Below are positions 1-64,000 of a DNA stretch of 64,000 bases, in pieces. Source of the stretch: Blasia pusilla. Lineage: Eukaryota. Numbering within the stretch: position 1 is the stretch's first letter; each line of letters begins with the position of its first letter. A program made the position numbers and the translations under genes. The stretch is from positions 32,116,001 through 32,180,000 of the forward strand of contig CM114271.1 in assembly GCA_050084515.1 (NCBI GenBank). The letters run 5' to 3'. Below the pieces are notes generated by a model, which saw nothing but the letters and a program-made list of their open reading frames with translations, was not told the origin of the DNA and did not search any database.

Positions 1-170
1 GCAGAAACTCAAATCTCTCACAACTTCGTTTCTGTAACTTGGTTGGCCTTAAAATTTGCAGTGCTAAGGTGTCATTCCTTGTCTCCTCAAAATCTCAGCT
101 TCATGTGACACTTCACCTGAAAGATAAGGCATCCGCAAGATTCACATCTGAAATCTTCAAATGTAGAGAT
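1..170 (-). repeat. Partial ~177-bp monomer of the LINE 5' tandem array (another piece at ~273-350)
   Basis: Same sequence (aaactcaaatctctcacaacttcg...ccgcaagattcacatctgaaatc) as the arrays at 28520-29010, 40905-41930, 46890-47400 and 55500-56010. Confidence 0.8.
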
Positions 171-220
171 CAGTGTTGCCGGTGGTCTTATATGTAATCC
201 AAGTTTGGAGCCCTAGTTGT

Positions 221-272
221 AATGATAAATGGTAAATAGATCAAGCCCATGGAACCCAAAGGGTCAAAAGGT
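221..272 (-). mobile_element. Very short 5'-truncated LINE 3' end inserted in another LINE fragment
   Basis: Reverse complement of the LINE terminus ccttttgaccctttgggt..gcttgatctatttaccatt (compare 46507-46555). Confidence 0.75.
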
Positions 273-350
273 TCAGATCTGAAATCCTCAAATTCAGATT
301 CAGATCGAAAATCCTCTAATCTAAAAGAGCAGAAACTCAAATATCTCACA

Positions 351-890
351 ACTATCAAAAACACTGCATCTAAGTTCTTTTCGCGGCACGGGAATAGAAG
401 TGATGTATAGGAGGTTACCTTATAATGGGTGGTTTGACTCTGAATGCAAGCAAGCAAGGATTAGATCAGTAGATAAATCTTTGGATATCCAAAGTCGGCT
501 TATTTTGACGAGCCTTTACAAATACTTGGTGAAATCTAAGAAATAATCTTTCTTGCGGCGGAAGCAAGAGTCCTTGACAAGAGAGCTGCATGACAACCCC
601 AAATCATTTCGGAGATGCTTAGTAGTACGGTCTTATAAAACCTACTCTTGATCCCAAGTCTTTGATATCTTTTGCCGAAAAGCTCTATTTCTTCCCCGAT
701 ACTACATCTATGCCACGTTGTGAAGGAATACCTCGCTTATTTTCTGAAGCAGAGGTTATGACTCAACTAAGAAGATTAGCAAATGGTAAATGTGAGGATT
801 TGGATGGTCTTTCTATTGAACTTTTCAAGTGTGGAGGAGATTCTATTGGACCGATCCTCACCAAAGTCTTGGGTGATGCTGCTACCTATC
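351..890 (+). pseudogene. LINE ORF2 fragment (endonuclease-RT linker)
   Basis: ORF 662-946 (ISFAEKLYFFPDTTSMPRCEGIPRLFSEAEVMTQLRRLANGKCEDLDGLSIELFK) is near-identical to ORF 44503 onward; contains stops. Confidence 0.85.
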
Positions 891-1470
891 ATGTCCAAAG
901 AGGAATTTCCTTTGACAATGAGAGAGTAAACAAAAGAGGTGCATGATCTTATTTGGGCTAAGGTTCTAAAATATCAAATGTAGAGATAAGAGAGTTATTA
1001 GCGGGCGAGGACAGAAGATAATCGATGGTACTAGCGCCGATAGAGGAGAAACACATATTGGAGTGAAAGATGGGAAAATGAGAGGTTCCATTAAGAACTT
1101 TAAAATTACAAGTGACTCCGAAAGTTTAAAAAAATGCTTTGTCAAAGGATTTGTAGAAAGATCTGAAGACATTCTAGACCACAAACCATCCTCATGTTCT
1201 TCGAGAAGAGCAGAAGTCAAGGAATCACTAAATTGGGTAAATTAAGCAATATGTATGCAAGCATTGAAATCCCCAACTAGAAAGACTTCACCTTTGCTTT
1301 GATATTTGAGAACATCTCCAATAAGTTGATGAAACGGTTGACTCCAATTTCAAGTGCGTGTTGAGTAGATAGGCATGGATAGTGGTGCAAAATCACAAAC
1401 TGTCAAAAAACAATAAGATCCCCCAACCAAACGAAGACATAGCCAATGATATTGGCCCTCGATATCTTGA
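891..1470 (-). pseudogene. LINE ORF2 APE endonuclease fragment; left part of the host LINE split by the Mutator-like element
   Basis: Matches 43040-43570 (GEVFLVGDFNA motif region); continues at 14298 after the TSD. Confidence 0.85.
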
Positions 1471-1871
1471 GGTGCGGTAAGAGGAGAGGAAGAGAGGAAG
1501 AGAGGAGAGAGGAGAGAGGAAACTACCTTCAACCGAAATAGATACTTTTTTTTGAAGAGAATTTCCGTTGGGTTGAAGAGAGGAAACTTTTTGTGTGAAT
1601 ATTTTAGCACTTTTTTGTTCATTTATTAAACAATCCCACAGTTTTTTTTTCCTCTTCCATATTTTGGCAACCCCTGTGAGTCCGACGAGTTGCAAATTGC
1701 TCAAAATTTAGAAAACTGAAAAATCAGTGGAATCATAAGTGTGGAACCAATCACTTTTTCCATCCAAGGTCAGGAAAAAATCTATCATTTGCCCCGGGCT
1801 GAATAGAGTTCAAGCTCAAGGTGAAGGTTGAGGAAAAATAAAAATACAATCTAAAACCTCATTTTGCATCC

Positions 1872-4800
1872 TCAAAGTGGTTTGTTTAAAATACTTCGCA
1901 CTTCTTTGAGGGACAGAATTGGTTGGTGGATTCCTACTCCTACCTCCGACTCTCTTAAAACTACCAGCAACACATAGTACATGTGCTTACAAGGGAAATA
2001 CCTTTTGCCACTTGTCTCTCTTTGGACAAAGTCATCACATGAACATGTGGGAAAGCAACAAATGTGCACCACATACACCCCTGTGACACTTGAATTTACA
2101 GTGTTGTTCCTGACCCAATACATCCTTCCTATTCCATTGCCACTCAAGACATCTTTCGTGGCGATGATCTCCATTTTTGCCTCCCGAGCTGATGCAATTC
2201 GCTTTGCTCTCTCCACCGTTGGCCTGCACATTCTGTTTCTCTTCACCCCATTTCTAGACTCAAACAGAATTAATGGATTGAGATCAAACAGAATTAATGG
2301 ATTGAGATCATCCACCTTCTCCGGGTACATGTTGATATCAATCTTGGGTTGAATACGAAATGCGAAGGTCTCTATAATGCGAACATGCTCCGAACTTCCC
2401 CCGTCTACGAGTTTGAAACCGGCACTTGTAAGATTGTCCACTTCGTCTTGAGTGCAGTTCGTGCCTGCGGCGATGGGCCAAATCGTGGGGGTATTCCCGG
2501 GAGCTCCAATGGCAGCCTAAAAAAAACTTCCGGAAAGCGCAAGATTCATTTGGGCAGAAGAAGTACTTCAATTGATCCCCGGTCCTCGTGAAACGATCAA
2601 AGGTTTTGAGTCCCCAAAACCCAGGCAGAGGTCGTCCAGTCCTTGTACAGTTCTTATTTAGGAAAGTGCCGCATGCTCTCCTAATGCCATCAGATCCTGC
2701 CCTGCAGGTGGGTCCACGTCCTGGGTTGCTCCGAGATATATGCCACCGTTTTAGGTTGCAATCCACCTCCATTACCGGAATCCCATATTGTTGAACCACC
2801 CCAGTGATAGGATGTTGCGAACTTCCAGCAACGGAGGGCTTTTGAAATAAAACATTCACTGATTTTGGAGAAGTAACTCCATCACGGATTTGGGACGGGT
2901 CCGGGGTCCCCGAATACCTGGGCGGTGTAATTTCCTCATCCAAATCAATCACCGGATTCGTTCCTCGATGCTGCCTCTTCACCTGCCTGAAGTCAAGATA
3001 CTTATCTGGTCTCCACGAGTCTCGTTCGGACTGCTCTACCACCATCTGTATGGGATGTCTTGAAACCCGCCCACGAATATCCCCACCAATGTGTACGTCT
3101 TGCTCGAGTGGAGTTCCAACTACGCACCGGTTGAAGGCTTCGACATACAATTTTTCATCACCAGATCTCACAGCCGCCCTGACATAGAGCTCGTAGATCG
3201 ACGGCCCTTTTCCTTTTGTTATGCCTTTTGTGAGAAAGATATGGGATGCTGCAGACTGTAGCATTGCTCTTGCCTGGTCTTGTTGGCATGCCTCCACAAG
3301 TGAAATTCGTTGGCATGCTTGTGACGACCTCCAAGAGGAATGAACACTTTCTGCTCCACTTGTGTTGGGGCAGAGGGCATTTTCATGAACGTTCAATCCC
3401 TGCAACGACGGCAATGTTAGAAGGGAACGAAAATAACCCAGGAGTCAAAGAAATAAGGGACCTGTCGGAACCAGACGGGTTGTAGGCCCGAGGGATCCCA
3501 TGAATGACTCTGCGACCCGTCGGGTCCCGACGTGTTGTAACCTTAAACCCACCAACTGCAACCCGTCGGAACCTGACGGGTTGCAAGGCCGAGGCATCCC
3601 ATGAACGACTCTGTGACCCGTCGGGTCCCGAATGGTTGCACACTTGGGACGACACCAAACATCTGGATGCAACCCGTCGGTTTCCGTCAGGTTGCACCCT
3701 TGGGCAACCCATCGGTTTCCGTCGGGTTGCACACTCGGGCAACCCGTCGGTTTCCGTCGAGTTGCATACTCGGGCAACCCGTCGGTTTCCGTCGGGTTGC
3801 ACACTCGGGAAATTCGTCGCATCCGACAGCTTGCTTGGTTTCTTGGGTTTGAAATCCATATAATTCCCACGCTTCTCACCCTGAGCTTCAACTTTACAAA
3901 CAATTCTCAGCGTGAGCTTGACAAGAAAAAATAGTGAACTCACCTGCCGCATGAAGTTTCCCCATTGTCTCATACGTACAGTCCACCAACTCAACCAAGA
4001 GCACAACTCTTTGTACTTCCCCTCAATCGCATGCTTCCTCCACCACCCATGAAGTTCTTCCTGGCAGTCCATGGCCTGCTTCAAGGTTTTGCTGTCCTTG
4101 CAGCGTTGGAGTAGAGTGACATGCTCTGTCCTCTTATTCTCCTTGATGCAAGATTTGGTGTACCGGGTCACAGACTGTTGCCAATGGAAAGCATCCGACC
4201 TTTCCCTCTCAGGTTGAACCTCTCCACCCCAGAACACTTCCCGGATAGCAATCCACCCAGGTTGTGCATTGTCCGCCATGAACCCATAAATTTCCGGAGG
4301 TGGCCTTTTGTTTTCCTTCACCACCTCCAATAAGAGTAACCAGCACATCTTCAAACTGCCAACATCTTCTGCCTTTACTTCACACACAAATATAGTTTTG
4401 AGTCCCTTCTCCACATGGTCATAAACGTGAGCACCCATCGTCAACCATCCGTTCAGCACTCTGTAGCAAATATCAAAGCTGACCCAGCTCCCGTAAAGAT
4501 CTTCCCCTTCCCTCATTCGATCTATAAGATCGAGGCCACTCGACGGACCTGTGGTTGACATTTTGAAGACATAGGCCCTGGATCCCTCGCCTCCTTGGCC
4601 CATGAACTGCCATCTCTGAATGAATGGAAATCTGGAGTTGGCCTTGATTCTGGCGATGGCATCCATTTCGGCCGTCTTTCCATCCAGAACTCGTATCTGA
4701 CGCAGCAAATTCCGGAAGCATTCAGGATCAGCGAGAAATGCGAGATTTTCCCAGAGTTGTTTCTCCTCAACCGCCGTGATCTCGCCCTGTCCAGGGATTC

Positions 4801-5955
4801 CAAGCAATTGTTCACAAATTTGTGATGCCGTTGTGAGCTTGATCACCCCGGGCTTTGAACCCGGAGAGTTTCTGAAGACCTCGGCTACTTTCTTCGCCAC
4901 ATCCTCCTTGATGTGTCTTTGAATTGCATTGGTCACAGGATGAGTGTGGGAGCCAACATGAACTGCCAGCCTTGTATACTCTGACGTGGAACCCAAGTCA
5001 TGGATAATGAAAAATATGTATGCAGGACACGCCGAACGCAGAAGGGCGATGCCTGACAATGAGGACATCGATGGCCTCCCGGCGGTATTGTGGCACCCAC
5101 CTCGTATGGAGTTTCTGCATTCTTGGGGGGGAATTGCGACGTATTGACTCGCCCGTTGCGCTCTAGATACGGGCATGCTGGACTTCTACACTCCAAGGCT
5201 CCCACGCATTGGCGGCGGGAGACAATCCAAGGACCATCTGGGATGGAAGCACTGGTCCGTTGAAGCCTGCACCATCGATGACAATCAGACTTTCTGTCCA
5301 TACCCTTCAGGCGTCCTCCATCCTTCTTTTGAGCAGGAGCAGCAAGTGGAGGCAACTCAAAAATGCAGTTACCATCGTACGTGGGCGGCAGCTCGTCGAC
5401 AAGAATATGCTTGAACATTTTCAAGGGCAGAGACGAAAGCAAACTATTGCCTGATACTCGCAAGAGGAACGAGTAGGCGGACACAGGGCCCGATTGGTGT
5501 CCGACAGATCCGCTGAGGTTGATAACATCCGGAATCTCTTCAGGAAGAACAACATTGTTACGAGTGTGCGAAGTTGGAGTCGAAGCCGGATCTGCAGAGC
5601 TTGGAGTTGCAAACGTAGAGCTCGGAGCACTAGGAAATTCTAGACCGTCTACTTGGGAAACAGACGAATTCAGGGGCAGGCCGTAAACTCTGTATTGACC
5701 ATTTGCGACAGGTAGGAGATTCCATACTTTACGGTCTGAGGTCACTGGCTGGACCGTCTCACCTATTATGTCTTCCGTACCTTCCACCCTAACATCTTTG
5801 GATACAAAGATGGTTCCAATTTGAAGAAGAAATCGAACAGACAGAAAATTTTCATCCACTGCTACGAAAGACTCACGAGCTTGGGGTCGAATGATTTCTG
5901 ATTGAGGAAGGGCCGCCAGATGACTGCCACAAGTGAGCTTAACATAATTATCCAT
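1872..5955 (-). pseudogene. MULE-type DDE transposase with N-terminal GCM/WRKY-like zinc region and C-terminal SWIM finger (exons 5955-3944 and 3399-1872; frameshifts near 5040 and 2520)
   Basis: Motifs CVGALECRSPACP..CPHC..CPAY..HVGSHTHP; WVSFDICY (D1); GFMADNA (D2); RSDAFHW (CxxH position); TSGAESVH (E); CSCDDF..PCKH (SWIM). GT-AG intron 3943-3400 joins FMRQ|GLNV in frame. Confidence 0.8.
3460..3830. repeat. Array of 27-bp palindromes inside the transposase intron (partly 35-bp period)
   Basis: About 8 copies of gcaacccgtcgg-nnn-ccgacgggttgc variants. Confidence 0.9.
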
Positions 5956-6164
5956 TCCAAGAAGATTCCTACGGGAGGAGACCGAGAATGAGAATGAGAA
6001 TATTTAATTTATAGTGAATAGGAAACAGATACTCCTGACAGATTTTTACTGACAAGATGAATTCGGTGGGGGAGATTGTCTGACACAATGGATCCAATTC
6101 TGTAACACATTCAATTGTGTTGCAATATGTTACCGGATTTGGGAAGCAGAGGGTTGCGCATCAC

Positions 6165-6845
6165 TTGGAACCCGTCGGAGTCCTGGTAACTCAGAAATTA
6201 CCCGAAGCTTACCGAAGCCTGCAACCCGTCGGCATCGGACGGGTTGCACGCTTCTGCTAAACATTGTCGAAGCGAGCAACCCGTCGCTCTCCGACGACTT
6301 GCTGGGATACCGCTCCTTCTTGCTCGAAGATGCCGGAGGGGTGCAAACCGTCTGTTCCCGGCGAGGCGTGCAACCCGTCGCCGTCCAACGGGTTGCGCAA
6401 GGGCGTCGCCTTGTGGTGCAGCCAGCCAGACTTCGACGACTTGCACGGGAAGCCATCGTTCCTAACCCTTGATAAGGGAAGCCTGCAACCCAACAGTCTC
6501 CGACGGATTGCCCAAAATACGTCCCGTTCCCGTCCCAAACACGGCGGAGGCGCGCAACATGTCGGTCTCCGACGGCTTGCGCGGGTACCTCGCGTGGTTT
6601 TCCGAAGACGACGGAGGCGCTCAACCCGTTGGTCTCCGACGGGTTGCTCGCGCACATGGCGACGTTCGCAGGATGGCGGAGGCACGCAACATGTCGGTCT
6701 CCAACGGGTTGCGCGGGTACCTCGCGTTCTTTTCCGAAGACGACGGAGGCGCTCAACCCGTCGGGCTCCGACGGGTTGCTCGCGCACGTGGCGACGTACC
6801 CAGGATGGCGGAGCCGCGCAACCTGTCGGACTCCGACGGGTTGCA
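6165..6845. repeat. Palindrome array in the divergent intergenic/promoter region
   Basis: About 9 copies of the same motif, partly within a ~132-bp tandem duplication (about 6540-6810). Confidence 0.9.
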
Positions 6846-6933
6846 ATTTTTCACGTCCGGACTTCCGTAACATTCGGCACGTCGCCGTCGAAAGGACGAT
6901 GGGACCCAACGGTCAGCCCAACGGCTAGAAAAG

Positions 6934-6941
6934 TATAAATA
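6934..6941 (+). promoter_or_regulatory. TATA box of the ParB-MTase gene
   Basis: TATAAATA followed by a pyrimidine-rich leader, ~280 bp upstream of the ATG at 7216. Confidence 0.5.
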
Positions 6942-8434
6942 GGGCAGAAGTCGCTCATTTCCGGTTTCTCATTTCGCGATCTTCATTCCTCACTCCTCAC
7001 TCTCCCGCGCAGCAGCTGATCAGATACGAAGGGGCATTTCACGCGGCGACACATCGCGAGTCGATAGGACGGAACGAGAGCGAGACGGTTCGACCGAGCG
7101 ATATCGGGACGATTCGAGCTAACCACCAAGGCGAGACGAGCTCCCATCTCGACATCAGCAAGGCGACTGATCAAGGGATTCATCGTGGACATAGGCGGAG
7201 GCATTTCCGGCAAAAATGAAGAGGAAAATAACAAAAGCCAACAAGTCCGGGAGCTTCACTCCCAAGTCCATTAGGACTCCTGCGTCAGCTTCTCCTGCGC
7301 CTCGTTCGGCGAATGAAATTAGGCAGCAGGAAATCGAGGAGCGGGAAAGGGAAGCGGAGATGCACAACCAAGTGCTTCTGGCGAGACGTGTTCAAGCGGC
7401 GCTAGATAAACAGAACGAAGAGGCCGAGACGTCGCAGGCCTTGAAGAAAAGGATCGCCGACGAAAAGAGAGAAAAGAAGCGTCTGGACGCGTCGGTGAGG
7501 AGGGCGGAATTGGCTAAAGCGAGGCGGGAAAAAGCGATAGCCATTGACGATAGCCCAGCCCATCCAACCGCAAGTGTTGAGATGCGGGAAATGTTGGAAT
7601 CCCCGCGAAGTCCGGGGACACAATCAACATAGTGGAAACAACACCAGTTCAACTCGATGACGACGAGGTCATGAGGACCGCCAGCGTGGAGATGGTGGAC
7701 ATGGCGGAAGAAGCCGGAGAGCGGTCATTCTCGACTCCAAGCCCGGCGGAGGACATCGACCTCTATCGGATCGACGAGTTCCCAGTCGATTTGCCAGCCC
7801 CTGTCTCAGACAAGTTAGCTGGTCAAGAAACCGACTCCATTTTCGAGCGGGTAAGAGAGGTTCTGGGTTTTTTTAATTATGTGAATTGCAATTCATTGGG
7901 ATTTCAGTGTAGCTTATTCCTCTTGTCCCGGTTCTGACAGGTGGTAAAGCAGATGGCACTCATGGAGGGCCACAACGCCCCGAGGATTCCACTCTGCCGA
8001 TTAAGGACAATGGAATACGTCCGCGAAATACAGTCCGACGAGGACATCGCAAAGCTAAAACAATCGGCGGCGACAGCATCCTACGTGGACAGTTTTCCTC
8101 CCTTCTATGTTCAGCCTTACGACGAGCATGGAACCCAAGCTCTGGTTACCGAGGAGGACTTGGAAAATCTCGACACATTCTGGAGGATGCGAGACCAGGA
8201 CTTCAGAAGGCAAGTTGAGGGCACGGAATTCAGCTGGATGAGGAATCTGCATTTCTTCATCTGGGATGGAAATCACAGGTTCATGGCGTGGACCAAGTTT
8301 GCGGAGGAGCGCCCCAACTCATTGGAGGCACATTTCTGCGTGAAGGCAGTGGTCCTTCACCCATACCCTCATCACATGGCGACGGTGGAGATGGCAATGC
8401 ATGCCATGAACACGTAAGTATCTTTAACACTTTC

Positions 8435-9350
8435 GCAACTCGTCGGACTCCGACGAGTTGCTCGATTGATGAATGGGTTAGGTTTGTTTAGGCAGAAAGC
8501 AACTCGTCGGACTCCGACGGGTTGCTAGACTGCACGGTTTTCCGAATGTCTTTTTAAGATTGACACTCGTCGGACTCCGACGACTTGTTTGATGGAACAT
8601 AGATTTAACTAGTTTTTGGCCCAAAGCAAACCGCCGAGTCCGCGGGTTGCTGACAAAGTCGCCTTGTGAGGTTGTTTTTAAGAATGCAACTCGTCGGACT
8701 CCGACGAGTTGCTCGAGTGACTGCAGGTTTAGAAGGTTTTTGCCCCAAAGCAACCCGTCGGAGTCCGACGGGTTGCTTGCCTCGAAACTGTTTTTGGCCG
8801 AAATCAACCCGTCGGACTCGGACGGGTTGATTAGGGAAAAATAGCTTCGAGGCAAGCAACCCGTCGGACTCCGACGGGTTGCTTTGGGGCAAAACCTTCT
8901 AAACCTGCAGATCCTCGAGCAACTCGTCGGAGTCCGACGAGTTGCATTCTTAAAAACAACCTCACAAGGCGCCTATCAGCAAGCCGTCGGACTCCGGACG
9001 GTTTGCTTTGGGCCAACAACTTGTTAAATCTATGTTCAATCATACAAGTCGTCGGAGTCCGACGAGTTGCAATCTTAAAAAAACATCCGAAAAAGCGTGC
9101 AGTCCAGCAACCCGTCGGAGTCCGACGAGTTGCTTACCTGGCATTAGCAAATCTGAATGCAACCCGTCGGACTCCGACGGGTTGCTGGACTGCACACTTT
9201 TTCGGATGTTTTTTTAAGATTGCAACTCGTCGGACTCCGACGACTTGCTAGAATCCGACCCTGAGCTGTGACGACCCGTCGGAGTCCGACGGGTTGCTAG
9301 AATCCGACCCTGAGCTGTGACGACCCGTCGGAGTCCGACGGATTGCAGGA
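8435..9350. repeat. Palindrome array in intron 2 of the ParB-MTase gene, itself forming a long fold-back
   Basis: About 16 copies, mostly 50-65 bp apart; the region ~8500-8800 is inverted at ~8845-9135. Confidence 0.9.
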
Positions 9351-11504
9351 ACCCATGTAATTTCCTGACGGGTTGAGTTTGGATGTGCAGGATTGTATCG
9401 GAGGGGAATGTTACCCACCATTGGATCCAGGACTGCGATCGGGTGAGGAAGGTGCTTACGACGCACCCGGGAGAGTAGAGGGGGTTCTTGGGCGATGCCC
9501 TTGTCAATCAAATGCTTGCAAAGGGTGCTCAAATTAAGAAGAAAACTTGGGCAAACAAGTTTATTTCTCAAGATGCAGCCGTAACCATCCTTTGCTGGTC
9601 AAAGATACAGGCCGCGAAGAAAAGCGCTGCACTGGAGCTGGAGCGGAGGGAGAAGGTATCTGCGTCTGAGCGCGCCAAATTCATCCAAGCTGCTGTATCT
9701 GCTGCAACGAAATACACGGCGAGCAAGATGCAGCGATACATCAGCATTCTCAACCCCGAACTTGGTCCGGAGTTCTACAAGGAGCTCAAGGCGATTATCA
9801 AGCGTCAGCGGAAGAGGGATGAAGATCCGCATGGTCGGATTGGGGAGAAAGTGTCGCTGGATCGCGTGCATCGTTTTGCGTTATCCGGGATTAGCGAGTT
9901 CAGGAGGATACGACTGATGAAAATCAGTCTCGAGGGCTCAGAGGCCCAGAAGAGGGCGGCACACCATCCTCCAGGTGTGTCCGATCCAGTGATCTCGCAT
10001 TGGCTACGCGAATGGTCGTTCTGGGACGCGTTGCGGGTAATCGGGAAGTCCGTGCTGGACGGTCTGCAAGCGGAGCTCAGAAGATTAGAGCCCATTCCGC
10101 CGGAAGCAAACCTTGAAAGTTCTGGAGATTACGAGGTTTGGCTCGACGACATCCGGGACAAGCCAACAAAAAACCCAGGATTCAAGACCATGTTCAAGGT
10201 TTGCGTCCTCCCTCAGGCAGAGCTTGACGAAGAAGTAGAGGGTAACAAACGGGATCAAGCGAAGAAGAAGCGAGATCTACAGGAGCAGACGGCCGATAAT
10301 GTTCGACTAAAAGCTGCCCAACGGATGGTATTCAGGTACCTCGTCCAGTGTAAGAACGCAGGTACGTGGGGAAAATTGCCGGTAGCCTTGAAATTGTGGG
10401 CTTCGCCGCCGGATGCAGAGACATTCTCCATGTACGACGTGGAGATGGGTCAGCACATGTCGGATTGGGAGGTGGAGAATTGCCCCATTTGGCTCGACTT
10501 CAACGACCCTGAAGACATCACGGATAAGGACTTACGAGTGCTTCATGATGCAGTGGCCTCAGGACAAGACGACATCCCCAATTTCGTCCAGCCTGAAGAC
10601 TTCTTCGGAGGAGATGCAGAAGAGCAGGCCCACGAGACAGCTGAGTTGGCTTCCAAGGTCCGGACAGCCAAAGACAAATCCACAGCGGGTCTCAAAGGCA
10701 AGGCGAGGGGAGGGAAAAATTCAGAGGCCGAGACTTCCCAAAGAGAGCCTGAAGATGAGAGGCCAGAGGCGGAATCGTCCGGACGAGCGGGAAGAGAGGG
10801 TCGGACCAGGTCCTCGGCGAAGAAAACGCCACCAGAATCCGAGGTCATCGAAACCCCGACAAGCCGTCCCCAGACTAGAGAGAAGCGGAAGCGAGAGGTG
10901 CCCGGGTTGTCCCAAGGAGAATACAGCCCATCATCCTTGGGAAGACACAGACAAACAACGACCCGGACAAGCGTCCTCCTTCAGTTCACCTCTTTACTGG
11001 ATGAGCTGAACAGCTTCAGTTCTCAAGCGTCGACAACTGCCATCGAAAAATTGACAACGCTGGGAAGGAAGCTCCAACGAAACGGGCACGCTGCCTGGAC
11101 GGTGAATGGAGTGGTGGAAGAGGTTGCGGTGGATCTCTTGATCGCCGATCTGCCCTCGGGGTTGCGACTTTGGGGCGAAAATCCGGCGGACGAGGTACCT
11201 GAGTGGAATCTGCCGCTCACTTATGACCAGATTGCACTTTTGTTCTCCTTTGCAGACGCCTATCTGAGTGACAGGGGCTGCTTCTTGGTGTTGACTGGAG
11301 GGAGCGAGGACGAGCTCTTCAACCTCCAGTGCGTCAAGAGGTCGCTAAAGTGGAGGACGGCACAATCATGGATCATCAAAAACGAGTACCCACTCCGATC
11401 CGCAACGAGTCAGATTCGGGTAAGGCTATATTCCTGTACAATAATTTCAATTATCTTATAATGATGTGTAGAATGAGAGTCAGTCTGGGTTTTTTTTGTC
11501 CGTG

Positions 11505-11800
11505 AGCAACCCGTCGGAAGGCGACGGGTTGCTGGCTTAGAGCAGCCCATGCTCGGCTGAGAGCAACCCGTCGGTTTCCGACGGGTTGCAGTTGATTTTG
11601 GTTTTTGGATGCAACCCGTCTAATAGCGACGGGTTGCTCTCAGGCGAGCATGGGCTGGTCTAGGCCAGCAACCCGTCGCCTTCCGACGGGTTGCATCCGA
11701 AAACCAAAATCAACTTGGAAAACCCAAAAGCAACTGCAACCCGTCGGGTTCCGACGGGTGGGTCCGGGACAAAACAACCCGTCGGACTCCGACAGGTTGA
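11505..11800. repeat. Palindrome array in intron 3 of the ParB-MTase gene
   Basis: About 6 copies; further half or whole copies at 12613-12760 and subterminally at 1667-1693. Confidence 0.9.
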
Positions 11801-12862
11801 TCCAAAGTCAGTTATTGAAAATCTTCTCAAGGCGACTTCTTTAGTTTCTGACATTGTTTCGTGCTGATTTACAGATGGACCACTCCTACGTGTACTGCTT
11901 CGTTCGGCCCGAGCACAATTTCCAGGTGTTCAAGATCCAGGATCCTGTGGATCCATGCTCAGATGGGTACAGCTTAGATAGTTTGTACAATTCCCCCCCG
12001 GGAATTTACATGCAAGACAGTACCCCGCTTCTGGGAGGAAGGGAAAAGTCGCCAGCCCTGATGCAAACGCTCATCGAGCTCTGCTCAAGGCCGGGTGACT
12101 TGGTGTTCGACTTAGTGGGCCTTTCAGGGGCGAGTATCAGAGGCGCCTGGCAGAGTGGCAGGAACATTCTCTGCCTCGAGGGAAGGCAGGAACTGTTTGA
12201 CCTTTGCAAGGAGGCAAAGGCAGAATACGAAAGGCTCGTTGGGGCGTACAACTCTCCACCGAAGCCGAGAGCTCCGGTTCCAGAGCCACCCTTGGTAGTG
12301 ACTCCATCGTCACTTCCAACGATTCCCAAAATCGGGAGGGCAAGGCCGAAAGTGATTTTGCAAGAGCTCTCGGACGATGACGAGTGAGTTCAAAGAACTC
12401 AACGACCCAGCTTGACTGCAGCGTTTGGAGTAGGGAGTTTTTTGATAATTTGGCAAAAGATTTCATAGAATAGATCAAATGTACAGTTCCGAGCTTTTTT
12501 CGGATGATATAAAGCAGAAGATTTTTTCGATCGATGGTGGTGCTTGTAAATGTTTGCTGATCATTTTGTCTTTTCGAATGTGATCGTCTATGTACTCCAC
12601 GGTCTTCTACTTTGCAACCCGTCGGATTTCTCCTGCTTGCAATTTTCACTTTATGACCACTGCAACCCGTCGGATTTCTCCTCCTTGCAACTTTTCGCTT
12701 TTTGACCACTGGACCCTTTTTACCACCTCCAGGCAACCTGTCTGATTCCGACAGGTTGCCTGATCGGACCCTTTCGGATCAGGCAGTCTGGCGGGCTTCT
12801 TCCCTTGGCACCTTCCCCTCAACTCGTAAAGGCAGGCGTAGGCTTCTTTTCTTCTCTCAGAC

Positions 12863-13183
12863 GTGTTGGATTCCTTCTACCTGTGCGGTTGCCATAGTGG
12901 TATTACCGGGGACGGAGCAGATATTGATACTGGATGGGTGTCACATTGCAGAGCGTACAAGGTATACTGCCGAGGAAGGCGGTGGGACTCGAGACAGGTT
13001 ACATGGGACCGTTATGGTGTACCTAGGGGGGGGCCAAGGCTCTCGAATTCGCCAACATTTTCGATCCCCGTCTACAACCGGCCAGAGGAGCCACTTGAAT
13101 CCCAGGACATTCCTTTGGTACTGTCACCGAGGAGAGTTAGGAGTAAATTTGTAGATGACGAGGCTGAAGAAATCATAGACTAG
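12863..13183 (+). CDS. Possible small third ORF or exon of the Mutator-like element, function unknown
   Basis: 106-codon open frame ending in an acidic motif (SKFVDDEAEEIID); no ATG start and no recognised domain. Confidence 0.2.
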   Translation: MLDSFYLCGCHSGITGDGADIDTGWVSHCRAYKVYCRGRRWDSRQVTWDRYGVPRGGPRLSNSPTFSIPVYNRPEEPLESQDIPLVLSPRRVRSKFVDDEAEEIID

Positions 13184-14297
13184 GTTCAATGTACATTTCC
13201 GAGGTTCCTTCGGAGGTAATAAAGGACGAGATTTTTTGAACCCATAATGGTGTTTGTAAAAGTTTTCTGGAATATGTTTTTGGACTTGTGGAGGTGGTGC
13301 AAGAGAAAGGCCCAGCAGCAGGCTGTCCAAGAACAAGTCAAGAAGATTGTACAAGGTGATAATGCAGCCAAGTCACTCCATTGACCTCAAGCCTAGAGGA
13401 GACAAGGGAGATGGTGTAGGCACTAGGGAGTCTCCAGGGTATCCAATGAAGGAGATAGAGTGCTTGATTGCTGTTGTAGAGGAGGGTTTGAACCAAGGGG
13501 GTGGATCTGATTGTTAGGGCCAAGAAATGAAGAATAAGGGGCTAAGAAGAGGTCAATGGAGGCTGAGCTCAAATGCTTGGACTCTTGTGGGCTAGAAGAT
13601 TCCTCATGGAAGCCTAGAGGACCTCATTTGAAGGCCATAAAGCTTGAGAATCCAAGGGAGAGATCTATGGAGTTGAGAGGATCCAAGGAGTGATTTCTGG
13701 AAGATTTGTGCAGGTGGAGCTAAGTGGAGGTGTGAACTGAGGGCGGGGCTCGAACCAGATTGAGAAGAAGCAAGCATGGGAAGAATATAGAGGTAGATCT
13801 CACCTTCAAGCATGTCCAAGAGACAGGTCGAGCCTATGCCATCAATGTTGCTCAAGAGGCTTTAGTTAGGGCAGGTTCAGAAGTAGATGAGGTAGAAATT
13901 TCAGGCAGTAGATGCCTTGGAGTAGATGCTTAGGGTTGGCATCCGGGTGGTCCTCCAACAAAAATACCAAGGGCACTGCTTTTTGTTGACCGAGATGAGG
14001 AGATGTTAAGAAACTTAGGCTCACATGGAGAGTGATGGAAAAATGTTTGTAGTGGTCTTATGATGTCTACTTTTTTTTCGCCCCAAGGAAAAAGGAGGTT
14101 TTTTTAGGGCCAAATGTGGACCACTACCTACTCTCTTCTAAAGATTTCATGGATTTGAAAGCAAACAAAAATTTCAAATATGTCATAAAGTTTTGAAGAG
14201 AGGAGATGGATTTGGCCCTTTTTTTTGAAGAGAGACTCTCCTCTCTTCCTCTCTTCCTCTCCTCTCTTACTCTCTCCTGCCAGAATACCAGCCCCCC

Positions 14298-14768
14298 AAT
14301 ATCTTGATCTTCTACATATATCAAAGGTAGAAATTGAGACCTGATGAAAGTAGCAATACCGCCATAACCCCTTCTAGCCCGTTGCCTTCTTTGGTTCCAT
14401 GTCGATCCCACCAAAGTAAATCCTTGCATCTCCTCTCCAATAGTATTGCTCTCATGTTCCCAAGTCTCCACAATATTGATGATGTCCGCTATCTCCCAAA
14501 TTGATAGAGCACTCACATATTTTGTTGTTGAAAGGCCTTGTATATTCCACATAAACACTCTCAACTTCTTGGATTGCTAGGTTGATAGCTCTCTTTTTCT
14601 CTGGGTAACAATTGCTCGACCATCGCGTAGATAAGCAATAAAACCTGCTTCTTGAGCCTCTTTGACCTTGGCAAGCTCCTTTCTCCTAGCTTCGACTTGT
14701 AGAGGTGTAAGATCGGGATCCAACCATATCCTCTGTCTTTTGAGAATGGCCTTGTTAGCCATGGCAGT
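14298..14768 (-). pseudogene. Host LINE: ORF1 C-terminus and ORF2 endonuclease N-terminus
   Basis: AMANKAILKRQRIWLDPDLTPLQVEARRKEL and RVFMWNIQGL..IVETW match 42580-43045. Confidence 0.9.
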
Positions 14769-15222
14769 TGTCACATCTGGGTAGCCGATAGGTCGAGATC
14801 TATCGTGGATAGGTGTAGGAGCCAGCGGACTATCTTGAGTGTAACTTTGTCCCACAGTGTCGGATGAGGTTGAGGATAGGTCCATTGTGTCAGGAACGTT
14901 GTTTCTGACGAATTTCATGTTGAGGTCTTTTGCAGCCGAGTGACTTGTTGACCAGGTCAGCTGCCCCTGGTAACCTGTGCGCGCAGGTTACCAAGGGAAG
15001 GCTCTTCCCAACCTATATTAGAGAGGAAGATGGCTTTCCTAAGCCATCTTTCTCATGTTGGGCCGTTGGAGCACCTCCCTTGTATGTGTGTGAGCTAGGA
15101 CTAGGGTGCTAGCGTCCGTATTCCTTGATAGCACAGGGTGGACGAGGCTCGATATGCCGATGTAGATTGAGGAGTGGAGTTTTAGGCCGGGTGTGCCGTT
15201 TTTACTACTCTTTATTTTTACA
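14769..15222 (+). repeat. 5' terminal repeat (segment A) of the PHD-Gypsy
   Basis: TG...CA; contains TATA-like tatatta at 15014; near-identical to 27205-27683 apart from a short deletion. Confidence 0.8.
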
Positions 15223-15233
15223 TGAGAAAGATG
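15220..15233 (+). promoter_or_regulatory. Putative self-priming primer binding site
   Basis: acatgagaaagatg is the exact reverse complement of 15045-15058 (catctttctcatgt), which starts ~25 bp downstream of the LTR TATA; no TGG tRNA-type PBS is present. Confidence 0.55.
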
Positions 15234-15687
15234 TCAGGAGGCTGGTGGGAATTTGTTGTTTGGAGGTAGGCAAGCGAGTTGCCTTGGTCGGGAGCCCCTG
15301 GAGATGTGTGTGTGACGTTTTGTGTCATTTTTTCTGTTCGGAAGGCCATGGGTGGAAGAGCTGTCCGTTTTTCTCAGATTTTGCTGGTGCGGATTGATGG
15401 GGGACAGCAGCCAAGTGTAGCGTGTGGTGAGGCGTCGGGTGTACGCAAGTGAGGGTGTCGAGAGAGAAGGAAGGGCAGGTTTGGGTCTTGCAGCCGTTGG
15501 GAGGTTGTCAAGTAAAGGCGGCTAGGTTAGGTCGCGAAGTCTAGGGTTAGGGCCCGGCGGCGAGGGCCGAGGGGCGGCGTGACGGGCGCGGACGGGCTGG
15601 GAAGAGTCGCGGGAGCGCGGACGGCAGAGTCGCGGGCGGACAGGCGAGGGGCACGGACGCCCACCCCCCCAGGAGCACGTTTGACAT

Positions 15688-17902
15688 GTGAGAGCGGTCT
15701 TGTCTAAGCTAAGGGCAAATCAGCTGTATGCGAATGTAGAGAAGAGCGAATTTGGTTTGAGTAAGATCAAATTCTTGGGTCATGTGGTCAGTGCAGATGG
15801 CGTCAGTCCAGACATGGAAAAGGTAAAAGCGATTTCCGAGTGGGAACCCCCATCCACTGTAAAGGGGATGAGGAGGTTCATAGGTGCGGTGCAATTTTAC
15901 CGTACTTATGTAAAAAAACTTTTCGGGAATTGTGAGACCTCTCACGGATTGGACGGCAAAGTTTGCCAACACGACTTGGACCCAGGAAGTTAATGAGGCA
16001 TTCAACCGAGTGAAGCAGATTCTATCGCAGGAACCAGTGTTAAAACTGTCAGAGTTTGACAAACCGTTCGAAGTGCATACCGATGCTAGTGATTTCGCGG
16101 TTGCAGGAATGTTGGTGCAAGAAGGGAGACCGGTGGCATATGAGAGCAAGAAGCTTAGCGATACTGAAAGGAGATGGCCTACTCACGAGAAAGAGTTGTT
16201 CGCGGTGGTACATTGCTTGAGGAAGTGGCGGCATTATCTAGGGCTCCACAGGACTCGAGTATTCACCGATAATATATCACTCAAGTATTTTGAGACCCAA
16301 GATCGAGTGACACCGAAACAACTGCGGTGGCATGATACCTTGGCGCTGATGGATGTAGAGTTGATCCACAAGCCAGGTAAAGATAATGTGATTCCAGATG
16401 CGTTAAGTCGCAAGGAGGAACACATGCCATCGACGACACAGGTCTTGAGAGCAATGTTCCCTAAGGAAACAGATCTGGAGAGAAGGATTCGTGAAGGATA
16501 TATGAAGGATGCTCAAGCAGGGGAATACCTGAGGAAGTTGAAGCAGGGTGAGAAGGTGGCCAACATAAGTTTGAGGCACGGTTTACTAAGGTTCAAACAG
16601 AGTAGGATCTATGTAGGGCAAGGCAGAATGCGAACCAAGGTGTTAGCGGAATGTCACGACGGGCCCTTGGCAGGACATAAAGGAGAGAAATCTACGCTAG
16701 CTGTTCTGTCGAAGCGGTTCTTTTGGCCCAACATGAAGGAGGATGTTGCTCAATATGTGAAGACCTGTGTGACCTGCCAAGCGAATAGAGTCTCTTATGA
16801 TAAGAAACAGGGCTTGCTGCATCCCTTGCCGATCCCCGAAGGACCCTTGCAAAGTGTGAGTATGGATTTTATCACGAGTCTTCCGGAATCTGGGGGATAC
16901 AACGCTATACTTATGATTGTCGATCGGTTTAGCAAGTTGGCGAGATTCGTGCCGACGATGGATTCCGCAACGGCGTATACGACGGCGCAACTATTCCTCG
17001 ATAGCTGGTGGCGTGCTCATGGTTTGCCGAGGAGCATTGTTTCAGATCGGGATCCAAAGTTTACCAGTGCTTTCTGGAAGCACTTGTTCAGAAGGTTTAA
17101 GACCAAGCTGAGTTTCAGTACGGCTTTCCACCCACAGACGGATGGACAGACTGAAAAGGTAAACTCTATCGTGAATCAGTACTTGAGGAATTATGTCAGT
17201 GCTGATCAACGCGATTGGGTCAAGTGGCTGAGCATGGCGGAATACTGCTACAACTCGACCAAGCATTCTGCAACAGGAGAATCTCCGTTTCTCCTGGCAA
17301 ATGGACGAGAGCCAGAAGGGCCTCTTGATCTAGCCCTTTCGAAGGGTACTACATTGGCACGAACACGACAAGCGACGGTAGAAAGTTTGTTGGTAGAGAT
17401 GCGAGAACGAGAAGTGAGCGCGAGGCGAAGTCTTGCAAAGGCTCAAATGAGGTACGTGAAGCATGCTAACAAGAGTCGGCGCCAAGTACGATTCCAAGTC
17501 GGAGAACAAGTGTGGTTGAGTGTGAAGAATCTCACTCTTCCGAAAGAGTTGTCTACGAAGCTGTCTGCCAAGTATGTTGGACCGTATGTGATTGTGGCAA
17601 ACCCGTTTGAGGATGTGTATACGTTGAGACTGCCGGACGAGTTCAAGATTCACCCGACCTTTCATGTGTCATTATTGAAGAAATACCTTCAAGATAATGG
17701 ACGTTTCGAGCGGAGACAGGTGGTGAGACCGCACCCGGTCATCGTAAATGAGGAGCCGGAGTTCGAGGGGGAGACCATCTTACGTTCGAGGCGTCGGGCC
17801 AACAAGTATGAATACTGGGTAAAATGGAAGGGCTACCATGTGAAGGAGGCGACTTGGATTATGGAGGCGGATTTGGAACACGCAAGAAGAGTTGTTGTGT
17901 GA
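15688..17902 (+). pseudogene. Chromovirus pol: RT C-terminus, RNase H, integrase, chromodomain (frameshift near 15920)
   Basis: FLGHVVS; VHTDASDFA; HEKELFAVV; H-H-C-C zinc finger; SMDFI, SDRDPKF, HPQTDGQTE; GPY motif; IHPTFHVSLLK; chromodomain EYWVKWKGY..ATW. Confidence 0.92.
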
Positions 17903-18627
17903 CTTCAAGCGAACACAAGCGAAGCACATACGTTAGTATGAGGAGAAGCTAGAGACATGACTTGTAATCACTGGAATCTTGGGCCGAAGGCCGTTGTAAC
18001 TAGAATATGCTAGTGTTGCAATAAAGGAGTGTATGGATTTGGAGATTCGATACCAGTGTTGATTGCAATTTGTATGTGGTAGTGCATGGCTATGAGTCGT
18101 TCATCATAGACTTAGAATGTACGACAAGAGGACAGACAAGGAGTATTTGAGGTAAGAGCTCGTATGTGGATAAGCACCTAGAACAGGACCTTGTGTTGGA
18201 TTACACTCGGGCTCGCCCTAGCGTCGGCGGGGCAGATGAAGTCTGCCTTGGGGCTTGGGTTGATCTTACTTGTGGCCACATAAGTAAACTTAGTGACGCG
18301 CCTAAGTCAAATACGAGAGCGACCCAATAGATGTACGATTTGTGGACCAGGTAAACAGGTGTGATGTTTACAGTAATGAGTCGAAAGAGTCTAAGGTTGC
18401 ACACTTAGTTAGCTTATTTGATAGGTTAGTTCCTTGGAACTAGTCCAGGCTTATCGAAGATGAGAGGCTAATAATTCTAAGTGGGGCAAAGCGACAACTA
18501 AAGACTAAGAGGAATTGCGGGTTAACCACCAGAACGCAATTCAATGTCAAGGGGTAGGCTGCCCAGGAGACTTGACATAATAAAGGTTTGCGTTGATGAG
18601 GGCATCAACATCTAAAAGAGGGGTGAG

Positions 18628-19619
18628 TGTCGCGACCCTCATGACCAAACAAGTGCCAAGCGGAACATCGGAACATTAGCGGGCTCACGCTAAGATGGTT
18701 TGCGCGTTGGAGTTGTCTCAAAGAGGAGACAAGAGATGAGACGCGAGCGAGAAGCCGCGTTTCAGATGTGATGGTCGCGACTCGGAAAGCTGGACCAAAC
18801 GCGGAATAAGACTTGAAAGAAGTCGAGTCTAGGAAGTGGGTTGCCAAAGGAAAGATCCGGACTTGGAACGCCACTTGCGTTTGAGAGTTTCCGACTGTAT
18901 TTATGGCCATAACTTTTAGCGCCGAGATGCGTTTGGAGCAGATAAGAGTGCGTTGGAAAGCTTATGGAGAGCCGGTTCAAACGCACCAAAGATCGCTGCA
19001 AACGCATAAGCAGCGGCCGAGATACAACCCGAAAACGACTGTAAGTGGAGTCGGGTTGAGGGCCACAATGAAGGGCCCGAACCTCTTTTCCCAAAGGGGA
19101 GGGGTTATTGGAGAACTCCAGAAGTACTAGTAAGGGGGAAGGTCTCCGAGAGTGCTTGGAACCCAAACCCCACTTTGGGCGGCTCAAGGGCATGGAACGA
19201 AACGCGAGTTTGGGCGTTGGGTTGGAAAACCTGCACCAAGTCCAATGAGGCGATTTTAGACATCCCTCTTGGATTTCACGCCGCGACTCAATTACTTGGG
19301 TCTCGGTTCGGAACTCACACGAGGACCGTTGAACAGTTGGGATCGCTAGGCGTGTAAGTGCCGTTTCAGATCCCTGGACTAACCAGGAAGTCTGTTCCAA
19401 GTCTTGAAGGACTTGCCATGTGTTGGGAGCTAGGAATTAAGGAAGGTTGAGCTTGATGAGACGCCGAGTTGAGGACTCGGTGGGTTGGAACGCCGGTTGG
19501 CCAAACCCGACTAACGAGAGTGCGTGTTTGGGTGCAGATCGGCGTTGAGTTCGTGACCTACTGAACGCACGCTTCCGCAACACTAAAGATTGACGTTCAA
19601 GGAGAGTAGGGGCGCGACA
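18628..19619 (+). repeat. Chromovirus 3' LTR (~990 bp)
   Basis: tgtcgcg...cgcgaca termini; homologous to 53802-54785 (minus). Confidence 0.92.
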
Positions 19620-22428
19620 GTACGTATGAGACAATGGGGAAACTTCATGCGGCAGGTGAGTTCACTATTTTGTCTTGTCAAGCTCACACTGAGAATTGTT
19701 TGTAAAGTTGTAGCTCAGGGTGAGAAGCGTGGGAATTATATGGATTTCAAACCCAAGAAACCAAGCAAGTTGTCGGATGCGACGGGTTGCCCGAGTGTGC
19801 AACCCGACGGAAACCGACGGGTTGCATTTAGATTTTTGGTGCAACCCGAGTGTGCAACCCGAGTGTGCAACCCGTCGAGACCCGACGGGTCATAGAGTCG
19901 TTCATGGGATGCATCGGCCTTGCAACCCGTCTGGTTCCGACGGGTTGCAGTAGGTGGGTTTAAGGTTACAACACGTCGGGACCCGACGGGTCGCAGAGTC
20001 GTTCATGGGATGCCTCGGGCCTACAACCCATCTGGTTCCGACAGGTTGCTTATTTCTTTGACTCCTGAGTTATTTTCGTTCCCTTCTAACATTGCCGTCG
20101 TTGCAGGGATTGAACGTTCATGAAAATGCCCTCTGCCCCAACACAAGTGGAGCAGAAAGTGTTCATTCCTCTTGGAGGTCGTCACAAGCATGCCAACGAA
20201 TTTCACTTGTGGAGGCATGCCAACAAGACCAGGCAAGAGCAATGCTACAGTCTGCAGCATCCCATATCTTCCTCACAAAAGGCATAACAAAAGGAAAGGG
20301 GCCGTCGATCTACGAGCTCTATGTCAGGGCGGCTGTGAGATCTGGTGATGAAAAAATGTATGTGGAAGCCTTCAACCGGTGCGTAGCTGGAACTCCACTC
20401 GAGCAAGACGTACACATTGGTGGGGATATTCGTGGGCGGGTTTCAAGACGTCCCATACAGATGGTGGTAGAGCAGTCCGAACGAGACTCGTGGAGACCAG
20501 ATAAGTATCTTGACTTCAGGCAGGTGAAGAGGCAGCATCGAGGAACGAATCCGGTGATTGATTTGGATGAGGAAATTACACCGCCCAGGTATTCGGGGAC
20601 CCCGGACCCGTCCCAAATCCGTGATGGAGTTACTTCTCCAAAATCAGTGAATGTTTTATTTCAAAAGCCCTCCGTTGCTGGAAGTTCGCAACATCCTGTC
20701 ACTGGGGTGGTTCAACAATATGGGATTCCGGTAATGGAGGTGGATTGCAACCTAAAACGGTGGCATATATCTCGGAGCAACCCAAGACGTGGACCCACCT
20801 GCAGGGCAGGATCTGATGGCATTAGGAGAGCATGCGGCACTTTCCTAAATAAGAACTGTACAAGGATTGGACGACCACTGCCTGGGTTTTGGGGACTCAA
20901 AACCTTTGATCGTTTCACGAGGACCAGGGATCAATTGAAGTACTTCTTCTGCCCAAATGAATCTTGCGCTTTCCGGAAGTCTTATCCGGCTGCCATTGGA
21001 GCTCCCGGGAATACCCCCATGATTTGGCCAATCGCCGTAGGTACGAACTGCACTCAAGATGAAGTGGACAATCTTACAAGTGCCGGTTTCAGACTCGTAG
21101 ACGGGGGAAGTTCGGAGCATGTTTGCATTACAGAGACCTTCGCATTTTGTATTCAACCCAAGATTGATGTCAACATGTACCCGGAGAAGGTGGATGATCT
21201 CAATCCATTGTTTCTGTTTGAGTCTAGAAATGGGGTGAAGAGAAACAGAATGTGCAGGCCAACGGTGGAGAGAGCAAAGCGAATTGCAGCAGCTCAGGAG
21301 GCAAAAATGGAGATCATCGCCACAAAAGATGTCTTGAGTGGCAATGGAATAGGAAGGATGTATTGGGTCAGGAACAACACTGTAAATTCAAGTGTCAAAG
21401 GGGTGTATGTGGTGCACATCTGCTGCTTTCCCACATGTTCATGTGATGACTTTGTCCAAAGAGAGACAAGTGGCAAAAGGTATTTTCCTTGTAAGCACAT
21501 GTACTATGTAATGGTAAATGGTAAATGGTAAATACATCAAGCCCGTGGGACCCAAAGGGTCAAAAGGCTGAAAAACACATTACAAGTCATTCATGCACTG
21601 ACCCTGAAAAATATCGTTAAGACCTTCTCCTAGCTACAACCTTGAGCACTTGAGCGATGAATAATGACGTCCCTAATATAACAACCTAAATCATACAGCA
21701 CTAGCTGTAGTAAAGAATAGAAATTCTCCACATCTATTTTATGAGCTAGTCTAATCTCTTCATACCTTGGACATGTAACAAACACATGCTCTTCATCCTC
21801 AATATTTTCTTCGTCACATAACCTACAAATTCGTTCACTTCTATCAATTTAAAACCATCGTCCTTCCTCAATTCCTAGCCTATGTGACCCAGTTCTACAT
21901 GTTGCTGGTAGTTTTAAGAGAGTCGGAGGTAGGAGTAGGAATCCACCAACCAATTCTGTCCCTCAAAGAAGTTTAAAGTATTTTAAACAAACCACTTTGA
22001 GGATGCAAAATGAGGTTTTAGATTGTACTTTTATTTTTTTCTCAACTTTCACTTTGAGCTTGAACTCTATTCAGCCCCGGGCAAATGACAGATTTTTTCC
22101 ACACCTTGGATGGAAAAAGTGATTGGTTCCACACTTATGATTCCACTCTTTTCAGTTTTCTAAATTTTGAGCAATTTGCAACTCGTCGGACTCAGAGGGG
22201 TTGCCAAAATATGGAAGAGGAAAAAAAAACTATGGGACTGCTTAATATATGAACAAAAAAGTGCAACAAATTCAAACAAAAATTTTCCTCTCTTCAACCC
22301 AACAGAAACTCTCTTCAAAAAAAAGTATCTATTTCGGTTGAAGGTAGTTTCCTCTCTCCTCTCTCCTCTCTCCTCTCTTCCTCTCTCCTCTCTCCTCTCT
22401 TCCTCTCTTCCTCTCCTCTTACCGCACC
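19620..22428 (+). mobile_element. Second, truncated copy of the Mutator-like element (transposase 3' part and terminus), opposite orientation
   Basis: Highly similar to the reverse complement of 1471-3980; intron 19656-20106 with palindromes; exon 20107-22000 with GAESVH and SWIM; ends ..cttaccgcacc. Confidence 0.92.
21510..21899 (-). mobile_element. 5'-truncated LINE insertion in the SWIM-coding region of MULE copy 2
   Basis: Reverse complement of LINE 46178-46555 with a (TTTACCA)3 tail; flanks rejoin as in copy 1 (catgtactatgt|gttgctgg). Confidence 0.92.
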
Positions 22429-25400
22429 TCATCCATGTCGTCACGTCCACGAGTTGGACCATTGCCTACAGGGTCTGTACAGGCATTGGCTGGGGGCGAG
22501 ACGAGGAGAGATAGGCACCCATGGACTTCCTGGGACGTCGTTCGAGCAGAGAGTGCGAAGGCGGCTAGAGTAGCACATGTTCATTTTTTGGATGTGGAGC
22601 ATGCTGTAGGAGGTTAGAGTGGAGTGGCTGTTGCGGAGGTGGCTAGGATTGCTACATAGCAACAAAAGCCGGAGGTTGCGTCCTCTCCGAGTGAGGTCAC
22701 GATGGAGACTTGGGAGCCTGTGATAGGTCTCAAGTTGATAGGAGGAGAGCGACGGCGAGTTCATAGGTTTCTGAGAGGGCATGTCAGTTGTTTTGCCTTC
22801 AGTATGAGAGACTTGGGTACGCTGAAGGGTCCCGGGATACGGATTGAGTTGGCTAGTGATACGCCGATCTTTCGTCGACCCTACAGGTATTCTGATATGG
22901 AGCGAGCCTTGATTCAGAGCAGGAGTCAGGACTTGTTGGAGGCAGGACTTGTGGAGTTATCACATGGGGAGTATGCATCTGCCACAGTCATGCCGGCGAA
23001 GAAGGATATGTATGGCAATTGGACGGATAGGCGGATGTGTGGAGATTACCGTCCTATCAACCGACAGACGAGGTCAGATCGGTATGCCATGCCTACTCCT
23101 GAGGAGATCTTTGATGCGGTAGGGCATGCAAAGATCTTCAGTACTTTAGATCTCCGTGCTGGCTATCATCAGCTTCCTATCAGGTTGGAGGACAGGGAGA
23201 AGACAACATTCTGGGGGATAAATTGGTTCGGGAGAGATTTCTTGTATCAGTAGCGGTTCTTACCATTTGGGTTGAAGAACGCGCCTGCGGAGTTTCAGAG
23301 AGTGATGGATAGGATTCTGGCTGGCTTGGATTTTGTACGATGTTACATAGATGATATTCTTATCTTCAGTTCCACGGTTGAGGAGCATGAGCGACACTTG
23401 GAGGAGGTGTTTCGGCGATTGCAGTTACATGGACTGAAGTTACATCCAGGCAAGTGCAGATTCTTTCAGGAGCAGATTGAGTACTTGGGACACACCATAT
23501 ACCCGAGTGGGTTAGGCGTTCAGCAGACAAAGGTAGAGGCTATTGCGCAGATTCCACACCCTACAGATGTGAGTCGAGTCCGAGCATTTCTTGGACTGGA
23601 AAACTTCTATCGACGGCATGTCAAGGGTTTTAGTGCGATCGCAAAGTCTTCGACCTTGTTGACGAGACTTGATCAGGTGTGGTTGTGGGGAGATGATCAG
23701 GAGCGAGCATTTCAGGAGCTCAAGGACAGGTTGACGTCCTCACCCATTTTAGAGAGACCGGTTAGGGGTCGCCCATTCCAGTTACATACGGATTGGAGCA
23801 TGTTGGGTCTAGGAGCAGTGCTTACTCAGAGGGATGACGAGGAGAGGGAGTTTTTGTGGCTTACGCGAGCCGATCGAACAACATTGCAGAGGCGAAGTAC
23901 AACTCCTACGAGGGAGAGTGCTTGGCTGCAGTGTGGGCCGTGGCACATTTTAGGTGCTATTTATTTGGCAACCCTTTCACACTTATCACTGATCATCAGC
24001 CGTTGAGGTGGTTGATGGAGTCCGACAAGCTTACGAGAAAGCTTGCCAGGTGGGCTCTATTACTACAAGAGTATGAGTTTGAGGTGTGTAATGTCTAAGT
24101 GTTTCTTATTTACAGTCAATTGTAGAGTTCGATCCCCAGAAGGATCATTGTTGGATGAAAAGAGAGTATAAAGTGATGATTATGTTGTAAAAGTGTAATT
24201 GATTATGTAATTCAAATGTAATATTCCAGTAACATCTTCCGATCCCTTTTTAGTACCTATGTTTTCTTCTTCAATTCTCTCGAGTGGAGTTTAAAGTACG
24301 CTCAGGTAATTTGTTCTCTCGACATCTCGGAACCTCACAGAGACCTCAAGAATAAAGTTGGCTTCTCCTACTTTCGGAACTCAATCCGTCGGGGCAGGTT
24401 ACTCTCTGTCAAACAGATTTCATACAACTTTATGTTGATTATTCCATTGATGAGAAAGGTTAGCCTGATTCACTCTTCACTCGGCAGACCCAAAAAGAAT
24501 ATTCAGACATAAGCATCGCACATCAGAATGAATGAATGAATGCTTTACTACTCCATCAAGAATTGGAAGACTTCAAAGTATATACAAGCTCGAGAGGGTA
24601 CAACTCTCTTGCTCGGACCATTCCTACAGCATAAGGACGTCATGAGCGAATGATCATCATAGCTTCTGTCCTGTTTCTTAAATATTCTCGAGAGTAGGAG
24701 CGTTTCTATGATCCGAAGCGTTCTTGATGAAGTTGGTGTCTCTTCAATATCTGTAACTACCTAGATCTATGGTTCTCTTAGCTTTTCCTACGATCCCTAT
24801 GAATCCGCGGTACAAAACTGTTCTAACTACCAATTTGATACAAAGGGTCGCGCCCTTTCCTAGTCTAATTGTTTAAACTATGTGTCGGTTCGAATCACAA
24901 TCATGCTGAGCTTCGCTGCGCTAAATTTCCGGAGGACGAAGTTCTTCACTCTTCTTCGTGCTTCGTGCTTCGCTCTTCGCTCTTCGTGCTTCGTGCTTCG
25001 TGCTTCGGTCAAGAGCGAGGTACTTCGTATATAGAGCTTCGTTGAGCTTCGTTAGACTTTGTTAAGCTTCGCTGAGCCTCGCTTTGATCCTTTATACTTC
25101 TTTACAGCTTTTGATTCTCCTCTAAGGCAAATCCTTGATCTTCCATCTCTCTGCCTTGTCTTAGGAGCTTGGTGATTCACTTATTCTTTTTCATAATAAT
25201 AAATAATCATAATCAAAATCATAATATACAAGAGTCTTCGTTGAATAAAAAGATATATTCTTCAAGATTACAAAATTGTAGGTATCACAAGGTGGTTCAT
25301 AGGCCAAGTCGGCTGAACCAGGATGCGGATGGGTTGAGTCATAACCCATGTCCGAGTCAGAGAGACGTCACGGGAGCTCGATGGCACGGAGAGAGTGATG

Positions 25401-26986
25401 AGGAGATGGTGCCCGGTTGGCATGCATCTGCCTATCTTTGTTGGTTGAGTATGGCAGGTCAGCCACAGGTGATGACTCCAGTGGTGGGATTGGATGATGA
25501 GTCTTTGGATCCGGAGGTTAGTGAGGAGGCGACAGGTGATCGTGATATCCATGACGACGTGGAGGTTGTGGAGTTCTTGCGCACTGGCGTCATTGCGAGT
25601 ATAGTGAGTGCTAGGGAGCGGGATCGGATCCTACAGAGAGCCAAGAGTTTGAGGTGGGAGGGGACTCACATTTTGCCGGTATGGGGAGATGGTAGGATAC
25701 GAGTGGTACCTCATCCTTCCCAGCGAGCACATGTAGTGCGACATGCCCATGAGGAGTTGGGACATTTCGGAGTAAAGCGTACTTACAACTTACTCCAGGT
25801 TCAGTATTGGTGGCGCGGCATGCATACTGGGGTACAGCAATTTGTGGCCAGATGTATGGTATGTGACAGAGTGCGAGCATCCTTCAATGCTCCCACTCCG
25901 CAGTTACATCCTTTGCCGATTATGGGTTTAGGTTATCGGTGGAGTTTAGACTTTGCGAGACCTTTGCCATTGACAAGGCGTCATCATAGGTACGTGTTGG
26001 TCATGGTGGAGGATTTATCCAAGTGGATAGAGTTGGTGGCACTACCAGACAAGGCGAGCGAGGGAACAGCTTATGTGTTTCTAGATCGTATGCTTAGTCA
26101 CTTTGGTGCACCGGCAGAGGTGTTGACTGACCAGGGTACCGAGTTCAAGGAAGAGTTCCAGGCCTTGTGTGATCAGGCGCTAATAGATCATCGCACCACG
26201 TCCAGGGATCATCCTGAGGCGGATGGATTGGCGGAGAGAGTGGTACAGACGGTGAAGAGAGGATTGCGCAAGTATGGCTTACAGCGGGGATAGTTGAGGG
26301 AGTGGGACCTACAGTTGCCATGGTTGGCTATGGGTTATCGCTTTAGTCGGCAGGCATCCTTGGCGTCATTTTCACCGTACTTTTTGCTCTTTGGGAGAGA
26401 GCCTGATTTACTTGCAGCAATTCAACGTGACATGGCGGAGGTGTTAGATCTTGATGATCCAGATGTGTGGGTGCAAGCATGTTCTCAGAGGGCAGAAGTT
26501 TTTCGTAGAGTTATGCCTATGGCCTTTGAGAACTTAGCTATTGCCCAGCATAGAGATACATTGAGGTACGCGACCATTCGTGGAGGAGGTTATCGTCCAG
26601 GGATTAGGAGGTTTCATCCTGGAGATTACGTGTATTTACAGCAGGCGGCACCTACAACGCTAGATGTCACTGCAGGGCGCACGATCCTACGTGTGCGCGA
26701 GGTATTACCGACCGGAGTTCTCATGTTGGAGGGACGGGATGGTATGGTTTGGAAGGATCATGTGCGCAATTGTGCGCCATGTCATCTTCCGAACATAGAT
26801 GGGACGGTGGATCCGAGCTTGGCAGTGGTACCTGCAGGCTTGAGGTGTATGTTGTGCGGATCTGCGAGGGGTGCAGCCACCATGTTGGTATGTGATGGTT
26901 GTTTTCGAGGGTGGCATATGTCATGTCTGACCCCCCCTCTTGATGTGGTTCCCACGGGACGATGGATGTGTCCGAGATGTGTATAG
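22429..26986 (+). pseudogene. PHD-Gypsy pol: RT, RNase H, integrase, C-terminal PHD finger (stops at 23251 and 26291, frameshift near 23855, solo-LTR insertion)
   Basis: RMCGDYRPIN; LDLRAGYHQ; CYIDDILIFS; LHTDWS; YEGECLA; HEELGHFG..CMVC; SLDF, TDQGTEF, DGLAER; PHD C4HC3 CMLC..LVCDGC..WHMSC..WMCPRC. Confidence 0.92.
24087..25289. mobile_element. Solo LTR (~1.2 kb) of an unrelated LTR family
   Basis: TGT...ACA ends with imperfect inverted termini; 5-bp TSD aggtg at 24082-24086 and 25290-25294; removal restores the host frame EFEV|VHR. Confidence 0.88.
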
Positions 26987-27062
26987 GGTAGTAGGTCATG
27001 TTAGAGAGATGTGATATTTTCTATCTGGAGTTAGGGGAATCCAACTGCCAGCTAGGGGGGCG

Positions 27063-27821
27063 GTTGTGTGATCTCCATGTATATGTATGAGTTGATTTTT
27101 GTACATGTTTGGATCGACCCGTGTGTGGGGAAGATCGGTGTTGTGTGGTGTAGATGTGACGAGCGATGAATGTTGTGTAGCGATATGTATCGCCACATAC
27201 AATTTGTCACATCTGGGTAGCCGATAGGTCGACATCTATCGTGGATAGGGCGTAGGAGCTAGCGGACTATCTTGAGTGTAACTTTGTCCCACAGTGTCGG
27301 ATGAGGTTGAGGATAGGTCCATTGTGTCAGGAACGTTGTTTCTGACGAATTTCATGTTGAGGTCTTTTACAGCCGGGTGACTTGTTGACCAGGTCACCTG
27401 CCCCTGGTAACCTGTGCGCGTAGGTTACCAAGGGAAGGGCTATTTTTAGGGGAAGAGCCTTTTGGCTCTTCCCAACCTATATAAGAGAGGAAGATGGCTT
27501 TCCTGAGCCATCTTTCTCATGTTGGGCCGTTGGAGCAACTCCCTTGTATGTGTGTGAGCTAGGACTAGGGTGCTAGCGTCCGGATTCCTTGATAGCACAG
27601 GGTGGACGAGGCTCGATATGCCGATGTAGATTGAGGAGTGGAGTTTTAGGCCGGATGTGCCTTTTTTACTACTCTTTATTTTTGTTGTGTGATCTCCATG
27701 TATATGTATGAGTTGATTTTTGTACATGTGTGGATCGACCCGTGTGTGGGGAAGATCGGTGTTGAGTGGTGTAGATGTGACGAGCGATGTATGTTGTGTA
27801 GCGATATGTATGCGCACGACA
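27063..27821 (+). repeat. 3' terminal repeats of the PHD-Gypsy arranged B1 (27063-27190), A2 (27205-27683), B2 (27684-27821)
   Basis: Direct sequence comparison; a polypurine tract agggggg-cgg immediately precedes B1. Confidence 0.85.
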
Positions 27822-29010
27822 CAGTATCACGTTGAGTTTGATCAAGAAACTTAACTAGAATGGCACGAGGTTGTGTTCCCGTTTCCCCAATACGGAAAGC
27901 TTGAGCCAAGCTCGGTTGTGAACATGAAGTGTATCAACCAAGACTTGGTGACAACACTCTTCATCTCTTTGCTCTTTGTATCCTACAAACCTGAGATTCT
28001 CACATTCTTTCTATGGGAAAATTGGTTTTCCTTTTCTATCTCTTGCTCTTGACAGAAAGAGATATAAGCAACCTTTGTAGCTTCAACATAAGATTTCATT
28101 TTCACTTCTAAAGTTTCAACAACCTCATGCAATCGTGAACCATTGGGAGTAGTCGCTTATGATGATGCCTCCTCTTGAACATCCGCAATAGATTTGAAAA
28201 GATCCAACATCACGCTAGAGCTATCTTTCAACACTTTCTTCAAAACCTCTTGCGTTGCGTTTAACTGGATTTGAATATGTGCAAGGTTCAATTCAGAAGT
28301 TTGTACCTTGAATTCTTGTCGAAGCTCTTTCAATTCATGCAAGACCACTTACACTAGATTCAAGATTTCGTCTTGAGAAGTCATCATGTAGTCAACTTCA
28401 CTTCATCCCAAATATTGCGCGATCTTGAATCAAGTATTACCGAATCTCCAACACCACACAACTTGTGCTCTAGAAGTTGGTTGTACTTGAAATTGACAAA
28501 ACTAGGGAGCCTCTTGATATTCCACGTTTTCTGAAAATTTCACTTTCATGTGATATTCTTTATGAAAGATATGGCCTCTGCAAGTTTCAGATCTGAAATC
28601 CTCAAATCTAGAAGAGTAGAAACTCAAATCTCTCACAACTTTGTTTGTGTAGCTTGGATGTGCTTGAGATTTTCAGGGCTAGGGCACCTCCTTACACGCC
28701 ACATTTTCTCAAAATATCAGCTTCATATGACACTCCAATTGAAAGATATGGCCTCTGTAAGATTCAGATGTGGAACCTCAAATCTCGAAGAGTAGAGACT
28801 CAAATCTCTCACAACTTTGTCTATGCTACTTGGTTGTAATTGCAATTTTTAGAGCTAAGGACCCTTGTTACACTCCACGTGTTCTAGAAATTTCAGCATC
28901 ATAAGACATTGTACTTGAAAGATAAGGCCTCCGCAAGATTCAGATCTGAGATCCTCAAATCTAGAAGAGTAGAAACTCAAATCTCTCAAAACTTCATCTT
29001 TGTAACTCAA
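27822..29010 (-). mobile_element. Host LINE 5' part: ORF1 N-terminus, 5' UTR and ~3 x 177-bp monomers (28520-29010)
   Basis: VLHELKELRQEFKVQTSELN.. and AQAFRIGETGTQPRAILVKF match ORF1 at 42006-42758. Confidence 0.88.
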
Positions 29011-30281
29011 GCTAGTGAAGGTGTCAAGCTTGGAGACTTTGTCATCAAAACTCTATTGTATGTACATGATATCATATTACTAGCACGTGATGGCATTAGT
29101 TTACAAAAACACTTCGACACTTTGGCAAGATTTTGTACCCAAAATCAGATGGAGGTTAATATGGAGAAGTCTAAAGTCATTATAGTAGGTACTAGATCCA
29201 AGTTCTCATTCTTTTACAAAGGTCTATAATTAGAACAAGTGAAGAGTTACAAATATCTAGGCATTGATTTCTCTCATGACTATAGTTGGGCACTTTGCGT
29301 GCAAAAGAAAGTAGAAGTTGGTTACAAAGCTCTATATTCATTTTTAAATCGGTGTGGAAGAGCTCATCTTGTGTCTTGGGGTCTTAAGAAGTTCTTATTT
29401 AGGAGCTTAGTATTGCGGATGGTTTGGGGCCCTAGTTATAAGAAGACAAGTTGGGAGCGCGTGGAGAGGGTGCAAAAGATCTTTCTACAAGAAGAGTTGG
29501 GTGTAAGAAACCAAACTCCTTATGTTTTTCTTTGTGGAAACAAGTGATCTTCCTCTAGAGGTTGAAGCACTTTACTTGACCATCACTTATATCGCAAGGG
29601 TGAGATCTCTTGATGTTTCTCGCCTCCCTCATCAAGCTTTGCGAGCCACACATTCCATAGGGTGGATTGCGGATGTGGTGACTTGGTCTTCAAAGTGGAA
29701 TGTGGCGGAACGGGATTGGGACTTAAAATCGATGGCACTCCGCGAGCATCTACACAAGCAATTTCTCAACTTCATTTGGAGCAGCGCAGGCACAAAAATG
29801 GAGTTTTATCAACTTCGTGTTAATCCTATGTTTGTATATTGTGAACAAGGATACCTTCTTGCGGGGATCTCTACGTTCTTACGTCATATTATCGCACGGC
29901 ATAGAAATGGGTCTCATAGGGTAGGAATTGAAGAAGGACGATGGCTTCATACTGATAGAAGTGAACAAATTTATAGGATATGTGATGGAGAAAGTATCGA
30001 GGATGAAGAGCATGTGTTTGTTACATGTTCAAGGTATTAAAAGATTATACTAGCTCATAAAATAGATGTGGAGAATTTCTATTCTTTACTATAGCTAGTG
30101 CCTTATGATTTAGATTGTTATATTAGGGATGTCATTATTCATCGCTCAAGTGCTTCTAGGAAAAAGCTAGGAGAAGGTCTTTAGGATCTTTTTCCGCATC
30201 AGTGAATGAATGACTTGTAATGTGTTTTTTAGCCTTTTGACCCTTTGGGTCCCACGGACTTGATCTATTTACCATTTACCA
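29011..30281 (+). mobile_element. LINE 3' portion (RT C-terminus, C-terminal Cys/His motif, 3' UTR, TTTACCA tail)
   Basis: LLYVHDIILL; YKYLGIDF; GSHRVGIEEGRW..EDEEHVFVTC; tail atttaccatttacc. Confidence 0.9.
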
Positions 30282-31330
30282 TGTCCATGCCTATCTACTC
30301 AACGCGCACTTGCAATTGGAGTCAACTGTTTTATCGACTTATTGGAGATGTTCTTAAATATCAAAGCAAAGGCAAAGTCTTTCTAGTTGGGGATTTCAAT
30401 GCTTGCACAGGTACTGCTCAATTTACCCAATTCAATGATTCCTTGACTGCTCCTCATCTCGAAGAACGAGAGGATGGTTTGTGTTCTAGAATCTCTTCAG
30501 ATCTTTCTACAAATCCTTTGACAGAGCATTTTTTAACTTTCGCAGCCACTTGTAATTTGAAAGTTCATAATGGAACCTCTCATTTTCCCAACTCTCACTC
30601 CAATACATGTTTCTCCTCTACCGGTGCTAGCACCATCGACTATTTTCTCTCCTCGCCCATTAATAGCTCTCATATCTCTACATTTGAGATTTTAGACCCT
30701 CAGCTTGATTGAGATCATGCACCTCTTTTGTTTACTCTTTTAGTGTCAAAGGCAATTCCTCTCTCTACATGTGAATATAATTTAGCTTCTAAGAAGTTTC
30801 GCTTAGATCCTCGTAAAAAAAATCTTCACAGGCTAGATTTATAAGAACTCTTGACTCGCATCATATGGAGCTCTAATCCTGAGACGGAAAGCTTGCAACT
30901 AATCGAACTGCTGAAGAACACTACATCCAAGTTCTTTTCCCGGTACAAGGATAAAAGTGCTAAGAGGTTGCCTTGTAATGGGTGGTTTGACTCTAAATGC
31001 AAGCAAGCAAGGTTAAGATCAGTGGACAAATCTTTGGATATCCAAAGTCGGCTTATCATGACGCGCCTTTACAAACACTTGGTGAAATCCAAGAAACGAG
31101 CTTTCTTGCAGCGGAAGAAAGATTCCTTAACAAGGGAACTCCATGACGATCCTAAATCTTTGTGGAGACGGTTAGTGGTACGGTCTTCAAAACCTACTCT
31201 TGATTCAAAGTCTTTGATATCTTTTGTTGAAAAGCTCTACTTCTTTCCCCATGCTACATCTATGTCGCGTTGTGGAGGCATACCATGCTTATTCTCTGAA
31301 GCAAATGTGATGACTCAACTAAGAAGATGT
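30282..31330 (+). pseudogene. LINE ORF2 fragment (endonuclease to linker)
   Basis: VFLVGDFNA..STIDYFL..; homologous to 43130-44620. Confidence 0.88.
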
Positions 31331-32559
31331 GTCAAATGGTGTGAAGATCGATAGTAGTTGTTATGTGGAATTTATGGTGATATGCATGTGCATAACACTT
31401 GGAAAAGGAAATAATTGTTTCTTTTTTGCTATGTCAATAAAGTAAAATATATATAATGATAAGGGCTAATCCAGAAAAGGACATATATAGTGACAATATT
31501 GAGGCTTACTAACTCAACTCCAATTGTATCATGATCATCAATCTCTTTCATGTGAAGTTATTTTACGGAATCAATGACCCTCCTTCTCACATTTGGATTT
31601 CAACATGGATTTGTGAACTCAAAATTTGTTTAATGACGACGAGTTTTAGTGATAGAATAGATGAAATAGGCAACGCATGAATCAAATTTGATGATAGTTC
31701 AACATAATCATCCAAGTAATGACCACGGTCAATTATAGAACAATTGAAATCTAGTATGCCATGACTTGAAGTGAGGATTTAATTACAATCATGTGTCTAT
31801 TGTTGTCTAGTTGCCTACTTCCTATGATGGCAAAAAAGACTAGCAAATTAGTATATTGGGGTTCTCCTCTTTTCACTCAACTGATATGTTGCTCGTGCAA
31901 TGTACACGTGATTGAGTTTCCTCAATAGAAGGACCTTAAAAAAAGGTGTGCTCTATCCATATCTATTTCTATCCATCTTATATGGCTCAAACAACAAAAT
32001 TGAACATGTTGTTTATTTTGTCCTATTATCTCACTATCTTATTGTATTATGCATATGGGGTCGCTAATTATTATATAGAAAATTAAATGTTGCTTGATTT
32101 TTTGAACATTGTTTAAGCAACTAGACATTTCTATCTTTCTACTTTGAACATTATACTAGAGGGTTGAATGGAGCTTTTGGATGCACTCATATTCCAATCG
32201 ACCTCTGCTTGTTTGGTTGTGGTTGAATCTATCTAAGTGTAGTGCAATGGTGGCACCAAACACTAGATACATCTACCCAACAACGTGTATCTTATTTCTT
32301 TCATTGCTTGAAGTCACCATATGCATAATCACAATATTAATTATGCCTGACCTTTGGAGATATCAAATTGAATGAATCTGTAATTCCTAGATATGGATTG
32401 AGAGCATTTGGATGCTAACCTGGATGTCTTTTTTGTGGATGCCCATTTGCCTCGGCTAATTGTTTTATTATGAAATAACTGAGTGGTTACTTTCTTCCTA
32501 TTGCAATTTTTTGGATCCTATATTTTAGTGTGATCTTCACTCTAATTCAAGCATATTGG

Positions 32560-32945
32560 TTAATGATTTGACGAAGTGAAACGCAAGAGGGATGATGTCC
32601 TTGATTGCTCCTCCACACTTCTCAATCTCATTCTTATAGACACATCCCATGAAAAAGATCCTAGTTAAAACCATCTCCCTCGTTTATATATATCCTTGGG
32701 AGGAACCAAAAGAACTCTTTCCCCAAAAATAGCCCAAAATGGTAACTTTTCGTGCATCGCTTACCAGACAACTATTGACTCCATAAAAGGATCACCTGAC
32801 CTAATATAACAATCCTCACACAACATAGCTATTGACAACCTCACCCAACCACTCATGACGAAGTTATGCCAAAATAACATGTTGACTCTTTACATCATCG
32901 ACATGGTAGAAATCTACTTGTGACCTGGCTAGGATATAAGACACA
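32560..32945 (-). mobile_element. Old diverged remnant related to PHD-Gypsy repeat A
   Basis: ccatgaaaaagat..gggaggaaccaaaagaactctttccccaaaaatagccc resembles the reverse complement of 27437-27525. Confidence 0.4.
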
Positions 32946-33788
32946 TGCATTAGTAAATGGACACCAAATCTAGTGGTCCATGGGTATGAAACTCCACTCA
33001 GAATTCACATGATGAACTCACCATGGGATTTAAAATCATCGGCAGATATTAATGCCAACTCAACGTCTCCAAAAACTTTATACTATTATGTAAAATCTTT
33101 TTGGAATCTTCTTCATACAAACTCCATTAAAATCAACATATTTTCCAATCTTGTCTATTTTTCAAGCCACTTCCAATCATGTACTAAGAATCCAAGAATT
33201 CATGTAAAAAAACCTCAATTTGCCAAATATCTTTTCCACTCTACTTGATTACCCTCATGTCCAAATTCAACCCCATATCCAATAAACATAAATCAGAAAC
33301 AAAGTAGCCACGCATCTGCTAATTGTCCCGAAATAGATTAGAGAGAGAACATTCTACGATTATGACTTACATTGAAATGCAAAAGTCAAAAGAATCAATT
33401 GTCATACTTGTTCAACTTCGTGTCTCCATTTGGACTAAAATTTGCATTGAATGCATTTCCACACTTCACCGTATTTGCTTCAAATTGGAATCTAGATCGC
33501 ACTCCGCCATTGAGAGAGAACTTTTGTAAGGTTTTGATTTGAACTCTCAAATTTTTCAAGAGTAAAATAATCTTGGATGGAAAATGAACGAATGTACCAA
33601 ATAATTTAAATGGAAAGCTTTCCCCCTTCCAAAATAGACCTCCGATCTCTTATACAACAAGAATTATAGTATAAGTCTAAATTAGAGTGAGAACGACAAT
33701 TCTGTAAACTTCCCATCTGCCGAACTTCCTATCACATTTATGTCCATGTGATATCTATTTTGGAAGCGAGAGGTCAAGTAGAGTGATA

Positions 33789-33835
33789 TGAGTTTGATTT
33801 GCTTACTGCGCCCAAAAGTAAGCAAATCAAACTCA
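33789..33835. repeat. Perfect 19-bp inverted repeat (hairpin, 9-nt loop)
   Basis: tgagtttgatttgcttact-gcgcccaaa-agtaagcaaatcaaactca. Confidence 0.85.
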
Positions 33836-34768
33836 ATGCTAATCCGAGACTCATGGGAGACAGATTTTTGAGGATGTGATAGCCGACGCTAAATTAAAAT
33901 CAGGGCATTTCCAGCAACAACAGCCGTTTCAAATGCAAATCGCATGAGATGATGGGTTAACCTTAAACCTTCATGTGAGCAGAGAAAACTATGCTCTGAT
34001 TTAACCCACATGCGGTTAACATTATTGCATGAATGTGCAATACCCTTATTGCGTTGCAAACTTTCGATAGTCATTTCTAAAAAGATCAGACGTGAACTAG
34101 CTTCACTTTTCTAGCTTTCGTGTATTTGGGTTTTCACCCTAAATTAAAATCAGAGCCTAGCAGCAACAAAAGGCTCTATCTTTCAGAAACAAATCACCCG
34201 AGTCATGTGGAGATGAAACACACCTTGATGTAGGCAGAGAAAGCTCCGCTTCCATTTAACTCGAATGCCATTAACTCCATTACATTAATTTTGACAACCC
34301 ATAAAACATTGCAAATTTTCTCAGTAGTCCTTTCCAATAAGATAGGACACTCACTAACTAGGCTCACTTCTCTAGCTTTGGCCAAAAACATCTTTCTACA
34401 AGAGCATGGACTCTAGACGAGACATTCAGTTCCGTCCGCAAAAATTGAATTTAACGAGCACCACGGTAATCAAAAATTTCTGCCGCTATTAACTGCTACT
34501 TTACAATACACATGTACCCCACCGCATTCTTTATCACATTGTGTTCCACAAGGAAATGTGGAGGGGGGAGAAGAGGTGAAATGTTCTATTACAACTCAAT
34601 TAGTGCAGTGCCCGTAAATGTACCACGAAAAAAACTTTTCAGTAGACTATGTTCACCATCCGGGACACAGCTCAGTGTTCTTATAAAGCCACCTCCCAAA
34701 ATCTATCTGGTACACTCTTCGCGGATCAGACTCACCCAAGGTAATCGAGAATCATTTTCAGAAGCTGT

Positions 34769-36615
34769 TCAACATACTTCTGTCCCACTTTGACTTTTAT
34801 ATCTCTTCTTAAACTCAAACCAGTTCAAGCTATCAGGCATATCCTGCAGAGCTTTAGCAAGCTCTTCCTCAGTCATCTCCTTCGGATCGTCATCCTCGTC
34901 CTCGCTGCTATCGTCACTGATAGTCCAACTTCCACCTAAAAGCAAGCCGTAAGTTCATCAGTGAAGAGAGATATTGATCCGACAACACACGCCTTTATAC
35001 TTTCAATCTATACCAGTGCGATAACAATTGATCACTCCGGTACTGCTTAAGCCGATATCGATGACAACTCCGAGGCCAAAGTCAGGCAAGAGACGAAATA
35101 ATCGCATGTCGAGGTAGACTGACAGTTAGTAGACATCTTGCACATTGACACGAGATTCTCCACTCGAAAACAGTAACTAGAGAATTGTTACCTGCAGCGC
35201 AGATAATATCAGCGCAATCTATTTCGTCGTGATCTATGTCCCAATGGTTCGGCGAAATAGGATCGGCCGTTCGGATGATGAAATCACCGTCACGGCTACT
35301 TTTGAATTCCCCATCAACACCTTCCACCAACACTCCACCGTGCTGCGATTCCGTTTGGCTATTCTCTTCCATCAGGAGTCTCACGAGCCGCTGACGTATC
35401 GCGGCTATTACGCCCGACTTGGCGATGTCTTCACCCACACATATGTTCTTCCTGATGATTTCAAAAGCCGTGTCATCATCCCAAAATTTAGAAGAGATGA
35501 AGACCGTTCGTATACCCCGATAAGTTACCACGAAGTCGGTATCACGGTACCGCTGCAACAAAGTATGAAGGTTGTCCCGCTGTTTCTGGGCTCCTTTGCC
35601 AAGGAAAAAGATTTTGAGTCTACAAGTGCGTGCAAATCGATGAGAATTAGCACGAGAGCTAGTAGAAGAGTCTCGGCAATAGCGAGGAATATTGCACCTA
35701 ATCAGGAAGGCGACGATACGGGTAGAGATCTAAAACTTACGGGTCAACGATGGTGATATCTCCTTTGAGATAAAGAGGAGCCTCATCCAATCTTCGCGCG
35801 AACAGAAGCTTTCCCTCGGCTGCCATGTAGTTCCATTTCCAGCTCTGATCTCCTGACGACTTGATTATCCCCTTCTCCGCTGCCCTCTCCATCCAGAATT
35901 CGTCTTTGTCGAAGAGGTCGCAGCAGAAATTGTTTACCTATAACATGATAGGGCGAATTGACCCAATTGAGCCAATTGAAATTGACCAGCTAAAGTTTCT
36001 AAAACGATCCTGGCAGAAAGTAGAAAACATTCCAGGTTTACGACCAGCCAAAGGTGCTCGCATGATCATAGAAGGAAACGCTTCCAATTCATAGAAGACG
36101 ACTAGCTCGCCCGTAATGGATGGGTCTACCTCCACTGGAATGTCTTAAACTGGGTGACCTAACACTGCCTTGAATGTGGGTACCCCGCCCGTACCATTCC
36201 TAACACGGCTGCACATTGTAGGTAAAATACGTAAGATTTGGATGTATACCTGTGACATGAGGCACAAATCGGCCACAGACAACTGCCGTCCGACATGCTC
36301 TAGTACCCGCACCGGAAGAGACTCCAACCGAGAAGACGGATGCAAGCTGAATTTATCCGTCTGTGTCTGCTTAGGAATATTGTAGACTGATTCAATTGAG
36401 CCTTTCTTCGCCCCAACCGGTCCCAAGTTTGAAGAGTCTCGTAGCGACAAGCCATCGTCCAAAAACATCTGGAAGAACCGGTGGTCAGGCGTGGACGCAA
36501 CGCGCTGCTTCTTAGCAGCCAAATGCTGCAACTGGACGGACGTGGTCCGTTTCCTCGCATTACTGAGACACAAGGCTAACCACAGACTAGACGAGAGTTC
36601 TTCACCTGCTGCCAT
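34769..36615 (-). CDS. F-box domain protein, 5 exons (36615-36250, 35937-35741, 35619-35192, 35118-35014, 34935-34769)
   Basis: F-box LESLPVRVLEHVGRQLSVADLCLMSQ|VNNFCCDLFDKDEFW spans intron 1. All four GT-AG introns are phase-consistent with no stops. Acidic C-terminus. A further intron at the last codons (gaa|gtatgt) cannot be excluded. Confidence 0.75.
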
Positions 36616-37391
36616 GCCTTGGCGCGGGAAGCTGGAAAAGTCGCGTCACACTGTCCAAATTGTTCAACCAGACTCCAAATCCACGTCCCTGTCGGTAGTG
36701 GTAAGTAGGGTACACTAGAACGTCTGAAGGGAATCTCCTAAAAACACTCACAGAGAGCAAATACAGTCGCTTGTCACCGCACGGAGTAACACGTAAGTTT
36801 GCAAGGATTCTGCGCACTAATCAAACTGGGGCTCCGTGGGCATCTCTCTCGGCGGATTTCCCCTCTACTAGCCTAACAAGAATGCGGCCCTCTAGTGGCG
36901 GCGATAATTTACGGCCCCTACATAATGTAGGAGTCGTTTTGGGTCCACGTCCGCAACTCATTGCGTGTGTCCGGGTGTCCAACTTTGTGACGTGTCCATA
37001 TTCTCGTCTTGGGATAAAGATATGAAGAGTACTATATGCTCTCTATCCCGTGTAAGCGTTATTTCTTGTTCGTATGAAGCATTCATATTAAGCGCTTGGC
37101 GGCTCTCGCCATTCATTTGGTTCGTGTAGTTAGTTAGCTATGGGCTCGTGTGAATTGATGCTGACAGTAATGAATCTCTTGCCATCTGCTTCGAGTCGTA
37201 ATGAGTTTGTTATGTTTCTTTTTCCGTCTCCAATTCATTCCGCTCGATTCTATGAGTATTCTCATCGCCTTCTTCGACATTGTCTGTTATTGAAGTGCGC
37301 CACCTAAGTTCTGAGAGTTCAAAATCGTCATAGGCTCTATCTTGTCTTCCGCGTTATCGCTCTATCCCTGCTGTCAATTTCCATTGCGAGT

Positions 37392-37428
37392 CACGGGCTT
37401 GATCTATTTACCATTTACCATTTACCAT
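37392..37428 (+). mobile_element. Minimal (37-bp) LINE 3'-end insertion
   Basis: cacgggcttgatcta-(tttacca)3-t is identical to the LINE terminus. Confidence 0.75.
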
Positions 37429-37899
37429 ACACTTACGATCGGCCCCTCATTTGGCAGTGGCTATCTCTCTTTGCGTAGCTCCTTCCTCAGCAGCTAAGTC
37501 TTTGGCACTTTTGTTTGTACACACATGTTCCAGATTTTCGTCCGCTCACTTCTACCTTTACGCAGATCTGCGACTTTGGCTACTCTGAAGGTTCTGCACT
37601 CTTTCTAGCTTTGGCTCCGCTCAAGGTTATCTTTGTCCCTCTTTTAGGTTGCCGATTGATCCCAGTTACTCGTCTTGGACGTTCTTCTTGCGGCTAACCG
37701 ACTGTGAAGAGAGGTAAGCCCCCAAGATCGTGCTTCGCCTAGCTGCTCTACTCATTTCATTGTCGTCTTCACACATTCTAACACTTCTTTTGACATGCGT
37801 TCAACATCTCCAGGTGCAGAGGAATTCTTATGATGGTCCATCAACACCCGAGGTGTGAAATTCCTCTCTCCCTTGTGCAGCCTCTGTAGAACTGATCCG

Positions 37900-38037
<138 letters not shown>

Positions 38038-39649
38038 CATTACAATTCCTCTCCAAGAAAATCCCTCTCTGATTTCTTGTCTCTCAAAGCTCCCCGTGCA
38101 CTTCCTCTCAAAACCCCTATAACCTACGGTTCGCGGTGCACCCTTCCCCTCATAATCACAAAAACTTGTTTTTCTTTTTCCTCATTTCCGCTTCGTTTGA
38201 GGAGTGGTCTCTTTTCTTAACTTCACAGTCAAATTCATATTTAGCTCATAACACTTCATCTGCTCGGATGTGCCACCTAGAACTGGAAATCGTTAAGATT
38301 ACAATAATGTCTCAGTAGTGTCTCATCTCAGTAGTTTTGAACTCGGGTAAACCATCTTGGCATAGTTTTGGCAACTTTTCTTCATCTTTTCATCCAATAA
38401 CTGCATCCGCACACTCCTCAACGCTATTAGCTTCCTCCTCTATATCTCTCAGCAACTTGTTCAGTTCCCTACATCCCCCATGACTCTATCCAACTCCAAA
38501 GCTATCCTTAGCAAAATCTACGAAACCCAAAGCTCTACGCACCTACGTTCCTTATTGATGAATAGAAGCCCCTCAATTAATGTAGTTCCTGCACCATAAT
38601 TTCCTTCATACTAAAAATTTAGTCTCTAATCCTACAAGAATGTGACTCCAATTTCATAGCCGATTTAAGCTTTCGTCTATATACTCCATTAGTCGCCAGA
38701 ACGCTACCTTAATCCGGAACTAGACGCCCTCCTTGAATACACTATGAGCTATAGCATAAACATGGAACATCTCCCAAACACCAAATGCCAAAGCTCGGTA
38801 TGGTACGAAGGTCACATCCGGTCATAGGCAATACATATTCATATTACACGTCTTATAATTTCAGATGCTCTATTGTGTGAGGTGCGACTCTATTTGTCCT
38901 CACGGTTCTTCATAACTCCAATCTATAGTAAGTAGCAATCTAGTGGCTAACTTTGGTTAAGAAGGAGCCAAAAAATATCCATTCTCCATCCTTTCAGTAA
39001 TCTTAATTCTTCATCACTGTATATCTCCCCTTTTTCATATCTCTGTCTATTTGTCTGTCTCTCTCAGCTACTCTCTCCCTCAACTCCCTCTTCACTCTTC
39101 CGCCTTGATTTCTCTGATCTCTGTTCATTGCCTTTTTCCATCATTGGTCTACTCCTCCCCATTCGTATCTCTCTGTCTCTCACTCTACTACTCTCTCCCT
39201 CTTACTTTCTCTGTCAATCTCTCTCTCTCGGTAGTTTTTTCACAAATTGAACATTCCTTTCCGGCCTCATCCCATCAAAAGAACTCAAATTACTGTACTA
39301 CACAAAAACCGCCTAAAGGCACAGAGGCAGACAGCCCATACAAGACAAATCCTCAAAGCAAACCTCCAATGAAGGCCAATATGCTCCCATTGGACCAATG
39401 CACAATCCTTGTTATCTAAGTGGAAAGAAATTTGCAATGCATTTATACTCTCTATGCAATGTTGTGGGTCTTGTGGTGTAGTCTTGTACTCTGCAACACG
39501 ATCACGAATGTGCACTGTACAATCAACCGCTTATCCTCCCTACGCCCTCTGAAATGGTTTTCTTACGCCATACATTATTCCCAAGGAAGGAGAGTTCTAT
39601 GCATGTGACCTTCGTACCAGTGACAGACCACGCACCACCTTAAATGTCT

Positions 39650-40835
39650 ACATGACTCCTACTCACATACATAGCATATTAGCTCCCAATCCACTTCATC
39701 TACAACTACTATTTATTGTAGACTCTAGAATCGGTATTGTCAACAAATTTAATGGATTCCACAAAGGATTCTTCAATCCTACATCATTCATCGACTCCCC
39801 TATTGTTGCCTGGAATATGGAATCAGCTTCAAGAGATAAGATTGAAGCGATTTTTGATAGTCTAAAGCAAGTACTTCTCACCAACTTTGCAATCAATGAC
39901 CTCCACAGAGACTACAAATGTCTTCTTGAACTACCCAATCCATCTGCTGGTTTAGTTGTACTTCATGGATCAGTGGCAACATCCATGTTCAAAACTCCCC
40001 AAGAAAAGGGTCAGGTAACCCATAGCATGACTTACAATCCCTACCAACTAGAGCTAAATATACTCCAAGACATCACTTATTGCCTCCCTACATGTAGTAG
40101 AAAGTCCTCACACATTTTTTATAATGGATGCCTCTACTTTAGGAAGGAAGCTAACTCTAGAGAATAGTTCTTTACAAACTCCTCAGGCGCATCACAGGAC
40201 AAAAGACTCAAAATAGAGACTGGAATATTTCCCTTCCTGTTTCCATACCTTCGTGGCTTTTTTCCAGGTTCTGGCTCCTTCTCTGATTACATACGCTTTA
40301 GATCAAGACAGACATTCAGCCTATTTTCTCTTTTCAAACCTTACTCACTTGTAATGTATCAATTGAGAAGTCCATTTCACTTTGTTCAACCTCTCTCAAT
40401 AAGGATCTTCAAAGACTCCGCAAGAAAACACCACATCTCGATAAGGAAGATTTATATCACCAATTTTCCAAACACTCACTCAGCCCTCAGATGCCAAGGA
40501 ATCCCGGCTGGCATAGAAAACACTTAAAAGACCTTAAAGTTATGGGAAAAAAATGGGGAATGCCCCATTTCTTTCTCACAATAACATCCGACGAGGTTTC
40601 ATCGACAAGATGGCATGAGATTGGCCATATTGAGGAAATTCTACAAAAGTTCAAAGGTGAGTTTACTCAGCGTGACGGGCCCTCTGAATGCGCTCAACTA
40701 TTTCATACAAAGCTTCATACTTTCCTTGCACAGTACATATTCTCAGGTTCCCAACTTTTAGGTCACGTTAGGAACTATGTAATAAGGTATGAACTGCAAG
40801 GTAGAGATAGTATGCATTGCCACCTCTTGGCATGA
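39650..40835 (+). pseudogene. Helitron-like Rep (HUH endonuclease) remnant
   Basis: PGWHRKHLKDL..WGMPHFFLTITSDE (motif 1) and RYELQGRDSMHCHLL (HUH motif 2); stops and frameshifts; truncated at the LINE. Confidence 0.75.
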
Positions 40836-40904
40836 GGCAATGGAGCTATGGTCCTCCTTGCCTTGTGTGTGCAACCCAAGTCTCTAAACATGTTCTTCTA
40901 TCCT

Positions 40905-41930
40905 GAACGATCTTGATTTCAGATCTCAATCTTACAGACGCTGTATCTTTCACGTGGAGTGTCATATGAAGCTAAAATTTTGAGGCAATGTGGAATGTCA
41001 AGAGGCGCCCTAGCCCTGCAAATTTCAAGCACAACCAAGTTACAAAGAAGAAGTTGTAAGAGATTTAAGTTTCTGCTCTTTTAGATTTGAGGATTTCGAA
41101 TCTGAATCTTGCGGAGGCCATATCTTTCACGTGGAGTGTCATATGAAGCTGAGATTTTGAGGCAACGTGGAGTGGGAAGAAGCACCTTGGTTTTGCAAAT
41201 TCCAAGCACAAAAAGTTACAAAGGCGAAGTTGTGAGAGATTTTAGTTTCTGCTCTTCTAGATTTGAGGATTTCATATTTGAATCTTGCGGAGGTCATATC
41301 TTTCACGTGAAGTGTCAAGTCAAGCTCAGATTTTGAGACAATGTGGAGTGAAAGGAGGTTCCATAGCCCTAAAAATTTCAAGCACAAAAAAGTTACAACT
41401 GCGAAGTTGTGAGAGATTTTAGTTTCTGCTCTTTTAGATTTGAGGATTTCGGATCTGAATCTTGCGGAGGTCATATCTTTCACGTGGAGTCTCATATAAA
41501 GCTGACATTTTGAGGAAACGTGGAATGTAAGGAGAGAACCTAGCCTTGAAAATCTCAAGCACAACCAAGTTACAAAAAGGAAGTTGTGAGAGATTTGAGT
41601 TTCTACTCTTCCACATTTGAGAATTTTAGATCTAAATCTTGCGGAGGCCATATCTTTAAGGTGGAGTGTCAGATGACATTTTGAAGCAATTTGGACTGTG
41701 AGGAGGCTCCCTAGTCCTAAAAATTTAAAGCACAACCAAGTTATAGAAACAAAGTTGTAAGAGATTTGATTTTATGCTCTTCTAGATTTAAGGACTTTAG
41801 ATCTGAATCTTGCGGAGGCCTTATCTTTCAAGTGGAGCATCACATGAAAGTGAAAATTTGAGGAAATGTAATATGTCAAGAGGCACCCTAATCTTGTGAA
41901 TTTCAAGTACAACCAGTTTCTAAAGCAGAA
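40905..41930 (+). repeat. Tandem array of ~6 x 177-bp monomers at the LINE 5' end
   Basis: Anchor gcggagg (or variant) at 40934, 41111, 41287, 41464, 41641, 41812. Confidence 0.92.
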
Positions 41931-42005
41931 GTTGTATGGTGTTGGAGATCCAGTAATACTTGATTAGAGGTCGTGCAATATTTGGGATGTAGTGAAGTCG
42001 ACTGC

Positions 42006-42758
42006 ATGATGACTACTCAAGACGGAATCTTGAATCTAGTGCAAGTGGTCTTGCATGAATTGAAAGAGCTTTGATAATAATTCAAGGTACAAACTTCTGA
42101 ATTAAACCTTGCACATATTCAAATCCGAAAGTTAAACGCAGTGCAAGAGTTTTTGAAGAAAGTGTTGGAAGATAGCTCTAGTGTGATGTTGGATCTTTCC
42201 AAATCTGTTGCGGATGTTCAAGAGAAGGCATCATCATTAGCAACTACTCCCAATAGTTCAGGATTGCATGAGGTTGTTGAAACTTTAGAAGTGAAAATGA
42301 AATTTTATGGTGAAGCTACAAAGGTTGGTCATATATCTTTCTGTCAAGAGCGAGAGATAGAAAAGGAAAACCAATTTGCCCATAGAAAGAATGTGAGAAT
42401 CTCAAGTTTGTTGAAAACAGAGAGCGAAGAGGTGAAGAGTGTTGTCACAAAGTTCTTGGTTGATACACTTCATGTTCACAACCCGCACTTTGCTCAAGCT
42501 TTCCGTATTGGGAAAACGAGAACACAACCTTGTGCCATTATAGTTAAGTTTGTTGATCAAACTGAACGTGATACTGCCATGGCTAACAAGGCCATTCTCA
42601 AAGGACGGAGGATATGGTTGGATCTCGATCTTACACCTCTACAAGTCGAAGCTAGGATAAAGGAGCTTGCAAAGATAAAAGAAGCTCAAGAAGTAGGTTT
42701 TATTGCTTATCTACGCGATGGTCGAGCAATTGTTATAGAGAGAAAAAGAGAGTTATAA
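42006..42758 (+). pseudogene. LINE ORF1 (coiled coil plus RRM/CTD-like, L1-ORF1 type)
   Basis: RKNVRISSL..AFRIGK..PCAIIVKF..RIWLDLDLTP; stops at 42072-42080. Confidence 0.8.
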
Positions 42759-42782
42759 ATCTAGCAATCCAAGAAGCTGAGA

Positions 42783-45700
42783 GTGTTGATGTGGAATATA
42801 CGAGGCCTTTTAACAACAAAGTATGTGAGTGCTCTACCAGTTTGGGAGATGGAGAACATCATCAATATTGTGGAGACTTGCGAACATGAGAGCAATACTA
42901 TTGCAGAGATGCAAGGGTTTAGGGTTTTTCATTTGGTGGGATCAACATGGAACCAAAGATGGCAACGGGCTGGAAGGGGTTATGGCGGTATTGCTACTTT
43001 CATCTGGTCTCAATTTCTACCTTTAATACATCTAGAAGATCAAGATATTGGAGGCCAATATCATTGGCTACGTCTTGGTTTGGTTGGGGAATCTTATTGT
43101 TATCCGGAAGTTGGTTATTTTGCACCATTGTCCATGCCTATCTACTCAACACGCACTTCCAATCGAAGTCAACCATTCCATCGACTTATTGGGGATGTTC
43201 TCAAATATCAAAGCAAAGGTGAAGTCTTTCTAGTTGGGGATTTCAATGCTCGCACACGTACTGCTCAATTTACCCAATTCAATGATTCCTTGACTTCTCC
43301 TCTTCTCAAAGAACATGAGGATGGTTCATGGTCTAGAATCTCTTCAGATGTTTCTACAAATCCTTTGAGAGAGCATTTGTTAACCTTCGGAGCCAATTGT
43401 AATTTGAAAGTTCTTAATGCAAACTCTCATTTTCCCAACTTTCACTCCAATATGTGTTTCTCCTCTACCAGCGCTAGCGCCATCGATGATCTTCTATCCT
43501 CGCCCGCTAATAGCTTTCTTATCTTTACATTTGATATTCTAGAACCTCAGCCTCAATCAGATCATGCATACATTATGACGTAAGAATGTGGAGATCCGCG
43601 AAAGTATGTATCCTTGTTCATAATATACAAGCATAGGAGTGTGGTATGTGTGGAGATGAGAGACTTGTCACCTTAGATGGATTTAGTCATACTAGAAATA
43701 GAATATGGTTTGCATTGTTATTTTCCCAATGAGAGTGGATTACTCCTCTTGGGAGAGCAACTCCGCCAAATCCCATTCTAGAGAAGAGTAGAGGATGTTT
43801 GTCAAGTATGGATAGGGGTGGAGCACGCGTTGTACCCGATTTTCCTTTCCTTAATCCGTACCACGTTAAGATTCTTTTTGTAGATAGACATTGGTTCACT
43901 CGCTATCTAGTTTATCACTTTGGGACGCGTTCATGAACCAAGTCGTGCAATCTCCAACTCCAGTGATTCTTTCTACAACTCTCTTATCTCTACATTTGAT
44001 ATTCTAGAACCTCAACCTGAATCAGATCATGCACCTCTTTTGTTTACTCTCTTACTATCAAAGGCAATTCCTCTCTCAAAATGTGAATCTATTTTAGCTT
44101 CTCCCAAGTTTTGCTTAGATCCTCGTGGAAAAGATCTTCATATGCTACATTTACAATAACTCTTAACTTGCATTGTATGGAGCCCAAATCCACACACATG
44201 ACAAGTTTGCAACTAACCGAATTTCTCAAAAACACTGCATCTAGGTTCTTTTCGCGGCACATGGATAAAAGTGCTAGGAGGCTACCTTATAATGGGTGGT
44301 TTGACTCTAAATACAAGCAAGCAAGCGCAAGATCAGTAGATAAATCTTTGGATATGCAAAGTTGGCTTATTATGACGAGCCTCTACAAATACTTGATGAA
44401 ATCTAAGAAACATGCTTTCTTGCGGCGGAAGCAAGCGTCTCCAAATCATATTGGAGATGCTTAATAGTATGGTCTTCAAAACCTACTCTTGATCCCAAAT
44501 CTTTGATATCTTTTGTCGAAAAGCTCTATTTCTTCCCCGATGCTACATCTATGCCACATTGTGAAGGAATATGTGGCTTATTCTCTGAAGCAGAGGTGAT
44601 GACTCAACAAAGAAGATTCACAAATGGTAAATGTGAGGATTTGGATGATCTTTCTATTGAACTTTTCAAGTGGGGAGGAGATTCTATTGGACCGATCCTC
44701 ACCAAAGTATTGGATGATGTTGTTATCTATGATTTTCCTTCAACCTGTTCGCTACGGAAGATTTTTCCTATTCACAAATCAAGAAGGAAGGACTTGGTGA
44801 CAAACTATCGCACTATCATGGTGGGTAGTGTTTTTGCCAAGCTATTTGTAAAATTGGTGGACTCAAAGTTGAGCGCCTGGAAAGAGTCATTCCAAAAGAG
44901 AACACGGGTCCAAGCTAGTTTTCGCCCAACATACAACACCATCGACCATATCTTGGCCTTGCGTGTTTTATGGGAGAAATCTAAGGGCAATGGAAAAGCT
45001 TTGTTTTGCGGTTCCATCAATTTCAATAAAGCTTTTGATATTGTATCTCGTAAGCTCTTATGGGATAGGCTGCAAGCCATTGGAGTACCATCAAATCTTC
45101 TAGCAGCCGTGGCCACGTTATACCATTCCGTTTGGGCCAAGATCAAAGGTTCACAAACTCAAGAGATCTTGAGTACCATCGGAGTCATTCAAGGTTGCCC
45201 TCTCCCCCCTACTCTATTTGGAGTTTTCATAGATGATATCGAAAAGTGGTTGGAGGAATGTGATAGTGAAGGTGCCAAGCTTGGAGAATTTGTCATCAAA
45301 GCTCTAGTATATACAGATGATATCATATTACTTGCACGTGATGGTATTAGTTTACAAAAATACCTCGACACTTTGGCAAGGTTTTGTACTCATAATCAGA
45401 TGGAGGTTAATATGGAGAAATCTAAAGTCATTATAGTGGGTACTAGATCCAAGTTCTCATTCTTTTACAAAGGTCTACAATTAAAACAAGTGAAGAGTTA
45501 CAAATATCTAGGCATTGATTTCTCTCATGACTATAGTTGGGCACTTTGCATGCAAAAGAGAGTAGAAGCTGGTTAACCACAAAGCTCTACATTCATTTTT
45601 AAATTGGTGTAGAAGAGCTCATCTTGTGTCTTGGGGTCTTAAAAAGTTCTTATTTAGGAGCTTAGTGTTGCCGGAGGTCTTATATGGGACCCAAGTTTGG

Positions 45701-46369
45701 GGCCCTAGTTGTAAGAAGACAAGTTGGGAGCGCATGGAGAGGATGCAAAAGATCTTTCTACAAGAAGAATTGGATGTAAGAAACCAAACTCTTCATGCTA
45801 TTCTTTTCGCGGAAACAAGTTATCTTCCTCTACAGGTTGAAGCACTTTACTTGATCATCACTTGTATGGCAAGGGTGAGATCTCTCGATGTTTCTCGCCT
45901 GCCTCATCAAGCTTTGCGAGGCACACGTTCTGTAGGATGGATGGCGGATGTGGTGACTTGGTCTTTAAAGTGGAATGTGGGGGAACGCGATTGGGACTTG
46001 AAACCGATCGCACTCTGCGAGGATCTACAAAAGCAATTTCTCAACATCATTTGGAGCAGCCCGGGCTAAAAAATGGAGTTTTATCAACTTCATGTTAATC
46101 CTATGCTTGCATATTGTGAACAAGGATACCTACTTTCGGGGATCTCCACATTCTTACGTCATATTATCGCACGACATAGAACTGGGTCTCATAGGCTAGG
46201 AATTAAAGAAGGAAGATGGTTTAATATTGAGAGGAATGAACGAATTTGTAGGTTATGTGACGGAGAAAATATTGAGGATGAAGAGCATATGTTTGTTACA
46301 TGTCCAAGGTATGAAGAGATTAGACTAGCTCATAAAATAGATGTGGAGAATGTCTATTCTTTACTATAG
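42783..46369 (+). pseudogene. LINE ORF2 (APE endonuclease, reverse transcriptase, C-terminal Cys/His motif), disrupted
   Basis: MWNIRGL; VGDFNAR; SDHAP; NYRTI; FNKAFDIV; GVIQGCPL; YTDDIILL; YKYLGI; CRLCDGENIEDEEHMFVTC. Confidence 0.92.
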
Positions 46370-46889
46370 TTACTGTCTTATGATTTAGGTTGTTATATTA
46401 GGGATATCATTATTCATCGCTCAAGTGCTCTAGGAAGTAACTAGGAGAAGGTCTTTAGGATATTTTTTCGGGTCCGTGAATGAATGATTTGTAATGTGTT
46501 TTTCAGCCTTTTGACCCTTTGGGTCCCACGGGCTTGATCTATTTACCATTACCATAGTCCTTCTGTGTTGTTTCTTATAAATCAACTCGTGTGTTATTTC
46601 ATCACACTTTTATCATCTACTTCACGTGCAAAAAAATTCAGTACCATCAAACAAAACACTTCTTCATTATACTTTCGAGGCTATTTAATAATGATCTCTA
46701 AGTGGACTTACTCATGGCCATATACAACCAGTCTTGTCGAACTTGGAGCTTACTATAATTAATCAAGTGATAGTTATTCAATTTAGGTTCATCAATTGAG
46801 TGCCGCCCTGTTGTAAGATCAACTTCACAGCTTTCTTCATATACATGCTTTCCACTGCCAAATTCTGTTATATCTGAATCAAGAAGCAT

Positions 46890-47820
46890 CTTATCTTTCT
46901 ACCCTTCCACATTTGAGGATTTCACATCTGAATCTTGCGGAGGCCATATCTTCCACATGGAATGTCACATGAAACTGATATTTTGAGATAATGTGAATTG
47001 TGAACAGGTGCCCTATCCCTGCACATTTCGAGCACAATTGATTTATAGAGATGAAATTGTGAGAGATTTGAGTTTCTGCTCTTCCACATTTTAGGATTTC
47101 ATATCTTAATCTTGCGGAGGCCATATCTTTCAAATGAAGTGTCATATGAAAACGAGATTTTGAAGAAAAGTGGAGTGTAAATAGGTGCTCTAGCCCTAAA
47201 AAAATCAAGTCCAACCTACTTACAAAGACAAAGTTGTTGAAGATTTGAGTTTTTGCTCTTCTATATTTGAGGATTTCATATGTGAATCTTGCGGAGGCCA
47301 TATCTTTCACGTGGAGTGTTACGTGAAACTGAGATTTTGAGGAAATTTGGAATGTGAAAAGGCACCATAGCCTTGCAAATTTCGAGCATAATTGGCTCCT
47401 AGAGCAGAAGTTGTGTGGTGTTGGAGATTTTGCCCTAATCTATTGGAGGTCGTACATTATCTGAGATGAAGTGAAGTCAACTACATGATGACTATTCGAG
47501 ATAAAATCTTGAATCTAGTGCAAGTGGTATTGCATGAATTGAAAGAGTTTTGACAAGAATTCAAGGTTCAAACTTCTCAAGTGAACCTTGTACATATTCA
47601 AATCCGAGAGTTGAAGGCAATGCAAGAGGTTTTGAAGAAGGTGTTGAAAAATAGCTCTAGTGTGATGTTGGATCTTTCCAAATCTTTTGCGGATGTTCAA
47701 GAGAAGGCATCATCGTTAGCGACTACTCCCAATAGTTCAGGATTGCATGAGGTTGTTCAAACTTTGGAAGTGAAACTAAAATTTGATGTTGAAGTTACAA
47801 ACGTTGCTCATATCTCTTTA
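46890..47820 (+). mobile_element. LINE 5' fragment: ~3 monomers, 5' UTR, ORF1 N-terminus
   Basis: Anchors at about 46937, 47114, 47291 (177-bp period); LVHIQIRELKAMQEVLKKVL. Confidence 0.85.
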
Positions 47821-50800
47821 ATGAAGAAATTCTCCACATCTATTTTATCAGCTAGTCTAATCTCTTCATACCTTGGATATGTAACAAACACATGCTCTTC
47901 ATCCTCAATATTTTCTTTGTCATATAACCTACAAATTTGTTCACTTGTATCAATATTAAGCCATCGACCTTCCTCAATTCCTAGCCTATGAGACCAAGTT
48001 CTATATTGTGCGATAATATGACGTAAGAACGTGGAGATCCCCGCAAGTAGGTATCCTTGTTCATAATATATAAGCATAGGATTAACATGAAGATGATAAA
48101 ACTCCATTTTCATGCCCGAGCTCTTCCAAATAATGTTGAGAAATTACTTTTGTAGATGCTCGCGGAGTGCCATCGGTTTCAAACCGATAGCAACGAGCGT
48201 TAGGAAAATGAGAGGTTCCATTAAGAACTTTCAAATTACAAGTGGCTCTGAAAGAAAAAAAATGTTCTCTTAAAAGATTTGTAGAAAGATCTGAAGAGAT
48301 TCTAGACCATCACCCATCCTCAGGTTCCTTTTTGAGAAATTGCTTCTGTAGATGGTCGCGGAGTGCCATCGATTTCAAGTCCCAATCTCGTTCCGCCATA
48401 TTCTTCTTTGAAGACCAAGTCACCACATTTGCAATCCAACCTATGGAACGCGTGGCTCGCAAATCTTGATGAGGGATGCGAGAAACATCAAAAGATCTCA
48501 CCCTTGTGATATAAGTGATGGTCAAATAAAGAGCTTTAGCACCTAGAGGAAGACAACTCTTTTCCGCAAGAAGAATAGCATAAGGAGGTTGGTTTCTTAC
48601 ATCCAATTCTTCTTGTAGAAAGATCTTTTGCACCCTCTCCACGCACTCCCAATGTCACAAACCCTCATAACCAAACAACACCAAATAGGCGCCAAGCGGA
48701 ATATCATAACTCAAATGGACTCACGTTGCGATGTTCGCGCTTTGGAGAGGCATTTGGAAAGGTCTCTTGGAAAAGTCCAAGAGATGAAACGCATAATAGA
48801 GTTGTGCATTTCATGCATTGGTGGTTGCAACCAAGAAGCCTAGACCAAACGCAAGCCAAGACTTGAGATGAGTTGAGTCTTGGAAGGTTGGTTGCCAAAG
48901 AGGTGAGAACCAACTTTCGAACACGACTAGCGTTTGGGGAATTTGACTATATTTTGGACCATAACGTTTAGTTTCAAGATGAGTTTGGAAGAAATAAGTG
49001 CGCATAGGAAAGCTTATATTGAGACGCTTCCAATGCACCAAAGATCTTAGCAAACGCATAAGTATAGACTAAGATATTGGCCAAAAACGATTATGAAAGC
49101 AATCAAGTTGAGGGCCAATTGGAGAGGCCCGGGTGTCTTTCCCTAAATGTAGGGAACCTCAGAGATCCCCAAAAGTACTAGTAAAGGAGGAGTCTTTCCA
49201 AGACGTCTTAGAACACGAATCCCCACTTTGAGCATCAAACGGCATCTCAAAGGCACGATATCGTATTGTAAAATCAACCAGTGTGTAAACTCCTTCGTCA
49301 TTAAGTGTTAGATAGAGTTTCATTAGTATTAAGTAAATTGGCTTAGAAAAAGGAGATTCTTATGTTTAAACCTCTTTATGGTGCCTCTTTTATGCGGGTC
49401 CAACTTTAGGAAAAGGAGGTAATAAATAAAAGATGACTTTATAAAAGTAAAGTAGTTGCTTTAATGAAAAGCAAAAGTAGTCTTGGTTGGTGGCTAGGTT
49501 AGTTGGGGTAATTTGGAAAATATCATGAGGGTAAAAGAGGATATTTTGGAAGAGATAAGAGGAAATCTACTTGTGTCAAAATGTGATTGGCTAAGCCTTG
49601 AGAGGAAGCCATGTGGCACAAGATAAGATAAGCTCTATTTCGTACTCTTGTGGATCCCTTGTGAGTATATAAAGAGGAGGGACCTTCAAGGGTTCATCAT
49701 CTTCTATTCCACATCTTGAGTCTCTCGTGTCTCTCTTGAGTGTATGGCTTTGGGATTGATTGCTCTTCCAATGAGAGTGGATCACCCCTCTTGGGAGAGT
49801 AACTTGATCATGGTCTATTCTTCGAGAGGTTTCTAGAGTGTGGTGTGTGTGTGTGTGGGGATGAGAGGTTTGTCACCGTAGAGGAGTTTTAGTCATACTA
49901 AAATAGCGGATGTTTTGGCTTGTTACTTTCCCAATGAGAGTGGATTACCCCTCTTGGGAGATTAACTCCGCCAAAACCCATTCTTGAGGAGAGTAGAGGG
50001 TGTCTGTCAAGCATGGATAGGGGTGGAGCACGAGCTGTGCCCAACTTTCCTTTCCTCGATCCTTACCATGTCAAGGTACTTTTTGTAGATAGGCATTGGT
50101 TCACTCGCTTTGGGGAGGCGTTCATGAACCAGGTCATGCAATCTCCAACTCCGATGATTCTTCCTATCGTCACATATGGAAGGACATGGGATTGTACTTT
50201 GTATGTCCTTATATAGCAATCCATGGATGTCAATAGGCCTGGTCAAGTAGGGTTTAACACTAGTTGTGTTATCTTCCTCGTGTACAAGCGTAAAATAGTT
50301 TATAGGGATTTTATAGTTAGGAATTTTGGGGTCCGATGTTACGAAGAAGTGATCGCCTCGGCACTTCCATTTGTGATACCTATCGTGAGAGAATGAAGAG
50401 TGTACATCATAATTTTGTATTGAAAAAGGAGAACTTCTTAGAGAGTTCACCTTGCATCAACCGCATCTACCGCAGCTAGAAGGCCCGCCCTTGCTCGAAG
50501 AAAGATTCTCGATACGACAACGGGATGGAACGGGAGTTTGGCGTTGGAACTCGAAACCCAAACCTCATCCAAGGGAGTGGACTTTGTATGCCACGCTTGG
50601 ATTCCGACGCTATATTCACTTTGTGCGACTCTCGGTTAGGGACTCATTGGATGTCCATCAGAAAGTTGGAACCATCAGGCGCAAAATGTCGTTTGAGGTT
50701 CCTCAACCGTCCAGAATGTCTGTCCTGAGTCTTTTTAGACTTGCCCGTGTTGTAAACCGCGAAACAAGGAAGTTTGGGCTTGATGAGAGATCGAGACGAG

Positions 50801-51708
50801 AACTTGAAAAGTTAGCCTGCTGATTGATCCAAGACCCGACTAACCAGAGTGCGTGTTTGGATGTAGATCAGCGTTGAGAGCGTGACCTACTGAACGCACG
50901 CGATTTGCAACAACAAGATTAACGTTCAAGGAGAGTAGGCTCACGGCATCCAACCTGTCTTCTTACAACTAGGGCCCCAAACTTGGATCCCACATAAGAC
51001 CACCGGCAATAGTAAGCTCATAAATAAGAACCTCCTAAGACCCTATGACACAAAATGAGCTCTTCTACACCGATTTAAAAATGAATATAGAGCTTTGTAA
51101 CCAGGTTTTACTCTCTTTTGTACGCAAAGTGCCCAACTTTAGTCATGAGAGAAATCAATGCGTAAATATTTGTAACTCTTTACTTGTTCTAATTATAGAC
51201 CTTTGTAAAAGAATGAGAACTTGGATCTAGTACCCACTATAATGACTTTAGACTTCTGCACATTCACCTCCATCTGATTTTGGGTACAAAAACTTGCCAA
51301 AGTGTCGAGGTGTCTTTGTAAAGTGATGCCATCACGTGGTAGTAATATGATATGATCTGCATACAATAGAGCTTTGATAACAAAGTCTCCAAGCTTGACA
51401 CCTTCACTATCACATTCCTCCAACCACTTTTTGATATCATCTATGAAAACTCCAAATATAGTAGGGGAGAGAGGGCAACCTTGAATGACTTCGATAGTTC
51501 TAAAGACCACAAGATGAGCTCAAGATGAGCTCTTCTACACCGATTTAAAAAGAAATATTGTGCTTTGTAACCAGCTTCTAATCTTTTTTCACGCAAAGTG
51601 CCCTACTATAGTCATGAGAGAAATCAATGCCTAAATATTTGTAACTCTTTACTTGTTCTAATTGTAAATCTTTGTAAAAGAACGAGAACTTGGATCTAGT
51701 ACCCACTT
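47821..51708 (-). mobile_element. Rearranged LINE ORF2 3' fragments, interrupted by a solo LTR
   Basis: ORFs 47808-48113, 48310-48642 and 51193-51510 (QGCPLSP..LLYADHIILL) match ORF2. Confidence 0.85.
48653..50948 (+). mobile_element. Solo LTR (~2.3 kb) related at both ends to the chromovirus LTR
   Basis: TG...CA; TSD cccaa/tccaa at 48648-48652 and 50949-50953; ends resemble 18628-19200 and 19200-19619. Confidence 0.8.
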
Positions 51709-52856
51709 GATGGATATCCCTAGCGTCGTTAGAGTTGCCTCTGTCGACGAAAGAGGACGATTCAATACCAGATCAGATACAAGACGTAGCCTAATTTCGT
51801 CAAGGTCCTCAAGGCCATGGCACATTGCGCACTGTGTATTTAGATTCAGAGATCCTTGTGGCTCAACTTTCAATGTGTATTCAGCAAATAAACAACCACT
51901 GAACATTAGTCACCCGTTGTACGTTCATGTGTGCTCCCCAAAGTACTAGAATTGCAAGATGATATGGGATGATATTACGATGTTCCAAACCAGGCCTATG
52001 ATACATCCACATACTTTGAAGTGGATATATTATATGCCTGGTTTGGTTTAGCAAACTAACCTGATTGGTTGAGTCTGTAGAAGGAGTACCAATAGAAGGG
52101 ATATAGCAATATATTTCAGAAGTGGCGGGGTTTAAATCCTTGTTGTTGACCCATAGTATGATGAGATAGTGCAAACTCCCTCGACCCTGCAACTTATAAC
52201 GGACCAAGTAGTTATGAACGCATCTTGGGATCATGGTTCCCCCAAGGATGTTATTCTAAAGGAATGCCTTGAGCCTTATACGAAATATTGTTGCACACGT
52301 GGCATAAGCATCCCTCCATATAAAGGATGGATTGAGCCTGCAAAGGATTACCTCTATGTCCTCAATCTCACACCATCTAGAATTTGACACCTCATCGAAA
52401 GTAAGAGTTAGAAACAAGTCTGGCATACCCCATTTCTTGACCATCGCTTTAAGGTCTTTTTAAATTACGGTAATGCCAAGATGGGCTGCATAGTATACCT
52501 AGATAAGTGTGTATATAGGTCCTCGTCTGGGAGATCAGGGTGCTTCTTTTTCAACTATTCAAGTTCTATGTTTAGAATGAAAGATCGACTAGAGGATGCT
52601 AAAGCAATAGATTGTCGAAGCTAGTGCATTATAAGGATATACGGTTTGTATAGTGTAAATAAAGTGAAGAGTTGCTTTGTACGACACCAGAAGTAGTCAC
52701 TGAATGAAGATTGCTTGTAAAGTACCCCTTGAAATATCGGAACAAGAAGGCAAAAAAACTATCTCAATTGTGAGTTTGCTATATGCAGAGATTCCATTTC
52801 TATCACTCAAAAACTATTTCTCTACTTTGAGCATGCTCATGGAGATACACACTCCC

Positions 52857-53586
52857 TGTCCCCAATCCGCTCCGCTAGCTTCAGAACATCCGCACATGTA
52901 TCTGGCAACGTCGACATTCGGTAAAGGGCCTTTTCAGCGTTCGGCTTGAGTCCACTAATGAAGATAGCCTTCTTCGCATGCTCATCCATCTTTGGAAGAG
53001 AAGTGAGTTTCGCACTAAACTCCCTCACATACGCGCTTAAGGAACCACTCTGCCGCATCCGCACGCATTCCACTGTGTCGCGCAACCCTTGGTAATGTGG
53101 AGTGAATCGATCCCCAATCAACACCTTAAACTCCTCCCAACTCAAAGGTGACTTGCCGGCCAGCTATTCCTCTTGTTGAGCTGTCCACCATTGTAGCGCA
53201 TGATCCTTCAGGAAAGTAATGGCTACCGTCACCTTGTCCTGCTCAGCTACCCTCTGCGCCTCGAAGTACAGTTCCAGTTCCGTAAGGAAATCCTTCACTT
53301 TCCGCGAGCGCCCCACCCTAGTGAATGGCGTGGGCAGGTTTGTCTTGCATAGCTTTTTGCCCGCACCCGGAGTTCGGGTGGCCTTTAACTCTGCGATCTG
53401 CTTGCTTTTCTGGGACATCTGCTCCACCAACAACTGCAACAAGTCCAACGTCTGGCTTGACTTGGTCGGTTCCCCTGAGTTTGGGCCCGATGGCCCCGCG
53501 GAAGGATTCGCCTCTGGAACGTCCTCACGTCTGGCGTTCAGCTCTTCGGGAGTCTCCATCTCCTTCATAGCTTCACGGTCTGGCAT
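52857..53586 (-). pseudogene. Retrotransposon gag, truncated, with internal stop
   Basis: DFLTELELYF..AITFLKDHALQWW..SWEEFKVLIGDRF..MRQSGSLSAYVREF..FISGLK. Confidence 0.88.
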
Positions 53587-54785
53587 TGGTTCCTCTCTTG
53601 GTTCACGTCGCTTGATTCAACGCTTCTTGGGTTGTTCTCCCTTTATCGCCATTTTCAAGCCAACTCACTCAGATCTCCTCCTCGTTTCTTGCGTCCCTCC
53701 TCGAGCGTCTGAGTCTAGCTGCTACCTTGAGTTTTCCCAAGCGTCTGGTTGATCCCACGACCCCAAGTTCTCGCTCACCAAGGATTAGCTATGATACCAC
53801 TTGTCGCGCCCCTACTCTCCTTGAGCGTCAATCTTTAGTGTTGCGGAAGCGTACGTTCAGTAGGACACAATCTCATCGCCGATCTGCATTCAAACACGCA
53901 CTCTCGTTACTCGGGTCTGGGCCAACCAGCGTTCCAACCCACCGAGTTCTCAACTTGGCGTCTCATCAAGCTCAACCTTCCTTAATTCCTAGTTTCCAAA
54001 ACATGGCAAGTCCTTCAAGACTTGGAACAGACTTCCTGATTAGTCGAGGAACCTAAAACGGCACTTGTGCGCCTAGCAATCCCAACTGTTCAACGGACCT
54101 TGTGCAAGTTCCAAACCGAGACCCAAGTAATTGAGTCGCGGGGTGAAATCCAAGAGGGATGTCTTGGTTCACGTTTTCCAACCCAACCCCAAACTCTCGA
54201 TCCGTTCCATGCCCTTGAGCCGCCCCGTGGCGCCCAAAGTGGGGTTCGAGTTCCAAGCACTCTCGGAGAACTTTCCCCTTACTAGTACTTCTAGGGTTCT
54301 CCAATAACCCCCCCCCCTTTGGAAAAGGAGGTTCGAGCCCTTCATTGTGGCCCTCAACACGACTCTACTTACAGTCGTTTCCGGGTTGTTTCTCAACCGC
54401 TGCTTATGCGTTTGCAAAGATCTTTAGTGCGTTGAACTGGATTTCCATAAGCCTTCCAACGCATCCTTCTTTAATCCAAACGCATCTTGGCGCTAAAAGT
54501 TATGGTTTTAAATACAGTCGGAAACTCTCAAACGCTAGTGGCGTTCCAAATCCGGATTCCTTCCTTTGGCAACCCACTTTCTAGACTCGACTCCTTTCAA
54601 GTCTTATTCCGCGTTTGGCCCATGTTTCTCGGTCGCGATCAAAACATCTGAAATGCGAAGCCTTGCTTGCGTCTCGTCTCTTGTCTCTTCTTCAAGACTA
54701 CTCCAACGCGCAAACCATCTTAGCGTGAGCCCGTTAATGTTTCGATGTTTTGCTTGGCACTCGTTTGGTCATGAGGGTCGCAACA
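52857..54785 (-). mobile_element. Chromovirus fragment: 5' LTR (54785-53802), tRNA-Met-type PBS, truncated gag, flanked by a 5-bp TSD
   Basis: TSD ctccc at 52852-52856 and 54786-54790; PBS tggtatcatagc at 53799-53788. Confidence 0.88.
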
Positions 54786-55417
54786 CTCCCATTGTGAAAG
54801 ATGTCATAGGACTTTCAGTGCTTCACTGACAGGGAGTACTGCACATTTTGTAGCACATTAAGCTATGTATTATATGGATGTGTTGCCATGCTATGAGTAA
54901 GTTGCCCCTTCTCCTGCGAAGATTTTAAGATTGCCTCGACACTCACTAGAAGATGGAAAATTTACAATATAGTGTGCAAACAACTCGTTCACTCTTAGGT
55001 TTACTAACAAAACGTTTGTGACTTGCCTATATAGAAAATCAAAATCTGATAGCAAAGGCTGCTCAACATTCCATGCAACAAGTGGACAATCAAGAAGTAA
55101 GTGAACTTGATAGAAGTCAGTATGGAAGCCGTTGTATTTTGTCTCAATGCCAAGGTGAGATTCCACATGTGATAGTACAATATACAATGTTCCTATACAC
55201 ATCGGAACCCGGTTTGTGGAAAAGCATGCCGCAAAACATAGAGGTTAAGGTGGTTGGTACATGGAACAAATAGTGTTTGTTGTAAGTGCGTTGCTAATAT
55301 CAAGTATTCATCATGAATTCTTACATAAAAATAAGGAGAATCTAATCTAAAAAGTTAATTCACAATCTAAAAGCGGCTATGAAAAATGTACATTACCAAC
55401 CCACTCAAAATCAAACA

Positions 55418-56010
55418 CTACATCCCAGATATTGCACGACCTCCAATCAAGTAGAGCACAATCTTCAACACCACACAACTTATGCTATAGAAATTGATTG
55501 TGTTTGAAAATTTTCAGAGCTTAGGCGTCTCCTCACACGTCACGTTTTCTCAAAATCTCAGCCTCATGTGACACTTTACATGAAAGAGATGGCCTTTGCA
55601 AGATTCAGATCTAATATCCTCAAATACGGAAGAGCAGAAACTAAAATCTCTCACAACTTCGTCTTCGTAACTTGGTTGGCCTTGAAATTTTTAGGGATAG
55701 GGAACCTTCTTATATTCTATGCGTCCTCAAAATATCAGATTCATATGACACTCCACTTGAAAGATATGGCCTCCGCAAGATTCAGATCTGAAATCTTTAA
55801 ATGTGGAAGAGCAAAAACTGAAATATCTCACAACTTCGTCTCGGTAACTTGGTTGGCCTTGAAACATGCAAGTCTAGAGTGCCTCTTAACACTTCATGTC
55901 TCCTCAAAATTTCAGCTTCATGTGACACTCCACCTAAACTCCTCTTGAAAGATATGGCCTCCGCAAGATTTAGATCTGAAATCTTCAAATGTGGAAGAGT
56001 AGAAACTCAA
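55418..56010 (-). mobile_element. LINE 5' UTR stub with ~3 x 177-bp monomers
   Basis: Monomers followed on the minus strand by the 5' UTR sequence seen at 41925-41992. Confidence 0.8.
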
Positions 56011-59000
56011 ATCGATGTAGTGGGTGAACTTAAAAATTTATAGTGCCGTAGCGTTTTGTCTCAAGAAATCCATAGGATGGAGCACATAAGAAAACTTATA
56101 GTGTAGGTAGCCTAGGTTGGATGAAACTGTGTGTAGAAGCTACACAATAGCCACATGCTGGATTAGACACGATTAATATAAACATAATATCGAATGTTGT
56201 TGATTTACGACAACAGGTATTAATCTTTACCTTCTGATCACTTAATTTTCTACATTCTAGTGCATAGGGTCCTCAATTCAAACAAAATGGAAGCTAGTTC
56301 AATGTCATAAACATGGCAACCTACAACGATGGGCATATTCTAGCACATAAACAGTCGCCTCCCTTATAGCGGCTAAACATTGCTATGCATTGTAACTTTG
56401 AATGTGTACCACAACATGGAGCCCACGGCAAAGGTGCTTTATAAGAACACTTCAAGAAGGGTGCAGACAAACATGCTGGCCAAAGAGCAACTCACATTTA
56501 GGGGCACAATATCCCATTGTGTACACGAAGTGTGTCATTTGCACCATGAAGCTTACAAGCGTGGTTGCCTAGCAATATTGCTAAAGCTGTCATAGAATGG
56601 CTCTTCGTAATGTAGTTGTGGTACTTACCAAGATGTTGACTATATACTGTTGAGCGTACTGCCGATTACAAAAACTCAGTTATAGGTGTAACTTGTGGAT
56701 CTGATAATATTTCAAAGAAATTACTATGCATGAATAGCCTACGGACAAATGCAGTACATTGTGCAAGGTTTTAACACTCTCTATGAATCTGTATGCACCT
56801 ACTTGGTTGGCTAGAGTAGTTCAATAATGAAGTTGTAGTACATAGGAAGATGTCCACCGTACAGTCCTCAGAGTATTTCCGATCATAGAAACTTTTTCAT
56901 AGATGTAGCATAATGCGTCGGACCGATTAAGTCTCCATATGAATCAAGTTCCATTTAGTTGGGTAGCTAGGGCAGGGTGGTCAAGAAATGAAAGGAAAAA
57001 AACCGCAAGCATGTAACTCATAGGCGGGCATCTGCACAATTTGTTAAATGGATATTGGGGAGTAGAGCAGGATAGTTATAGTTCAGCAGCTCTAAGTGCA
57101 ATAATTGGGTCATGAAGCAGTCCACCTGGACATGTTGCTCTTTTAGAGTTGCCTACTCCTCCCGATACTTGTTGAGAATGAAAATGGATCCATGTCCTGC
57201 ACTTCTTTGTGAGATGTAGTTGGCCATAGTACTATATATATAGTCATTCTTGGCTTCACATCACTTTACTTGTTGTCTAGAAAACACTAACTAGGTAATG
57301 TACATCCAGATCCCTACCTCCCCTCGTCAAGTCATGAAAGATCCCCCTTATTGTTCTAAACATCAACCCTCCATGTGTAGAACTTGTTCCCTTTTTGCTT
57401 TTACAAGAGCGGGCCGCATTGCAACTCCCTAGGGTTTGGTTATTGGGTTTTCTACTAACAGCAAGACTATTTATGTTACCGTTTCCGACATTGCTGACCT
57501 CTAGTCAAGCAACTTTCTACTTAGATTCCCATATACATACTTGCAACTAGAGCTTTTGTTGGGCATCACTAGGCTTTTATTACTCGAGTTTGTAAAATAT
57601 CAGAACAGAATAGAGGGTGTCGGTTGAGGCCATGACTATAGCCATAACGCACCTCTCTAAATAAGGAGACACCGATGCCATCAAAAAGTATTGAAATCCT
57701 CGACGGTCCTACTCTGCATGTGCACCCTAAATTACAACATGAGTACATGTAATTCCCTTGAGATAACAAGTAATCCTAACATAAGGATAGCCTTGCCCAT
57801 ACAACTACTGATAAGTTGGAGAAATCTGGAACTAAAGTAGTTCGTGCCAATCTGTAACAAGTCGTGAATCCTGAATGCGCCCGAAGCCAAGCGATTCCCC
57901 GATAAAACATACCTTGGGCACAATGGACAATGTGAGAATAGGTTGCAAAATGAGAATGGTGGGCACACATGGAATATGGATGCGGTAGGCGAAATAGAGG
58001 CAAACATGACATAGTACTTGTGCGACCCCTATTGTTGCATGTTCAAGTGTCCAAGAAGTATGAATTACTTTAAGGAGCGTCCTCGAAAATCGATAGCGGG
58101 TGCTTAAGAAACAACAACAAGCACGATGGCACCTCGACTATCTAGACTGCAATGTATGTTGCGCATGTAGATGCATGCTGAAATGCCTAGTGCAGTGCTA
58201 ACGCAATGGAGGGGAACACCTTCGTAAGATTGATTGTTACTCATGTTTGGCGTTGCAATAGCACGTCCGTTCGCAACTTTCCTTAGGCCTTATTAATAGA
58301 GATAGAAAAAGAAACAAGAACCGACGGATGCGGACTCCCTCATGTGGGAGTGGTGCAAACGCCCTCATTTTGTTTGATTTATGCTAACAATAACAAGTAG
58401 AATGGAATGCAACAGAGAAGGAAGCATGTACCGATCAGGAAATGATTGTTGAACGAATGAATTGAGCTAGGTTTACTCTCTAACAACAATAGAAATTTGT
58501 CGACGATAGTAATAGAGAGAATAAAGGTCGTGCACTACTCGAAATCAAATTCTCTGGCTCCAATTCGATTGATGCAAGTATTGACAGAAGCAACAAATGT
58601 CCACTTCAATCAAGAAAGAATTAAGTATGCTTCCAAAAAATATCGATTAGTATCTCCATTGACACACAAAAGTGGCCGAGAGTCCTCGATGCGAGATTCT
58701 AAATAAAGCAAATGAGTTATGAAACTACCGTCGGCAAACATAAGGCAACCTTCACCTAAACATCAATTGGTGCAGATGATTGATATGGTTGCACTTGCAG
58801 CATTGAAGAACCTAAAAGACGATAGGAAAAATTAAAACTAAAGGCCGAAGAAAGAGCGAGGACCAATGAACTAGCCGGGTCGAGACGCCTAGCCTAACAC
58901 GCCTGGGGCAACAAACAACCATAAAGGTTTTCTGTGCGAGCGATCTTGGAAGCACAAACAATAAAAAAAAACTATCGAGAATCCCTAACATGAAGGAGCG

Positions 59001-60027
59001 ATGGGGGTCGAATCGTACGACATTCCTACGCCCACTATGCAACAAGGCAGTGGGGATGCCCTGCCCTTCCGCTGCCCACCGAGACGACTTCTTGCTACGG
59101 GAGTTAAATGCGTAATTTACCCGCTTGTAGTAGGGGCCCTAAAAAGGAAAAAATCATGTGGAACAATTGGTGCCATTCTGCGCCTTGTCGTCAATTGGCA
59201 AGTACCACCAACCATAGGTTGCGTACACATGCTAGTTCTAAGTGCTAGTAATTTGTAGCTCGTGCGATGAAATGGGTAACACGATCGAGAGATTTAGATA
59301 TATGTGAGGGATACCCACAATTTTGATGTGGAAGAAAGTTATAAAGTTTTTACAACCCGGCTAATGGAGAATTCTCATGCAAGTGTTTTTTAGACATGTC
59401 AATTTTTAGAACTTTTCATTTAAAATCTATATTATTATTGGAGAGTGCCTTCTTGATTTGCATCAAGCATGCGGGCCGACCCATTATAATGAGAAAATGT
59501 CGTTTAATGACTATAAGTGGTAAATTAATGTAGGGAGTGCATCAACGTGACAATATGCACGAGAGGTAGGGGGAGTAGTTGCATTATCATGAAGTGTAGG
59601 AGAATATAAGATGACAGAAAAATCAAGTGTGGTTATTGACAATCATGAATGGAATAGTCGTGGAAATTTTGATAATGTCTCGTGAATAGTAAAATTAAAG
59701 AAGTTATTTTTATGACTGCAATATGAAACTAGCACAATATTGGTACTGAAGAAAATACCTCTATTGTTAAAAATAGGTTGTAAGTTTTCACGGACTGAAT
59801 GTGGTGGGATTCAAAATGTTGAATAAGTTTGAGAAATGTGCTTAATTATGTACACTTTAGTGAGGAAGTGTGCCTCAAAATACACAACTATAATGACGTA
59901 ATTATAAAGGTTTACAAAATCGTGCAACAATGACATATCAGCCATAAAACATCAAGTGTGAGATTTATATGAAGTACAACATTATGTAAAAAAAGCAAGA
60001 GAGTGGCACAAAGTCTGTTGTAGATCA

Positions 60028-60880
60028 AAACATTCCACTTTGTAGACGAAGTCACCACATCTATAATCCATCCTGTGGAGCGTGTGGGTCGTAAAGCTTG
60101 ATGAGGGAGGCGAGAAATATGAAGAGATCTCACCCTTGTGATATAAGTGATGATCATGCAGAGAGTTTCCGTCTCAAGAGAAAAACAACATGTTTCTGCA
60201 AGAAGAATAGCACAAGGAGTTTGGTTTCTCACACCCAATTCTTCTTGTAGAAAGATCTTTTGCACTCTCTCCACGCGCTCCCAACATATCTTCTTGCAAG
60301 TAGGGCCCCAAACAAGACCACAGGGAGAACTAAGCTCATCAATAAGAGCTTCCAAAGACTCCAAGATACGAGATGAGCTTTTCAACAATGATTTAAAAGT
60401 GAATATAGAGTTTGGTAACATGCTTCTACTCTCTTTTGAAGGCAAAGTGCCCAACTACATTCAAGAGAGAAATTAATGCCTAGATACTTATAACTCTTCA
60501 CTTGTTCTAAATGTAGACATTTGTGAAAGAACGAGAACTTGGATCTAGTGCCCACTATAATGACTTTAGACTTCTCCATGTTAACCTCCATCTGATTCTT
60601 GGTACAAAAACTTTCAGAGTGTCGGGATGTTTTTTTAAACTAATGGCATTCCTTGCTAGTAATATGATATCATCTGCATACAATAAAGCTTTGATAACAA
60701 AGTCTCCAAGCTTCACACCTTCACTTTCACATTCCTCCAACCACTTTCAATGTTATCTATGAAAACTCCAAAAAGAGTAGGGAAGAGAGGGCAACCTTGA
60801 ATGACTCCAATAGTACTCAAGATCCAAGATCTCTTGAGTTTGTGAATCTTTGATTTTGGCGCGAACGGATTGGTATAATG
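60028..60880 (-). pseudogene. LINE RT fragment
   Basis: GVKLGDFVIKALLYADDIILL; YKYLGINF; WERVERVQKIFLQEELG. Confidence 0.88.
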
Positions 60881-60899
60881 TGGCCATGGCAACCTATTG

Positions 60900-61365
60900 T
60901 GTGTAGGAGCATATTTACCTCAGCGTTGACTTTGATCTGAATGAGCAGATGAGTCATATCTATCCAACTGCATTTTTGAACACATGCTTGCCTTCTGGAC
61001 TTCCTCCGCATTGTTTGTGTTTGAAGTATGATGCTCCAATCATACTCTTACGAAACATGAAAGGATCACATGAATAAGAAAACATAACAAGATTGGCGAT
61101 TCATGGATTTAAGCGACATTGCGTAGATGCTGAAATTATCACTGGGAATAATATTGGAGATCGAGTTTTTATTCCACGTATTTCATTTATTGCATCAAAT
61201 TCTGGTTTGCCATTTGATTTATGTAAGTTTCAATTCCGTATTTAACCGGCTTTTGCTATAATTATTAATAAGTCTCAAGGTCAAACTTTGCAAAAAAATT
61301 ACATTTACTTGCCTAATCTTGTAATTTCTCATGATTGATTGTATGTAGCATTATCTAGAGTAGGA
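60900..61365 (+). pseudogene. Pif1-like (Helitron) helicase C-terminal remnant
   Basis: APIILLRN; RVFIPRISF..GLPF..FQF..PAFAIIINKSQGQTL; LYVALSRV; multiple stops. A degenerate Helitron 3' end may lie at about 61585-61612. Confidence 0.8.
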
Positions 61366-63199
61366 AAGAGAAATTCCTTCCACATCTATATTATTATGAG
61401 AGAGTGCCTCTTTGATTTGCAACCTCTTCTTCTTTTGACATGTGGCATTTTCAGCCAATGGGATCGCTCACTTTCTAAGCCAATAAGATCACTCGCTTTC
61501 TTGGCCTATAAGATCGTTCAAAATCAATTTAAAAAAAAATCAAGAAATTTGAAAACCAATTAATATTTTAGGAGTTGATTTAAACTTAGGCATGGCACGA
61601 GGCTATACTATTTTGGCACATGTCTTTTCGGACAAAGATAGTATGATGTGTAAGACAAAAAGATTATTCAAATTCGATTATATATTATGAATAATAAGTT
61701 AAAATTATACATTATTATAATGCATGAACACAACTAGTTATTGTTAGAAAAAATTAAATAAAAATCATGAACATTCAAATAAGGAATGTGTATTGCTTTG
61801 CCACCCATAAGGTAATGTAGAGCCCTAGAACCACGAGGGATAAAGTTCAAAGCCTACCTCTAGGGGCCGTAACGAATGGCAATAATGGAAACCGAAATTT
61901 TGGTTTTTCCTTGAGGGTTGCTACGCCACTTTACGCCCGATCATTCTCTGTCGTGTTCACGTCGTACTTGAGAGATGTAGGAGGATCGAAAATCGAATCT
62001 CCTTGTTCTTCTCGCAGAGTTGCCTGTTCAGTCCCGTGGGTTTAAAAATAACTATCGAAAACCGAAGCTTTCCGTTCTACTTGCATGTACTCCGTCGTGT
62101 TCACGTTGTCAGAGCTGCTCGAAATAAATATCAGCGCAGTTGGACGCATCATGTCATCGAAAACGGTGCAGTTGTCGAGGAAGAAGTATCGGGATCGGGA
62201 CATTTGAGGACTGAGTGGAGAAGCCGGGAAGAACATGTGCAGGTTGAGGTGCTGTTCTGAGCATACGAGGAAACATGGTAGAGAGAGGAAATTATGTACT
62301 CGTCAGTTGCTTTGAGATGGAGATGAATGCTTGAGGGAAGAGGAAAGCTGGAGGAAGACTAGGTAGGAAGGGAAGAAAGCCAATCAACGGATGTGGACTG
62401 AGGTAACTGAGAAAGTGCGCGCTGTTCGTGGTGGATCGACCACGAACTCTATGGAGGTAATGCTGGGAGGGGTTTGGGACAGTCAGTCATTGAGAGGCTG
62501 GCTTTTAGACGTAACTGACTGAAACTGCCAATGTACCGTGATCCCTTCTGATTTGATTTGTCTTACAAAACAATCAGGAAGGAAATGATAGTGCAAAGAC
62601 GTGACAAACCAGAACAAGGGTGATCTAACAGGAGAAAACACGCCTTGGGAGATTTTAGAGAGAGCGAGGGTAATTCCGGTTGTAGTTCCGGTTGTAGTCT
62701 TGTGCGATAGATCTCGCGCTCTGATTGGACGGTGCTAAAGACTGGGATGGATGCAGAGGCAGGAAGAAGTGAAGAAAGTAACACGTGACATGAGGAAGAC
62801 TGTCATAAAGTGCAAGTGTTGAACATCCAGAGTGTTGATGCGGAGCTTCCAGGTACCAGCCAAGGAATTCTTTAGGACAAGATAAAGCTAGCGTGGTTGA
62901 TTCGAATCCTCTAAAGACGATGCTTCCCAGTGCAACAGCTTTGGGCGGTTAATCTAGGCTATGGAATCTGAGATACAGCTTGTTGATGCCAGCTTATCAA
63001 TTTCGGCGATGTTTGTTTATCTTCGTGTTGTTAATTTCGTACAAATTAACATAGAATGACCAAAGGTGTCAACCCACTGTCACGTAAGGTGCAGAATTCT
63101 TTCATTGCGTTATCTTCCTGCTATTCTGGAATCTGATAGGAGAGATCACTCAGGCGATTAGGGTCATGATTACTGATAAACTGTAAATGTGGGAGGAAT

Positions 63200-63930
63200 G
63201 TGATCAGATTTTTGATAGAATGAATCTCCATTGGTACTTCTCCAAATTCAGCCAGTAGCATGTTCAGGGGTTATTATCTTGAATCCCAAGCATTGCTCAT
63301 GAACAGTTTTTGTGGGATATCCAGTCCCTTAGGCCCCACAGACTTCAAAAGCATAGAGCGTGGATGGGATGAGTGGATTTGAAGAGTTGGAATTTTTGTG
63401 GTGTACGCCACATTTCCATTCTTCTGCAATTCAATTGCAGCAGATGAAGTCATCTCAACCCTGCATTAGCTTGGCGGCAACTGTGGTCGTCCACCTTTGG
63501 TTTTTGGATTTGAGCCTTGAACCCAAGACCCCAGGTAGATGTATTGATCCACGATCTGTGTAGTTTCCCTGCTCAATCCTTGTTCATACATCGTAACTGC
63601 TGAGCTGCTAGGAGTCGAGCCAAAGATGACTTTTCTAGTTTTTTGCAACTTTATTTCCATTCCTGGTTTATTCCAGAATTCCCATAGTGCCATCCGATTT
63701 AAGCTCTCACTCTCATAGCCATTCACCCACTCTTACAGGACAGCCCAATGCCTCCAACACATATTGCATATAAGACCATTGGGTTTCCAGTCTATAAGAG
63801 TGGGTGAATGACATTCATCTGCCACTCAGGTGGGAATCCTTGTCGAATGGCAGTATAGAACATGTTGGTGAGTGTCAGAACAATAACATCATTTGCTATT
63901 TTGAACATCTGAGCTTGACAACGAAGGTCA
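63200..63930 (-). pseudogene. Old, highly degraded LINE RT remnant of a different family
   Basis: GFPPEWQMNVIHPL; GMEIKLQKTRKVIF; VDQYIYLG; MLLAEFGEVPME. Confidence 0.55.
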
Positions 63931-64000
63931 TCCTCAGGCATATTGTGTAACCTTCAGATACCTGATTTGATTTCTGAAGGTTGAAGAAGTCTGGCGGATC

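What the first reader, a model, noticed from the sequence alone, without database searches (positions are those of the whole stretch)
1667..12760. About 40 copies of a 27-bp CpG-rich palindrome confined to non-coding parts of the element: candidate parS-like binding sites
Seen: GCAACCCGTCGG-N3-CCGACGGGTTGC (12-3-12) fills the transposase intron, the divergent promoter region, introns 2 and 3 of the cargo gene, the 3' region and one subterminal site. I found none in exons or outside the two element copies. A symmetric variant (GCAACTCGTCGG..CCGACGAGTTGC) keeps the palindrome. Established: ParB dimers load at palindromic parS sites and spread; VANC proteins bind short motifs amplified in non-coding regions of their own VANDAL family. 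Inference: the motif is the cis target of the ParB-MTase, forming a protein-plus-site self-recognition system.
Basis: partly seen in the sequence, partly recalled or inferred. Interest (0 to 1): 0.88.

Follow-up and report, generated by a model that had tools for sequence, protein, structure and literature searches.

The report
Transposon-specific palindrome arrays, probable binding sites
A 12.8-kb plant DNA transposon has filled its own promoter and introns with about 40 copies of one 27-base palindrome, most likely docking sites for a protein the transposon itself encodes, much like a known self-recognition system of Arabidopsis transposons.

Summary
GCAACCCGTCGG-N3-CCGACGGGTTGC occurs 37 times at 3 or fewer mismatches, against 0 expected. 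At a looser cut there are 39 copies in the full element, all in non-coding DNA: transposase intron 8, divergent intergenic region 9, cargo intron 2 14, cargo intron 3 6, and one near each end. None lies in exons or outside the two element copies.

The element is longer than reported: 1471-14298, with a 9-bp target duplication.

The arms are conserved (1.54 bits per position), while spacer and flanks are not. Arm-arm covariation is weak. This fits two protein half-sites better than a selected hairpin.

One related family from metagenomes has a different palindrome, YCAACTT-N10-AAGTTGR, at similar positions beside the same cargo gene.

The cargo's C-terminal domain has a beta-class DNA-methyltransferase fold but no canonical catalytic motif. 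Its ParB likeness rests on leads only.

Best reading, about 0.45: binding-site arrays for an element-encoded protein, probably the cargo. Rivals are transposase binding and neutral hairpin satellites.

ParB-domain transposon cargo with inverted-repeat arrays has been described in red algae, so this is a new variant of a known kind, not a new category.

The parts
1471..14298 (.). Whole element (12,828 bp), Mutator-like by its ends
   Evidence: The 9-bp direct repeat ATATCTTGA occurs only twice in the window, at 1462-1470 and 14299-14307. It flanks GA-rich inverted termini. Copy 2 shares sequence with copy 1 from 1468 inward.
1471..1521 (+). Left terminal inverted repeat, GA-rich
   Evidence: The 30-mer at 1480-1509 is identical to the reverse complement of 14236-14265. 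The tips are imperfect.
14236..14298 (-). Right terminal inverted repeat
1667..1693 (.). Left subterminal palindrome copy (4 mismatches), 197 bp inside the end
   Evidence: It is conserved in copy 2 at 22178-22204.
1872..5955 (-). Putative DDE transposase gene. Exons are about 5955-3944, 3399-2545 and 2489-1872. A frame change lies near 5011-5032.
   Evidence: Homologues were found (15 proteins; 152 stretches). The exons are collinear in relatives. The SWIM finger is weak (E 0.014). There is no Pfam MULE match.
3400..3943 (-). Transposase intron holding 8 palindrome copies (3457-3800)
   Evidence: GT-AG boundaries are read. In six relatives the gap at the same position is only 102-123 bp.
5956..7215 (.). 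Divergent intergenic region. It has 9 palindrome copies (6221-6844) between a TATAAAT on the minus strand (6007-6013) and one on the plus strand (6934-6940).
7216..12387 (+). Cargo gene. Exon 1 is 7216-7850 with a frame change near 7581-7630. Exon 2 is 7941-8414 and carries the WDGNHR domain. Exon 3 is about 9390-11419 with a frame change near 9476. Exon 4 is 11875-12387 and carries the methyltransferase motif I region.
   Evidence: PF01555 matches at E 1.4e-4, 22.3 bits, below the 26.7 cut-off.
8415..9389 (+). Cargo intron 2, with 14 palindrome copies (8435-9346) in higher-order direct and inverted repeats
11420..11874 (+). Cargo intron 3, with 6 palindrome copies (11506-11800)
12614..12759 (.). 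3' region of the cargo gene. It has two exact half-sites (12614, 12662) in a 48-bp tandem repeat and one full palindrome (12733-12759).
19616..22431 (-). Partial second copy, equivalent to 1468-3983 and inverted, with 6 palindrome copies. It lies inside an LTR retrotransposon.
   Evidence: The inverted repeats are 91-100% complementary..

Best explanation
The 27-bp palindromes are cis-acting arrays of two-half-site binding sites. They recruit a dimeric protein encoded by the element itself to the element's own regulatory and intronic DNA. That protein is most probably the cargo protein: a WDGNHR (ParB-like) N-domain, a helical middle part and a beta-class methyltransferase-like C-domain.

High local site density between the two TATA boxes and inside both genes would give family-specific recognition. 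The likely outcome is control of the element's chromatin or methylation state and of transcription of the two divergent genes. This is the logic shown experimentally for VANC and VANDAL.

Shown here: the restriction of the motif, its conservation as a unit, its position, and the existence of a second family with a different palindrome.

Inferred: that a protein binds, which protein it is, and what binding does.
For: - The motif is confined to the element within 64 kb.
- All 39 copies in the full element lie in non-coding DNA, in six separate clusters.
- Information content is 1.54 bits per position in the arms, 0.58 in the spacer and 0.18 in the flanks. Arrays in different compartments share only the 12-nt arms.
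- Arm-arm covariation is close to the shuffled expectation: 88.3% against 87.2% paired, with 25 of 500 shuffles as high. Each arm is therefore kept for its own sequence, as for half-sites.
- The arrays sit between two TATA boxes of a bidirectional promoter.
- The transposase intron is 102-123 bp in six relatives but 544 bp here, the excess being the array.
- The related L028/L031/L034 family is about 80% identical among its copies. It carries 21 copies of a different palindrome, YCAACTT-N10-AAGTTGR, inside the cargo gene and between the divergent genes.
- I grouped the 80 loci into lineages by hand, from shared match statistics; an automated clustering did not separate them. I kept only the nine lineages with at least 3 kb on the 5' side, plus the window, which makes 10. 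Arrays occur in 2 of the 3 lineages with a detectable cargo fragment and in 0 of the 7 without one. By my arithmetic this has a chance probability of 3/45.
- Published parallels:
  - VANC21 binds motif arrays in introns, intergenic and terminal non-coding parts of VANDAL21 (PMC5735166, passages read).
  - Inverted-repeat arrays lie next to the ParB-domain cargo of Plavaka elements (10.1101/2025.02.11.637652, section 8 read).
Against: - No binding data exist.
- No DNA-binding fold was recognised in the cargo.
- ParB homology was not detected by any profile method.
- The L059/L060 lineage has a cargo-like WDDNHR fragment but no palindrome arrays.
- The comparative sample is small and its lineages are not independent.
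- Both genes of this copy carry frame changes, so this copy itself cannot supply the protein.
- Repeats are tolerated only in non-coding DNA, so their absence from exons is partly trivial.
- Restriction to this family genome-wide is untested.
Confidence: 0.45

Rival explanations
1. The palindromes are bound by the transposase through its N-terminal zinc-finger region, not by the cargo. They would act as transposase-dependent enhancers or autoregulatory sites of the two genes.
For: - The transposase N-terminal part has conserved Cys/His columns typical of a zinc-finger DNA-binding domain.
- One copy lies near the left end, at 1667.
- A 2026 preprint reports that the AtMu1 transposase alone activates cognate copies in a sequence-specific way (10.64898/2026.08.24.746577, abstract and outline read).
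- The comparative association with arrays is equally compatible with a shared transposase specificity in the two array-bearing families.
Against: - The terminal inverted repeats, where a transposase must bind, are GA-rich and lack the motif. The nearest copies are 197 bp and about 1.5 kb inside the ends.
- Seven transposase lineages without detectable cargo have no arrays.
Confidence: 0.2
2. The arrays are neutral, hairpin-prone minisatellites. They expand by slippage, template switching and ectopic conversion within the element, and they are seen only in non-coding DNA because exons cannot tolerate them.
For: - The arrays are tandem and higher-order repeats with periods of 35, 67/132, about 125 and 49 bp.
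- Copy number differs between the two copies: four 35-bp units at 3669-3809 against about one and a half in copy 2.
- Many copies are decayed, mostly by C>T changes (31 of 86 substitutions).
- Single strands fold into very stable hairpins of -10 to -15 kcal/mol, z about -6 to -7.5.
Against: - The same 12-nt arm is kept in five compartments whose spacers and flanks are unrelated.
- The arrays are placed at the bidirectional promoter.
- A second family keeps a different palindrome at comparable positions after about 20% divergence of its copies.
Confidence: 0.2
3. The palindromes act through RNA or host factors. Either intronic hairpins in the pre-mRNAs feed small-RNA pathways, or the CCGAC cores recruit host AP2/ERF-type factors. 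The identification of CCGAC as such a core is recalled from memory, not tested.
For: - Introns 2 and 3 and the transposase intron would form long hairpins. For example, 137-nt arms are 92% complementary at 8497-8633 and 8999-9135.
- Each palindrome holds two inverted CCGAC pentamers.
Against: - Nine copies lie in the untranscribed intergenic region.
- There is no excess of compensatory changes.
- Conservation extends over all 12 nt of each arm, with A4, T24 and G26 invariant, well beyond a 5-bp core.
- No Rfam family matches.
Confidence: 0.1

Closest known systems
VANC21 target arrays of Arabidopsis VANDAL21 (Hosaka et al. 2017, PMC5735166; passages read)
   Same: - Both are Mutator-type elements with an accessory gene.
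- One short motif is amplified as dynamic tandem repeats in introns of the element's genes, upstream of the transposase and in terminal non-coding DNA.
- The motif is rare elsewhere.
- Related families carry different motifs.
   Different: - The VANC motif is a 9-bp non-palindromic word arrayed in one orientation. Here the motif is a 27-bp palindrome.
- The cargo protein is unrelated to VANC: it has a methyltransferase-like fold and a WDGNHR domain.
- Binding and hypomethylation are shown for VANC but not here.
ParB-domain accessory proteins of algal transposons. Examples are Plavaka PAG3 (ParB plus 2OG oxygenase) with adjacent tandem arrays of inverted repeats in Bostrychia (10.1101/2025.02.11.637652, section 8 read), and the 1104-aa ParB-like plus DNA-methyltransferase gene of Ectocarpus Sola1-1 (PMC12477816, passages read).
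   Same: - The accessory gene lies on the strand opposite to the transposase.
- A bacterial-type N-domain is fused to a nucleic-acid-modifying fold.
- Inverted-repeat arrays lie beside or within the accessory gene.
- Self-binding of the protein to its own element is the published hypothesis.
   Different: - The transposon superfamily and the host lineage differ. The named relatives here are liverworts and a fern.
- No sequence link to the algal proteins was found.
- ParB homology is not demonstrated here.
- The catalytic motif IV is non-canonical.
- The arrays also fill the transposase intron.
- The supplements of both papers, which may show the algal repeat sequences, could not be seen.
Bacterial ParB-parS partition sites
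   Same: Both are palindromic sites, often several, recognised by a dimer encoded next to them.
   Different: - No ParA partner, no recognised helix-turn-helix domain and no ParB_N profile match were found.
- The exact motif occurs 0 times in 185,579 prokaryotic species genomes and 0 times in IMG/VR.
- A partition function has no obvious role for an integrated eukaryotic transposon.
Beta-class N6-adenine/N4-cytosine DNA methyltransferases (PF01555; CcrM, M1.HpyAVI, M.BceJIV, MboIIA)
   Same: - The fold of the confident part of the model matches. The top Foldseek hit is CcrM 6pbd, E 3.1e-4, probability 1.00.
- The motif order is IV then I.
- PHROG DNA-methyltransferase families match at E 8.7e-7 and 1.2e-5.
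   Different: - Motif IV is D-[LMIFV]-P-[TS]-G, with no (D/N/S)PP(Y/F/W/H) in 112 family proteins.
- Pfam scores are below the gathering cut-off in all five proteins that match PF01555. One further Riccia protein, P0088, is listed with a precomputed PF01555 match.

Membership tests
ParB/parS system | Protein with a ParB N-terminal (PF02195) domain | tested here: inconclusive
   There is no Pfam, NCBIfam or PHROG hit to the N-domain. The PDB profile search found nothing. hhalign against P1 ParB gave probability 0.07. The model has pLDDT below 50-70 there. The leads are WDGNHR in 39 of 112 family proteins, ESM-Atlas neighbours with ParB_N at 0.95/0.94 and 0.92, and DUF1015 at E 0.021.
ParB/parS system | Helix-turn-helix DNA-binding domain next to the N-domain | tested here: not met
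   The confident helical domain (residues 140-400 of P0013, pLDDT about 90) has no Foldseek match better than E 0.19 in the PDB.
ParB/parS system | ParA-type ATPase partner encoded nearby | tested here: not met
   The ten longest ORFs of 1-30000 that were scanned gave only retrotransposon domains. The element holds two genes.
ParB/parS system | Site bound by the protein, with spreading or CTP dependence | not testable with these tools
   This needs EMSA, DAP-seq or ChIP.
VANC-type anti-silencing system | [quoted passage not shown] | tested here: met
   Specificity is shown only within the 64-kb window.
VANC-type anti-silencing system | Accessory protein homologous to VANC | not tested
   No VANC sequence was compared. 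The cargo family gives only weak, sub-threshold Pfam matches, chiefly to PF01555.
VANC-type anti-silencing system | Binding causes loss of DNA methylation and derepression | not testable with these tools
Beta-class DNA amino-methyltransferase (PF01555) | Fold and motif order IV then I | tested here: met
   Foldseek hits are CcrM, M1.HpyAVI, M.BceJIV and MboIIA. The PF01555 C-terminal end matches at E 1.4e-4 to 9.4e-6. PHROG DNA-methyltransferase families match.
Beta-class DNA amino-methyltransferase (PF01555) | Catalytic motif IV (D/N/S)PP(Y/F/W/H) | tested here: not met
   0 of 112 family proteins have it. D-[LMIFV]-P-x-[GH] stands in its place, and the window has DLPSG.
Beta-class DNA amino-methyltransferase (PF01555) | Pfam gathering score | tested here: not met
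   The window scores 22.3 bits against a cut-off of 26.7. Riccia members score 23.7-26.2. One member, P0088, has a precomputed PF01555 hit.
Mutator-like (MULE) DNA transposon | 9-10 bp target-site duplication and long terminal inverted repeats | tested here: met
   The 9-bp ATATCTTGA occurs only at the two ends. The GA-rich inverted termini have a 30-nt exact core but imperfect tips.
Mutator-like (MULE) DNA transposon | MULE DDE domain and SWIM finger recognised by profiles | tested here: inconclusive
   No MULE Pfam hit was found in the window ORFs or in seven homologues. SWIM matches at E 0.014, 15.3 bits, below the 19.6 cut-off. DDE-like motifs are my reading of the sequence only.
ParB-domain transposon accessory gene with inverted-repeat arrays (Petroll et al. 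2025) | Accessory gene opposite the transposase, fused to a modifying-enzyme fold, with arrays of inverted repeats adjacent | tested here: met
   The fold is. The ParB part itself is inconclusive, as above.

The most novel reading that the evidence does not exclude
A bryophyte-type transposon lineage carries a bacterial-derived protein whose methyltransferase fold has been remodelled: motif IV is conserved as D-phi-P-T/S-G. This protein reads co-evolving palindrome arrays planted in the element's own bidirectional promoter and introns. The result would be a self-addressed chromatin or DNA-marking, or anti-silencing, system. It would have arisen independently of VANC and would be shared in principle with algal ParB-type cargo.
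Probability: 0.3. Interest if true: 0.8.

Novelty: new variant of a known kind. Interest (0 to 1): 0.6.

Why it matters
If the arrays are the address label of an element-encoded reader, three things follow.

- Land-plant transposons outside the VANDAL group also use protein-plus-site self-recognition.
- The bacterial-type ParB-like/methyltransferase cargo proposed for red, green and brown algal transposons would have a counterpart in bryophytes. This family is amplified in bryophytes: at least 80 gene models in Riccia sorocarpa.
- The two palindrome types found here are GCAACCCGTCGG-N3 and YCAACTT-N10. They give a ready specificity-swap experiment, and a possible programmable DNA-targeting module.

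Tried and rejected
Whole genome and earlier findings
- No whole genome is held, so no family-wide scan was possible.

Sequencing reads
Splicing, expression, copy number and methylation were therefore not examined.
- The look-up of sequencing runs listed no RNA holder.

Dimer test
- Complex prediction of two copies of the ParB-like plus helical part returned no verdict.

ParB homology
- Tried without result: Pfam at E up to 10, NCBIfam, PHROGs, a PDB profile search, hhalign against P1 ParB and tblastn against plasmids.
- A proper ParB_N profile could not be assembled. The genome search had no handle, and the phage methyltransferases hit are stand-alone enzymes of about 250 aa.

Cargo and transposase searches
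- The helical middle domain has no fold match.
- A profile search for algal relatives of the cargo found only Riccia sequences and two unnamed ones.
- The transposase is not recognised by Pfam.

Hairpin selection
- I considered it and set it aside because covariation is weak.

Shared CAAC...GTTG edge
- I considered that the two palindrome types are homologous. The spacing differs (N17 against N14), so this is left open.

Central GANTC
- Copies with an ACT or AGT spacer read GACTC or GAGTC at the centre, which matches the CcrM site GANTC as I recall it. Only 18 of 45 copies have this spacer, so I drew no inference.

Locus clustering
- Single-linkage clustering of the long loci by blastn merged nearly all of them through other shared repeats.

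Papers
- The paper with PubMed id 21507349, cited for ParB-methyltransferase fusions, is not held.
- Supplements of the algal papers were not seen.

Full report
**Observation**

A search for GCAACCCGTCGG-N3-CCGACGGGTTGC with up to 3 mismatches gives 37 matches. The mean is 0.00 in 100 dinucleotide-preserving shuffles.

With a looser rule (6 or fewer mismatches, each arm 4 or fewer) there are 45 copies, 39 in the full element and 6 in a partial second copy. A few more copies carry indels.

Half-sites at 2 or fewer mismatches number 93. Of these, 81 lie in 1667-12760, 11 in the second copy and one stray at 24381. None lies in the 36 kb from 28001 to 64000.

The exact motif is absent from 185,579 prokaryotic species genomes and from IMG/VR. 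No Rfam family matches the first 30 kb.

**Anatomy of the element**

- Copy 1 and the inverted partial copy (19616-22431) share sequence from 1468 inward.
- The 9-mer ATATCTTGA occurs only twice in the window, at 1462-1470 and 14299-14307. It sits immediately outside GA-rich inverted termini that share a 30-nt exact core.
- I therefore place the element at 1471-14298 (12,828 bp) with a 9-bp target-site duplication, which is Mutator-like.

On the minus strand lies a putative transposase.
- Its family is rare: 15 proteins, and 152 confirmed stretches in JGI metagenomes.
- Pfam does not recognise it, apart from a weak SWIM match at E 0.014.
- Its three coding parts are collinear in relatives. In six of them the first gap is 102-123 bp. 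In the window the same gap is 544 bp (3400-3943) and holds eight palindromes.

On the plus strand, starting at 7216, lies the cargo gene.
- Its exon borders have GT-AG.
- The exons align collinearly with full-length homologues.

Both genes of this copy have frame changes: near 5011-5032, 7581-7630 and 9476. Some lie at homopolymer runs, so they may be decay or assembly error.

**Placement of the motif**

None of the 39 copies lies in the 7,240 bp of exons. They form six clusters:

| Location | Copies |
|---|---|
| Transposase intron | 8 |
| Divergent intergenic region | 9 |
| Cargo intron 2 | 14 |
| Cargo intron 3 | 6 |
| 197 bp inside the left end | 1 |
| After the cargo stop codon | 1, plus two exact half-sites |

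The intergenic array (6221-6844) lies between a TATAAAT on the minus strand (6007, 52 bp before the transposase ATG) and one on the plus strand (6934, before the cargo ATG at 7216).

CpG observed/expected is 1.03-1.32 in the four array-bearing segments, against 0.65 in the rest of the window. This is partly by construction, since each copy has four CpGs.

**What is conserved**

- Across the 39 copies the arms carry 1.54 bits per position, the 3-nt spacer 0.58 and the 12-nt flanks 0.18.
- The consensus units of the four arrays share only the arms.
- Substitutions are dominated by C>T (31 of 86).
- Pairing of the arms is barely above the shuffled expectation: 88.3% against 87.2%, with 25 of 500 shuffles as high. 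Cells changed on both sides number 7 against 3.2, with 18 of 500 shuffles as high. The tool warns that related sequences reach such values without any constraint.
- The variant also sits in a higher-order repeat. Both changes are C>T at mirrored positions.

I therefore read the palindrome as two individually conserved half-sites, not as a selected stem. Single strands would nevertheless fold into very stable hairpins.

**Relatives**

Among 80 metagenome loci encoding related transposases, none carries the window's motif beyond single chance half-sites.

Three loci (L028/L030, L031/L032/L061 and L034) are copies of one family, about 80% identical in DNA. That family has:
- the same divergent layout;
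- a WDGNHR-type exon and a motif-IV-type exon on the strand opposite to the transposase;
- 21 copies of another palindrome, YCAACTT-N10-AAGTTGR. These lie in 51-bp arrays inside the cargo gene and in a looser array between the two genes.

Other lineages have ordinary direct tandem repeats or none.

An automated clustering of the long loci merged nearly all of them, so I grouped the lineages by hand from shared match statistics. I kept only the lineages with at least 3 kb on the transposase 5' side. The window makes ten.
- Arrays occur in 2 of the 3 lineages with a detectable cargo fragment.
- Arrays occur in 0 of the 7 lineages without one.
- The exception is L059/L060, which has a WDDNHR fragment but no arrays.

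This is suggestive only: 3/45 by my arithmetic, and the lineages are not independent.

**The cargo protein**

The family is small in the 1.84-billion-protein library: 39 hits, the best at 34% identity. The named members are from Riccia sorocarpa, R. fluitans and the fern Adiantum. At least 80 gene models are spread over the R. sorocarpa chromosomes, as expected of transposon cargo.

The C-terminal domain is methyltransferase-like.
- It matches the end of PF01555 below the gathering score.
- It matches PHROG DNA-methyltransferase families at E 8.7e-7.
- The confident part of its model has CcrM as the top Foldseek match, followed by other beta-class adenine methyltransferases.
- None of 112 family proteins has a (D/N/S)PP(Y/F/W/H) motif. 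D-[LMIFV]-P-[TS]-G is conserved in its place. The domain may therefore be inactive or retargeted.

The N-domain is not shown to be ParB.
- It bears WDGNHR in 39 of the 112 proteins.
- Its language-model neighbours include ParB_N clusters, and also DUF3723 and DUF6551.
- No profile or structure comparison confirms ParB.
- No DNA-binding fold was recognised.

**Comparison with the literature**

- VANC21 of VANDAL21 binds a 9-bp motif arrayed in introns, intergenic and terminal non-coding DNA of its own family and removes methylation. Related families have different motifs (PMC5735166, passages read).
- For red algae, ParB-domain cargo (PAG3) with adjacent tandem arrays of inverted repeats has been described, and self-binding proposed (10.1101/2025.02.11.637652, section 8 read).
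- A ParB-like plus DNA-methyltransferase gene lies opposite the transposase of Ectocarpus Sola1-1 (PMC12477816, passages read).
- A 2026 preprint shows that a Mutator transposase alone can activate cognate copies (10.64898/2026.08.24.746577, abstract and outline read). This keeps the transposase rival alive.
- My three searches listed no paper describing such cargo with palindrome arrays in land plants. The supplements of the algal papers were not available.

**Verdict**

The most likely reading (0.45) is that these are arrays of half-site pairs that recruit an element-encoded protein, probably the cargo, to the element's own promoter and introns. The rivals are transposase binding (0.2), neutral hairpin satellites (0.2) and RNA or host-factor action (0.1).

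It is a new variant of a known kind. It is worth an EMSA or DAP-seq test and a family-wide motif survey.

Noticed in passing
window 14812-27683: This is a Ty3/gypsy chromovirus-type LTR retrotransposon. LTR segments 14812-15219 and 27249-27683 are about 97% identical. RNase H, integrase and chromodomain lie at 15914-17902, and a second integrase at 25139-26293. The partial inverted copy of the DNA transposon (19616-22431) lies inside it.
   Followed up: partly
window 1-400 and 28423-28994: A satellite of about 176 bp occurs on both sides of the 28-kb block of nested transposons. The block may therefore have inserted into a satellite array.
   Followed up: no
window 8435-9346: In copies with an ACT or AGT spacer (18 of 45 copies, mostly in intron 2) the centre reads GACTC or GAGTC. 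This fits GANTC, the site of CcrM, whose fold is the best match of the cargo's C-domain. The CcrM site is recalled from memory. Other arrays have TTT, TCT or other spacers.
   Followed up: partly
window 13132-13320 and 12419-12580: The end and 3' untranslated region of the cargo gene are partly duplicated downstream, by local alignment. An ORF at 12842-13183 ends in an acidic tail like that of the cargo protein.
   Followed up: no
window about 5011-5032, 7581-7630 and 9476: Frame changes occur in both element genes, some next to G or C runs. They could be decay of this copy or homopolymer errors of the assembly.
   Followed up: partly
L028 1457-1640; L034 2165-2600; L031 3403-3580: In the related family each 51-bp unit is itself a palindrome of about 45 bp (GCTCTTGG..TCAACTT..AAGTTGA..CCAAGAGC). 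The array is thus a chain of long hairpin units.
   Followed up: partly
L031 about 8380-10000, compared with L028 4984-10010: L031/L032/L061 look like internal-deletion derivatives. They keep the intergenic palindrome array but lack the transposase N-terminal part and part of the WDGNHR exon.
   Followed up: partly
proteins P0041, P0043, P0044, P0064: UniRef names several Riccia members 'Trimethylguanosine synthase'. The Pfam and fold evidence here points to a PF01555-type DNA methyltransferase fold instead.
   Followed up: yes
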